From NCBI RefSeq assembly GCF_024521635.1, contig NW_026250414.1, forward strand, positions 930,001 to 994,000: a stretch of 64,000 nt of DNA. Direction: 5' to 3'. Positions within the stretch are counted from its first letter, which is position 1. Every line of letters begins with the position of its first letter. Under the pieces are notes generated by a model. It saw only the letters and a list, made by a program, of their open reading frames with translations. It did not search any database and was not told the DNA's origin. The translations under genes were made by a program, and so were the position numbers. Of this stretch, positions 1 through 64,000 are shown in pieces. Source of the stretch: Tricharina praecox. Taxonomy: Eukaryota.

Positions 1-3000
1 CGGCGCAACGGTGGGGTACCGTGCTTTGCCGTACTCTGCCGTCTCTACCGTGCCGTAGGTACCGAAGGGGGAGTAAATACCTCTGGCGAGGTGGATAATG
101 GGTGTGTATTTTATAGTACCGTGTAGTATCGTATAGTACCGTCTAGCACTATACCATAGAATATACGGGTTGACACTTGACAGTACCTACATACCATAGA
201 ATATACGGGTTAACAATATCGTATAGAATATACGGCTCGAGAAAGTATCCCTCTCCCCAAACCCAACCCGCCAACCCGCCAACCCGCAAAGTTCAAACCC
301 ACAACCTCCCACCTTCCCCATCCGAATCCTCGGCTATCTCGAGGATTAGAGTGGTGAGTAATATGTCCCTAGGTATGTCCCTAGGTATGTCCCTACCTAG
401 AGTACATACATACATACATGCCGTACATCGGTGGGAGGGGGGGTCTGCCTGGGCAGGCCTTGCCTTGCCCTTGCCCTTGCCCTTGCCGGGGGAGGGGGGA
501 GGGGCGCAGGCCAACGCCTGTTTTGGGCCAGGGAATCGGACTGCTGCACAGGCACCAGCACGAAGAAGAGAAATAGTATGCTATGTAGGAGGGCGGCAAT
601 TCCGTCACGTTGGCGGTCGGCGGAAAGATTATTCATAATTCGTGCCTGTATGATACCTACCGTATGTAACTAACTAGGGGGGGGGGGGGGGGGGGGGGGG
701 ACGTGGTATGCCTAATCGTGGCGGAGCCTCCTGCTCCTGTCGAGTATACAGTATCATACGGAGTAGAGTTGGTGCCTCGCATGTCAGCGGCTGGCGGCTG
801 GCAGGCAAGCAGGCAGCCCCCACTGTTTTCTACCTACTTGTTGCTGGACCTTCATCTACAGTAGGTAGAGTACTGTTGCATCTATTTCACCCTACATACA
901 TACAGCCAGCCAGCCAATTGGCCGCCCGCCGATGCAGGTATCGACGAGGGAAGGTCGAATTCCCGTCCGTGATTGGATGCGCCGACGACGATGGGAAATT
1001 TCCTCAACGCGGGGGCCGAATGGCTGGGAAGTAGGTGGGAAGTAGGTGGGAAGTAGCTACCTTCTGAACGCGACGGAAGGAAAGAACTCCAGGTTGGGTT
1101 CGGATGCTGCCAGGCAGGCCATCAGGCCACTTTCTTTTGAAAGAGACGAGACGAAATGAAACATGCCTCCTCCTCCTCCTCTTCTTCTTCTTCTTTTCTC
1201 TTGCTTCCGCCTGACCGGAGGAAGACGGGTGCTGGACGAGGCCGGCACTGGCACTGAGGGGGCATGGGGGCGCAAGTTGCGTCCACACCGTGGAATTCCC
1301 GACGCGCGAAATCGGCGGGTTAGATTAGAGTACACTTCTACCGGCTCCGGCGAGCGGGCGTATTTCGCGGTCTGTCGATCAGTCGGTAGCTTCCCTCCCC
1401 CCACTCCCTCCCCCGCGCACTCCCTCCCCCGCGCAACTATTCTACCCCGCGCGCGCGATGGCCCGCACGGCCGCACCCCGTCTGATCAGTGCCGTTGGGG
1501 TGTCGGGGAACGCCTCTCAGCACTTGCGACTCGAACCCTTCACCCTTCACCCGTGTCTGACTTCCTTCCTTCCTTCCTTCCTTCCTTCCTTCCTTCCTTC
1601 CTTCCAAGTTCTGTCTGTCTGGCTGGCTGGCTGACTATCCACTGGCCGCTTACGAGCGCGAGCACGAGCGCGAGAGCGAACGACGATCCGATCTTGCAAG
1701 ATTCGGATGTGCAGTACCTACTCTACTGCAGTGCACTGTGCAGCGGTGCGGTGCAGACTCCTGGTGCAGACTGTATGGTGCGGTGCGGTGCTGAGGTGAG
1801 AACGATAGGGCTGAATTACCGTTACTCTACTTGCTCTACGATACGGTAGGTACTCTGGGTAGGGTAGTTAGAGTAGAGTGGGTAAAAGTGCTCTGACAGG
1901 TTCTCGGTAGATCTGCGGATTCTTGGCGGTTGGGGAGGGGGGAGGGGGGTGAGATGAGAAAGATGGGTAAGATGGATGGGTAAGTAGGTGGACGGGTGAT
2001 GGGGTGGGTTGGGTTGGGGGGAGCAGAGGAGGAGCGGGAGCGGGAGGGGCAGAAGGACTGGGAGGAGTCAGCACGCAGTAGCTATCGTTGGTCAAAGTCA
2101 AAGTGAGCAGGAAGGTAGGCGGACCCGGTTCGGTTCGGTTGGTGAACTGTGCTGTGCTACCTAACGTATGATGTACGGTAGTTACTGTGCTGTGCCCGCG
2201 ATTGCCATCGCAGAGTAGAGTACATATCGTCGGGGAGCGTGAGCGTGAGTGAGGCTCAGTTGTCGATGCAGGTTGCAGGTTGCACACTCGCAGACTTGCA
2301 GGCTGCAATTTCAGTGTCTGTTTACGATTCCGCTTTCCGTTTACGCTTCCGTACAGAGTAACTCAACTACTGACCCAAGCAAGAATTTGATACTCTACTC
2401 CAATAACCATCCGCGACGCACTATACTTGTCATCGTCCCGCATCGTGGCTCGTCGAGATACCATGCTCAATCGCTCTGTAAGAGGTAGCTGGTCACTCTT
2501 AGGTAACTGCCCAAGTACATTCTACTGGCGATGACTGCAACACTGTCGAGCACTTGCCCCCCCCTCGCCCCCGCCGGCCGGTCAGTCTGTCGGTCGATCA
2601 ACCTGTCGGTCTAATAGTATTACCCCGATCACATCCCGCACTGGGATTGTGTATTGATAATTGTCCGAGCTGAACGTGTACTCTAACTATACCTACCACG
2701 TACCTAGTACCCAGTAGCAGTAGTACCTCCCTCCCTCCCTCCTCCCTCCGCCAACTCTATTCCCTCCGTTCGCTCGCGAGGGGCGGATCGAGCTGAACAA
2801 TCCCGCCCGCCTATGTACATACGTGCTCCCGCCTGCTCCCGGATGCGCGGAAACACCTGCGGTTCCCCTCCCCTCCCCCTCTCCTCTGCGTTGCTGATTG
2901 AGTTCACACTCAGCTTATGCCATGGCCTCGCTCCTTCCTTAGTCAACGTCCGCGTCCAATCCCCCGTCCAATCCTGCCCCGTTCCATGGGCCTCACGATA

Positions 3001-3001
3001 G

Positions 3002-3046
3002 GCAGAGCAGAGCAGAGCAGAGCAGAGCAGAGCAGAGCAGAGCAGA
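3002..3046. repeat. (GCAGA)n pentanucleotide microsatellite, ~9 copies
   Basis: Directly visible tandem array. Confidence 0.9.
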
Positions 3047-3492
3047 GTACATACGCGGGCACGATTCCTGATTGGAATATTGGAATATTGGAATGCAGGC
3101 ACTGGGTAGGCAGGTGGACAGACCGTAGGCAACGATATGGAGATGAGAGGCCTGAGGCGGAATTGCAGACTTGCAGTGTCTAGACTCTAGCCCCGTCGCG
3201 CTCGCCGCGCTCGTCGCTGATGCGACGTGTGTATGTATATATGTGTGTATGTATATATGTGTGTATGTATATATGTGTGTATGTAAGAGGTAAGAGGTAA
3301 GAGGGAGGTACTTACGTACATACGGGGTACGGTGGCAGAGGCGGAAACGTAAGTATAGCAAGTAAGTAGGCGCTGACCGACTCGCAATATTTAGAGTAGG
3401 TGCATACAAACCTCGCCTCTGCGAGTCCGCGGTGGTGGGCTCACGGTTCAACAGGTAGGCCTGGTAGGGTTCTGGCATCTGCTTCTGCTTCC

Positions 3493-3597
3493 CTAAGCCG
3501 TGGGGCCATGATGACTGCTGACATTACAGCCGTTGGGGTTGATTGGGTTGGTTGCGGAGATCTCGATGATGACACTGCAAAGTTGCTGCACTGTCAT
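3493..3597 (-). CDS. Candidate 34-aa small ORF (MTVQQLCSVIIEISATNPINPNGCNVSSHHGPTA) in a putative spliced transcript
   Basis: On the minus strand: TATAAA at 4102-4107, an ATG-free putative exon 1, a GTGAGT donor at 3940, and a TAG acceptor at 3605-3607 seven nt before an ATG with A at -3. Branch site is poor and I recognise no homologue. Confidence 0.3.
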   Translation of the reverse strand: MTVQQLCSVIIEISATNPINPNGCNVSSHHGPTA

Positions 3598-5084
3598 AGT
3601 GAATCTACCGTAGTGTAGGCCCGACGCGACGCGAACAGCCCCAGCCCCAGCCCTATGAGGCAGTGACACCACCTTTACCACCACCAGTACTACCACCACT
3701 ACCACAAGGCGGGGAGGAATCGGGGGAGCGAGGAAAATCGGGGGAAGAAGGAGTCTGGATTTGCAAAGCGTATCCCACCATCCATCGCGCGCAGAAAAGA
3801 AAAGAAAAATCCCGTCTGCAGAGTGATCCGGTCTTGTCTGGTCATGCGGCGCAACGCACATTCCATTCCCTCCCATTCGCACATTCGCAGTTGCTGCTGC
3901 ACTGCTGCTGCTCCTTCTAGAAGCTGTACAGAACACTCACACGGCGGCGGCTGAGATTTCTGTCCTGGGATGGATGGGTGGTGGGATGGGGGGGAGGGTG
4001 GGGAGGGGGGGATGGGGGGGAGGGTGGGGAGGGGGGGATGGGGGGGATGGGGGGGAGGGGGCTGGAAAACGAAGTGTGTGCGTGCTGTGTGTGTGTCTTC
4101 GTTTATAGAGTACGATGGTTACCAGAGCGACTCGTCGAACTGTCCAGTGTCGACACAGCACAAGCACAGCACAGCCTCTTTCGACGCGATGCAACCCGAA
4201 CCAACTGCAGATGGAAAGATGTATGCACATGCACATGCATCACGAGGGAATTTAGTTTTTCTTTCTTTTTCTTTTTTCTTTTCCTTTCGGGTTTCTTTTC
4301 TTCTTTCTTTGCTTTGTGGGCTTTCTGTGCTTTCACAGCCGGCCAATGGCTGCAGACGGTCGGCAAAAGCTCAAAGTCCACAGTTCAAACCAAACCGCTG
4401 TGCTCCGGTTACTCTACCACCGCAACTACCAGTTGATAAGTAACATAGCTGGCTGCTCGATGCTGGCTGCTCTTGCTCGATGCTTGCGAATGTTTCCGTG
4501 CTTGCTGCGCGTCGACGTCAGGGGCGTCGTCGTCGCTGCACTCGCTGCACTCGCTGCACTGCTGCAGGGCTCGCTCTCCCCAGAGAGAGTAACTAATCAC
4601 CTCCCCCCCTCCCTCCGGTCGCTCCGTTCGCTCCCTCCTCGGTTCCCCGGAAGGCACAGTTGACTCTGATCTGATCTGCTGGGGGGGCCCAGGGCTGGGC
4701 TGGGCTGGGCTTGGTTGGGCTGCCGACGCCTTCCGCGCGCCGTAGTCTGTTCCGCCTGTGGTCAGGCCTCTAACCACCAGCACTAGTCCTATGTAGCAAC
4801 GTCGTCAACCCGCATGGGGTAGAGCTAGGTAGGCCGTCGGCACCGGCCGGTGGCCGACGGCGCCAGTGCCAGTGCTAGAGCTACATAGAGACAGAACTGG
4901 CACACCTCCGATCACTCGCGCAGGACGAATGCAAGGGAAAACCCTCCGAACTGCGCCTGGGGAGTCCGCCTTGAGGCTCTGGGGTGCCGAGCCGTGCAGT
5001 AGCTGCCTACATATGAGAACCCTTGCTACTCCCGGAGGAGAGAGCTGGAAGCTGGTGGTGTATGTAGATATGATACCGGTTCCA

Positions 5085-5168
5085 CTGCTGCTGCTACTGC
5101 TACTGCTGCTGCTACTGCTGCTGCTGCTGCTACTGCTGCTGCTGCTGCTACTGCTACTGCTGCTGCTA
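5085..5168. repeat. (CTG/CTA)n trinucleotide microsatellite, ~28 units
   Basis: Directly visible; produces spurious poly-Leu and poly-Ser ORFs. Confidence 0.9.
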
Positions 5169-7532
5169 CTCGAAACTCGAAACTCGAAACACCACTGGGT
5201 CGGCCGCCGCTGTGTGGCGCGGAACGTCGCCAATGCCCACCATACCGTACTCTCTGGTACTGTGGAATACTACCTGGTAGCCAAGTTCTTCAGCCTTACC
5301 CCGACGTCGGTAGAGTAGTATTCAGACTATTCGGGTATCTACATGCAATCCGCATTTACCTATCTAAGTACCTAAAGTTACATGTAGAGTGGACATATGT
5401 AGGTGCACGGAGCACGGAGCACGCCGTGATCACTGATCACTGATCGCGGGAGGCGGGGATAGACGTTGGAGGTATAATTGGACCGAACGATAGCTATTAA
5501 CTACCGGTATAGCGGAGATCTAAAAGCAGGCTGGCCGTGGCTGTCGGTGCTTTTTCGGTATAATCAGTGCGAAGCTTTTTGAGCCGGGGGTGTGTACTCT
5601 ACAGTGTGATCGTGGCCCGCAGCCGCAGGCCCGCGGTGGCTGCCTACATACCCGATATACCTGATCGCCACGAGTGGTGAATATACCAAGTACCTACCGA
5701 TCTGCGCGCCGCAAGGCCAGCCAACCAGCCAACTAGCCTGCCAGAAAGTGCTCGGCTCTACATCCCTAGATCCCTTCCTCCCTTCGACCCTCAGGCGTGG
5801 CTCCAGATACCTCACAAACAACCTCACAAATAACCTCACACCTCACACTCCCCCCCCCCCCCCCCCCCCCCCCCCCACGCCCTCACACTCAGCTCACACT
5901 CAGCTCACACTCAGCCGCACGGCACCGTACAGTACACCTGCTCGAAACGTGCACTGCTTCCAAGCGAGCGCCGAGGCGTTGGCAGCATCGACAGCAGCAG
6001 CACCAGCACCAGCCCTAAATCCTTACGTTAGAGTACGCACATACTTTATACTTACATTACATATACATACGCTAGGTGTACGTGCCCAAGGCGTTTGGCC
6101 CCCCCACCTTACACATCCCCTCCGATCCCCCTACCTTACACCACCTACCCAACAGAACAGACAGAACAGAACAGACACCGGAGCGGAGTCGAGTCGAGTG
6201 GGCAATATCGTATCGCATCGTATCGAAATGTTGCAATTGCGATTGAGTGGGGGGTACTCTACTCTGATGGCATGCATGTTCTCTCCGCCTCCGGGATTGA
6301 GTCATCTGTACGGAAACGGTAGACGCGATGCGAAGATGGTGTGGTGTGAGGCGCGAGCTGTGGTACCGCATGGACTCCACGGCACGTCACTCGCGCACTG
6401 CTCACTGCTCACCTCGCGTAGTAGGTGGGCTGAACGGTCTCGCTCGCTAGGCGGACAGGTGAGATGTGAGATGTGGGACGGACGGAACCGTGCTGCGGGG
6501 GATGGCCGCTCAAACTTCAGAGCACCCAGTCACTTCTCTGGCTGCTAATTCGGTGTCTGCTTGCCTGCCTACGTACGGTACCTATCCACTGTCCAGTGAC
6601 ATGGAACTACTATGTAGCTGCTGGAGCCTACGCTGTTCATAGACTCTACAGCTATTCTCGTATCAAATCACAGGGAGTCGGGGACTACCTAGAGGCTAGG
6701 TTGGGTACCCAGCCCTATAAACGCATATCGACTGCCGGGTTATTGGTCGGGGGTACGATCGTAGCAGTTTCAAGTCAAGTCAAATCAGTCAAGTCAGCCA
6801 AGTCAAACGGGAGGGATTAACCGTTAGAGTGCTTACTCTATTTACATACACGACATACATCCATAATACGGGGAATAGTAATCACGGGACGGAGTGACCA
6901 TTGGAGTTCCATGGACAAGCTCCACGCCTCGACGCCTTGCCTCGCCGTTGCCCGATAGGTCGGTATTTTGATGCAGCTCACACCGGTAGGTGCTAGGTAC
7001 CTGGTAGGTAGAACCCCCCGTCGCCTCAGGGCTGAAGAGGCTCAGCCACGAGAGAGTCGCGAGGAGAGAGTCTCGTGCGAGATCAATCGGATGCCTACTA
7101 CTAGTTCTATTCTGCTACAGCTAATTACCTAAGTAAGTAGAGTACCGTTCGGTCGTCGATCGACACCCGGTTCATTTTGTTGCTTTGTATGTACGGAATC
7201 ATCCATGTGGGTACGGTACGTACCCGACTCACCTAGGCCGCATACCGTACGCAAACCTTGAATTCGGCCCGGCTCAACTATCCTTTTTCTTCTTTTCATT
7301 TCATTTCCTTTCCTTTTCCTTTCCTTTTCTTTTCTTCTCTTCTACTGTCCTTTTTCTAGCACTCCAATATCTGCCTGTCTGCGGGCGCAGGAACGGAGCG
7401 TAAACACGACGATCTCGGCGTGTCCACCCGTCCTTCTCGATGGGGGGAGATATGCGGCTGCGGCTGCGGATACGATTCGCCGTGCTCAGCATGGGCAATG
7501 GGCATTTTCGTATTGGCCGGCCTGGTCGGCTC

Positions 7533-7568
<36 letters not shown>

Positions 7569-8079
7569 CGGCGAAAACTCGGCGGGTTTTCTTCGACGGG
7601 TACTCTAGGCCTCCAACTTACTTACATACCGTGGTTACTTACTCTGCCTACTCGAGATTACTGGTAGAGCACTCTATTGGCATTGCATGTTTGCAAAGTA
7701 GAGTGGAGTAGAGTAGAGCAGGCAGATCCAGCAGGCAGATCCAGCAGGCAGATCCAGCAGGCAGAGCAACCACAACAACCACCACAACCAGAGCAAGCAA
7801 ATCACCAGCGCAGCCGGGCGTTTGGTCTAATCGGGCCCTCGATTCCTCGCAGGCCCGCCCGCATCTCATATAACAGGAAGAAAATAACGAGGAAAAATAC
7901 TACCAACGCGCATCATACACTCTCTCCCGTCATAGGACGGTTGATCCCCCTCCAGTACATACCAGTGCCAGTGCCAGTCATAGTCGCAGTTCCACAACCC
8001 GCACCAAAAGCCAACCCGCACCACAAACCCCGCACGCCCGCATACATAGAGTAGAGTACATGCATGCATGGAAGCCTGC

Positions 8080-8154
8080 AAAGAACCACAAAAGAACCAC
8101 AAAAGAACCACAAAAGAACCACAAAAGAACCACAAAAGAACCACAAAAGAACCA
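8080..8154. repeat. 11-bp minisatellite (AAAGAACCACA) x~6.8
   Basis: Perfect tandem copies. Confidence 0.9.
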
Positions 8155-11100
8155 AAGAAAAGAAAAAGAAAAAAAAGAAAGGCTCGCAGAGTCGCAGGGT
8201 TGCAGGAATGTTCGCAACGCCCATCCAATGCCCAGTGCTTCCACTGCTTCCAGACGATTCCCGTATTCGGCCGCGAGCATATGCAGTTGGAACTTTGGCG
8301 GCGTCATCGCCGTCCAGAACTTCAGGACTCCGGCCTCCGGAACTCCAGGTGAGTTCTGAGTGCTCAGCGGAAATTGGGAAGCGGGCGCGACCCCGACTAC
8401 GATCAGCTGCAGACTGCAGACTGAATCCGTGTTGGTCGTGTTTGTGGACACTGGAAGACCGATGCGGCGGCGGCCGCCGGACGGGCGGACGGCAGAGACA
8501 GAGACGGGGATGGCGAGGATGTGCACGTAATTGTGTACGTAACCAGGGAGGAATGTATGTGGATATGTTATATATGTGGATATGTTATATGTGTGCACAC
8601 GGTGATATCATAGTGCTTGCGTACCACGGTCCACAAGGACTCAACTTTCAGGGAGTGTATGGGATGGGAACATGGGAACATGGGAAAAGCGCCGTGCCGT
8701 GAGCCACGGGTGCGGCAGGTGGAACAGCCGCTCCCTTTCCTCCGGGGACTGGCGGCGGTAAGTCCGAGTGAGGCGACGGGTGCGTGCATCGCGGCATTGC
8801 CCTCCGTGTGTATGCAACAGTGCAACAGTGCAATAGTGCAACAGGGCAATAGTGCAGCCGAGGATCGGAGGAATGGACGTCCGTCTCCGTCTCCGGCTCC
8901 GGCTCCGGCTCCGGCCGCCGTGTGTATCATAGATTCATGGAAACATAGTATGTACTGGCTGCTTCGTTTCGAGATCTGTTGGCAGCGGGGCGGGGGGGGG
9001 GGGGGGGGGGGGGGGTTGTCGGAGATGGTAAAATCTGCATTCTCATTCGCAATCGTGTATACCAGGCGAGAGAGGTTACATCGACCGCAAGCCCTCCTAC
9101 CTATCTTAGTAGTCTCCGGAGCCATCACTCGCTCTCTCAGGGCATACCGAGGCCGTTCTCTAAAGGCAGTGCATATCTGCGGGAGATGCATATACATACG
9201 GCACAGTACTCGACGGTACGGCACATCCGTCCGGCGCGCGCGCACACGGAGCTCTGCATAGTCAATTGCATATTCAATTCCTTCGAGCCATCGATGATGG
9301 CATCGCATGCCTGCACATCGGTGCATGTCGGTGCATGTCGGTACAGGGAGCGGGTCCGGGCCCCGGGCTGGCTGGCCACGTTTGCACGACGAACGGGGAA
9401 GGGGCATGTTGTGAGACTCGATGCACGGGATGGATGGATGGATGGATCGATACGACGACCACAACCTTGAACCTTCAACCAACACGGTTGGTTTTGCATA
9501 CATTATGTATGTAGCTGTCAAACGTTGCAGTTTCATGACCCGAATGAATGAACGAACGGACGAGCTGTTTATTTTTTTGCTCGGGAATGGCACATGCATG
9601 CATGCCACTGCTTCGAGTCTTCTGGGGTGGAGGGGGCCGGCGAATTGCAGCGAGGGAAGTGCCACGAACGAACGAACGGAATCGGAGTTTCGTCGCCGGA
9701 TTACGAGCGCACGCACGTACGCGTGGATACGAGATTTAACTACTCTTCACTTCGGAGACGACTCAACGGCGATGATTGATCTTTGCTTGGGTTCCGGCAC
9801 ATATTCCGAGTCACTTCTAGTGATCCTTCCGCCCCCGACATCGCGGTGATCCGGACACAGGGAGGTGTCTATGATAGGTATGAGGGGGACAGACAAACAC
9901 CGATTACCTGTATCGGACATGGCTGGCGTAAAGCTGGCCGGCTCTCGGCGGTAATTACATACGTGCTTACGGGATTGCGGGATTGCCTGCGCGCAACGGC
10001 TATTCCGATCACTACCACAAGGGTTCCTAGATAGAACGACGACGATCCGGAGAACAGATGTCAGGGACACACTGACGAGCGGCATCGCCAAGGCTCTAGC
10101 CAGGAAGATCCCGTAATTTCTACCGATGAGACCTACTATAGGTACATACAAGCATCAATCGGGAAACTTCCAATTAAACGTCGTGACTCGTGAATCGTGA
10201 GGAATAGCAGCCAGTGACAGCTGAAACTTCAAAGCAACCGCAAACACCGTTTAGCACCAGTGCAGGACACCGAAATTGCCCAGCATTCTGGCTTGCTTCT
10301 GTAGAGTACGTCCGCTCTCCAGACTCCAGGAAGCCAGGCTATGCCCCTCCAGAGACCCGCGGCGCCGTGCCATCGATGACCGATCTCGGCATCCCGCCTG
10401 AGCCTCCTCCATTCCATTCTTGCAAGATGGGCCTGGCAGATATACACTTCATTTGCTCAGCAGACCCGAGAATGGCCGTAAAGTGATATTTAGTTGCTGT
10501 ATTTGAATATAGTGAGCTGCACACACCGGTGTCCACTGTCCATGCGGAACGCGATTCGATTCATGGACAGGTGGCTGGCAGGATGCGTGTGGATAGAAGG
10601 CTACCCGGATGTCAATAGTACTGTTTACGGATCCATATACTAATCCGATATCCATCACTCTTTGCGTACACGCGATGGATAGCTAAGATAGGATGTTGCC
10701 GTGTAGGCGGCTGCAAGTCATGATATATCACCCGGCTTCGCGGTTTTATCACGTTTTTACTTGTCTCTTTTATAGTAGGTAACTGACTTAGTACTACTGC
10801 TTAAGAGCTGTCGGCGAGAGGAGAAAGTGTAGGTGGACTTCCTCCGGCAGGAGAAAACGAATGTATCAACGTTGGTTGGCATGGCATGGCAGGGCCGACA
10901 ACTGAGCGAGGCGGGGGATTTAAACTGGGTCGAGTGGGGTTTTCTTCTTCTCTCTAGATCATCATCTATCAAATAGAAGGTCAACTCCCATCTCCGCTCT
11001 CTCCTCTGTGCATGCTCCCTTCCTCGTCCGAACGCCTGTCGGCCTGGAGAGGCATTGTCAAAGGGCCCTCGCAAAACCACCACCACAAAAGCACCACAAA

Positions 11101-11395
11101 ACCAAGCGCATTATCGAGGCTGTGCAGCTCAAATGGAGTATTTGGTGTGTTAACTAATCATACTCTTTTGCGAGGGCGCTTTCGCCAATGCCTCTCCAGG
11201 CCGGGAAGCGGGTCGAGAGGGAGAACACACAAGGAGAGAGGATGTAGACGTTGGTCGTCTATTCTGTAGATGATGAGAGAAAGAATAAGAAGAAGAAGCA
11301 GACGACTAAGGGAGCAGGCGACTCGCTGACTCCGCCGACGTTGAGGCTTCTGATGCAACAAAGAGAGAAAAAATGGAACCATGGTAAAAGAAAAA

Positions 11396-11485
11396 TACAC
11401 TGTGCGGGAATCGAACCCACGGCATTACCTTATATCCTATTCCGGTGAATGGGAAGGTAATATGTTACCCCTACACCAACAGTGT
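11396..11485 (-). tRNA. tRNA-Gly(CCC) with a 19-nt intron (11431-11449)
   Basis: Reverse complement folds as a cloverleaf: acceptor ACACTGT/ACAGTGT, anticodon stem TTACC/GGTAA with loop TT-CCC-A^A, T arm GTGGG-TTCGATT-CCCGC. The intron is at the canonical 37/38 site, mature length is 71 nt, and a T5 Pol III terminator follows immediately. Confidence 0.93.
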
Positions 11486-13140
11486 TTGTACATGCCCAGT
11501 TACAGTCAGGTATCATATAGTCCAAATTATAGCACCAGTTAAAGATGTGACCACGCATTCCCGGCATACGCCAGCACGGCGCACTTTACGATAAACTTTT
11601 CCCGAGTGAATACCAAATCCGCTGGCTCATATGTGTAGGTACGCATCGCATCACAGTTCCCACCCGCTCGACACATGCCACCGATGCGAACACGGACGCA
11701 GAAAAGTCCGCATCTCCGATCCCGCGGTCCGGGCTGCAGCAACGATATCCACGGGCGGGCGGGCGGATCCTCTCCTCTCGCCCGTCCCCCGCACTACCAA
11801 CTAGAGCATACATAGAAGTCGCGCACGCCCCCGTGTGCTGTGCGGGCATAAAAAGTCTTCCACCAGCCAGCCCACTTTTCCCCACCAACCACCGAGCACC
11901 GACCACAAGCCACCAAACACCAAACACCAACCACCGTCTGGCTGGCTGGCGGCTCGCGCCAAACCCGCACGAGTTTTCACCCACGCCCCCGCCCCCGCTC
12001 CTCCTCGCCCCGGTATTCCCCGCGGAGCGGAGCTAATGCCCGTTGCGAGTTGACACATCCGCTACGTATGGGATGGGACAAGTGGCGATAGAATGCGGTT
12101 AGGTGGCGGTGACGATCGCTTAAGTTGTGTATACGCGGATCTTGGCGGGGGGTTGGGAGTGAGTTTGCCAGCCGGGGGGATGGAGAGGATGGGATTGATG
12201 GTGGCGGAGATGGCGATGGAGATGGCGATGGAGAGGGAGAGGGAACCTGCAGAGTCCAGACGGGGCCGCGGTGTCGGTGGGTTATCACGGAGGTGTTGAA
12301 AGTTGCGAACGGGCCACTCGACACATGCTATATACGTCATCCCGGCGGACCAGCCACTGATTCTCTCGCGCTCGCTCGGGATGCCGAGGTGCCACCGTGC
12401 CATGCCAGCCTTGTGCCAAGGTAGTAGTTGCGAGGGCAAGGATATCCCTGACATCGGCTCGCAAGTGTCGTCATTTGCCGATCCACCGGGTGGATGCGAG
12501 AAGGAAGGCAGGAGAGTCGCCGTTGGGGGAAGGTTATGTATCGATGGTGATACCTCGCCGCGGAGAGCACGCCATCATGCCGGCAGTGAGAGGATGTGCA
12601 ATTGATTCACGCGGCCATCGGAGTTTGGCTGCCTGGCAGCGATAACGTCGTGTTACCGTACCCGCGGGTAGACAGGCGGGAACGTGCAACTTTTGTTCAG
12701 TATCAGATCATGAAGAGAAAGGGCCGTGACAGCTACATAAAAGTCAAAAGGAAAAGAACTCTACATATACCTACTACCGGTAGAGTATGGATAGCTAACT
12801 TGGCAGCTCAAGCCAAGGGAATTGTATGTATGATGCCTACCTACTCATGTACTCCTGAGTCCTGGAGAGCTCTTGGTGCCTGCCTAATATCCCGGCGTTT
12901 TCCCGCTTTCCCTTAGCCCTGTACCGTAGTTAGTGGGGCACGGCGATCTCATAAAATTCAATCTGCAACGTATGATATGTAGAACGCGTGCAAGCTGCAG
13001 GTAGGCGTCCTTCGATCCATAATAGATACCCGCGCGCAGGCGGGAAGGGGGACGAGGTGGGGCGTATATAACCCGCCGCTGATCCCGCAAATGTGATCTG
13101 TAGACTACGTGAGCCGAAAAATCTCCCACGATCCGATACA

Positions 13141-15258
13141 ATGTCCTCGACCGGACACGACTTTCCCGGCGGTGCCGAGAAGAAGGAGAAAGAGGAAAAG
13201 CAGGATGAGTTCGCGGACGAGGCGTCGTTGCCGCCGTCTAAGTACGATAATACGCACCGGAAGTTGAAGTCGCGGCATATACAGGTACTTTCCACTGGTG
13301 GAGCCTCAAGGCGGAGGAGGAGTGGGGAGGAGGAGGAGGAGGGGGAAGGGGAAGTTGGCTGATGGTGGTGGTCGTGGTGGTATGATAGCTCATCGGAATC
13401 GGAGGAACCATCGGCACAGCACTCTACGTGCAGATCGGACGGGCATTGATGAAGGGCGGGCCGGCGAATTTGTTTATCGCGTTTACTTTCTGGTATGATA
13501 GCTCTGTGGGCCCGAGTGCTGTGGTAGGTATGCTGTACCTAGGCTGGGAGTGCTAATACCAAAAACACACAGGTGCTCGGTGATCCTTTGCATCAACAAC
13601 TCGCTGTCGGAGATGGTCACATACATGCCGATATCTTCGCCGTTCGTACGGTTCGCGGGGAGGTTCGTCGACGAGAGCTTCGGTGTCGCGGCGGGTTGGA
13701 ACTTTTTCATATTTGTAACCACTCTTCCTCCGAAACTTTATTGTCCCCGACGGCGCAAAGGGCTTACGGAAGGACCGGGTGATTACAGGAGGCTGCTATG
13801 GTACCGTTCGAGATCGTCGCGTGCACGCAGATTCTGGGATACTGGGGGACTTCCGAGAAGGTACACGTTGGCGTCATCATTGCCATCTGCATAGCATTAT
13901 ACGCGTGGGTTCCACCTCGAATCGCATCCCCCGGAGAAATAGTGATGGTTTTTTGACATTACAGCGACTCCTTTCCAGCGGCATCAACTTGATCGTGGTA
14001 AAGTTCTACGGCGAGAGTGAATTCTGGTGTGCATCATCCTTCCGACACACGACATCAACTAACCTCTGCCAGGCTCGCCCTCGGAAAACTCATTCTCATC
14101 ATCGGCCTGATCGCCTTCACCTTCATCACCATGGTCGGCGGCAACCCGCAGCGCGATGCCTACGGCTTCCGGTATTGGAAGAACCCGGGCGCCTTCGCCG
14201 AACACTACTCGACCGGCGACCTCGGGCGGTTCATGGGCTTCGTGGCGTGCCTGATCCAAGCGTCCTTCACAATCGCGGGACCGGACTACGTCGCGATCTC
14301 CGCCGGCGAAGCCGAAAATGCGCGGGTGGTGATGCCGCGCGCCTTCAAAGCGGTGACGTACCGGCTAGTCGGTTTCTTCGTGCTCGGCTCGCTAGCGGTC
14401 GGGATCGTGGTACCGCACAACGACCCGGTGATGCGACGCGCATTCCTCGAGGGCGCGCCAGACGCCGCCGCGAGCCCGTACGTCGTCGCCATGGACCGCC
14501 TGCAGATCCCGTTCTTGCCACACATCGTCAACGCGCTGGTGCTGACGTCGGCGTTCTCGGCCGGGAACTCGTACGTGTACTGCGCTTCGCGGTGCCTGTT
14601 CGGGCTCGCGCTGGACGGGCAAGCGCCGAAGATCTTCGCGCGCTGCACGCGCAGCGGAGTCCCGATCTACAGCGTGCTCGTGGTCCTGGCCATCGCCATG
14701 CTCGCCTTCCTGCAGGTGTCCAACTCGGCGAGCGTCGTGCTGAGCTGGTTCGTTTCCCTCGTCACCGCCTCGCAGCTAATCAACTTCTCCGTCATCCTGT
14801 ACACGTACCTGCGGTTCCGACGCGCGCTCGCCGCGCAAGGCACGCCCATGTCCGCGCTGCCGTACATGACCCGCTGGCAGCCGTACACGACGTACTTCGC
14901 GCTCACGTGCACGCTCGTGATGTGCTTCGTCAGCGGGTACGAGGTGTTCCTCCCTGGGAACTGGAACATCCCGACGTTCCTGTTCTCGTACACGATGATC
15001 GCGGTGTTCCCGTTGATCTGGGTGGCGTGGAAGACGCTGAAGCGGACGAGCCGCGTGCCGCTAGAGGAGGTCAACACGTTCCGCGAGGAGCGCGAGGTCA
15101 TTGACGAGTACCAGAGGAATTATGTGGCGCCGAAACCACGGTGAGTGACATTCTGTCTCGGAAGTCTGATTGTGCCTGCGCGGCCGGGGGGAGGAGGCGC
15201 TGATGATGGTGATGACAGGAACACGTTTTCGAAGTGGTGCGATCGGATTTTCGGGTGA
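13141..15258 (+). CDS. AGP2: Amino acid permease (APC superfamily, fungal YAT family; AGP2-like), ~553 aa, 7 exons
   Basis: Exons 13141-13284, 13389-13492, 13573-13714, 13789-13904, 13979-14026, 14073-15140 and 15219-15258 join in frame through GT-AG introns. Motifs: LKSRHIQLIGIGGTIGT, YGESEFW, GFRYWKNPG, GEAENAR, SAFSAGNS. The family is secure; the AGP2 subfamily is tentative. Confidence 0.92.
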
Positions 15259-18200
15259 GCGCGAGGGGGAGGGGGAAAGGAGGGGGGGCCTAGATCGGCC
15301 GGCCGGCATTGCTTCGGCACGGGATGGGGCGTTTGCTGTTTCGAAGGTGGATCCCGCGAACCGGGTCGTACATTGACTGCACGACCAATAGATGCGTGCC
15401 ATCAACCGAGAAACCGATGGTGGTGGTAGTAGATACATAGTGGTGGTGGTGGTGGTGGTTGTACATACATATCGTGGATTTTGTGAGACAGACAGACAGT
15501 GCCCGACGCGGGCCAGAGCACCGACCTCGACCTATCTATCTGGAGAACCGCCCACGCACGCACGCTCGCTCGCGTGGCAAAATGTGAGACAGGCGCTCCC
15601 CACCAATCTCGGGACCGCATAATTGGCTAGTGTGAGGGGGTATAGTGAAGGTTCGGAAGGAAAGCCGGACGGACGGACTACCGCCGTGTGATCCCCGGGA
15701 GCTCGAGGCAGAGAGAGCGAGAACAATTTATTGTCGCATACGGTACGGCCTTTCCAGACTACCAGACTATGGCGAGCTCCTACCGCGCAATTATAGGAAG
15801 GGCACCAATCTTCGACCTGCGATAGCCATAGTGAAGTCTATCGAGTGGGTATCTATAGTACTCCTATAGCCTGAAGCTGCGGAGGCACAAAGGAGGCATA
15901 GATAGATACATGTCCATTCGATCACTCGCACGGATTCTGAAATCGAGTGCGATCGTGTGAGTATTGGTAACCGGCCTGCAGGGGGAGGGGGCTGGCATCT
16001 GTGACGTATCAAGCTCCCCGCCCAGAGCTCTCGCTCCGCTCGCCGAAGCCGTAGCCCCCATCCACTGTTGCGGGAACACCTACACCCACACCCACACCTC
16101 CCTCTCCCCCCCTCCCCTCCCCCCACCCAGCCGAAGCACCCGAAGCACCCGATCCTGGCGTCGAACTCGGACATCGATCGAGAGGCGAACAGCCGTAGTT
16201 CGTGTCTGGTAAGGTAGGTAGCGAGCTAAGGCTGTTAACTAGTTAGCCGCCGCCACCGCTCGTCTCTACTTGGCTACTCAATTGAGGGGAAGGGGGGGGT
16301 ATAATTGCGGGCCTATGGTTTGTGCGATTCCGAAGCAGTCCACCACACGACACTTGGCCCGTCGTGGATACCGTAGAGCACTCCAGAATGCGGTGGCGGT
16401 GTGCGGGCGCCCTCCTCCGGGCCGTTCCTATGGGCTACATACATACTACTCCATGTACCTAAATAAGTAGTTATGTAGGCAAGAGTCGAGTCGGCCTAAT
16501 TCCGCACGAAAGCGAGCTGGTGGGATCGTGAACACGCGACGGGTCAATGCGACGAAGAAGACAAGTTATGCATCATCGTGACATGTCGTATGTGAGTATA
16601 TGTGCAACTACATACATGTGTATTTTCAATCTAGGGGAAGGGGCGGGCGGGAAGGAACGGACGGACTATTTCTTGCCTCTCTCTCTCGGGGAATCGGGTC
16701 ATCTTCGGGTGCCCCCTTCCCCCCCATTTTCGTTCCCCTCATATCATACCCAGTTCAGGAACGCTCTCGCTCTCCGATCAAGAAGTTGGCGTCCCCGGAC
16801 CCGGATCCGGACCCGGAACCGGAGGGCAGACCGGATTGACGGGTCGCCGTCTCTGTCGTTGTCGTTGTCGTTTTGCTTTCGCTAAAGCACATTGCTCTAG
16901 CGATGGCGACTCGCGAGTAGAGTAACGTAACTAAGCGTGGCAGGTGTGTAAGTATAGTAGGTGTTATCACATCTGCGCTGGCGGCGCTGAGTGCATAAAT
17001 AATTGACGGGTGCATATTCACGGTGGCAACAAAAAGCCAGCATCTGCAGCCTGCTTCTGCTTTCGCCGTCGCCTTCGGATTGACCGATGGGTTTGCCATG
17101 AGGGAATTGCATGGAGAGAAGTAGGTAACTGCCTATGTAGGTAATACTCTACTATGTATAGCTAGAGGAACTAATCCGGGCCGATGAATATATCTGCTCA
17201 TGCGCAGCTGGCGTGATGATCCACCGCAGCAGGCTGTCATAATGGGGTACCTACCCACCTATGTACGTACCTATGTACTTTCCTATGGATCTACATAGGT
17301 CTATAGAGCACTACATACACGCCTTTGAATTCCGGGCCAGAATCCGCTTGATGGGCTACATAGAGCCGGGGCCGGGGCCGGCTGAGGTCCAAGCGGCGCC
17401 CTGGATACGTCTACCTACATATCATACATAGAGTACTCAGGCTGAAGACAGGGCGATGACTGCGGGGGGATGTGTATACCGTATGCACTGTAGGTCATGT
17501 AGCATTCAGCCCCCACGATTTTCCGGACTTTCTGGACTTTGCGGAGTGCAATCGCACTCCGTTTCCATCCATGCTTCCTTCCTTCTTCTGCCCCTTCCTT
17601 CCTTCCAGCAATTGTGCCACGTTACAGCTCCAGATTCCAGAATATTCTTCCAAACGCGGAGTGGCGGCGCGGCGCGACATTTCGCCCTACCACTGGCACA
17701 TCAATTGGAGGGGAGGCTGGCAGGGACTGCCAGGGGAGAAGGGCCCAAGCAGCCAAACCAAAATGCGGTGGAACGTGCAAACGCAATGGGGCCACTGGCC
17801 AGCTGAGAAATGGAAGAAAAAATGGAAGCTCGCGGGAGGGATACGCCCACAACCACTTGGGTACTCGGATATGTACGAGTACGAGACACATGTTTCACGG
17901 CCGGCCAAGCTTCGGTTCCCTCCATCCATCGTTCCATCCATCGTTCCATCCATGACATCCATCCATCCGGGCGAGTACAAACGGAAGAGAGCTCGAGAGA
18001 GAGACATAGTTACCCAGGTACATACATACATATTTTCGCAGTAAGCCCGGACTTCGATCCCGACAGGCTGACGACGGGATTCACCAGCCATCATTCCCGG
18101 GCCCCACCCTCAACAAAAAACGCCAGAGCGTGTGTTGGTAGTTACCCCTCAGTGATGCCGTAGGCCGCCACCCGACGGCCTAGGTTACAGCTATGCGAGA

Positions 18201-21200
18201 CCCAATGCGAGACCCAATGTGTAGCGAACCGACGCGTATACATACCTACGGACGGCGAATGGTACTTCGGTATGGTATACCTACTTCAAGCCGTCGTGAG
18301 GAGCGTGCGGCGGCCGCTGAACGAACCATCGCAGCAGCAGCAGCGCTTCCCCTCCCCCGCAGTTCCCGGCCACAGGAAGCAACTGGGTGGTGATATTTAA
18401 CCATCAATAACCGACCGGACTCCGGGGTAACTATGTACCTAGATACATGCTATACATGCTATGCATACATACTATATGTAAGTACCAAAGTACTCTGCTA
18501 TATACTATATACACCCTGTCGCCCAGATCGATGCGACGATGCGACGATGGTGATGACGACATGTACGGTCCCAAAGATGGATGGGTGGGATAGAGTGCCT
18601 ACCTGTCGTGTAAAGAGTCATATCGCAGTAGGTATGCATTCAGGTTTCACAGAGAAATCCGAGATTCCGAGATTCCGAGATTCCCGAGACTCCGAGGAGG
18701 ATGACGGGGCGTGTGAAATCCTAAGGCAGTGACTATACCGTAGTAATGTTTCTTTTGTCTCCCGCTGAAGATGAAGAAGAAGAAGAAGACGAACAAGTCA
18801 CGTATGTACAGACGTACATACATACCTCCTACATACATACATGTGCACATTTAAGCGGCGAGTACCGCAAAGTATCACCGGACCGCTTTCCGTGCAGTAA
18901 CCAGTTGCCAGCTCATCATAGGTAGGGCGCAATATCTCCAGCCGTCGATCCTGGCCTCCACCTGCTGGATAGACGTATGCATGCTGATGTATGTATGAAT
19001 TTATGTATGTATGTAGGCCGGGATTCGATACTGTACCATATTTAGCTTCCGTTTCATGACGCGGTACGTACATACTATGATGCTACATAGGCAAGTTCAT
19101 ATGTATGTAGATGTATGTACGATCCGCCGAAAGCGCTGAGGAAAATCCCAGATGAAGCTGAAGAACCGACATAGGTAGTAGTAGACAGCGGGGGTTTTTC
19201 CGTCTCGTTTTCCCGAAACGAAATGCAAGACGGCGCCGCGGCATACATATATACGTATGTAGTAGAATAGCATACGCTGCGAAGAACAGGCCCTAACTAA
19301 CTATCCATGAAGGGCTGCAAAGCTGCTATATAATCGATTAGTTATGTATGACTTTGTATGTACACCTATCAAAGCTAGCCGAGCATCCATCCATCCCACC
19401 TGCACTGATGGGCCCAGTCCGGTGGAGGAGCTCCTCCGTCAGCGCTAAGTAAGCATCTTCTAAGTTCTTCGCAGCTGCCAGCCGGTGCGAGTGCCCGAGA
19501 GGGCTGGCGGGCGGGTGATCTCCTCCTCCTCATCCTTCAGGCTCCTGGGATATGTATGTAGGGTGGAGTACGGTGGAGTAACTCTAACTACTCGAACGCG
19601 GGTGCGATACACCGTTTTGTCACCATGGAGTTGAGTAGCCGTACTAGTAGTTACTATACGGTACCGTAGAGTAGCCACTCGGTGCAGTTCCTCACCTTAG
19701 AGCTCATCATACCACTCTCGTATGTAGATAGTAGTTGCGATTCCCATTCCCATCCGTATGCACCGCATCGAGCCGAGTCGAGCCGAGTCGAGCCGAGCCG
19801 AGTCGAGTCATGAACGATGGCCTGGGCTGGCCCTTCCCCAGCGCCTGACGTCCGGGGACCATCCCGCGTAGGTACATAGACTTGTCCATGTTCCGGGTCC
19901 ATTCCATCCATATGTAGCAAAACTTCCCCTTCCATGAACCCGACCGACCGGCCCACGCAACTCACGCAACTCACGTGGGGGAGGGACGAGTGAGGTGGTG
20001 GGGGGCTGTGGCTAGTACTTTACACCCACGTAGCGATCAGCCACCACCGCCGCACCCCACCCAGGCGCCACCCACCCATGGGCCAGTCAGTGGGTACGTG
20101 GGTAGAGTAAGTGGGTATGCATACCGTACCGTACCGGAAGTGCATTGCGACTCGCTTCGCTTCACTCGACGCTCCGGCAGGGCGGACGGTAACACGGACA
20201 ACGGATACATACCGGTACTCGCTCGTGAGTCGTGATGGTCGTCGTCGTTGTCGATCAATCACCAAAGTGGAGACAAGTGAAGAAGAGAAGTGTAGAAGTG
20301 GGCTGAATTCGCCATCGATACCTACTGCCACGTTCCCCTACATACCTACCGGCCACGTTCCCCGACACTGCATACACACATACATGTATACATGCATAAG
20401 TACACAGATATACATGCGCGATTGCGTCGTCGTCGTCGCTCTTCCACCGAAAAACAAAAAGGATTCGCCACAGCGTCGGCCTTCGGGCGCACTAGTCTAC
20501 TCGTAGTGATGAAGAGTCCGAGCTGACTGTCTGGCTGGCTGGCTGGCTTGGTGGAGGTGTGTATGGCACCTACATACCGGCATGATGTATTTGGCATGTG
20601 AAACATGTTGCGACATGCTGGATATGCTGGACGTGTTGCGACATGTTGCGACATGTCAACTGCAAGTCTGCAAGTCTGCAAGCCAAACGAGCGAACGAAG
20701 CGCGGGGGCCGGGGCGTAAAACGGGGACCATATGTATGTTGGTAGGTATGTTGGAGAGTCGGCAACTGAATGTGCTCTGGATACTGGGTGTGATAGGGTA
20801 GACTCCGGAGTCCGGAGCAGGTACTGGGTGTGGAATTGCGTATGTGTGTTGGTTACTCTGGTTACTCTGCTCTGCGCTGCTCTCCAACTCACAGCGCCAA
20901 CGATCCATGTCAAAAGCAGTTAGACTGGGAACGATCTTTAACCAAGGGCTTAGGGCGCCTCCCTCCCCTCCGCTTCCCTTCCCTTCCCTTCCCTTCCCGG
21001 CCGTGACATCTTTCTAGGACTTTTCTGGAAGGTCTGAGCGAACAAACAGAACAACAGAAAGTGGGGCCCAAAAACGGTCGGAAGCTTGAATCGGCTAGAG
21101 TTGAGTAACTTGACGCTAGAAGACATGAGAGACCAGACATCACGATTCTTGAATATGGATGAATGAATGGAGGAATGAATGAATGAATTAATGGATGAAC

Positions 21201-21424
21201 GACGGGATGGTCGGTGTAACACCGATCTATATCATCTGTGGGTGTATGTAATGTACGCCACTCTACTATATGGCCTCTCTCGTACGGCGCCGAGTGTCGG
21301 GAGAGAGAGAGAGGGAGGGAGAGAGAGGGAGGGAGGGAGGAAGACAGAGAGACAGAGACACGAGATGACTACGGAGGAAATGTCCGCACGGAGGCGGGGT
21401 GCACGACATGAAGACGGGCATACA

Positions 21425-21455
<31 letters not shown>

Positions 21456-24400
21456 AGAACATAGTGAGCATTCGGAGCGCATAGAACGCAGAACGCAGAG
21501 AACACGGACAACGACGTCGACGCGGGAGGTGCAGGTAGCCTCCCGTTCACACCGCAGCCCGGATCGATGTTGAGGAGCAGGAGGAGCAGGAGCAGGAGCT
21601 GAGTGCGCACATGGCATTGGGTGCCGTCGTGGAACGTCAGCCGCAAGCTGCGCGGTCCAGCGGATCGAAGTTCGAAGTTGAACACTGTGCCTACCCGGCG
21701 TTGCTGCTCCCAGGTTTCAATTGCACTTTACGGTACGACTATTGTTGGCGGTGGTATGTAGAAGTAATAGTAGCAGTAATAGTAGCAGTAATAACCCCCA
21801 TCGCGCAGCACATGGCCTCGGTGCGGCGTGGAGTCCTGGACTGTGATGATGCACTGCAGCCCGAAATACCTATTCCACGGGCAATCGGAAGGGGCACGCA
21901 GCACGCTCGCAGTTTACCTCCAAGCGAGATGGATACGATACCGAAAGGAAAGGAAAGATCATTTGCCGGCGATGCGGGCGATCCCCTTCCTGGGTATTTT
22001 TTCGAAATTTTATAGGTAATCCGGTGCAGCCTTTTTTCCGTTCTGGTTGGCCCATTGACTCTTGAAGGGAGTATCGACAAAACTAATGCAGTCGGATGGC
22101 ATGGGCGGAAGAATAATGATTTGTTTTTCTTACCTGAGCGCCCCTGGTTCCAGCAGTATGGTTCATACCCCCAAGATTGGGATTGCTTATCCAGCCAGCA
22201 GCCACAGCAGCAGCAAGCCCCTCCTCCTCCTCCTCCTGCTGATCCGCCTTCCTGCTCCTTCCTACTCCTCCGCCCCACCCCACCAGTCGGAGTGGTGTGG
22301 TCGAACGGATTGTCGGTGCCGGGATGGTCGTGCTGATGCGCTGACCGTCGATCCTTCACGAGCAAGGGGAGGAGGAGGAGACACAACACCTTCTCCAGAT
22401 ATCATCCCAGAGGCAGAGGCAGGCAGGCAGCTGGAGAGTAGGGTAGAGTACTCTAGAGTACAGGCGAAGAGAGACACCCCCCCTCCCCCTCCTCCTCCTC
22501 CAAGAGGATCGTCATTCCGCCGAAACTCAAACCCGCGTGCGTGTATGCGATGGTGATGGTGTTAGGTAGGGTTGTCGCTGGTGACTAGGCAGCTGCTGCA
22601 TAGGAACACGTATACCTACACCTACCTACTCCAAGGGCATCCGGCGGAGGAAGGAAGTTATTATGCGGCCCTACTATCGTGAAGAAAGAGGAGAGAGGAG
22701 GGGAGGGGAGAGGGGAGGAAAAGGGGGAAGGCTGTACACTGCACACGTCGAGGTGGGCATGGGCGTGGTCGTGGTCGTGGTCATGATGCGGCGCTCGCTG
22801 CACACACACCCTGGTGTATCATATGATACTTACCTAGAGTACAGTGCTCAACCCCCCCTCCCCCTCCCCACTGCAAGTGCAGTGCAGTGCGGTGCACCGT
22901 GGAAGCGCTTTTCGTTCGTTCGTTCGTTCGTCGGTCCGTTCGTTCGTTCGCAAGCCTACCGGTACTCGCAGGAAGAACCTAGGCTCAGTAGAAGCAGCTA
23001 CGTCGTTGTGCATCGGGTAGTTTGTTACTAGTTTCGACTCTATATAGTAATAGTTAGCAGATAGTAGTAGCAGTAGTAGTAGTTAGTAGTGGCTCTCCGG
23101 AGGTGTCGAAACTCGGGCCTGAAGACGTGCAGCGTTTGGGCCGAGCTCTGGAGTCTGCACGTGGAGTACTATACCCACCACTATGTACTTACGGTATGCG
23201 CCACGAGCGGTCACTAAACACCCGAAACACGTTGTCCAGCGGTACTATACGGCAATGTACCGCGGGTAGAGTACCGTAGGTGGCCGTGGACCGACAGCCC
23301 CCGTAGGTACGTACCGCGTCGAATCGAAGTGGTATCCGCTGCGAGGCACGATTGATTATGGCCCATGGGCGCCGGCTCCATGGTGTTTGACGTCCGAAGG
23401 TGGCAGCCAGATCCAGCTGCGGTAACGCTGCCCGCGGAGGGAGCGGGGGGTTCCCTACTCTTCCGCAATCTCATGACCACGGTCCACCGCCCCACCACCG
23501 CGATCGAGGGGCAGGGCAGCAGCACTGCGATCGAGGGCAGCAGTAGCACACGCCAGAGAGCCAGCCGGGGACCTGAGGTGCTTGGGTGCTCTAGCGGACA
23601 TCGGCTTGACGGCCAGCAGCCTCCTCAGCTCCAGGAAGTAGACTGAATGCCATCCGTCAGAGTCTCAGGCCCCCGAATGCCATCCGTCAGACTCCGAAGC
23701 GCCATCCGAGTGGCTCCCGAATCCCGATATGTATAGTAGTCGCTCGACCACATGCTTGGAAAGCGAGCGAGCAATCGAACGAGGCACCTCCTCCACCTCG
23801 ACCGGTCCCAAACCCCCCAAACCCCCCCCACTCCAGGCATTCCCCGCACCCACAAACGCAACATACGCAGAGTACCGTAGTATCAGAAGTGGGTGGTTAG
23901 GCAGGCAGGCAGGCAACTAATGTAGGAGACGCTCTAGGTAGTAGGTATCTACCCAGTCGGTCCGTTGCGACCTGCACTCTGTGCTCTGCCTGTGTTCTGC
24001 TTACCTTTGCACCCCCTCCCTCCCCTCCTTCCCTTCCCTACCCTCCCCTCGTAGACGGGGATCTTCCCTGCACCGCGTCGACTCTAGGGAGACGACCGAG
24101 GAGCGACGGACGAGCGAGCGAGCAGAGCCGTCACTGTCACCACCGCCGTCACCGTCACCGTCACCGTCATGGCTGAGGCTGCTATGTATGCTGCCATGCC
24201 ATGCCGTGCGCGAGTATATGTAGAGATCCGATGCACCTCAGTACCCGTCCGGCCGTTCCATACTCGCCCGTCCTACAAAAACTCAAGTCAGCCCAGAAAG
24301 TCGGAAAGTCCGTGCACGCACAGAACAAAAAAACAACCGACAAAGCGATTCCCGTCACTCCGAGGATCCACCACACGCAACACACGCAACACACGCTCCA

Positions 24401-25617
24401 CTCACTCACTAGTCGGTCGGTCAATCACTCAATCACTCAATCACTCAATCAGTCGGTCGGTCGGTCAGTCGGTCGGTCAGTCAGACAAACAGTCAGCCCA
24501 AGTCTCGGATTCCCGTCCTCCTACGCTGCAGTGATCCCGATATACACCCATCACCACCGTCCCACGCCTTACGTGCGAATCTCCAGCTTCACACGCGCCT
24601 CGCCTCCTCCTCCCCCCCGCTCCCCCGCTCCCCCCCGACCGAAAGTTATACACAACGCACGCCACCTACAAGACGACCCTAAGTGTCGGTTAGTGGCACG
24701 CCAGGCCAGAGACCAATCCGAACGGGAACGCCGTCTCCACTCGTGCTCGCCCCCGGCTGCTATATCTCCATACAGGCAACCACTCGGCCTAACGCAAAAG
24801 AGGCGTAAAGCATAAACCCATAGCGAAAGCAAACGAAACCGCTTTTGGGCGCTGTCCGTCATCAGTGCCAGAAGAAGGAGGGGTGCCACATCCTTAATAG
24901 CTAGGGTTTTTTTTTTCTTTCTTTCTGGAAGGAAGCTGTCACAACCCAACCACGCATCATCATCGTCCTTAGCGTCCGTCCGTCACCGTTCGTTCGTTCG
25001 TCGCGTAAAAGAGAAAAGCGAAAGAAGAAGAAAAAAAAAGAAGGGAAAGAGAAGAAGAAAAAAAGTTGCACCTTCCCGAGTGGCAAATTTCCTGGTCTTC
25101 CTCCTCGGTTTCACTTCTCCTCATTCTCGAGAGGGGCACAAATCGCGAAAGTCAATCACGGGCCAAACGCCATTTAAAGAGTCGGCCAAGGACCATCTTC
25201 CGGAAACTCCTGACTGTGGAGAATTCATCAGCGTCGTCAAACTTTGGATATTCCTTACAAACCAGAGCCCTAGGTAGTTGCCGGCGCACAAGTGAAAGAG
25301 GTATGTAGGGAGCAGAATCCTGGCCGACTCTCCGAGCAACGTCCACTCCCCTCCCCTCACCCCCTCGCTACATAGAGTACAAGCGCTAACTAACTGGCAG
25401 GCAGACCCAAGCACCAAGAGATCCTACGCACCCCACCCGAACTCCGATAGTTATCGAATCAGACGAACACGAGACCACAGATAAATAATCCGTCCCCGAC
25501 CAAAACCAAAGCCGGACCCCGACCAGACCAGACCAGATCACCGGACCGAACTCATTCAACATCCCCCCACCCTCTCCCAAACACACATACACACACACAT
25601 CCACCTTCACACCCACG

Positions 25618-25773
25618 ATGATCTGGACATGCTGTCGGTGCGGGCAGAAGAGCCATTGCACAACGTGCGACTGCGGCCATAACTTCTGCCTGAGTTGCGT
25701 CTACTGCCGGAAACCTCGAGCACCAGTCTTCAAATCGTTCCGTCAGAAATGGTCGGCCATGCTCAGCAGTTGA
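25618..25773 (+). CDS. 51-aa Cys/His-rich putative zinc-binding microprotein (MIWTCCRCGQKSHCTTCDCGHNFCLSCVYCRKPRAPVFKSFRQKWSAMLSS)
   Basis: 9 Cys and 2 His in a WxCCxC...CxxCxCxHxxCxxC pattern; A at -3. A canonical upstream intron lies at 25301-25400 (GTATGT..GCTAAC..CAG). There is no plus-strand ATG from 24234 to 25617 except the one inside that donor. Confidence 0.65.
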   Translation: MIWTCCRCGQKSHCTTCDCGHNFCLSCVYCRKPRAPVFKSFRQKWSAMLSS

Positions 25774-26613
25774 GCGGGATCGGTCCACCACACACTCGTT
25801 CATCTTTCTCCTTGCCGCTCCTCTAATGGTTCGAGCCGTCAATCCCCTACGCCTCCATCCTCCTCCTCCACCGCCGCTTCCTTCGCCTCCTCCGCCACCA
25901 CCTCCTACGCTTCCTCCGCCTCCTCCTCCGTCTCCTCGCCACGGCCAGGGCAGCTGTCTACCCACCTACCTACTGGGGTAGACCACAGTTCACCTTGCAC
26001 CCGTACCTGTACCTATCCCGGCGACCAATCCATTTTCCACCTTCCACCGCTACGAAATTCCTACGTTCACGTTCACGCATCACGATTCTTGTATATAGTT
26101 TGGGCGCTGGGGGGCAGTGGGGGCGCTGGTGGGGGTACTGGGTGGCGCTTTGGTGGCGGCGGGCTTGCTTGTGGTGGGCTGCGGTGGGTACGGTGTAGAT
26201 GGGGTGTTTTTTTTCCTTCCCGGGTTTCGTTCCTGTTCCTGTTTTTTCTTTTCGCGCACTATACCTAATGGCATGAGCTTGGGCATGGGCTTGGACCGTT
26301 CGACGTCGATGATGGTGCTGGTAGTGGTTGTGGTGGTGGTATCGATCGAAGAGCCCCCACGATCATGATTCACGATCACGATTGCACGATTTTGGGGTCC
26401 GGTCTGTGGGCGGGCGGTGGGTCGGTGCGTGGGTGGCTGGCTGGCTTGTCTCGGTTTTCTTTTTTGCCATGTATTTTATGGTTTTTGGCGTTTGAAGTTT
26501 CATCATTGGCAGCAGAAGCACCGATCTCGTTCCTCGAGTCTCGTCTCTTCGTGGGCATGGGTGGGGGGCATGGGCTTGGGCGGCCGATTGAGTCGAACGT
26601 CGTCGACGTTGGA

Positions 26614-26654
<41 letters not shown>

Positions 26655-26897
26655 TTGCAGCACCGCATGCCACAACCAGCTACTAACCATCAACGTCAAC
26701 GTCACCCCTCCTAACCCCCCCTCGCGCCCCTCCACTCCCCGCATGCCCGGATAGGTGGTTAACGTCCTAGCTGGCCACCGACGCGCCTGTCCCCACAAGG
26801 AACCAGGTACAGTGCATCCCACCTCGGGCCAATCCAGGCGCACATGCTGCGGTCTCCACCTTCAGTTCTCTTGCTGATCCGACCGAAAGAACGAACG

Positions 26898-27020
26898 AAA
26901 GAAAGAAAAAGAAAAGAAAAAGAAGTAAAAAGAAAGCAAAAAGAAAAGAAAAAGAAAAGAAAAAGAAGTAAAAAGAAAGCAAAAAGAAAAGAAAAAGAAA
27001 AGAAGGAAAGTAGGAGAAAA
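26898..27020. repeat. A-rich polypurine tract (AAAAG-type degenerate repeat)
   Basis: About 120 nt of almost pure A/G; gives spurious poly-Phe and poly-Lys ORFs. Confidence 0.85.
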
Positions 27021-30000
27021 AACGTGCACCTCGTGGCGAATCGATTGCTTGCTTGATTGCTTGCTTGGTTGCCTGATTGATTGATATTGATATTCCTATA
27101 TGCATCGGCCGGATGCACCAGGCTCGTGGGTGCCTGGGTGGGATGTGAGATCATACGCAGTAGAGTACGTAGACACCCAACCTCGAAGTTTAACCCCACG
27201 CCACGCCACGCCGGCGCCGGACAACGTCTGCGCTGGCTGGTCGCCCGGCCAGAGTGTCCGAAGGTTTGGGAGTGGTTGGTTATGCATATGTAGAGTACGA
27301 GTACTGTGCTGTACGCTACTTTTGTCTTTTGTATAGGATTGGAGGGAGGGGGGTCATTCGCCGGTACATTCCGGCTTGGTGGGGGGTTCGCTCGTGCGTG
27401 AGTCGTGAGCGTGAGCGTGAGTCGCGAGCATGAGCGTGAGCGTGAGCGGAGCTCGACGGAACTCGACGGAATAAACAGGGTGGGGCAGAGTAGGTAATTG
27501 AGTCAGTGCCGCCGGGATGGCTTCTCCAGTCAGTCGGTCGGTTGGGAGTGGTGAATGGGAGTGGACACTTCCGACAGACAGACGGACGGACACGGACACG
27601 AAAACGCCGAAAATGCCGACGACGCCGACACAGGGACCCGTGAGTGGTCCGCGATTCGGACGGACTTTTTACAGTGCCTAACTACGGTCTACGGTACTAT
27701 GGGTTCGCTACGTACAGCTGTCGTAGAGTAGAGCAGTTAGAGTAGAGTACCGTATGTAAAGTATCGCCTCCTCCGGCCCTGCGATCTGGAATGCCATTTT
27801 AGAGTACTCGTATACTATCTATAACCACAGCAGTCGTATCCCCCGCTCCGGTGGTCGCGGCATGTGGGTGAGACGGTGGGATGATTCCCGAATCCAGGGA
27901 CTCTCGCACGTACTACCTATCCAGGTATACTACTATATACAGTATGTACCTATAGTATACGGACAGGATCCTCCACTGTCCAGGCTCCGGGAATATCTTA
28001 CTCCGTATATCCGACGTCCGCAGGGTACGGTACGTATCATGGGTTATCGTTAACTACGGCCCTACGATCATGTGATGCGCCACGATATCTAGAGTAGGTA
28101 GGTATCGAATTCCCGGCTTCAGCGTTTGGCCAGTGGCCACTGTGGCTCCCCCGCGCTTCGCCATAGCAAGTCGGTATTGCCAGTGGCCCCTAACTTCGTG
28201 TGCATACATATGGACCCCCCAGGAGACCGGTGCTTGCGATGCGATTCGTGATGCCGGGGATGGAACGAACTTCCGTGGATGTGATGCGCGCAGGACAGTG
28301 CGCGGACGGTCTCCACCGTCCGTAAGACATTAGGGGGCGTGGGGGCACGTGTTCCCCCACGTTCAGGACTCCAGGAGGACGCCCGGGAGGCTTGAGCGTC
28401 ATCGGCATCCATCATTGAGGATGGGAGAAGGGAAGCTACCTACTGGTAGTCTGGGTCTCGCGTGAGTCAACCATCTAGGTATGTACATATGATACTCTAC
28501 ATCCGAGTGTGGAGAAAGGTAGGTAGGTACGTATGCCATGTACCTACGAGGCTACCGTATGCCTATTCCAGGGTGCAAGAGACAGGATAAGCATTTACAA
28601 CGTCGGGGATAATGTCGAGCTACCAGTAGGCTGTAGCTAAGGGGAGTCCGAGCCTCCGAGCTGCAAGAATACGCGGGGTGCCGATTGATGCGGTGCAGGG
28701 CTATGATATGTATCTAGGTATGTACCTGGGTATGATATGTATCTATCATATGTATGATGTGTACCTAGGAGAGTGCGATTGCTGTACATACCGCGTAGGT
28801 ATGTAGATATGTACATAGACAGCAAGTCAATCGAGCCTTTGTCGCAGCCCCCACTCTCCTCCTGAGTTCTCCTTCTCCCCCAGGCTCCAGCCTCCTCGGT
28901 TTTTCCGAAGTGCCCCCCCAAAAAGGTGCAAGAACACGGCCCCCAATTCTCCAAAGTATGACGATCCCCCGTTCGTTCGACAAAGTGCACTGTGCACCCC
29001 CACCCGAGAGGAGGCCCCCACCGCTCCTTGCAGAAGTGTTCTTCTTCTCGAAGCTCGAACGATCCCCTCCCACTACCCAGGTTTGATACATAGTCAGACA
29101 GTGAAAGTTGCAACATACATACCGGTGAGTCGTAACCGGTATGTAGCTACGGTGGTGAACTGCCGATTGGAGCTACGGTACATACCTTCCAGGTAGTACC
29201 ATAGAATCCGGCTGGATGGAAGGAAGGAACATGGAAGGAAGAAAGGAATATTGGGCAGCTGCACTAGCAGCTGGTTAGTTAGTTACGGTTTTATGTATGT
29301 ATGGTATATATGTACAATACATGTCCAGGTTCGTCCCTGGCGATGTTGGTTCGGTCGGCGGGCTGTGTGTATGTAGAGCACGGTGTGCATAACTATCCGT
29401 GGTTTGTAATGTATGTAGGGAGTGGGAAGTGGGAAGTGGGGAGTGGGAAGTGGGGTAAAAGGGACCGCAGCCTGAGCCAGAGGTGTTACTGCTTCAGGCT
29501 GCCGCATGGCCCTCCGTCGAGGTAGGAGAGCTTTGTCGCAATTGTGCGGATACATACTCCTAGCTAGCTGATTGGCATTGCAGCACACATACTACATACT
29601 ACATACCTACTACATACCAGTACATAGTACATATCCGAAATACCGCGTTTGGGTTACAATTCCGCAACTCTTCCCCACAGCCTTGGGAGGTTATGTACCG
29701 GCCGGGGTGGGGGGGATTGGCGAGATGCAGAACCCACCTATCCATCTCCTGCGGCGCCATTCATTTCCGTAGAACCGGCAGCTATCTGTGGAGTATGTAC
29801 CGGTATGGAACTCTCGATTATTCCCGCCCTACAAAACCGACTTCCGAGCAGCTGTCTCAGACCCGTTTGCTCGACTTTCAACCGAGCGAGGGGCCGGGGT
29901 CGGGGCTGGGGAGTGCTCGAGAACTGGATATCATCGTATGTATGTAGAGTACCTAGAGTACTAGTTAGTACGGTACGGTGTGTAGGTAGGTAGGTGCCGG

Positions 30001-32360
30001 TGATCTATCAATCCGACCCCCGACCCCCGTACCCCGCCCGGCTACGATTGAGGCTGGAGATACTAGCACTAGCACTCAGCGTGCGTGCGCGTCGCAGCCC
30101 ATCGAACCCCCCACAACTCGTATCTCATGCTTCGATCGTGGATCGATGTGCAGAGTGAGAAAACGTGATCGGCTACCTGGGTATGTGCTATACCCATTTG
30201 TCCGGCAGGGGATGTCTCGTATGATATCGTACTCCCAGGGTGCTCCTCCTCCGATAGTAACTAACTAGAACATACGTACCGACTATTAGTTAGTAGGTAG
30301 TCCCCTCGCAATCTCAGCGTAAGCCTACAAGTGATTAGTACATAGTACCTACATAGGTAGTTTCTGGCACTGCGTCACTTTGCATCGATGTCTAGCAAGG
30401 ACCTCCCAGATCGGATGATAGTTACTAGTACTCCACCTAGTCTTCGAGTCGGATGCGCAGATGTAGGGTTGTAGCCATCCAATTGGGCAATTGAGCGGCG
30501 ACGAGTGGACTGCGGGGGGGATTCGATGAAGCTTTTTTTTTTCTTTCTTTTTTTCTTTGCGGATCTACATATGATGCTAGGGATGCGCGTTAACTACTTA
30601 GACCCGGGGTTTGCGTGTCTCGCTTTGAAACTCCCTTCACAGGGGGACGGACGTCGATCTGCCTGCTGCTGATGCTGCTGCTGCTGATGTGTGAGGCGAG
30701 ATCTACATATCATCTAGATATGGCTGAAACCTACATACCGTACAATTCCCACCAACCGCCGGTACCGCGCAGGACGTTCGTGTACGGTACTCTACTCTAT
30801 ATGATCCACAGGTTACATACAGCAAGTAGTTTTGTATGTACCTAGAGTACAGGTAGGTAGCTGCTGGCACCAGCACGTACCCAAATACTGCGTTCGGCAC
30901 CGCTGGAGATCCCCGCTCCCTTCCTCCCTCCCTCCCTCGCTCCCTTCCTCGCTTCACAGTTCTGGATTGCGTTGGTGATGTCTGGCGGGCTGCAGGCTAA
31001 GATTGCCGTCGGAGCAGGAGTGGACTCACCTGCAAGGCAGATTTTCCTACACAGCTGAAGCGGAGTTGATCCGAGTGGCTGGCCGCTGGCCAGGTCCCCC
31101 CCGCGCCGCCTAGTTTCTTCCAGCCAGCCAGCCAGCCAGCCAGCCCCCGTCATGTCGGAGGGGGGGATCCTCCATCCATCGAATCCCTGCCTGTCCGGCC
31201 GGGACACCAGAACGGACTGGAGGTGGAGGTGGAGGTGGCTGGCCAGTGGGTGCTGTGGGTGCTGTAGGCAGTGACCGCGTGATCAGCCATGCGGCTGCAC
31301 ATCATACTTTTCCATAGCGTGTGTAGAGTACATAGATGGTCCGAAGGGGGAGAATGCCAGCGCCAATCCATTCGCATCGGGCAATTGGCAACTCGACTCA
31401 ACTGGATTCAACTCGCAATCGCTGTGTACATATGATGTGCCCCATGTAACTATTCTCCGACTGCACGGAAGGAATAATACGGTAACTCGATGGCCTACAT
31501 GGCAATCTAGCCGGTTCCGGATTAGAAGGGAGCCTCAGGTCGGCCATCGTTTTTCGTCTGCTGGCGCCGAGTAGAGCTCATGTAGGAACTAACCAGGGCG
31601 CCGCATAATCCGGCCTTATCAGGTTTTCGATGCAAAGTTCCAAGGTCGTCGGAACTTCGAGTTGGGCCTGTGCAACCGAAGCGCCGCGGCGGCGTCTGCC
31701 CAGCCTATAGTAGAGCAGGCAACTACTAGTTCCATCGTGGCCTGATTCCGTGCGGCGTGGACAGGTCTAGGCTTCGAGAAGGTCCGCAAGAATTGGAGCT
31801 AGCTGGCGCCGGGAGTTTTATGGCAGTTGCCGAGAACTCTGCCTACAAAATCGAGGGGAGGGGGCACGTGCTTTTCGGAACTGTCCCGGGCTGACTAGCG
31901 TTGTCGACGGTGATCACTGATCACTTGCCGACGGATTTGAAGTGCGGTGCCGAAAAGTGGGTTGTATGTAGGAATGTATGTAGTGTAAGAGGCTCGGAGA
32001 ATTAGTTTCAATTCGATTCGGCGCGTTGACGGTTGGGTGGACGTTGAAGACACGGTCGCTTCGCATGCGTACAACCGCCATAGCCGCAGAGGGTATGACG
32101 TCTCAATTATAGTAAGCGGCTGGACTCACCCGAAGAGATATATGTAGGAGTTAGGATCTAGATATCCTGGTGCGGCGTGGTACGGAAACTTGAAAGTCCA
32201 GTGTTTTCACGTAAAGTTTGGAATTGTCCATACGGAGTCGTGCCTGCTTAGTGCAAATCGTGAAACGCCGGCGAAACTCCATCAGCGGTTCGCTCCCATA
32301 GGCTACCTACCTTCTCTTGCGTACTGCTTTGCTCATAAACCAACAGTCAACAAATCAAAT

Positions 32361-32479
32361 AGCTACGGTCATAGAACCATGAACACACGGCTTCCCGTCC
32401 GCTCAGCCCTAGTTAAGCATGGTATCGCCAGGTTAGTACTGCAGTGGGTGACCATGCGGGAATCCCTGGTACCGTAGTT
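32361..32479 (+). rRNA. 5S rRNA gene (dispersed copy)
   Basis: Contains the fungal 5S motifs CTTCCCGTCCGCTCAGCC, GTTAAGC, GTTAGTA..GTGGGTGACCA..GAATCCC. The terminal helix AGCTACGGT/ACCGTAGTT pairs, length is 119 nt, and a T-run terminator follows. Confidence 0.95.
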
Positions 32480-32589
32480 TTTATTTTCGCTTCCGACCAT
32501 GTGCTCTGTATGATATGCTCTCTTCCTAAAGATAGGTAGCTCCACCTAAAGACATCTGCAGAGTACACGAGTGCTCCGACCGAGTTTCG

Positions 32590-32830
32590 GTATTTTTTTG
32601 TTTAATTATCATTGCATTTGACCTTAGTTAGTAGATCATAACAGATTACATATCTATTTTCACCTGACTGTCACCGACCGCTGACCGCGAGTTCGATACC
32701 GGTTCCCTATTGCTCTCCGCCCAGCCCTCTCCGCCCGTCAATCCTCCCCGCTCAACCCCCCTGACGAACCGAGTTTCCGTAAGGCCGTGTCTTAACGCAG
32801 AGAGACGTCAACCGGCAAACCCACAACACG
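32590..32830 (-). mobile_element. Probable non-LTR retroelement 3' tail remnant
   Basis: 32596-32640 (ttttgtttaattatcattgcatttgacc..gtagatcat) resembles the termini at 33110-33156 and 63633-63689. The far boundary is a guess. Confidence 0.35.
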
Positions 32831-33109
32831 AACTGATTAGTATACCCAACGTGACGTAGTTAAAGCCCAAACACGAACTACGCATATACCTATTGGTAAG
32901 CTTGAGGGGGTCAGAGTGTGAGGCGAGTACTGATAGGAAACGGAATTATGCATTAAATCCGACGGAATTAATGAGAGGTAGGTAGAGCGGATAACCCATG
33001 GGAAGAGAAGGAGGAGTATAGAGCAAATAGCCCAGGGGCAGAAGAATGGGAGAAGTGCAGGAGCGGAGAGAAGAGAGAGCGATGCCGTACGCGCGCACTA
33101 CTAATGCAT

Positions 33110-33400
33110 TTGTTTTGTTTAATCATTGATTACATGCGACCTCGTTAGATCATGGCAATACACACTCCGTTTCCCATCTACTGCCAAACCCGACTTTCGT
33201 CAAGCGGCCTGATGCGGCTTCCCATGCTCCCTCGAGTCCCTACTTTGTCTCGCCTTCTACCTCTTCAAAAGGAGATGCCACGAAGGAGGGGGTGGGGAGA
33301 GGCAGCGGGAGTGACCCTGGTTGCACCGCTCATCTGCAAAGAGGTCTCGGATCTTAAAACGATCCTTGTGTGCTTTGTGCCTCGAAAGCATATTACATTG
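33110..33400 (-). mobile_element. 5'-truncated, degenerate LINE (non-LTR) 3' fragment
   Basis: Minus strand encodes KDRFKIRDLFADERC, matching RWSITELFADERC at ~61.5 kb. I recall this as the C-terminus of fungal LINE ORF2. It shares the 3' motif tagatcatggc..ctccgtttcc with the 61-kb copy. Confidence 0.6.
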
Positions 33401-33611
33401 CCAATGTGATGAAGACAATAAACGGCAAACGTCTATAATTCCATAGTTTTTTTTCGACGTTTCAGCCCTACGCTCTTTACAGCCATTCACAGACAGTCAC
33501 TCGCAACCTGAATGATGACTCCTTCGAGTCCATATTCATTCAACAATATCATCACAAAACTCCCATTCCTCCTTCCACATAATATACATTTTCCTCCCTT
33601 CCCACCCCCAT

Positions 33612-34427
33612 CTAACCCGAGAACACAGCGGGTCCAGGGATAGTGTAGCTCGACGGCACGGGGTAGTAGATGTTGATAGTAACACCGGGATCGCTGGACT
33701 TGTATGCGCCGGGCAACTTTACGGTAGCGGGGCTGGCCGATCCACCGCCGGTAACACTGATCTGAGCGCATCCCATGTAGAACTGCGCGCCTCCGGCCGA
33801 GCTGGCACCGTGCAGCGCGATCACCTCGGACCGCAGCAGGTAGTCGCCGCTGGGGATCGAGGACGGGATCTTAGCGCTGTAGATTCCCTTTGCTGCCACC
33901 AGCTTGTCCACAGCCCAGTACAGGCTGCCGTCGCTCTGCACGGTCATACCGTCGTGCTGGATCTTGAACCAGTTCAGAGACTCGGGGGCGGTGGCCGAAA
34001 CGACATCGGGGACCTGGGGGGTGTTAGTGGGGAGGAATTGAGGGAGAGAGGGAGAGAGAAATGTACCTTGGCCAAGTAGGTTATCACGGGACCCTTGTGG
34101 GAAGGATCGATCGCCTGCGTGTCACGCCCTCCATGGTGCCATTCCAGCTGGACGGTGGAGCCGGCAGCGACGACGAGCTTGGTGGGACGGGTGACGCCAC
34201 CGTTGACGTTGCAAGCCATGGCGGAGGAGGTAACTATTTTTCCCAAGCTGTTAGGACGTGTTACTTGTAGAGGGAGAGGCGACGGGAGCTAGCTACATAC
34301 CATCGGTGACGGGGTTGTTGTTGGGCGGAGGACGGATGACCGCAGAGTTGTCGTTGATGTACTGCAGCGTGGCGTGCGAGTGCACGGCGGTGGCGAGGGC
34401 CAGGAGAGCGGCGAGAGTGAGCTTCAT
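33612..34427 (-). CDS. Secreted AA9 (GH61) lytic polysaccharide monooxygenase, 231 aa, no CBM1
   Basis: Exons 34427-34301, 34233-34067, 34013-33612. Signal peptide MKLTLAALLALATAVHS is followed by His1 (HATLQY). Other motifs: EWHH, SHKGP, WFKI, GDYLLRSEVIALH, AQFYMGCAQ, YTIPGP. TATATAA at 34541-34547 (minus). Confidence 0.96.
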
Positions 34428-35100
34428 GGTGAACTAAGGGAGTGAATCGAAGTGGCTTGAGGGAGTGAGTGTCCGTTGGAAGCTGATGAAGCTGATGATG
34501 CTGATGAGGAGAATAAGATGGAGGGAGGTGAATATGGTCGTTATATACTCCCATTGAGATCCCTTCAGGTAGAGAGTACTCTACTCTATACTCTAATTCC
34601 ATTCCCTCCAGCACGAGACGAGGTCTATGTGCCTCTGTGTCCTATGTAAAGAGTGACGGCCCGTGAAACCGATGGATCCAGCCCAAGATCTACAAATTGT
34701 ACCTACATACCCTACATCCCCCCGCCTACATCCCAGCGCCTGTAAGCTGTATGTAAAATTCCCGGCATGCAGCCCCCTCCTCGCTCCTTCATTAGCGAAC
34801 TCGATGTGTTACATAGATATTTTTTCTTTTCCCCAGGTTCTTCTGTAACTAGAGCCCAGCCCAGGCACGCCGACAGTGACTTGTCCCGTTCTGGCGGGTA
34901 CGTCTTAATATCGCCGGTGTATATTTCGCGGGTAAATGCTAGGTACTTGGTAGGTCCTGTCATGCGCGCCCCCCGTGAGTGAGATTGGAGAAAAAAAGGA
35001 TGCATTGCAAAGAAGGAAAACCATGAACGAAGCGGCCAAGTCTCGTTATCCACCGCTTGGCTTCTACATACATACGAGACTGACAGGACTAGTTACAGCT

Positions 35101-35148
35101 AACGGCCCGGACACCGTACGTAGGCGCCCCTACGGTGTCCGGGCCGTT
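35101..35148. promoter_or_regulatory. Perfect 18-bp inverted repeat upstream of the AA9 gene; each arm contains CGG-N8-CCG
   Basis: aacggcccggacaccgta (35101-35118), a 12-nt spacer, then tacggtgtccgggccgtt (35131-35148). The repeat is certain; a regulatory role is inferred. Confidence 0.5.
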
Positions 35149-36767
35149 GGGCTGCGGTTCCCTGTACTCTACCCCCCGGGCCAGACTCCGCTAATATATC
35201 CCCGACGGAACTCGGGAGCGGAGATGACATAGCTCAGGAACCTAGGGTTCAGACAGTTTACCCGCAAAGTAACGCCGAGGCGGGTTGTAGGCTCTGATGT
35301 CCGGGGCATAAAGTATGTATGCATAAGGTTTGTGCTTCCTTGACGCCGGATTTTGTATGGTGTCGAAGGTACGGTATGTATTAAGGACGACGGAGGCCAG
35401 GTGCCCGGTTTGCGTCATTGTTTTGGTATTGCAGTACTATACTGGTTTCTGGATGCTGGGCGTTTTGACCAAAAGTTTTTTTACACAAAGTACGAGTATC
35501 TGGTGACACGCGAGGAGGAGATTGGCGAAGCCCGAAGCTCAAAGTTGAGGGTTCGGATGGTGAACCGCTGATTGCGGACCACTACTGTTGCTTGCTACAT
35601 ACTCAGGCACTCCGTCGTTAGGTTTCTGGCCTCCGGGGAGCTAGGCACTCCCCGGGCAGGTCCGTCTCCAGAATGTATTTGCTAGTCTTGGAACCTCTGC
35701 TGCGCTCCCGCGGTCCCGGTACATGGCCATAACATGGCCATGATGTACCTAGCACAACTGCAGAATTCTGTATTGTCACATCAAGAGCTCGTCTTCCAAA
35801 GCAGCCGCCCTCTGAAATGGCCACCGTACCCGCCTACAGGCTACCGGTAGATCCAGCTGAATAGATCGAAAGACAAACTATAATCCTCCTAAGAGTTTTC
35901 GTACGTATGGCCGAGGCAAGTTTCCAGGCCCCAGAATGCCAGAATCTTCTCGACGTAACGATTACTCAAAGAGATTAGTCTGGACCGATCAGATCCGATA
36001 TAGCAGGGCATGGTTCCTCCACTGCTGTCCTACATACTACAAATCTTTCGCTCCCAGCGGTCCGGCTCCGTGCCTAGAGAGCTGGCAACATGTGGAACGA
36101 AGGAGTATCGTATGCGTATGATATAAAAGGAGCCCAAGACTTTAAATAATCAGATTCCCTTCACCGCCAAGTCTAAACGAGGGACATAATAATCCACTTG
36201 ACCGTGACCACTGAAACCGAGTGAGATCATTGAAGCGTACACGGGGCCTGAGAGAAGCAAGATCGTTCAACATTTACACCATCACTGAAACAAAAGCTGT
36301 AAAACAGGGAATGAGGATGATTGTCTCTTTGAAGTCATAGGGCGCATGCTGGCCGAGTAGCTACATGCAGATGGAGAAAAGCTTGCATTCATCGCATCTA
36401 TCCACAACACATCTACTCCGGCACAATTAGTAAGCTCCCCAATGCCGTATTCTGCCCCAATGCATCCCTATAAACCACGAGCTCAGCCTTGCCTTCAAGT
36501 CTCTCACAGTCTCTCTAAGCCACAGCTCGGTCCACCCGCCAGCAAGCCAGGTTACACGCCGCCAACGCCGCTACCGCATAAACCACGGTCACGCTTGTGC
36601 CAGGTTACAAGTGGTAGCAGTGCCTACAGGCAAAACGTAAACCATGAGACTCTCTGTAGCAAAGTGGCTGCGACGGCGTAGGACATCGGGAGTATCTGGA
36701 TATCATCATTGCTCCCCTCCTCTTCCTGCCGCAAAAATGCAAAGACGGGAGTTGAGTACCTGAGTAT

Positions 36768-38454
36768 TTAGACGACGAGCGCGTCGGTACCTTTCGTTTT
36801 CCGGCTCTCAACACTCGTCTTTGCGCTTCGTGCACCAAATTGGACCGCACGTTTCGCCTCCGCGGCGGCAGTGGGCATACCGAGTTTCTTAGCGAGGAGT
36901 CGTAACACCTTCTTGCCGTTCTCGATGCCGTCATCTTCGCTCTTGCCGAAGGAACACTTTCCGGTAACGGGTGTGCGCATTGCCCACGCCACGACCTTGT
37001 CGTCGAGGAAAGGATACCGCATCTCTTTCGCCCAGTGCGCGGCTACGCGGTCGTCCCGGCCGAGGTTACGTTTCCCGAGACGGAGAAAGTCGAGATTTAG
37101 CTCGTCGAGGAGACCTTGGTAGCCGGCACGACGGAACGCGGTTGAGTGCCGGGAGTAGCCACCGAAGAGCTCGTCTGCACCGAGGCCGGAGAGGAGGATC
37201 CGCGCGGGAGTGGTGTAGTCGTCGCTTTGGCCGCGTGCGGCGAAGTAGAATGCGAGGGCGATGGAAAGGTCCATTTCGGTGTTGTGTGGATGCATCAGGT
37301 GGATCACCGTAGGGCGATGCGCGAGAAGTTCGGTGTACGGGACATTGATGGATATGAAACGCCAGAACCGAGTAGGACACGTTTTGCGGAGTTCGTGGAA
37401 GGAAGAGAGACCGGTTGTACGATCGGGGCAAAGGGCGTAGGGGTCTATTTCGACGGGATCGGTGCCATCAACTTTGGTGCCCTCCTTCTTCGCTGCTGCG
37501 TTCCGTGCTGCTACTATCCGAGGATTCTCGAAGGCAACGTTGAGGAGATCCACTGGCTCGTCTGGGGGAAGAATATCATGTGCGATCCGAGCCATAGTGG
37601 TACAATCCACACCGCCGCTGAATAAGATTGCAACCCGGACGTCGTCTTCAGGCCTGGCTTTCCTCAGGCGAGAGTGGAGATCGGTATCCGGCGGAAGTTG
37701 AATATCTCTCACACGCAACCGCAAGCTCTTGACTAACGCATCGTGGAGCGATGAAACCTCGGGAGAGTCGATGTTGAGGATAGCGGACTCATCGTCGACA
37801 GTAGGAAGGGCCATATTCATCTTTGGAACCTCATATAACTGTCCTCCGGTCAGTCAGTCCAACCCACCGCTCACACATCATGCTACGCACCATCTCCGCA
37901 TCTTTTCCTAGCGTATGCCAGATCATTTCCCCTGAAACAACATCAGACCTCCACACACCCCCCGTCTCAATCTCTTCCCAGCCGCCCTTATCATCGCCGA
38001 CACTCGCAACCATCAGCGTATCCTCCTCCCTCCGCATGACCAAACTCCTCCTCCCGGCCCAATCGCGCCCAAACCAGCATACGCCCAACGGCGCATCGTA
38101 GAAGACAAACGCAAACTCCCCCTCAAGTTCACGAAGCCCATCTATCCCGCGCGCCAAAAGCAATTCGAACACCGCCAGTGTATCGTTCTCCCCCGGTGGG
38201 AGTGGCACACCGGTTATCCGCCATGCCTCGCCGTTCCAGCAGAGTACTGATCCCGTCGTTGGATCTTCCAATGGCTGTGGAATGGGGGTGGAGCCGCGCA
38301 CCGAGAGGAGACTGGAGGTGAAACTTTGCGTCCGTCCGTTCCGGTGGACGACACGGGTGCGTATGGCGTCGGGGCCGCGGTGGGAGATCAGCGCAATGTG
38401 GTCGGCCGAGGGTGAGCGGGGGGCTGAGGAAATGGAATAGAGGATTCCGCACAT
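36768..38454 (-). CDS. ASNSD1: Asparagine synthetase domain-containing protein (ASNSD1 / yeast YML096W-like), ~544 aa
   Basis: Exons 38454-37891 and 37838-36768. Ntn-amidotransferase motifs MCGI, RGPD, WNGE, GRDWAGRRSL; synthetase-domain motifs ILFSGGVDC, DLLNVAF, GLGADELFGGYSRH, RNLGRDDR. Confidence 0.93.
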
Positions 38455-38558
38455 TGCGGAAAATTTAGGCTGTTCACGACATTCTTGGTTGTGATGTGGA
38501 GCGGAGTCGGGGGTGGTGCGAAGGTTGGACGGTGGGTAGGGTAAGCCACGGAAATGGA

Positions 38559-38625
38559 CCAGGTTGTCACCACGGAGCCGCCCAGGTTGTCACCACGGAG
38601 CCGCCCAGGTTGTCACCATGGAGCC
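38559..38625. repeat. 23-bp tandem repeat (CCAGGTTGTCACCACGGAGCCGC) x~3, ~105 bp upstream of the ASNSD1 start
   Basis: Directly visible. Confidence 0.9.
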
Positions 38626-39315
38626 ATCCTGCGACCGTTTGTTTCTCTCAGCCTACAGTGCAATTACAAATACCGAGTCGCAGCCACATGCCCGAAGTCA
38701 CGACGCTCACTTCTCTACCATACGGGGGGCCAGAGACTCAGAGGGAGCATAGCACGGGTGGTCTTGGACCCGCCGCGACTCTCCTCAAGTCCATCGGCCG
38801 TCCCAACTTTCCCAATAGATATGCAGGTATTCCAACAGTCACAACGGAGTGAGTCGGTCTACCTAACATTTTACCAACCTCCGGGTACTGGGAGCACCGA
38901 GAGCACGTGTCTTTGAACGATACGGACAGCTACCCTAACGCTTGGGGATTCAATGCGCCTAGATACAGCTCAGGGATAGGATATCAGGGACGAGGTATCA
39001 TGTAAACGGAGTAGTGGTTGTGCAAATATCACTCGAAGGCGATAGGCCTTGGGACGGATGCCTGCAACGAATGCTGAGAAGCCCCGTTTATTGTCACCAG
39101 TTCGCCAGTAAAATCAACAAAAGACACAGAGATATAGCAGAAGAAAAAAAACACCACCAGAACACCCAATCGGCAAAGAGTAGAGGTACTTTTTTGTGTT
39201 CCCATTCCCAAATTTTCCGCGTTTTATTTAGAAACAGTACAACAACAGAAGTACCCATTTCCCATCAAGCGCGGGCTGAACGAGCAAACAACGAAACCAT
39301 TAACCGTACCCCAGC

Positions 39316-40294
39316 CTAAAACTGCATCAAGTGGGGTCGGTCGCCCTTGCTCAACGAGAAGGACGAGGCGATGTAACTCTTAAGCTCGGGAACCTTGGCG
39401 ATGTTCTTGACGAGAGCAGCATCGACCTCCTTCTGGTCGGACTTGCGGATGTCCGGGGTCTCCTTCTTCTGTATTGTAGAAATAGACATTAGAACTCCTT
39501 CATCTCTTGGCTGCAATGAGGAGTCGAAAGGTCACAACGTACGGTCACCTTGTCGCCCTTGAAGAGCTTCTCCTCCTTGGTCTTCTTCGCCTCCTTCTCG
39601 CGAGCGAAGTACTTGTCGTCGAACTTGTCGACGTTAACACCAGCAAGGTCGACGGTCGTAGAGGTGGCGATCACGTAACGAGCGTTGACACGGCGAAGAG
39701 GAACGCCGTTAACCTTGAAGGGACCGGTGACGAGCAGGATACCGTTGGTCAAAGCCTTCAGGAAAACGACACGCTTGCCCCGGAAACGACCAGCGAGGAG
39801 GATCAGGACGCAACCGGGCTTCAAGGAAGGACGGAGGGTGGTCGGCCTGATGGACTTGCGGACCTGTTGTGGGAGCTCAGGTCAGCATGATATCCCAAAG
39901 CTTAGGTTGCGTGGAGCTCGAGATGGACGATCGACAATGGAGTGACAGTAGCAGCAGAACCCGCTTTCTCTGATGAATATTCTGTGAATTCCCTCCTCTT
40001 ACTATCTGCATCTCGAAAGCTGTAGACCAAGGCTCTTCTCCGTGATTCCCGCAATTTTCCAAGCTCTTTCTCTCTTCTCTCATAGTCCCCACAGCTGCTT
40101 CTGCCACTCGTCCATTTCCGACCATCGATCTCGTCTCTCACAGATCCGCTGAGATTGACCCATCACGCACAGAGAAAACCGACCTTCTTGGGCTCCGCAT
40201 CCTCCTGCGAAGGGTACCACTTGGAGGACCTCTTGAGCGGGACCTCCCGCTTTCCGGACCCGAAGGAGATTTGCTTGATATCGGCCGTCGACAT
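39316..40294 (-). CDS. RPL6: 60S ribosomal protein L6 (eL6), 192 aa
   Basis: Exons 40294-40184, 39863-39549, 39468-39316. Motifs: [61 protein letters not shown]. Confidence 0.97.
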
Positions 40295-40452
40295 TTCTGG
40301 GGTGGGGGATGGGGTAGTCGTTTGGCGTTCGGTCGCGGACTTGCTGGGTGTCGGCGCTGGCGTTTGTCGTGATTTGGTGATAGAGAATTATGAAATTGTC
40401 GGGGGTTGCCAGAGTCGCTGTGCGATTGTGGGGAATTCTGTTCGCGTGCGGT

Positions 40453-40468
40453 TTAGGGCTTGTGACTG
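40453..40468 (-). promoter_or_regulatory. Adjacent ribosomal-protein promoter motifs: Homol-D (CAGTCACA) and AGCCCTAA
   Basis: Plus strand ttagggct-tgtgactg, ~160 bp upstream of the RPL6 ATG. Both motifs are known from fungal ribosomal protein promoters. Confidence 0.65.
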
Positions 40469-40705
40469 GCGTGGCATTTGTGGTGTGGGATTAGCTCTTG
40501 GTGGGCGATTGAGAGAAGATAAGATAGAGTGATAGGCGTAGGTCTAGATGGTGGAGATAATACTTAGAGATAAGATCATTCTGTAAGATAAGATCATTCA
40601 GATAGTTAGATGAGACTTGGCGAAAAGAGCCCTGCCATGCACGTGTTCAACAACGAAGGCCGGGCAACTCTCTTTAGCGAATCAACGCTAACTTAAGTTA
40701 AGCAG

Positions 40706-40714
40706 AGCTCCACC
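40706..40714 (-). promoter_or_regulatory. GGTGGAGCT, putative proteasome-gene element (GGAGCT type) upstream of RPN13
   Basis: agctccacc lies ~100 bp upstream of the RPN13 ATG. A PACE-like GATGGCAAA (minus strand) is also present near 40753-40761. Confidence 0.45.
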
Positions 40715-40811
40715 TGCACGTCACTCTGCTTGCTTGCTGCTTGTCGCCGGTGTTTGCCATCCACCCCCCATCAAACAATCAAACAAACTCATCCATTAGC
40801 CAACCACCACG

Positions 40812-42101
40812 ATGCCCGCAACCCAACCCCTCATCGCCATCAAGGCCGGCAAATGCATTCAGGAAGTGAGCTTCATCTAATGCTACTTGCTGCGACCTGG
40901 AGTTGACTCTTGTTCCTACAGTCCAACACCATCATACCGAGCCCCGAGCCTGGTCTGCTTTACATCTACGTGAATCCCGATGAAGGTACTGACTACAATC
41001 CCATCCCATCCCGCGCGGCAGGCACTCTGCTACACCCACAAACTAACCACTTCAAAACCCCAGAGCTGCTGCACCACTTCTGCTGGAAACCTCGTGGCGC
41101 CGTCGAGCCCGAAGACGACCTTCTAATATTCCCGGGCGATGCGAAACTCATACGACACGATACCGGTCCAACCGGCCGCATCTTCATGCTCAAGTTTTTG
41201 TCTTCCTCTCAGCGCAATTTCTACTGGCTTCAGGCGCAATCGGAAGACCCGAATCAGCCCGGTCTCTGGAGCGAGCGCGACAAGGGTTGGATAAAGAAGA
41301 TCGACAGCATCCTGCAGGGCGAGGAAGCAGCCGACGACGAGGAGATGGGTGATGCGCCGATCGACAGCACCGAGATTGAGCAGGAGGGTGAACAGCCTAG
41401 ACGCGGCGGCGAGGATGGTGGCAGGGCGTAGGTTTTTCATTTCCTTTTGCTTCCATCTGGCTTCTGTTCCTGTTTCCTGTCTGGCATCACTTCATCATGG
41501 CTCTACACGAAATCGCTTGGTTGGGGTGGTCCTGTACACTTGGCGAGTATTGAATCGCATTTTAATTGCTTCTCTTTGAGGCGAATCGTTGCTTGTGTCC
41601 GTGAGCTGCGTGATGTACACTTCACTTTGTAGATGGATAACAAGGCTGACGGTGTGTCCGTCTTGATCGGTTGTCAGGCCCGCTGCTCCGCAGTTCGACC
41701 TCACGTCACTCCTCTCCCAGATCAGAGTTCCCGGTGGGCCAGCTCGCCAGCAGGAGCCTCCTATCTCACTTCACGATCTCCTCGATCCAAGTGAGACTGT
41801 CGGCTTGATCGATCACGTGTCGTTGGAGACCATTGATAACATGATCGCCAATCTTCCGCCGGCATTGGTCCCTAAGGATGCCAGTGAAGGCCAGAAGAGG
41901 CAGATCATTACCAAGGTTCTAAGATCCCCGCAATTCACGCAAGGCGCGATCGGTCTCTCGGCTGCCCTTCGCGAAGGCGCCCTCCGGGGTGTTGCCGACA
42001 GCCTGAAGGTGCCCATCCTGCCTAGCGAGGAAACTACTGCAGCCGACCAGGTGGAGGCTTTGGTGAGGGGAATCAAGCGGGAGATTGAGCGCGAGCAGTA
42101 A
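40812..42101 (+). CDS. RPN13: Proteasome ubiquitin receptor Rpn13/ADRM1 (PRU domain plus C-terminal UCH-binding domain), ~301 aa
   Basis: Exons 40812-40865, 40922-40985, 41064-41427, 41678-42101. Motifs: IKAGKC, PEPGLLYI, HFCWKPR, GRIFMLKFLSSSQRNFYWLQ, VLRSPQFTQ..LSAALR. Confidence 0.92.
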
Positions 42102-42690
42102 AATTGTACTTGAGATTCTGTATACTACACTCGAAATACCTAGGATCTTGATAGTTAGCCTATCAATTGGCACGCCGTCCCAGTCGCTCGGAGTACTTTT
42201 TATTTACTTAATCATTATAGAATTCGACTTCAGGTAGAGCACGACTGTTGCGGAACCGGTTCCTCCTTAATTGATGTCGCTCGGAGTACGCGGTGCTAAT
42301 GTGAATACAATGATCGAATTACGAGTGAGGCGGGATGCATAAAGCTAGTGTAGGATTGAGCCAGCAGCTCTCATTCCCTCCCATTCTGTCCTCCCACAGT
42401 CGGCCCTCCCATATTCGGCCCTCCCGCACTCGGCCCTCTCACATTCTGTCCTCCCTCGTTCTGTCCTCCCTCGTTCTGTCCTCCTCGTTCTGTCCCGTAC
42501 TTTCCCAACACCGTCCTCAGTCTCCATATACTCCCCTCCTCCTTCCTTCTCCGCAGCCTTCAATTCTTCCTCTCCTCCTCTCCTCCTCGCCCCACTTTCA
42601 TCTTCATCGAGCTCCTTCAAGTCCCTTCCCTCTCGTCTGTCGAAGGCCGTCTTCCCTTTTACCTTCACCAGGCAAGCCTTCATTGCCCGT

Positions 42691-45185
42691 ATGCCTCCTT
42701 GGGGACAACACATCACTACATCCCAAGGAACAAGAAGCAATCAGTTTCCTTCCTCCATCCCAGCTTGTACGTGGTGTCTATTTATATGCCATTGCATGCA
42801 TTCGTTTATTGACATCTCCCATCCAGACCCCGAGAGATCCCGCAATCCTTTGACGAAGCGACTGCCAATTTTGCCTCAACAAGACTCTTTGAAGAGACGG
42901 ACTTCTATCACCAGGTATTTCTTGCCCGTGGGTCTATGCGGTGTTGGAGTAGAGTGCTGTTGCTGATATACATCATAAGAGTTTCACCCTGCAAGCTCGT
43001 CGACACTTACTATCGTCTACCTCCTGGAAAGTCGACTCTTAAGGATCCCCAGCCTGTCCTCTCGTCACCAAAGCCTGTCGACAAGGCTTCCACCGGAACC
43101 ACCTCGGAGTGTTCACTTGCTATCCGTAGCGGAAACTCTGCCATGTCGGAAGCCGGCGCCAGCTACGCCCAGAGGAGTCCGGAGGTGAAGGCCAAAGCTA
43201 CTCCTGCAAGGAAAGTCGGACTTCTTGATTCGGCAGGAGACGGAACGGGGAAGAAGACTCCATTGAGCGTTGGATTGAAGAAGTATCATGGAAATACTGG
43301 CAAAGAAAAGGAAAAGGATGATGAGCAAAAGTTCCCGCCACTCAGGTTCTCCCCTGAAAAGCCCAGGACGAAGAATAAGCTCCCACCGCCGACCGCCTCC
43401 CCTTTCCGAAAGACTGCCACGGAGAATAAACCACCGGTTAGCGAGAAGAAGTCAACTCCTGCGAGGAATGATGATATCTATGCTTGGAGGAATGCTGTGG
43501 CACGCAGAAAGATCCGCATTGCTTCGAGGTCTAATAAGAACCTTGTCTATCGTTCTAGGATTCCGGTTGCTATGAGGGACGAACCTCCTAAGCGATCTCC
43601 TCCTGCTCGTTACCTTGATTCTGGCACGCCTTCTCGTCCAGCAAAGGTCCCGACGTCTCAGCCAAGTGAGGAGACTATCCAAGAGTCAACCAAGAAGGCA
43701 GCTGAGGAAGTAGTAGAGGAGCCAATCGATGAGCCAGTCGATGATGATGTTACGGTCACCGAGAACGAATCCAGTGTCTCGGATCACCCCGAGGAGCTGG
43801 AGCCCGACTATGCCATCGGATACGACAATCATACTCCAACGCCATTGCACGGAAGCGGCGAAACGATTTCCGACTTGCGAAACCAATTCCTCCACGCTCT
43901 CGGAATCCAGGAGATCAGCTTACCTAGCCTCTCGGATCATATCGCAAATGTCAACTTCAACTCGGTACTCAAGGATAAGCTCCGCGAGATCAAAATCCAG
44001 GAGATGCACCAGCGTATCAGCGTCGTCAAGTTGCTTCACTACTCTGCCAAGTACCATGGTGCCAATGAAAACGAACTCGGTTGCGTCAAGGGTTGGCTGG
44101 ATGATCTTAACGAGGAGCTCTGGACGATCGAGTGCGATAAGATGCAACCGAGCAAGATCTGGTTCGATCAAATCTTCAGGTGGTTGTGGCACAGGCCCGG
44201 AAGCGAAGACTCGGATCCCGATCAGTTTGACGCCGCTCCGAACGAGGACCTCTATGTGCTCTACAACGCCGCACCGCACAGAGTTCTCGCGGCGAAGAAA
44301 GAGCATGAACTGTTCAATCTTAGGGACACCGGTGTCGAGCTTCTCAGGAACGGATTCCGGAATAAGGAGAAGAAGATGATGGAGTATTGGGCCAAGCTTC
44401 GTGGGCTCAATTACATCCCCAATCCTTGCGGAGAGGACGTTATTGGTATTTATATGAGGAGACTGACGAGGTGGGACGGAGTTGAGTTGCCCGAAACAAT
44501 GATTCAGCGTAGGAGGATGTGGTATTTGTGAGTTGAAGCCTTCTTACGTTGTGTTCTCGTACATTTACTGAGTGCAACTAGTTGTCTCGAGCATTATGTC
44601 CATTGGAAGGAAGCTGTACCTTTTTACGCCCTTTCGGTTAAGATGATGAATCTTCTCATCGTCTTTCACGATCTTTGGGGAATGCATGTGGACGGCATGA
44701 GCAACCAGGAGAAGAAGGACTTTGGAGTCTTGCATGATAATCTTTATAGGTTTGCAACTGTCTTTATTAAGCCGGTCGAGGGAGCCAACGATCCTACCTG
44801 GCAGGATAATGAGTGCATGTGTGAGTGGTTCACTTTACCTGTTGGTTTGGTTTCTCATGCTGATGTTGGAGCAGACTGCTTCAGCAAAAACGCTGCCACT
44901 AGGATCTGCAACGAAGAACGCGGACGAAACATCTGGATGTGGCTCACGCAACTCGCCGGTATCGCTGGATACGGCAAATACTATGCTGCCGTCATGAAGA
45001 TCATGACCGACGGAAAGGATCCTGATTATGTCAACCAGCTATTCGAAACGCACTTCTGGAGCCCGAGAACCTGTTCATTGATGACCGGTCTTAAGCGGAT
45101 CAAGGATGCTATGAAGAAGCATGCTGGCCCTGGTGAGAGGATGGGCCTTGGTATCAAGAAGATGGGCGCATTTAAGCATTCTTAA
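42691..45185 (+). CDS. Hypothetical protein, ~769 aa; disordered K/P/S-rich N-half and globular C-half
   Basis: Exons 42691-42766, 42827-42914, 42980-44521 and 44582-45185 join in frame. An alternative start lies at 43143. No family recognised. Confidence 0.75.
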
Positions 45186-46197
45186 GTTCCTGCGCACACC
45201 ACCGTCTTTCCTTCGGGCTTTTATTTTTGATTAATAAACACACTTGTCTTTATAGCTTTGGTTTGTAGATTGGATGATTGATGCGTTTGGTTTTTTGTGT
45301 CTCTTATATCTCGCCTGTCTGTCTATCCGCCGAGCTCCGTCGAGGGCGGGGAAGAATGATGGACGATGGGGTTATTCGGTTGATGCTTCTTCATGGGGAT
45401 ATCGACTACCTACCCCACTAAACTTTTGCTGTTTGTTGGGCACTGCGGCTCTTACAGTACTTGTACCTTTTTTGTTACGGTTTATTTTTGCTGGCGAGAT
45501 GGGATATGTTTCGAATGCCACACTGAGCTGCATTTGGGCGGGATGGGAGGGAGCATGGAGGGCGGTCGTTAGTCTAATCATAAAGGCTTTATTGATAATT
45601 GATGGCCGGTCGTTGGAAGCGACGAAGTCAATGTTAAGTTTGGGCGGGTAGTGGGTGCCATTCCTCCACAAAAATGGTGGCGACGATCCTCGTCGTGAAG
45701 AATTGACGATCGTGTGGCTGGAGATTGATGGTGGTGGCTGAAAGGATAGTGTGGTGGGGGGATCCACTACGCTGGCTTGCTTGGTGCTGGATGATATGTA
45801 GGAGCTCGATCGAGAATTGGACAAGCAAGCAATCAACGGCCGACAAAGTCAATAGACAATCAGAGCTCAGCATAGACCCATTCACTCCCACCCACTCATC
45901 TCAACATCGCACTCCAGCCCAACATCACGCTCGTCTCACGTCGCCATTGTTTCTCTGCTGCCTCGCCGTATCCTTGCAATCTCGGTTCGTCAGTACTCCA
46001 CTTCGAAGGATCCTCCTTCTTCCAAGGGGGACTAATCGCATACTCTAGCAGCCGCGCGCTGTCGATCTCAGAACTTCTGTCCATCATCTAGATTACCGCT
46101 CAAGCTCGAGAGTGGGAGCTCGAGTTAGGCGTCTGCTGATATCCCCCCACCGCGCCAACAGTCAGTCCAGCGTCAAGGCACGCATCCAGCGCCGCCA

Positions 46198-48445
46198 ATG
46201 CCTTCACCCACTACCACCACGTCGGCTCCTCTCGCACCCGCTCCAAGCGACCGCGAAGACTACCCTCCTGACCGCAGCTCCTACCAGCCCCTCCCCGACG
46301 ACGCCGACACACTCGACGACGGAAACACCCTCCTCCCTCTCGAGGCAGATCCAGACGCGGAACAGGACGACGACGCGCTCTATAATCTGGAATCTTTCCG
46401 CAGCGAGTACAAGAGGAGCAGCCAGTACGCGGCACCCCTGGCCGGCTTCGTGAGGAGGGATATTGGCATTGTGCGGAGGGCGGCGAAACCGCAGCCGCTG
46501 TCGCCGGTGCTGTCGCTGGTCGGTGGCGTGAGGGGCGAGAAGGGGGGCTTTGCTGGTATGTTTATCATCCCTCATCCTAACCACCGCTTTGTTCGCGACG
46601 TGATCCGTGTTTGTCTGTGCTCCCTTTGGCGGGGCTCGGGATCGGCCGTGTCTGCCTGGCGCTCCGTCCAGCGAACAAATACAAACAACCGCCAGCTTGC
46701 AATCAATTGCAGATTGAGCCCCACCGTCGTCCGCATCGTAGCCCCCGTCTCTCTTCCTCAGCTGAGCCGCGTATTCTCCTCCCGAGAACTATCGACCCTG
46801 GTCCTGTGCTGCTCGTCTACTCTTCTCCTTCTTTTCCCTTTCTCTTTTCGTTTGTCTTGACTTGTTTTTCATTCCTCTCACTCAGCTCGCACAACAAACG
46901 CCAACCGAAACCAAAAGCCGCTAACTGAACCCCCCCGTCTTCCCAAGCATCATCCACTACCACAACTACATCAACCACCACCACAAAACCAGCCATCACT
47001 ACATCTGCTACTACCGCCACCACCGCCGCCAATACCGCTTCCGCCGCCGCTGCCGCCGGCGTTCCCCAACCTCTCCATCGCCCTCACCACCAACACAAAC
47101 CTCGCTCATCCGACACCCGTTCAAAACTGCCGGCCACAACGAACTCCGCTCCCCGCACGCTCGCCTCCACCGCCGCCATTCCTAACCTACCCGACCAGGT
47201 CCAGGGCGACCGCGCAGCGCTCGACGTTCAAGACCAGCCCGCCGCGCAAGACGACTCGGAATCCATCTCCGAGGAGTCGAGTATCTCATCCGTCGACGAA
47301 ATGGAGGAGGAAGAATCCTGGATCGCAAGCTTCTGCAACGTGATCGGTCACGAATACTTCGCTGAAGTGTCCGAAGATTTTATCGAGGATGACTTTAACC
47401 TGACTGGCCTCGGCGCTGTGGTGCCTATGTAATCCCCCCTCTTCTTCCTTGACATGCGTGAAGGTGCTTGAGAAATTGCTGCGGGACTGACGCTTGGTGG
47501 CGGTTGACAACCAGGTACAAAGAAGCCCTTGAGATGATCCTAGACGTGGAGCCTGAAGACGATTCCGAATCCCCTGGTTCTGCCTCCGAGTCGCTGTCGG
47601 AGAACCCAGCCGGCCCCTCGTACCGTCGGCAGCGCGGCCACACTCGCACCGCGTCCGACTACTCTATGATAGAAACCTCTGCCGAAATGCTGTACGGTCT
47701 CATCCACCAGCGCTTCATCACATCACGACAGGGTATTCAGGTCATGTACGACAAGTACTTAGCCAATCACTTCGGCTTCTGCCCTCGCGTTAACTGCGTG
47801 TCGGCACGCGTCCTCCCGTGCGGCTACTCCGACACCCCCGGCACTGAGACCGTCAAACTCTTCTGCCCCAGTTGCTGCGACATCTACATCCCGCCGAACT
47901 CGCGCTTCCAGTCCGTCGACGGCGCCTACTTCGGCACCACATTCCCCACACTCTTCCTGATGACCTTCCCCGAGCTCGAGATCGTCGGGAACGGCAGGAA
48001 AGACGTCACAGCAAGCAACACCCTCAACTCCGCCGGCGGTCGCAAGGGCGCTGCTAATAACACCCTTGCCCCCATCAACGGAGTCCCTGCCAACAACATC
48101 GCCCCCGGACTCGGCAAAGGCCACCGCTACGAGATGCGCATCTACGGATTCCGCGTCAACGAGCGCGCCCGCAGCGGTCCGCGAATGGGCTGGCTACGCG
48201 AGAAGCCAGAGGACCTGGGGGATCTCAATGAGATGACCAAGTCCGGCAAGGGCGCGGGACCCTTCGGGAGCGATGATGACGGAATGGGAAGTGCTAGCGA
48301 CGATGATGAGGAAGAAGAAGAGGAGGAGGAAGAAGACGAGGATATGGCGTTTCCCGCCGATGGCGCTGGTAGATCGTTGAAGCGCGGGGCTCCGGCGACG
48401 GCTACGGGAAGCGAGATTGGCGCTGGAAACGAGGAGGTCAGGTGA
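46198..48445 (+). CDS. CKB1: Casein kinase II regulatory beta subunit (CKB1-type); ~589 aa with N-terminal extension, or 352 aa from ATG 47301
   Basis: Core exons 47301-47428 and 47515-48445 carry [41 protein letters not shown], zinc ribbon [26 protein letters not shown]. Upstream exon 46198-46555 splices in frame (GTATGT..GCTAAC..AAG 46947). The core is secure; the extension is less so. Confidence 0.9.
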
Positions 48446-48755
48446 TGGGCTTCTTCTCTTTCTTTTATGGTTCCTGTTCTCTTCGGTTGGGATTGTTGCG
48501 ATAGAATGAAGGGTGGTTACGTCGAGGTGTGGTGTAGTTGCGCGGGGGGCTGTGTACAGGTGTTTTCTGTTCTTTCCCTTCCCTTCTCTTTTTTTCTTTT
48601 CTTTGAATGTTACTGCACACGGAGGCTGTTGGGTTAGTTGCGGCCTGCGGCGAGGCTGGAATGGGTCAGGTATTACGGTACGTTAGTTATTTTATTGCGG
48701 TTCTATGTGTGAGCGAGTGATGGTAATGGTCTGTTTGGATGATTGATCATGATTC

Positions 48756-48856
48756 ATGTGCAATCAAGCGGATGTGCAATCAAGCGGATGTGCAACCAAG
48801 CGGATGTGCAATCAAGCGGATGTGCAATCAAGCGGATGTGCAATCAAGCGGATGTG
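48756..48856. repeat. 16-bp minisatellite (ATGTGCAATCAAGCGG) x~6.3 downstream of CKB1
   Basis: Tandem copies with one substitution in copy 3 and no spacers. Confidence 0.92.
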
Positions 48857-49457
48857 ATTGTGCGGTTGTGGTTGTGGCTGTAATACCTACGGTACTCTGG
48901 TAGAGACAGCGTGAATGGATCCAGGTCGTTAGGGTCCTGTTCTGCCTGCCTCACGATGAAGGGAGTATGGATAAGGCCGACTGAGTGTGAAGAATGCCAT
49001 GATGAAAAGCTCTGAGAGTGAGCGGGGAAGTGGGATTGAGTGGGAATAACCACTATAGGGCCTCGTTAAGCTTGGGGGGATAGACCGAGAGATGAATGGC
49101 AGTTTGAATTGCTACTGCTGGCTAGTTGGGAAAAAGGAATGGTTATAGAATGGTTATATATTGAAGGGGCGGTGGGGGGAAGGGGATTATCATAATGTAT
49201 CACTCGCGATGAACTCTCACTCGGGTGTTCAAATAATAGAGTAAGCTGTAGTCGTGAACCTAGATACCACTGACGGACAGGATCTAGAGTTGAACATAGG
49301 TATGTGTACGAGTAGATGAACGGAAAAACTTCATTGTGGAAAAAAAAACGTCCAATATGTGGCCATGGCAAAAAAAACACCCTCCTAAACTCTCAGGAAC
49401 TAACCTATATGTCAACCGTAGTATTCACCGCCCTACCGCCGGCCTCCATAGCTCACA

Positions 49458-51527
49458 CTAATCTTCCTCGAGAACCTTTACGCACTCCTGTAGCTTCTTG
49501 ACCACCTTTTCATAGTACTCCGCCCGGGTTCCCTCATCGGTCAGATCGTGGCTCTTGCTGAGCTTAGCATGGAAGCAGGCACTGACAGCGGATGCAAACT
49601 TCCGGCCGGCCTCGTCGTGCAATCGGTCTTCAACAATCTCGCGTAATTTGATGTACTGCTTGATGTAACTACGGTCCCCGGGGGTATCATCATTGTTGTT
49701 GGTGGGCAGTGGAGATGCAGATCGAGAACTCTCAATGTCGGCGAAAGGCTTGCCGTAAGCCAGCTCTGTCAGCACGTAGGCCAAGGAGAAAAGCTGGCTG
49801 TTCTTTGCGAGTGGCCAGGGGGAGCGGCGTTCGGATCGGCTTTGGGTAGGCCGCAGTGCGGAGACGTGTGGAGCGAATGTCCCCGCGGCCAAAGGTGGTT
49901 CGCCGCATTGACGGGAGACCACCGGCTTTCCTTGACCGTTAAGGAAAACGTAGATGTCGTCACTAGCCCAGCGGTGCCCAAGCCATGGAGACAGAGGAAG
50001 AGAACCGAAATGCAGAACGGCGAGCGAAATCATCGATGCCATACGGAGCCGCTCCAAGCGCGCGAAGTGCAGCACATTTCCATTATTCGACAGGAGCTCC
50101 GAGAGTGCCAGCCTCTGTGAGGGCTCATTTCGAAGTGCTTCTTTGTAAAGAAGATGACGATGGGTTTCCGTGGTAGTGGTCCGAGTGGAAAGGAATCCCA
50201 GATATCTTGATGACGGGGTCGACGGCATTGGCAAGTAAATCTTGGCTGTACAGAGCGACACAAGGGGAGAAATGTCTTCACACGCCAGCTGAAACGACGA
50301 ATGCGAAGACGACGGTGAGATAACAATCGTGTCGGTTTGCTGCCGAGAGGATAATGATGAAGTGATGACCATCGTTCTGCTTCGCCCTACACATTGGGAA
50401 GCATTAGGAGGCGTAGGAAGAGGTTGCACTCGTATGCTATCACACGGCGGCAAGAGTTTCCGCTTCGATGCCATCTGGCTTGAAGGCTTCAATATCGATG
50501 TTGCCCCCTCCGTATCCTCCCTTGCGCATGGAGCTGACTCGACCAGCACACACAGGTACTCTGGCTGAGCTTCGTCCGAGCAGCCCTCGGAATTCTTTGA
50601 TGAAATCATCAGTTTGAAGTTTGCGCGGCCGTGGGATCCAGTGTTCTGGAGATATGTTGTCCCCTCCAGTCGAAGATCCACACTATGGCATGCACACTCC
50701 GGGATAAAAGCTAACCCTTCTTTGAGACGTCGCGCACAGTCACGGACCGCGTCCCAACTAGTAGATCTTTCTTCTAGTGGGGGCGGCAGCCATTCTGAGG
50801 ATATCTCGATCGGCTGATTCGTAGCATCTTTTTTGCCGTGTCTCCGTCTCTTTTTCAGTTCTTTGTCTTGCTTCCTTAGTGTCCGTAGGGTTTTGTTGTA
50901 CACCCGGAGCTTGGTAAGAAGTTCGGCCACCTCGGCTTGGCCACCCTCCAACCACTTCATCCTGCGAGCTTTGTCCACATATTTTTGAAAGGAGGTGCCC
51001 GATGAGCCAGAATCTGCTGCTCCCAGCCGCACCTAAACTTCATCAGCTTTATGATTCATGTGACATAAGTACTTTTTCTTTCCGCGGGTGGATAAAAAAA
51101 GGTATGTAGATACCGCTGTGGATGGCTCCAGTGAGCCACTGAGAACAGCTGCCGGTCCTTTAAACCCTTTTGCAGCCGTCAACTTGATGGAGGTCGTCTC
51201 CAAAACTTCCAAGCACGCTCGTAACGCAGCTTCTCTGGGTTTCGACATATGCGATGCACACCACGCTACGAAATCCTGCTCGTTCCATTGCGGATGCTTT
51301 TCATCGTCAAGCATCTGCTCGGCAATATCTGGGTTGACGATCCCGCAGAGAAACAACTGGCACTCGCGCGTAAATATCTCTTGCTGCAGGGAGAGATCGA
51401 TCGTCCACGTCGAAAAGATGCCATCATCCAAACGCAATGCATTCAAAAATCCCGAGCACTTGATGTAGGCCTTGTATGCAACTGGGATCAGCGCTATGGC
51501 ACCAAGAGTGAAGCTGGCAGGTTCCAT
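49458..51527 (-). CDS. Fungal protein with HeLo-like N-terminal helical domain and degenerate kinase-C-lobe-like C-terminus, ~662 aa
   Basis: Exons 51527-51114 and 51032-49458. Hydrophobic N-terminal helix MEPASFTLGAIALIP and QMLDDEKHPQW; C-terminal RLRMA..AVLHF..PWL..W..DIYVF, LFSLAYVLTELAYGKPF, AGRKFASAVSAC. The gene model is solid; the domain call (DUF7580-like) is from memory. Confidence 0.75.
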
Positions 51528-52050
51528 CGCCGAGAGATTCGAGTCGTGCGCGCGTATTGGACTGGGGCAGGATCTTAGTTCGTGTGTTCTGGAATCGCAA
51601 TAGGATATGTGCTAGGTGGCCATAGAATAGGACGTTTTGACTCTAGATCGTAGGTTTTCGGCGTGCTTATCTGCAGGATCGACCGGACACCGTAGAGTAT
51701 GTCGTTACTGCGGGGGGGTTTCAGACCTCCGCTGCTATGGCCTGGTGAGGCTGAAGCTCGGTGACCTAACTCTATGTGACATGTCTGATCAAATAAGCTT
51801 GCAGATATGTAGGTAGTTATCAGCATGTTGCACAACGACCCCAACTACCGCGCATTCCCCGCTATAGCTCAATACTGACTTGGTCTTGGGGAAGAATCCG
51901 GAATCCCCCTCCCCTCCCTCACGACCTCACCGATCGCACTCCACCACCAAATTCTCATTTCTACCGAAATTTGGTGTTTCCTCAACCTAGTGAGGACCTA
52001 CTCAGCCTCGAACTTCCCGGCACCACACACCTAACTTGACTCTATTCACG

Positions 52051-54355
52051 ATGCGCATGGAGGAAATCATACCCGAGTCACCTTCCGGGAAGGACTACTC
52101 GATAGCAACACTCTTTAACCTGTGTCTCGACATGTTCCGAGCCAGCATATCTTCTGCAGAAGCCAAAGAGCAGCCCCTCATGACCGAGGAAAAACACCGA
52201 CTCTTGTTATGGGCTGGCAACTTCGAGGGTAGCCTCGACAAGCTCTTGGTGCGCAAGAACGACGAACGGATGAGCAACATGATAGTGATGCTCTTGGGTT
52301 GTCTGATGAACACTCTTCATACGCGTCTGAATCCACGTCTGAACACTATCTTTGATCTCTAAAGCATGCGGCTACCTACTTATTCGTTCTTAGATGACAT
52401 CGAACCGGACTTGACATTGAGGAGGCAGCGAATACTGGATCGTCTGTCCCCAGATGTGGAGAACCTCCTGAAAAATACTCACAGGGGTGGGGCAATGTTG
52501 GAAGACGTCAAACACTCGATCGACTCACTGTACGACCTCGCTCCATATATCGACGATCTTTATTCAGGTACCACTAGTTCCAGCTCGGAATCTTCTGTGG
52601 CTGGCGAAGTATCTCTCATACCGGAAGCTCGGCGCTGGGAAGATTACATCGAAGAAAATTATCTCCTTGACGACGATTTGGCACGCATACTCGCGAATCT
52701 CAATTGGCAGCGGCATGAAAGAGTTCGGAAATGGGCGGAGAAAGTCTCGCCAGGCAGGCCAGACAGGGTCAATAGGGTATATAAACCGCGAGACGTGCAT
52801 CTACCTGGGCCGCTAATGGTTCCCGGGTTCGACGAGTCCATGGTAGCCCCATCGTCCGAGTTGATGCCCTCGTCCGAGTTGGAGCCCTCGTCCGAGTTGG
52901 AGCCCTCGTCCGAGTTGGAGCCCTCGCCCGAGTTGGAGCGGTTGTCTGGGCGGGAACGGTTAGAGTTGTACCCCGGGCCAGAGTGGTACCCCGGGCCAGA
53001 GTGGTACCCCGGGCCAGAGTGGTACCCCGGGCCAGAGTGGTTGTCCGAGCGGACGTCTATGCTGGAAATAGCCATGAAATCATCTACTACACTCTCCCCT
53101 ATCGCCATCTCAAGTGTTCCAACCTATAGTCGTATTCGCAGCATCTCCGTAAGTTTCTCCGACTATATCTACTGGATTGTACCTACTGAAGCTAAGATAG
53201 AATGAAAAACACCTCAAGAGCTTCCCAAATCCACGACGAGACTCAGCTACCTACGATTGGCCTCCCATGTTAGCAGAGTTCGGAAAGCCTTTTAATTGCT
53301 GCATATGTCAGAAGCGTAACGTAGTGAATTCTAGAAAGCAGTGGGAGTAGGTTTCCCGTCAAAGTAGCCTCAAGCGAAGCCTCCTAACGATCAGCTGAAT
53401 AGAGAGCACGTACAACGCGATCTAATGCCTTACAGCTGCATTCATCTGGAATGTCCGTACCGCCATGATCTGATTTTTACCACCTTGGACGAATGGGAAA
53501 GACATGATAAGCTTTACGGGCACCAGTGGTACTCTGAATGGAGATGTGTGGATTGTTATAAGGTCTTTCCGCGCAAAGAACTCTTCAAAACACACGTGCT
53601 TGAAAGCCATCTAGGGGATACTCCAGAAATGAAAGCCGAGGGCGTGGGAGATATTGTTAACGCCTGTGGGAGGCGAGGAGTTCTGTGGGAGTGCCTGTTT
53701 TGTGGGACTGGGGTTGGAGGATCTATCCGGGACTGCCGATCACACGTTGGCATGCATATGCTCAACTTGGCACTAAAGGTGCTTCCTCAAAGGGCGCCGG
53801 AAGGAGAACCCCGAGTGTCGAATATTGAGTCTTTTGACGAACAGATTACGCCGTTTGGTGGATATCCCGGAGGCGGCGGCCCCGAACTCCACGCATGGCG
53901 AGAGCTTGACAGTCATCTTTCACTTGACAGTTATATTTCAAAAACCAGTGTGTAGGCTCTTTCCTAGAGGTTTAGCGGAAAAAGACTGACCAATTCTGCT
54001 GCTGTTAGTGGAGCGTCTCTCTAAACGCGATGATGACTCTCGGGCCACTTCTCGCTCGAAAATGCCGAACCCTCTCTACCATTCCCCGCAAGCTTCATCG
54101 CCACCGTTGATGGGCTTTCCATACCCAGGCGAGTTGTTTATGGATGCCTCTCACCTGTATAATTCCATGAAACCTGGTAAGCATCAAAAAAGCGCGGATA
54201 AGCAGGCACCGGACGACCGAAGTTCGGGGGTGCCGTGGGCGACGGATAGGAAGGGAGACGGTCGGGAGGAGAAAGATAAGGAGAAGAGAGTGGATGGAGT
54301 GGGAGCCGATAAAGAGGGAACGGATTGGCGGGACGGATTAGTTGGCATTCCATGA
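52051..54355 (+). CDS. Fungal C2H2-type zinc-finger protein with helical N-terminal domain and internal hexapeptide repeats
   Basis: Likely exons 52051-~52324/52336, 52394-53148, 53201-53346, 53403-53947, 54009-54355. Motifs: RLLLWAGN..SLD, FNCCICQ..WEEHVQRDLMPYSC..C, WRCVDC..F..H...H, CLFC..HVGMHMLNLALKVLP. The first donor (GTCTGA) is weak; without that intron there is an in-frame TAA at 52360. Confidence 0.75.
52849..53040 (+). repeat. Two in-frame 18-bp coding arrays: PSSELE-like x5 (52849-52938) and YPGPEW x4 (52969-53040)
   Basis: Directly visible near-perfect DNA repeats. Confidence 0.92.
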
Positions 54356-54669
54356 AGGAAAAGGACTGCAATCAAATGTCTTGACGTGTTGAAACATGTG
54401 GAAGACTCAAAACCATGAGGGGGTGTGCCAACAGGCAATCAGGCAGGATTATGGCTGTAAATCTGAGGTTACTCGCCAGGTGGTGTGTACAGTTGTAATC
54501 GAGTTCTACCTTCACCGGTATCGGCATATTTTTAATGTAAAGGCCGGACATTGGACAAATTTTTGCCCTTTGGACTCTACTCTACTCTAGATGGTAGGTG
54601 TCTACCCACTTCAGTACTGTACATAACTATTGCCCACCAACAGGAGACAATCATACAATGTAGTTCGGC

Positions 54670-54965
54670 ATCATCACGTGTTTACGGTAGCGTCCCACAT
54701 TCAATAACTTCTCATCGCGACTCACGAGTATGTTGAGTTGCATAAAAGCTTGATCTTACTCCCATAAAGCGCCACGCATTCTAAATTCCAATCCCTAATT
54801 CTCATTACGGATAGTGTCCCAATGATCTGTGTCCGATTGATTTCTCCACCAGTCCTATCGCAGGACCATACGACCGTGTCTTCTTTGACATAACCCTCTT
54901 GGGGAATGTCTTCACCCCCAGAAAATGCGCTGATCTCATCACACCGAGCAGTTCTAGGAACCGGC
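54670..54965 (+). pseudogene. Decayed partial duplicate of the 5' end of the 2OG-Fe(II) oxygenase gene at 62.5 kb
   Basis: cccataaagcgccac and ccgattgatttctccaccagtcctatcgcaggaccatacgac match 62502-62516 and 62577-62618. The copy has indels and truncates after about 50 codons. Confidence 0.8.
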
Positions 54966-55949
54966 TCGGTGTCACTTTCGTTTTTGGTTTCATCACCATT
55001 GAATTCGACCTTATTAGGTCTTGAAAGTTACAACTATCCACATCTGGAGTTTGTAGATAACTATCACAGTATCGCCTCCCTGCACCTCTGATCCGCAAAG
55101 AGCTCTGCCATGTTCCACGCGTGCTTAGACCGATTACACCACCAGCACTGGGCGTCCTCGCATGCCTCGAGTCATTTCAGGGGAATAGCGGTACCAAGGG
55201 GGCGGCCCGTCGCTGGTAGGATGGAGCTGCCACGCGATAAGAAAGACCTCCGAAGCAATATCTGGTGATGCTCCTGGACTGAGGGTGACAATAATCGGGT
55301 GTTTGACAAGGTTCGATATGTGCCGCTACCACCAGGTCACCTCACCACCACCACAATTTTGTGCATAACTCGAGAAATAGTGCTCCAAACGAGGATCGGA
55401 CGACAGGGCATGATTCCTTGAGGTGCAATATAAACTACCGACGCGTCAAAATCTCTTTTGTATCATTGATTGTGGGGCTGCGCGAACAGCCCGCTCTTGG
55501 TTCGCGGACTCAAAAATGTAGCCGACGTTGTAGCGAAACCGCCTTTGTTGCAGCAGCGTAGAGGTTTATGTGGTGCCTAACAGAGATTTCCACCATCTGT
55601 GTAATGGAGATTTCCACGCCCCTTCCGTAGCAGTCCGTTCCCGCCTATTGTTCGACGGTGGTTTTCCGGTGAGCAAGCGGGAAGCAAGCGAGTGAGAATA
55701 CGTGCTTGCTTTGTCATTCCTGCGCATGCATCGCCGAGCAGAGTCACGGTTCGATGACGAGCAGCAGCGGCCGAAGCCACTCAATGCCATGTTTGGGAGC
55801 CAGCACCGGCCAACGCGAATGTGTTCCACAGATCGTTCCACCAAAAACACCGACGGTTAGATACATCATGTAAGGAAAGACCACACGGTATGTAGAAAGG
55901 AGAGAGGTGAAGGAAACAGGAACAGTGGTGAAAGGATGAAGCCGGAACG

Positions 55950-57699
55950 TCATACATGGGGAAAGTACTGTGTCCATGGAACGTCGGCGTAAACCCCCGC
56001 TGGGACAGATCTTAGGCTAGTGAAAGCCAGGATCACTATAAGTATCCGGGCAACGAAGAAGAGCGGTGTGATGATGACTCCGATCCACTGGGTAAAGTAA
56101 AAGACAGCCCGTGAAAACCTAGTGGGGCTCTCGAATGCATTGTTCCAACAGTATACAGACTTTTCCCACAGCTTTCGTACGCCTTGGAAAATGAAGGTGT
56201 GTAATGCGGCACCGGTATCCTCGTCGCCTTCGGTGCCGATGAGTAGCCACGCAGGGGTGACCAGAAAGCCAGAGACAGCGATGAGGCATGCAACTATATA
56301 CGATCCAAATCAGCTCAGCATCCAACCGGGACGGGAGAAACGCTGTGCACGGGCACCGTACATACCTTTCCAGAGATAGCGCTCAATTTCGGTCGGGAAG
56401 ATGTAGTTCCAGGCCGTCAGGTGGACGGCCCCATGAACCGCACATCCGAGGAACCAGACGTGACCGCCGGCTGTCTTCATGGCTCCGATGTTTTGTGCGG
56501 ACTTATGCAGCGGGTGCTCTATAATATTCATGCCGGAGGTTGTAGTAGCATTGAATCTGGCGATGACTTCCCCGCTGAGCTCAACCACCGTCGGCTCGTA
56601 AATCTCGAGAGGTTTTCTGAACCAAAGTCCGTACATCGCGAATGCGCATATCACATGAACCAGCGTGTGCAGTTCCAACAGTGTCAGAGGATATCCGTGG
56701 ACCTTCCTGGCAAGTGACTGACAGCGCAGCATAATCAGCAACATGCATCTGGGAACCCGTCGAGATAGAACCCACCTGCATGACCAGGAACGAAACTTGG
56801 AAACAGACGAGAATCTTGGCAAGCAAGTTTGCCTTGCTCTTGTCCTCGATCGTCTGTCGGCTGGCAATGGGAAAGTTGTACTTTAGTATCTCTGCGAGGG
56901 CGATGATCCATTGGCGCGAGAGTGTGTATCTTCCAGGCTCAAGATCGCCGATCTTTTTGGTTTCCGTGACATCGACGACATATCCTCCCATCCCAGCATA
57001 AAATCCCTCCGCCAAGGTGAGGACCCTATCCTCGTTCTCTTCGGGGTTAGCTCACTGCGGCCGAAGTCTGTGCTGTGTGGGGGGGGGGGCACCTACAACT
57101 TCATCGACATGATATACAGTCGGGACGGTGCCTTGTTTCTCGCTGATCGAGACCTCGCCGCAAGAATCACCTTTCGAAGGCTCGGGGCTGCTCGGCTGTG
57201 TGGTTTCCTCTACCGTGGCTTCCCCTTCCGTGTCCTTCTCATACCTGGCCACCTCCGCCGCCGCGGCATCATCTGCCGCCGTGACTTTCTTTACCTGGGG
57301 TTTCTGTTCTGGGGCCTTCTTGATATAGTTGAAGCTTTTGGAAAACTCTCTCGCGTCACACCATTGGTCCCAAGCCGCGTACAGGATCACTTCGGGTCCA
57401 AAAAGCGCGGTCAAGGCCCACTTGGCCTTCCGTAGATAATAGTGGCGTTTCTTGTCGTCCGGCGGCGGCACGTTCAGGTGAAGGGCAGTGTAAATGCAGA
57501 GGAGAAGCGTGAAGCTACAGCTGTACAGTATCTCGAAGGTTCCGCGCGTAGGATGACTGGATACCCAAGGCGGAGCTACAGTTGTTTGCAATGCCGATAG
57601 GTTGCCCAGCGGCGGTTGCCAATCCTCGATAGGAGCTCCGAGAGCCAGACCCAAGACGCTTGAGAGGACCAAGAGGAGAGCGATCATGTTCGATGACAT
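55950..57699 (-). CDS. Conserved fungal multi-pass membrane protein of unknown function, with signal peptide
   Basis: Exons 57699-~57093/57097, ~57038-56776, 56717-56366, 56293-55950. Family motifs: RGTFEILYSC..TALHLNVP, PEVI..AWDQW, GFYAGMGG, IEDKSKAN.LAK, TLLELHT..W.RKP, HLTAWNYIFPT..E..LW, SLRSVPAGVY..VPW..FPH. First intron boundaries are uncertain. Confidence 0.87.
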
Positions 57700-60600
57700 T
57701 GGTGCGGTGCTGGTAGTTCTAGGGAATCGCTAACTAGAGGGCCGTCGTTCGGAATGCGCTGGGCGTAGGACGAATGCTGGGCAATCCACTTTGCGTCCGT
57801 AGTAGTTGGCGCCGAGCCTGTTAAATATGTAGGCCCTCTGTGTTTTCGAGTCTTGCAACCCCTCAGCTGCTAGCTGGATCGTAGGCGGGGGCTGATGTCT
57901 CAAATTTGCATGCAGAAATCACAGACGGCAGCCTGTTACAGACGTCCAATCGTACCAAAACGACCTCCATCCACATAGGTAGTAATTACTCGACATGTAC
58001 ACAACACATCGGCTGCACACACCGCCCACACCGCAGAATAGTAGTCAACAAGCAGGTTCCCAGGGGAAAATGTGGTACTCCACAATTGTCAAAGCGGGCA
58101 TAACCTAGCTTAAGCCTGATGAATTCAAAACTTCCTACCGGAAACGCCAGAGTTCGACCCAAAATTCAAATTGGTTTGTGACCGCGGTTTTTTTTTTCTT
58201 CCATCTCTGCTTTCGACCTGTATAAAATCATGGCAAAACCATGGCTGTTTTTTTCCGCCCACCTGAAGTGTGAAATCAATTACTATGGGTGCGGTGGCGA
58301 AGGGTTGATGAGAGGTAGTCGTGGTGATTGGTAATGATCGGCTTTGATAGTAGCAGCCTTCGCTAATTAGGGACTCTAGGCGGTCGTTGTAAATTGTGAG
58401 ACAAGCTGAGGAATGCAGAGTGAGTAAAAGCACAATGTCCGTGAATGATTCATAAAAAGTGCCACCTCACTGTGCAAGCGGTTAGGTGTAGACGCACAAG
58501 GGGAGAATCAAGTGATGTAGGAGGGAATCAATCCTTAAGGTTTGAATCGGAGTGCACAGTCAGGCCTGCGGGTGCAATTCTGAGCCCAACACATACAAAG
58601 TGCCCAAGATATGGCGAATCAGCCAGACCTCTGGGTGTGATTCTAAGCTAGCAACATGCAAAGTCCAAGACATAGCGCCAAGCAGAGCGTTCTTCATAGT
58701 CGACACCTCAATCCGGCGATCACCTCCACGTTACCTGAAGAAACTTATCTCTACCAATCACCCCCAAATAGTCAAATACCTGCTACAAGAAGAGTTTGCG
58801 CCGGTCGGGAAATGGTGAACGAAAATTGGTACCGGAGTGGCTCTTGAGCGACCACTCATTCCACTCTAGGTACCGTGGTCGAGCCTGAAGGGGTTCTGAC
58901 AACCCACCTCTGACTCGTGTGTCGCTTATTCTCTACCAAAATGACTTTTTTTAAAAGAAAAAGAACTCTATGTATTAGTCGCCTCTTGGTATTTCGTCCG
59001 CTAATTCGGTCAATAGTCTCGGAATTCATATCCCTCCTACTTGTAGAGAAAAGCACTAGAATTTTGGAGTGAATACCATTCGCGTCGCAAAATATAAATC
59101 TCAGTTTGCGGGGGTTGTGTTGGTTCGTATGGTTGTTGATTGGGGATGGATGTGTAAGCCGACCACGACTAGACATCACCAACTACTCCACACGTCAGTC
59201 ATGCGACTCCAGCTCCTGAGCCCCGAGTATTAGGAGGAGAACAGATGGTGAAAGCCTTGGAGAAAGCCTCTGAGCCCTCGACCTGGTCGATCAAAGCAGG
59301 GCAACGTAGAAGTCCGACGGCCGTATCTCGAACTAGAACTCCAAGTCGTGCACCAGGTTATGCCAGCGTCGTACCTAACGGATGACCTGGTCGCTTCATA
59401 GGCGGTTTGAATACGAGGGGTCAGAGGATATGATGAGAGAGAGCACCAACTTACCGTACCAGTATTTTACACACAGCCTTTTTAGACCATCTATGGCGAA
59501 CCAAAAGGAAAAAAGACTGTGTATAAAAACATGCAACCGCCACTTCTCGACATGGAAATTAGTGTATGGCAGAACATGTGGTTAGAGTAAGCTTAATTCG
59601 CTGCGCTTTCTCAGGATCCTGCACTTCGATAGGATATAGTTATGTAGTTACGGTTTTCGCAAGGCGTAGCAGGGTTCTCGATCGGAGCTTCCCTTCGTGG
59701 GTTCATCCAGATTCCAAGTTCGCTACCACCGGTTACCTCAACCGATATCGGACTTTTATAAAGTACCATCCGAATTCTCCGATCTCGTCCTAGAGGCTGG
59801 AATCCTCATGCTTACTCTTCCATAGCTTCTCTTATCGACTCTATATGCGGCCTCGAACTACCGTGGAGCAGTCCGAACGTGAGTCTGCCTCAATCCACCG
59901 TCTCTGCGCTCCATACATCGACGGGCATTTCGAAGAGACTATCCATCCAAGCGTGTGGGTTGTCGACCACTGAGACGAACAGCGGTGGATCCGGTTGCTT
60001 CGGATTTCTGCGCGCGTTTGCGGTGCGGGATTTGCATCGCTATCTGCGGCAAACACACAAACGAAAAGAATGCAATCGATAGGCGTGGCTTGTCTCGGTT
60101 TAGTTGTTGTCACGTTTTTTTTTCCACTCTCTCTCTCTGCAGGCTCAAAATCGAACCAACCATGTCTCATGTTCGGTTTCCGCTGTGACCAGGGGTGGTG
60201 CTGGCAATCCGTTCTATACCTACCCACATCTCATCTCGGTTTCTCCGCCGGCACCCCAGTTTTTCACGGCCCCGCCAGCGATGCCACAAACATGACCGAG
60301 AAAAGGTACGAGCCGAACGACGGAGTCGAGGATAGGAAATCGGTGATAAGGATCGTGATCGATTCAACCAGGTTTAGGGTTTCGATGTACAGTATGGTAG
60401 ATGGGAGGCGGCTGCTTGACTCCAGAGGTGGCTTACTATCGTAGGATAGTCTCCGTGAGCGGTGAGGTAGCAAAGAGGGGGGCATGTGGGTCTAGAGTAG
60501 ATCTATTCGGAACGGCCTGAAGGCTGAATCCAACAAAGCCAATCATCCGGCAACAAGACTCCAGTGCGATGCCACCGAGGCACAAATAGAAAGAAGCACT

Positions 60601-61000
60601 TCCCCGATACGGGTACTCCTGGGAGGTCTGAGGGGGTCCTTATTCATGATTTCACATGAGGCACCAATCGGACGGCGAACTGCTGCTGTGCGGAATCGTC
60701 AATTGCAACAAGTTGACTCGCCATGTTTCAATATATCACTCGACTGTCGAGGAATGAGGAATGCAAGTTCTCCACATTTATCTACTGGACTTGCCATGAT
60801 CAAGATGGCGAGATCGCCGCGAGCACGGGACCCAATTGCCAAGCCGTTTCTCATGCGGATGCAAGTAGGTAGTGGGTCGCCCCGGTTTCCAGGCTTGGAT
60901 TGCATCACCGAGGCTGCCTCCAGCGCACTAATACTAAAACTTCCTAAGTAGGCGGGAAACAGGGTGGAGGGCGCCAGCAGGCCTCTTGCGCAGAGGAGAG

Positions 61001-61555
61001 AGAGAGAGAGATATCTTCCTGTTTTATTTCGCATGCAGCCTATCTAGACTATGGCGAACCCACGACCTCCGTTTCCTGTCCGCCCTGGCCAGTCGAGGTG
61101 AAAACCCCCCCGGGACCGACCAGTCCGATGCGGCGCCCCACTTCCCCTGCCCCATCCGCCTCGGGCCGACACAAGCAAAGACATGGTATATCGACAGTAA
61201 AGATTGGTATGGGCCCACATGCCCGCTCCTCCTGCTGCTCCTCGCCTCTCTTCCCCGTCATCCGCTTCCGCTCCAAAACCTATCACCGCGTATCCTACTC
61301 TCCCACTTCCTCGCACCGACCACAGACGCAGTATCCTGCTGGACACTCTTGCTCTGCTCCCGATGCGATGCTCGCCTCCTCCTCATCCTCGTCCAGGTCT
61401 GCTGGTGCTTTCCTCCACACCTCCGTCGTTCCCAGAAACTCTAGGATTGCCTCACTGCACCGCTCATCAGCGAACAGCTCCGTTATTGACCACCTCTCTT
61501 CTCTTCTCTTCGTCTCCTTCATGACCTTCGCCAGAAAGCTTGCGCAGAGGACGGT
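61001..61555 (-). mobile_element. 5'-truncated LINE (non-LTR) remnant: ORF2 C-terminus, 3' UTR and (TC)n tail
   Basis: Encodes KVMKETKRREERWSITELFADERCSEAILEFLGTTEVWR, similar to the 33-kb copy. It shares that copy's 3' motif and ends near an (AG)n run on the plus strand. Confidence 0.65.
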
Positions 61556-62555
61556 AGCCCACTAGTCGACTGTCGTCCAAACATCGAGTGATATTTAGTG
61601 GATCTAGAAGGGCATACCTACCTACCTACGTAGGTTCAGTTGATCGCGTTTAGCCTTATGGATGGCCTACAAACTGACAGTAGAGCTGAAAGATCGAATA
61701 TTTCCGTTCGAACTGGTGAAAAGGTATTCCGTTTGGATAAGTGTTGGGGCCCGAGCTTGAGTCTGACCCTGAGCCTAAATCTGAGCTCAAGCTGGAATCC
61801 ATATCGTTGTTGCCTTCATCACTTCTGAATATTCTACTAGGACGTACAATATGCCAATGCGGGAACGTCAGCCGGCAGGGATGATTTAGAAGTGATGCTC
61901 AGAGATCCAGCGGGGGGTTCACTTGAACATTGACACTGGTTGCTCTAGGTAACTTCTGTTCAAGTTCGCGAGAATGCTTCTGATATCACTCGTTATCAAC
62001 ACATCCCCGCCAATCCAGATCCAGCCAACTTCATTCACTGCAAAAAATGTACATCCGCTGGAAATGTGGGGGATACAACTTCTTTACGTAGGGCTGAGGG
62101 CGTCAGCCGGTGGTGAGGATGCAGGAATGATGCTCAGAGACCCAGCGGGGGGGATTAAACCTGTCACCCTCACACGCAGAATCGAACAGCAATCGGATGT
62201 CTAGCGTCGCAAGGATGAGGAAAACTCGAACCACAAGTCGGGGACACCAGCCGATATTCAGGATAATGGGTGTAGATCCGAAGTCAGGCGTCAGGTTGTA
62301 CCGTTGTAATCGGCTTCTAGTAGTGCTGTAGTAGATGTTTTCTGTACTAAGTAATCAGGCCTCCAGTGCCCACCATTGCACTGTGACCCAACAACGTACA
62401 ACTGATTCACGGGCATTTATAAATAGCCCGACCCATGCATCCCTCACGTGTTCTCGGCGCCGATCAACCACGATGACTCCCTCAGGAGTCAAGACTCCCA
62501 TCCCATAAAGCGCCACCACATTCCAAATCCCAATCCGCGATCCGCAATAACAACA

Positions 62556-63464
62556 ATGTCTTCAATAACCTGCATCCCGATCGACTTCTCCACCAGTGCC
62601 ATCGCCGGGCCATACGACACCTTCTTCGCCCTAATCCTCGAAGATGTGTTCACGGCCAGCGAATGCGTCGACCTCATCGCGCTCGCGGAAAGCGAGGAGC
62701 CCTGGAAACCAGCCAATGCCCCGCGCGAGCAGCCGGGAAAAAACCGGGCTCCCATCTCGGGGGGGGAATACGCGCCGGTTCATGCAGTCTCCCAAGCTTT
62801 CCGCAATAGCGAGAGGATCATGCGCGACGATCCGGTAACTGCTGCCAAGATATTTGAGCGCATACAACCGTTCCTGCATGAGGTTGCAGAGATCGGGCCC
62901 GACAACAAGTTCGTCGATATCACGGGGAAGGCGGGGCAGAAATGGAGTGCGGCTAGAGGCGAAACTGGGTTCTGGAGGCTGGCGAAGTAAGCTTCCAACA
63001 TCGCGTTATGGAGAACGTTTTTGTCTGCCCCGGATACATGGCTGATATATATCCACGTTCGATGAAGGCTCAACCACCGCCTCCGCTTCCTCAAGTATGG
63101 GCCCAGTCAGTACTTCAAGCCGCACTGCGACGGCCTACAGGACGTTGCCGGTTCTGACGACGGCTCTGAGCCTACAACGAAGAGTTTCATAACGATACAT
63201 CTATATCTGAACGACGGCAATGGACTTGAAGGCGGAGCCACGAGGTTCTACACACCCAACAAGAAACGGTGGCTCGATGTCGAACCGAAGCTCGGAAGGA
63301 TCCTCATATTTCAGCAGCGTATGCTCGTGCATAGTGGTGAGGAGGTCACAGGTGGTACGAAGTACACGTTGAGGACGGATATTATGTTCGAGAAAGTGGT
63401 TGTGACGAGGGAGCAGAGGAAGGCCGCGGAAGCGGCGGCGGCACAGGTGGAGACGACGGAGTAA
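62556..63464 (+). CDS. 2-oxoglutarate/Fe(II)-dependent dioxygenase (prolyl-4-hydroxylase-like)
   Basis: Exons 62556-62986 and 63068-63464. Motifs: LEDVFTASEC, FRNSERI, LNHRLRFLKY..YFKPHCD (HxD), LYLND..GGATRF, LVHSG (distal His), KYTLRTD. TATAAA near 62418. Confidence 0.93.
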
Positions 63465-63629
63465 TTGGAATACCATGGAACAAATAATGACAGATAATGA
63501 CTCAAGCCAACTTATAACATACTTTACGGGAGCTATGGCTCTTGTCCACCGATCAGACGTGACTTAGCACTTTATCATAGCGTGCTCTACGTATAGACCC
63601 TGACACTGAAATGATACAGTACGTAGGTC

Positions 63630-63815
63630 TTCTTTTTTGCTTTAATCATCATTGCATTCAATCATACCTAGTAGATCATCATAGCCGTTAGAAAACCGGT
63701 GATCCCCGCTGTCCGCACCCGGGGGCAGTACATCGGTACCGAGAGAGAGAACATTAATTATCGTCGCATACGGCCTTACTAGACCATGGCACCCTTTATT
63801 TCCTGCCAGCTCCCC
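63630..63815 (-). mobile_element. Two adjacent short retroelement 3'-end remnants
   Basis: 63633-63689 resembles 32596-32640. 63741-63810 ((GA)n..cgcatacggcc..ctagaccatggc..tttcctg) resembles 61001-61080. Confidence 0.4.
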
Positions 63816-64000
63816 GGGGGGTAGAGATCGTAGTACATAGGTAAACTGTATTTCGCTCCTGAGCGGTGATTCAAGTGCGAGTGAAGAACAGTGATTCTTA
63901 TATAGCGGTCACCAGTTCGACATCACCACCAATCCATAGCCTAGACACGTGAAGTCCACTCGTATCGATGTGAACAGGTAGTACAGACAGCCAGTCAATC

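Follow-up and report, generated by a model that had tools for sequence, protein, structure and literature searches.

We begin by considering the known zinc modules that come closest to the protein described here. The RING domain follows the consensus C-x2-C-x(9-39)-C-x(1-3)-H-x(2-3)-C-x2-C-x(4-48)-C-x2-C, with eight ligands; it has a cross-brace zinc topology and binds a ubiquitin-conjugating enzyme. The zinc ribbons and rubredoxin (archaeal Nop10, the aIF2-gamma zinc knuckle, rubredoxin) have a W-x-C-x2-C-G knuckle followed by C-x2-C, and in a zinc ribbon two CxxC knuckles, placed on beta-hairpins, form one zinc site. The Pfam family PF26652 (Zn_ribbon_double, a 'probable double zinc ribbon' of Ascomycota) contains two adjacent Cys/His knuckle pairs in proteins of about 225 aa; no paper is found under the name Zn_ribbon_double. 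Metallothioneins, which in fungi are similarly short to the peptide considered here, carry CxC/CxxC clusters with few or no aromatic residues or histidines and little constraint outside the cysteines. The closest described proteins are CCX16161.1 of Pyronema omphalodes CBS 100304 (52 aa, 'Protein of unknown function', named 'RING-type domain-containing protein' in UniRef) and RPB05362.1 of Choiromyces venosus (51 aa, hypothetical protein). No function is described for either, and we find no paper that cites them.

In the window (the whole 64-kb stretch of DNA that was analysed), the open reading frame (ORF) at 25618-25773 has 51 codons plus TGA and encodes a peptide of 5.9 kDa (computed pI 9.17) with 9 Cys and 2 His, arranged as WTCCRC-x5-CTTCDCGHNFCLSC and followed by a basic tail. 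Our recount agrees with the first-pass annotation of this DNA on the ORF, its Cys and His content and its tail. In cup fungi (Pezizales) this ORF constitutes a genuine small gene, both expressed and conserved, whose product is probably a two-zinc microprotein. Taken as a whole, the locus is likely to be a protein-coding microgene of a Pezizales-type ascomycete, with a two-part product and an ATG-poor leader that contains a 5'-UTR intron. The features of the locus are collected in Table 1.

Table 1. Features of the microprotein locus, in order of position in the window
Feature	Positions	Strand	Basis
Abundant RNA contig, 2853 nt spliced	23564..26516	+	strand from the GT..AG intron; true 5'/3' ends not shown by contigs
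C/A-rich ATG-poor leader	24234..25617	+	1 ATG (25303, in the intron), none once spliced
Conserved upstream element AGTGGCAAAT, core GTGGCAAA	25079..25088	+	once in the window, 0.05 expected
TATA-like block CCATTTAAAGAGTCG	25170..25184	+	common only to the two closest relatives (L001, L002); read in the alignment and sequences
5'-UTR intron, 100 nt, GTATGT...GCTAAC...CAG	25301..25400	+	spliced joint in runs X1, X2 and X4
Coding sequence, 51-aa Cys8His microprotein	25618..25773, TGA included	+	intact ORF in 14/14 loci, dN/dS 0.00-0.22
3' untranslated region, at least ~740 nt	25774..26516	+	contig extent; G/T-rich past ~26090

The two annotated homologues come from other species and have the same start, all eight Cys and His21 of the window peptide. 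In an alignment of 10 sequences they are 71% (CCX16161.1) and 53% (RPB05362.1) identical to it over the full length, and together with 14 related metagenome loci they span 51-92% identity. These sequences are similar over their full length, begin at the same start, end in TGA and keep one ligand pattern invariant; they make up an unnamed Pezizales family of 51-55-aa Cys8His proteins. The first-pass annotation had called the gene hidden and unannotated, which holds for the window's exact peptide, absent from a collection of 15 billion proteins, but not for its two annotated homologues. A phmmer search of 1.84 billion representatives returns 8 matches at E <= 1e-3, two of them true relatives. 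Three others (P0003, P0006, P0008) are rich in repeats and lack the motif, and P0001 (211 aa) results from faulty gene calling: its TGA stop is read as W, and its start is placed 97 codons before the true ATG. A word-indexed protein search finds one near relative with the single sequence and two with the profile, and no candidate for a longer (fused) form, which is weak evidence against fusions. The best scores in the ESM Atlas (0.85 and 0.82) are in the chance range.

Across the 10 sequences, eight Cys and one His follow the invariant pattern CCxC-x5-CxxC-x-CxH-xx-CxxC. The 22 invariant columns include C5, C6, C8, C14, C17, C19, H21, C24 and C27, and 13 invariant columns are not Cys (among them W3, T4, T15, T16, G20, L25, S26, V28 and Y29). 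The remaining Cys, C30, is present in 5/10 sequences and has no partner. The C-terminal tail of ~22 residues is basic (+6), has zero acidic residues, and keeps R31, P33 and R42 invariant. Judged from the sequence, the four knuckles C5C6xC8, C14xxC17, C19xH21 and C24xxC27 would bring together, within 27 residues, ligands enough for two tetrahedral zinc sites. The best reading is a two-zinc micro-domain with a basic tail, which may bind nucleic acid or protein, as the first-pass annotation had proposed.

The ligand pattern of the peptide fits no curated family. The window peptide has matches to 0 Pfam families at E <= 10, and hmmscan at this threshold does not report PF26652, a look-alike by language model (score 0.76, in the chance range) whose proteins are much longer than the 51 aa of the peptide. 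The AlphaFold model, built without metal, has a mean pLDDT of 63 (low confidence); with this model Foldseek finds nothing better than E = 1.8, and VIA finds 0 of 48,161 chains with Z >= 2. The weak best matches are zinc ribbons, with 23-27 residues aligned at ~1 Å rmsd and E >= 1.8 (insignificant). C5/6xC8 and C14xxC17, which might serve as the two knuckles of a ribbon, are present in the peptide, and its residues 1-11 align with the 'MNWTCPECG' of rubredoxin at an insignificant E = 3.9. In contrast to the single site of a zinc ribbon, the peptide has ligands for two.

Could the peptide be a reduced RING? The peptide shares with the C3HC4 RING (TRIM31, PDB accession code: 2ysj; zf-C3HC4_4) its CGH-NF-C-LS-C core and the spacing of the first six ligands, which are matched in the peptide by C5/6, C8, C19, H21, C24 and C27. 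The alignment of CGHNFCLSC with the C3-H4-C5-C6 core of the TRIM31 RING is the best PDB profile match (E = 0.007, 14 residues), and zf-C3HC4_4 has weak matches in 5/10 members (best E = 0.013). Unlike a RING, the peptide is without the C7-x2-C8 pair, has an extra invariant CxxC in loop 1, and confines its module to only ~27 residues; in none of the 10 sequences is there a conserved C-x2-C after C27, and every match of the family to the curated RING model lies below the family threshold. A truncated-RING microprotein, one that hampers or aids RING-type ubiquitin ligases and whose C14xxC17 supplies the missing last pair, would account for the spacing C5/6-x-C8-x10-C19-x-H21-xx-C24-xx-C27, for the TRIM31 and zf-C3HC4_4 matches, and for the UniRef name of the Pyronema homologue. 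We regard this as unlikely, given that ligands 7 and 8 are absent after C27 with C30 left partnerless, that the matches cover so few residues, that the weak structural neighbours of the model are zinc ribbons and not RINGs, and that no larger related RING protein appears among the 1.84 billion representatives. A related and speculative idea, to which we attach little weight, is a lineage-specific 'permuted mini-RING' in which ligands 1-6 are kept and the internal CxxC replaces C7/C8 to give a 27-residue two-zinc cross-brace. Such a protein would be a small, dominant RING-ligase modulator or a nucleic-acid binder, with its output set by the GTGGCAAA element and the long AUG-free leader cleared by its intron.

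The peptide might instead be a metallothionein-like buffer, that is, a small and abundant Cys-rich peptide with copper/zinc thiolate clusters and no defined binding domain. The first-pass annotation offered this as an alternative, and the small ORF, the 9 Cys within the first 30 residues and the high contig depth relative to the flanks (given below) are as it would have them. It is improbable, since many non-Cys residues are invariant: W3, L25, V28, Y29, T4, T15, T16, G20 and S26 speak for a fixed fold, and the invariant W3, Y29 and H21 are residues of the kinds that metallothioneins have few or none of. The knuckles of the peptide are CxxC/CxH, as against the CxC clusters of metallothioneins, and metal storage gives no evident use for the conserved basic tail. 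A secreted disulfide-rich peptide (antimicrobial, a pheromone or a modified-peptide precursor) would also be small, Cys-rich and cationic, and is very improbable here: the N-terminus reads MIWTCC, with its first Cys at residue 5 and no hydrophobic signal, the aligned homologues end in LSS, LRR, LSD or LGG without a CAAX box, and the invariant His belongs to a CxH knuckle of the sort usually seen in zinc sites.

We turn our attention to the transcript. A spliced, abundant plus-strand mRNA bears one conserved 51-codon ORF, and contigs from three studies agree with the first-pass annotation that a real plus-strand transcription unit is present. The contig of run X1 covers 23564-25298 and 25399-26516 (depth 129.5), that of X2 covers 23602-26105 (depth 141.6) and that of X4 covers 25134-26100 (depth 30.4). 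The RNA/DNA label of these three runs is a guess, and their RNA nature is taken from the spliced joint. Contigs that cover the ORF have depths of 30-142 versus 2-13 for flanking contigs (3 runs, 3 studies), with contig depth being a poor measure of expression. Patches of 22000-29000 have no contig cover, mostly in 26680-29000, and are uninformative either way. The joint 25300/25401, with GT..AG ends, is present in contigs of 3 of the 4 runs examined, so that the intron proposed in the first-pass annotation is exact to the base. The fourth run (X7, a metatranscriptome) gives short low-depth pieces without the joint, one of which (25384-25534) crosses the 3' intron boundary unspliced. A second intron had been proposed at 24689-24775, where the contigs of X1, X2 and X4 read through unspliced. 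Downstream of the microprotein gene, blastn and tblastn against the related loci find no conserved ORF.

The leader is ATG-poor. Over the 1384 nt of 24234-25617 we count a single plus-strand ATG, within the GTATGT donor, just as had been read by eye, and the spliced ATG-free run upstream of the start codon is 1284 nt. The gap 24231-25303 (1072 nt) is the longest ATG-free gap on both strands of the window, followed by gaps of 943 and 831 nt. Dinucleotide shuffles of the leader region give 5.35 +/- 1.98 ATG, and <=1 ATG in 1.7% of 1000 shuffles. The depletion is partly compositional (C 34%, A 28%, G 20%, T 18%), because the shuffles already expect so few against the window mean of 16.5 ATG per kb; the residual depletion is modest, in a region chosen for that very depletion. 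In the last 420 nt of 9 distinct loci, with verified or predicted introns removed, there are 3 ATG versus 25.9 expected. The related loci have predicted introns at corresponding positions, and the 5'-UTR intron and the ATG-poor leader are common to the relatives. L013 and L014 are without exactly the 58-nt intron of L007-L009, as in complementary-DNA-like contigs. The contigs of X1 and X2 start ~670 nt upstream of 24234, a stretch that contains 12 ATGs; if this is one molecule, the spliced leader is ~1.95 kb and begins with this ~670-nt stretch and its 12 upstream ATGs. Of the ~1.4-kb AUG-free spliced leader that had been claimed, the ATG count and the intron 25301-25400 stand. The second intron does not, as the contigs leave 24689-24775 unspliced, and the length may differ from that claimed, as the contigs reach 23564.

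The first-pass annotation had staked the gene on conservation of the Cys/His pattern at related loci, and the pattern is kept there under strong purifying selection. The same ATG, the TGA stop and 51 or 55 codons are found in all 14 metagenome loci, with a purine at the -3 position in every one. The loci do not represent independent lineages: L004 is almost the same as L005, and L007-L009 and L013 resemble one another. Nine distinct coding sequences give 36 pairs, of which 16 are unsaturated at synonymous sites, and each of these 16 has a dN/dS in the range listed in Table 1. The window and L001 differ by 11.5 synonymous and 4.5 non-synonymous changes, and L007 and L013 by 12 and 1; the remaining 20 pairs are saturated (pS >= 0.75), with pN of 0.16-0.28. 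Variable columns at codon positions 1/2/3 number 20/17/45 of 55. In blastn against 8 loci, no block other than the ORF aligns to every one, and the transcript outside the ORF is not conserved beyond the closest relatives; in tblastn, matches of the 822 window ORFs to the loci come only from frames that overlap the ORF or the adjacent leader. A long non-coding RNA with an incidental ORF, as a 156-nt ORF in an RNA of at least 2.85 kb with up to 12 upstream ATGs (if it starts at 23564) might suggest, is scarcely credible in view of these low dN/dS values, the start and stop kept at all 14 loci, the variation concentrated at third codon positions, the unconserved remainder of the transcript, and an Rfam search of 22500-27500 with nothing below E = 0.6 (where mir-598 is a chance match on a CGTCGG repeat).

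Upstream of the ORF, GTGGCAAA is found on the + strand at a distance of 121-538 nt in the window and in 14/14 loci. No other 8-mer is common to the 9 distinct upstream regions, and chance would give 0.003-0.011 occurrences of it per locus. This conserved element would be a cis-regulatory site or else an RNA element of the leader. To our knowledge none of the copper-responsive, Ndt80-type or CSL-type sites is an exact fit to it, and we propose no transcription factor. The neighbours are an amino-acid permease gene that ends at ~15141 and an AA9 gene at ~33615, and the 31 stop-to-stop ORFs of at least 130 aa between them have no Pfam match at E <= 1e-4. The claim that the microgene is the only candidate in ~17 kb is thus roughly right as far as recognizable domains go, genes without domains being invisible in this way. 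The microgene may also be heavily regulated, as the first-pass annotation supposed.

In the model that we propose for the two-zinc microprotein, a 27-residue N-terminal two-zinc module would be joined to the basic C-terminal tail. The product would most likely be intracellular, a small binding module stabilised by zinc, whose tail may contact nucleic acid or an acidic protein surface. The leader would be several hundred nt long, with the short 5'-UTR intron stripping out the only ATGs nearby; the proximal leader is otherwise ATG-depleted, so the ORF would be reachable by scanning ribosomes. If the transcript from 23564 is single, the 12 upstream ATGs before the ORF would hinder scanning. The conserved GTGGCAAA element would be part of this expression architecture.

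If no function emerges from these leads, what remains is an ordinary hypothetical small gene. The locus shows how the usual length cut-offs overlook a eukaryotic microprotein that is conserved and abundantly transcribed, and that is annotated in only two genomes of the 15-billion-protein collection. Because two zinc sites would fit into 27 residues and no curated family covers them, a solved structure could reveal a minimal zinc fold not seen before or a new derivative of the RING. Three conserved features offer handles on the expression of very short ORFs in filamentous fungi: the 5'-UTR intron that strips upstream AUGs, the paucity of AUGs in the leader, and the 8-mer that lies upstream.

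Contigs assembled from public sequencing runs show that the 51-codon Cys-rich ORF (the micro-ORF) is carried by a spliced, abundant plus-strand RNA. We compare positions 22000-29000 with four (X1, X2, X4 and X7) of nine runs. Three studies are the source of X1, X2 and X4, whose contigs amount to 25-31 million letters per run. The records of these three runs all skip 100 nt with GT..AG ends, and a 2-nt shift of the contig joints gives exactly the intron claimed in the first-pass annotation (25301-25400). From the spliced joint it follows that the three runs contain RNA that has been spliced; the orientation of the joint places the transcript on the plus strand. A second proposed intron (24689-24775) is not used, since the contigs pass through it unspliced. 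Flanking contigs have depths of 2-13, depth being one figure per contig, and contigs cannot show transcript ends. From X7, a metatranscriptome, come only short pieces of low depth, including one that runs unspliced across the 3' boundary of the intron. Microsatellites are abundant in the transcript and its flanks (CCGTCA x7, AGTC-type x21, purine-rich 25-mers, CCT x28, CGTCGG x9 and AAAGAAAAGAA x10; positions 24128-24169, 24411-24496, 25016-25065, 25852-25937, 26601-26654 and 26898-27004), and RNA contig breaks coincide with several of them.

Features of the window and RNA contig records (X1, X2, X4: sequencing runs; L001, L002: related metagenome loci)
Feature	Position	Strand	Remarks
Amino-acid permease gene	13502-15141	+	Pfam match; nearest to micro-ORF on one side
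X1 record 4	23564-25298 + 25399-26516		2853 nt; depth 129.5
X2 record 11	23602-26105		depth 141.6
X4 record 19	25134-26100		depth 30.4
CCATTTAAAGAGTCG block	25170-25184		common to L001 and L002 only
Micro-ORF	25618-25773	+	51 residues, TGA stop
AA9 lytic polysaccharide monooxygenase gene	33615-34121	-	Pfam match; nearest on other side
Asparagine synthase-like gene	36771-38589		Pfam match
Ribosomal protein L6e	39492-39881		Pfam match
Rpn13	40907-42098		Pfam match
Casein kinase II beta	46929-48442		Pfam match
DUF7580 protein	49461-51032		Pfam match
2OG-Fe(II) oxygenase	63066-63461		Pfam match

Stop-to-stop ORFs at least 130 aa long number 113 in the window, and 12 of these have Pfam matches. Because none of the 31 such ORFs between the permease and AA9 genes has a Pfam match, the micro-ORF lies about midway along ~18.5 kb in which no gene is recognisable, roughly in line with the ~17 kb of isolation first described.

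We now consider the homologues. Among 1.84 billion representatives, phmmer finds a 51-aa Choiromyces venosus protein and a 211-aa metagenome entry, P0001, and a word-indexed protein search adds a 52-aa Pyronema omphalodes protein. The window's exact peptide is absent from a collection of 15 billion proteins, and the family is present in databases solely as the two named fungal entries, both annotated as of unknown function. A literature search on the five accessions of these two entries and on double-zinc-ribbon family names found no paper. P0001 is rejected as a genuine 211-aa protein, as its public gene call reads the TGA stop as W and starts far upstream of the real ATG. The call covers the L004-L006 locus and exemplifies how prokaryote-style gene calling on fungal metagenome contigs masks a true ORF, here of 55 codons.

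A metagenome scan gives 14 loci (L001-L014) with relatives 53-92% identical, and all 14 keep the same ATG and a TGA stop, with a length of 51 or 55 codons. Nine distinct coding sequences form 36 pairs; synonymous sites are unsaturated in 16 of them, all with dN/dS of 0.00-0.22, and the remaining 20 show pS of at least 0.75 with pN of 0.16-0.28. Variable columns at codon positions 1, 2 and 3 number 20, 17 and 45 of 55. In blastn of 20000-31000 the micro-ORF is the sole block aligning to all eight loci tested, and in tblastn the 822 window ORFs from 8000-45000 that are at least 30 aa long match the loci only through frames overlapping the micro-ORF or through leader common to L001. At distances of up to 4 kb from the ORFs of the relatives, tblastn finds nothing else in common with the window. 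Across Pezizales-type sequences, strong purifying selection acts on the micro-ORF, and a chance ORF or a non-coding RNA is an unlikely reading of it. The family probably belongs to the Pezizales, as judged from the two named homologues only.

The leader had been described as ~1.4 kb and AUG-free. Its sole plus-strand ATG in 24234-25617 (1384 nt) does fall at 25303, within the GTATGT donor, so that this segment is ATG-free once spliced. The X1 and X2 contigs, however, begin ~670 nt upstream of 24234, and the spliced contig carries 12 ATGs before the micro-ORF, all within 23647-24231. Either the leader measures ~1.95 kb and contains AUGs, or transcripts that overlap but differ in their start sites have been merged. 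The X4 upstream pieces (24327-24901) have a depth of 6-7, whereas the contig with the micro-ORF has 30, a hint, not proof, of a major start site further downstream.

The stretch 24231-25303 (1072 nt) is the longest without ATG on either strand of the window, where the mean density is 16.5 ATG per kb. The next longest gaps are 943 nt (1265-2208, minus strand), 831 nt (5397-6228, plus) and 743 nt (46558-47301, plus); these may be further long leaders or driven by composition. The leader (24234-25617) is C/A-rich (C 475, A 393, G 272, T 244), and its dinucleotide shuffles give 5.35 +/- 1.98 ATG, with one or none in 1.7% of 1000. The depletion is real, yet partly compositional. Nowhere in the window is GC skew stronger than over 24001-26000 (-0.27); a comparable -0.22 occurs at 46001-48000, adjoining the CK2-beta gene. 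Composition switches from C/A-rich upstream of the micro-ORF to G/T-rich at 26090-26700, the 3' part of the transcript.

Comparison with the relatives indicates a conserved 5'-UTR intron and an ATG-depleted leader. Counted from the ATG, the window intron spans -317 to -218 and that of L002 (GTATGT...GCTAAC...TTAG, 137 nt) -313 to -177, both preceded by AAAGAG. A 58-nt intron is predicted in L004 and L005 (GTATGG...GCTAAC...TTAG), and L007-L009 have one of 58 nt (GTAAG...GCTAAT...TTTCAG). L013 (1-1002) and L014 (1-1072) are metagenome contigs 99.9% identical, whose starts, ~478 nt ahead of the ATG, differ by no more than 3 nt. They look like spliced-RNA contigs, because exactly the 58-nt segment that is intron in L007-L009 is missing, which would put the mRNA of their lineage at about 1 kb or longer. 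In each intron-bearing case the ATGs closest to the ORF fall inside the intron. With introns removed, the ATG-free run before the start codon is 1284 nt in the window and >=421, 502, 626, 247, 485, 370, 370 and >=478 nt in the other loci. Over nine distinct loci, which are not independent lineages, the last 420 nt upstream hold 3 ATG against 25.9 expected (10 against 29.2 without intron removal); for the 420 nt that follow the stop codon the count is 38 against about 49.

The 8-mer GTGGCAAA is conserved as well: it is the sole 8-mer common to all nine upstream regions, lies on the plus strand at -121 to -538 (25080-25087 in the window), is expected 0.003-0.011 times per locus, and is tandemly doubled in Choiromyces-like loci. 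In L001, the closest relative at 92% peptide identity, there is no intron, and only ~100 nt separate the GTGGCAAAT/TTTAAAG blocks from the ATG (L001:300-421), against ~430-520 nt, intron included, in the window (25079-25617). A CAACCA-type repeat stands there in place of the longer intron-bearing stretch. A deletion or a different splice could account for this short leader, as could a contig of complementary-DNA type.

We turn our attention to the product. The 9 Cys and 2 His, the WTCCRC-x5-CTTCDCGHNFCLSC pattern and the basic tail are all present as originally read, with a computed pI of 9.17 and mass of 5.9 kDa. Ten aligned sequences share 22 invariant columns (M1, W3, T4, C5, C6, C8, C14, T15, T16, C17, C19, G20, H21, C24, L25, S26, C27, V28, Y29, R31, P33 and R42), including all eight knuckle Cys and H21. 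Since these form four knuckles (CCxC, CxxC, CxH, CxxC), the ligands would suffice for two zinc sites.

In the C19-C27 stretch there is a match to the TRIM31 RING core C3-H4-C5-C6 (E = 0.007, 14 residues). The final RING ligand pair is missing; the internal C14xxC17 may take its place, or the two zinc sites may be sequential. Pfam zf-C3HC4_4 matches 5 of 10 family members with a best E of 0.013, the peptide of the window itself has zero Pfam matches, and no curated family matches its ligand pattern at threshold. Foldseek with the AlphaFold2 model (ten-sequence alignment as input, mean pLDDT 63) gives no match below E = 1.8, zinc ribbons filling the top rows at or above that value. The VIA structural comparison finds no chain of 48,161 with Z >= 2, and Atlas look-alikes score within the chance range.

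A metallothionein is an unlikely identity, as is a secreted peptide; the ten-sequence alignment has neither a hydrophobic N-terminus nor a CAAX end. The product is rated a small zinc-knuckle or RING-like protein. The RNA is probably translated, and the peptide would bind two zinc ions, its Cys/His module together with the basic tail probably serving an intracellular binding role.
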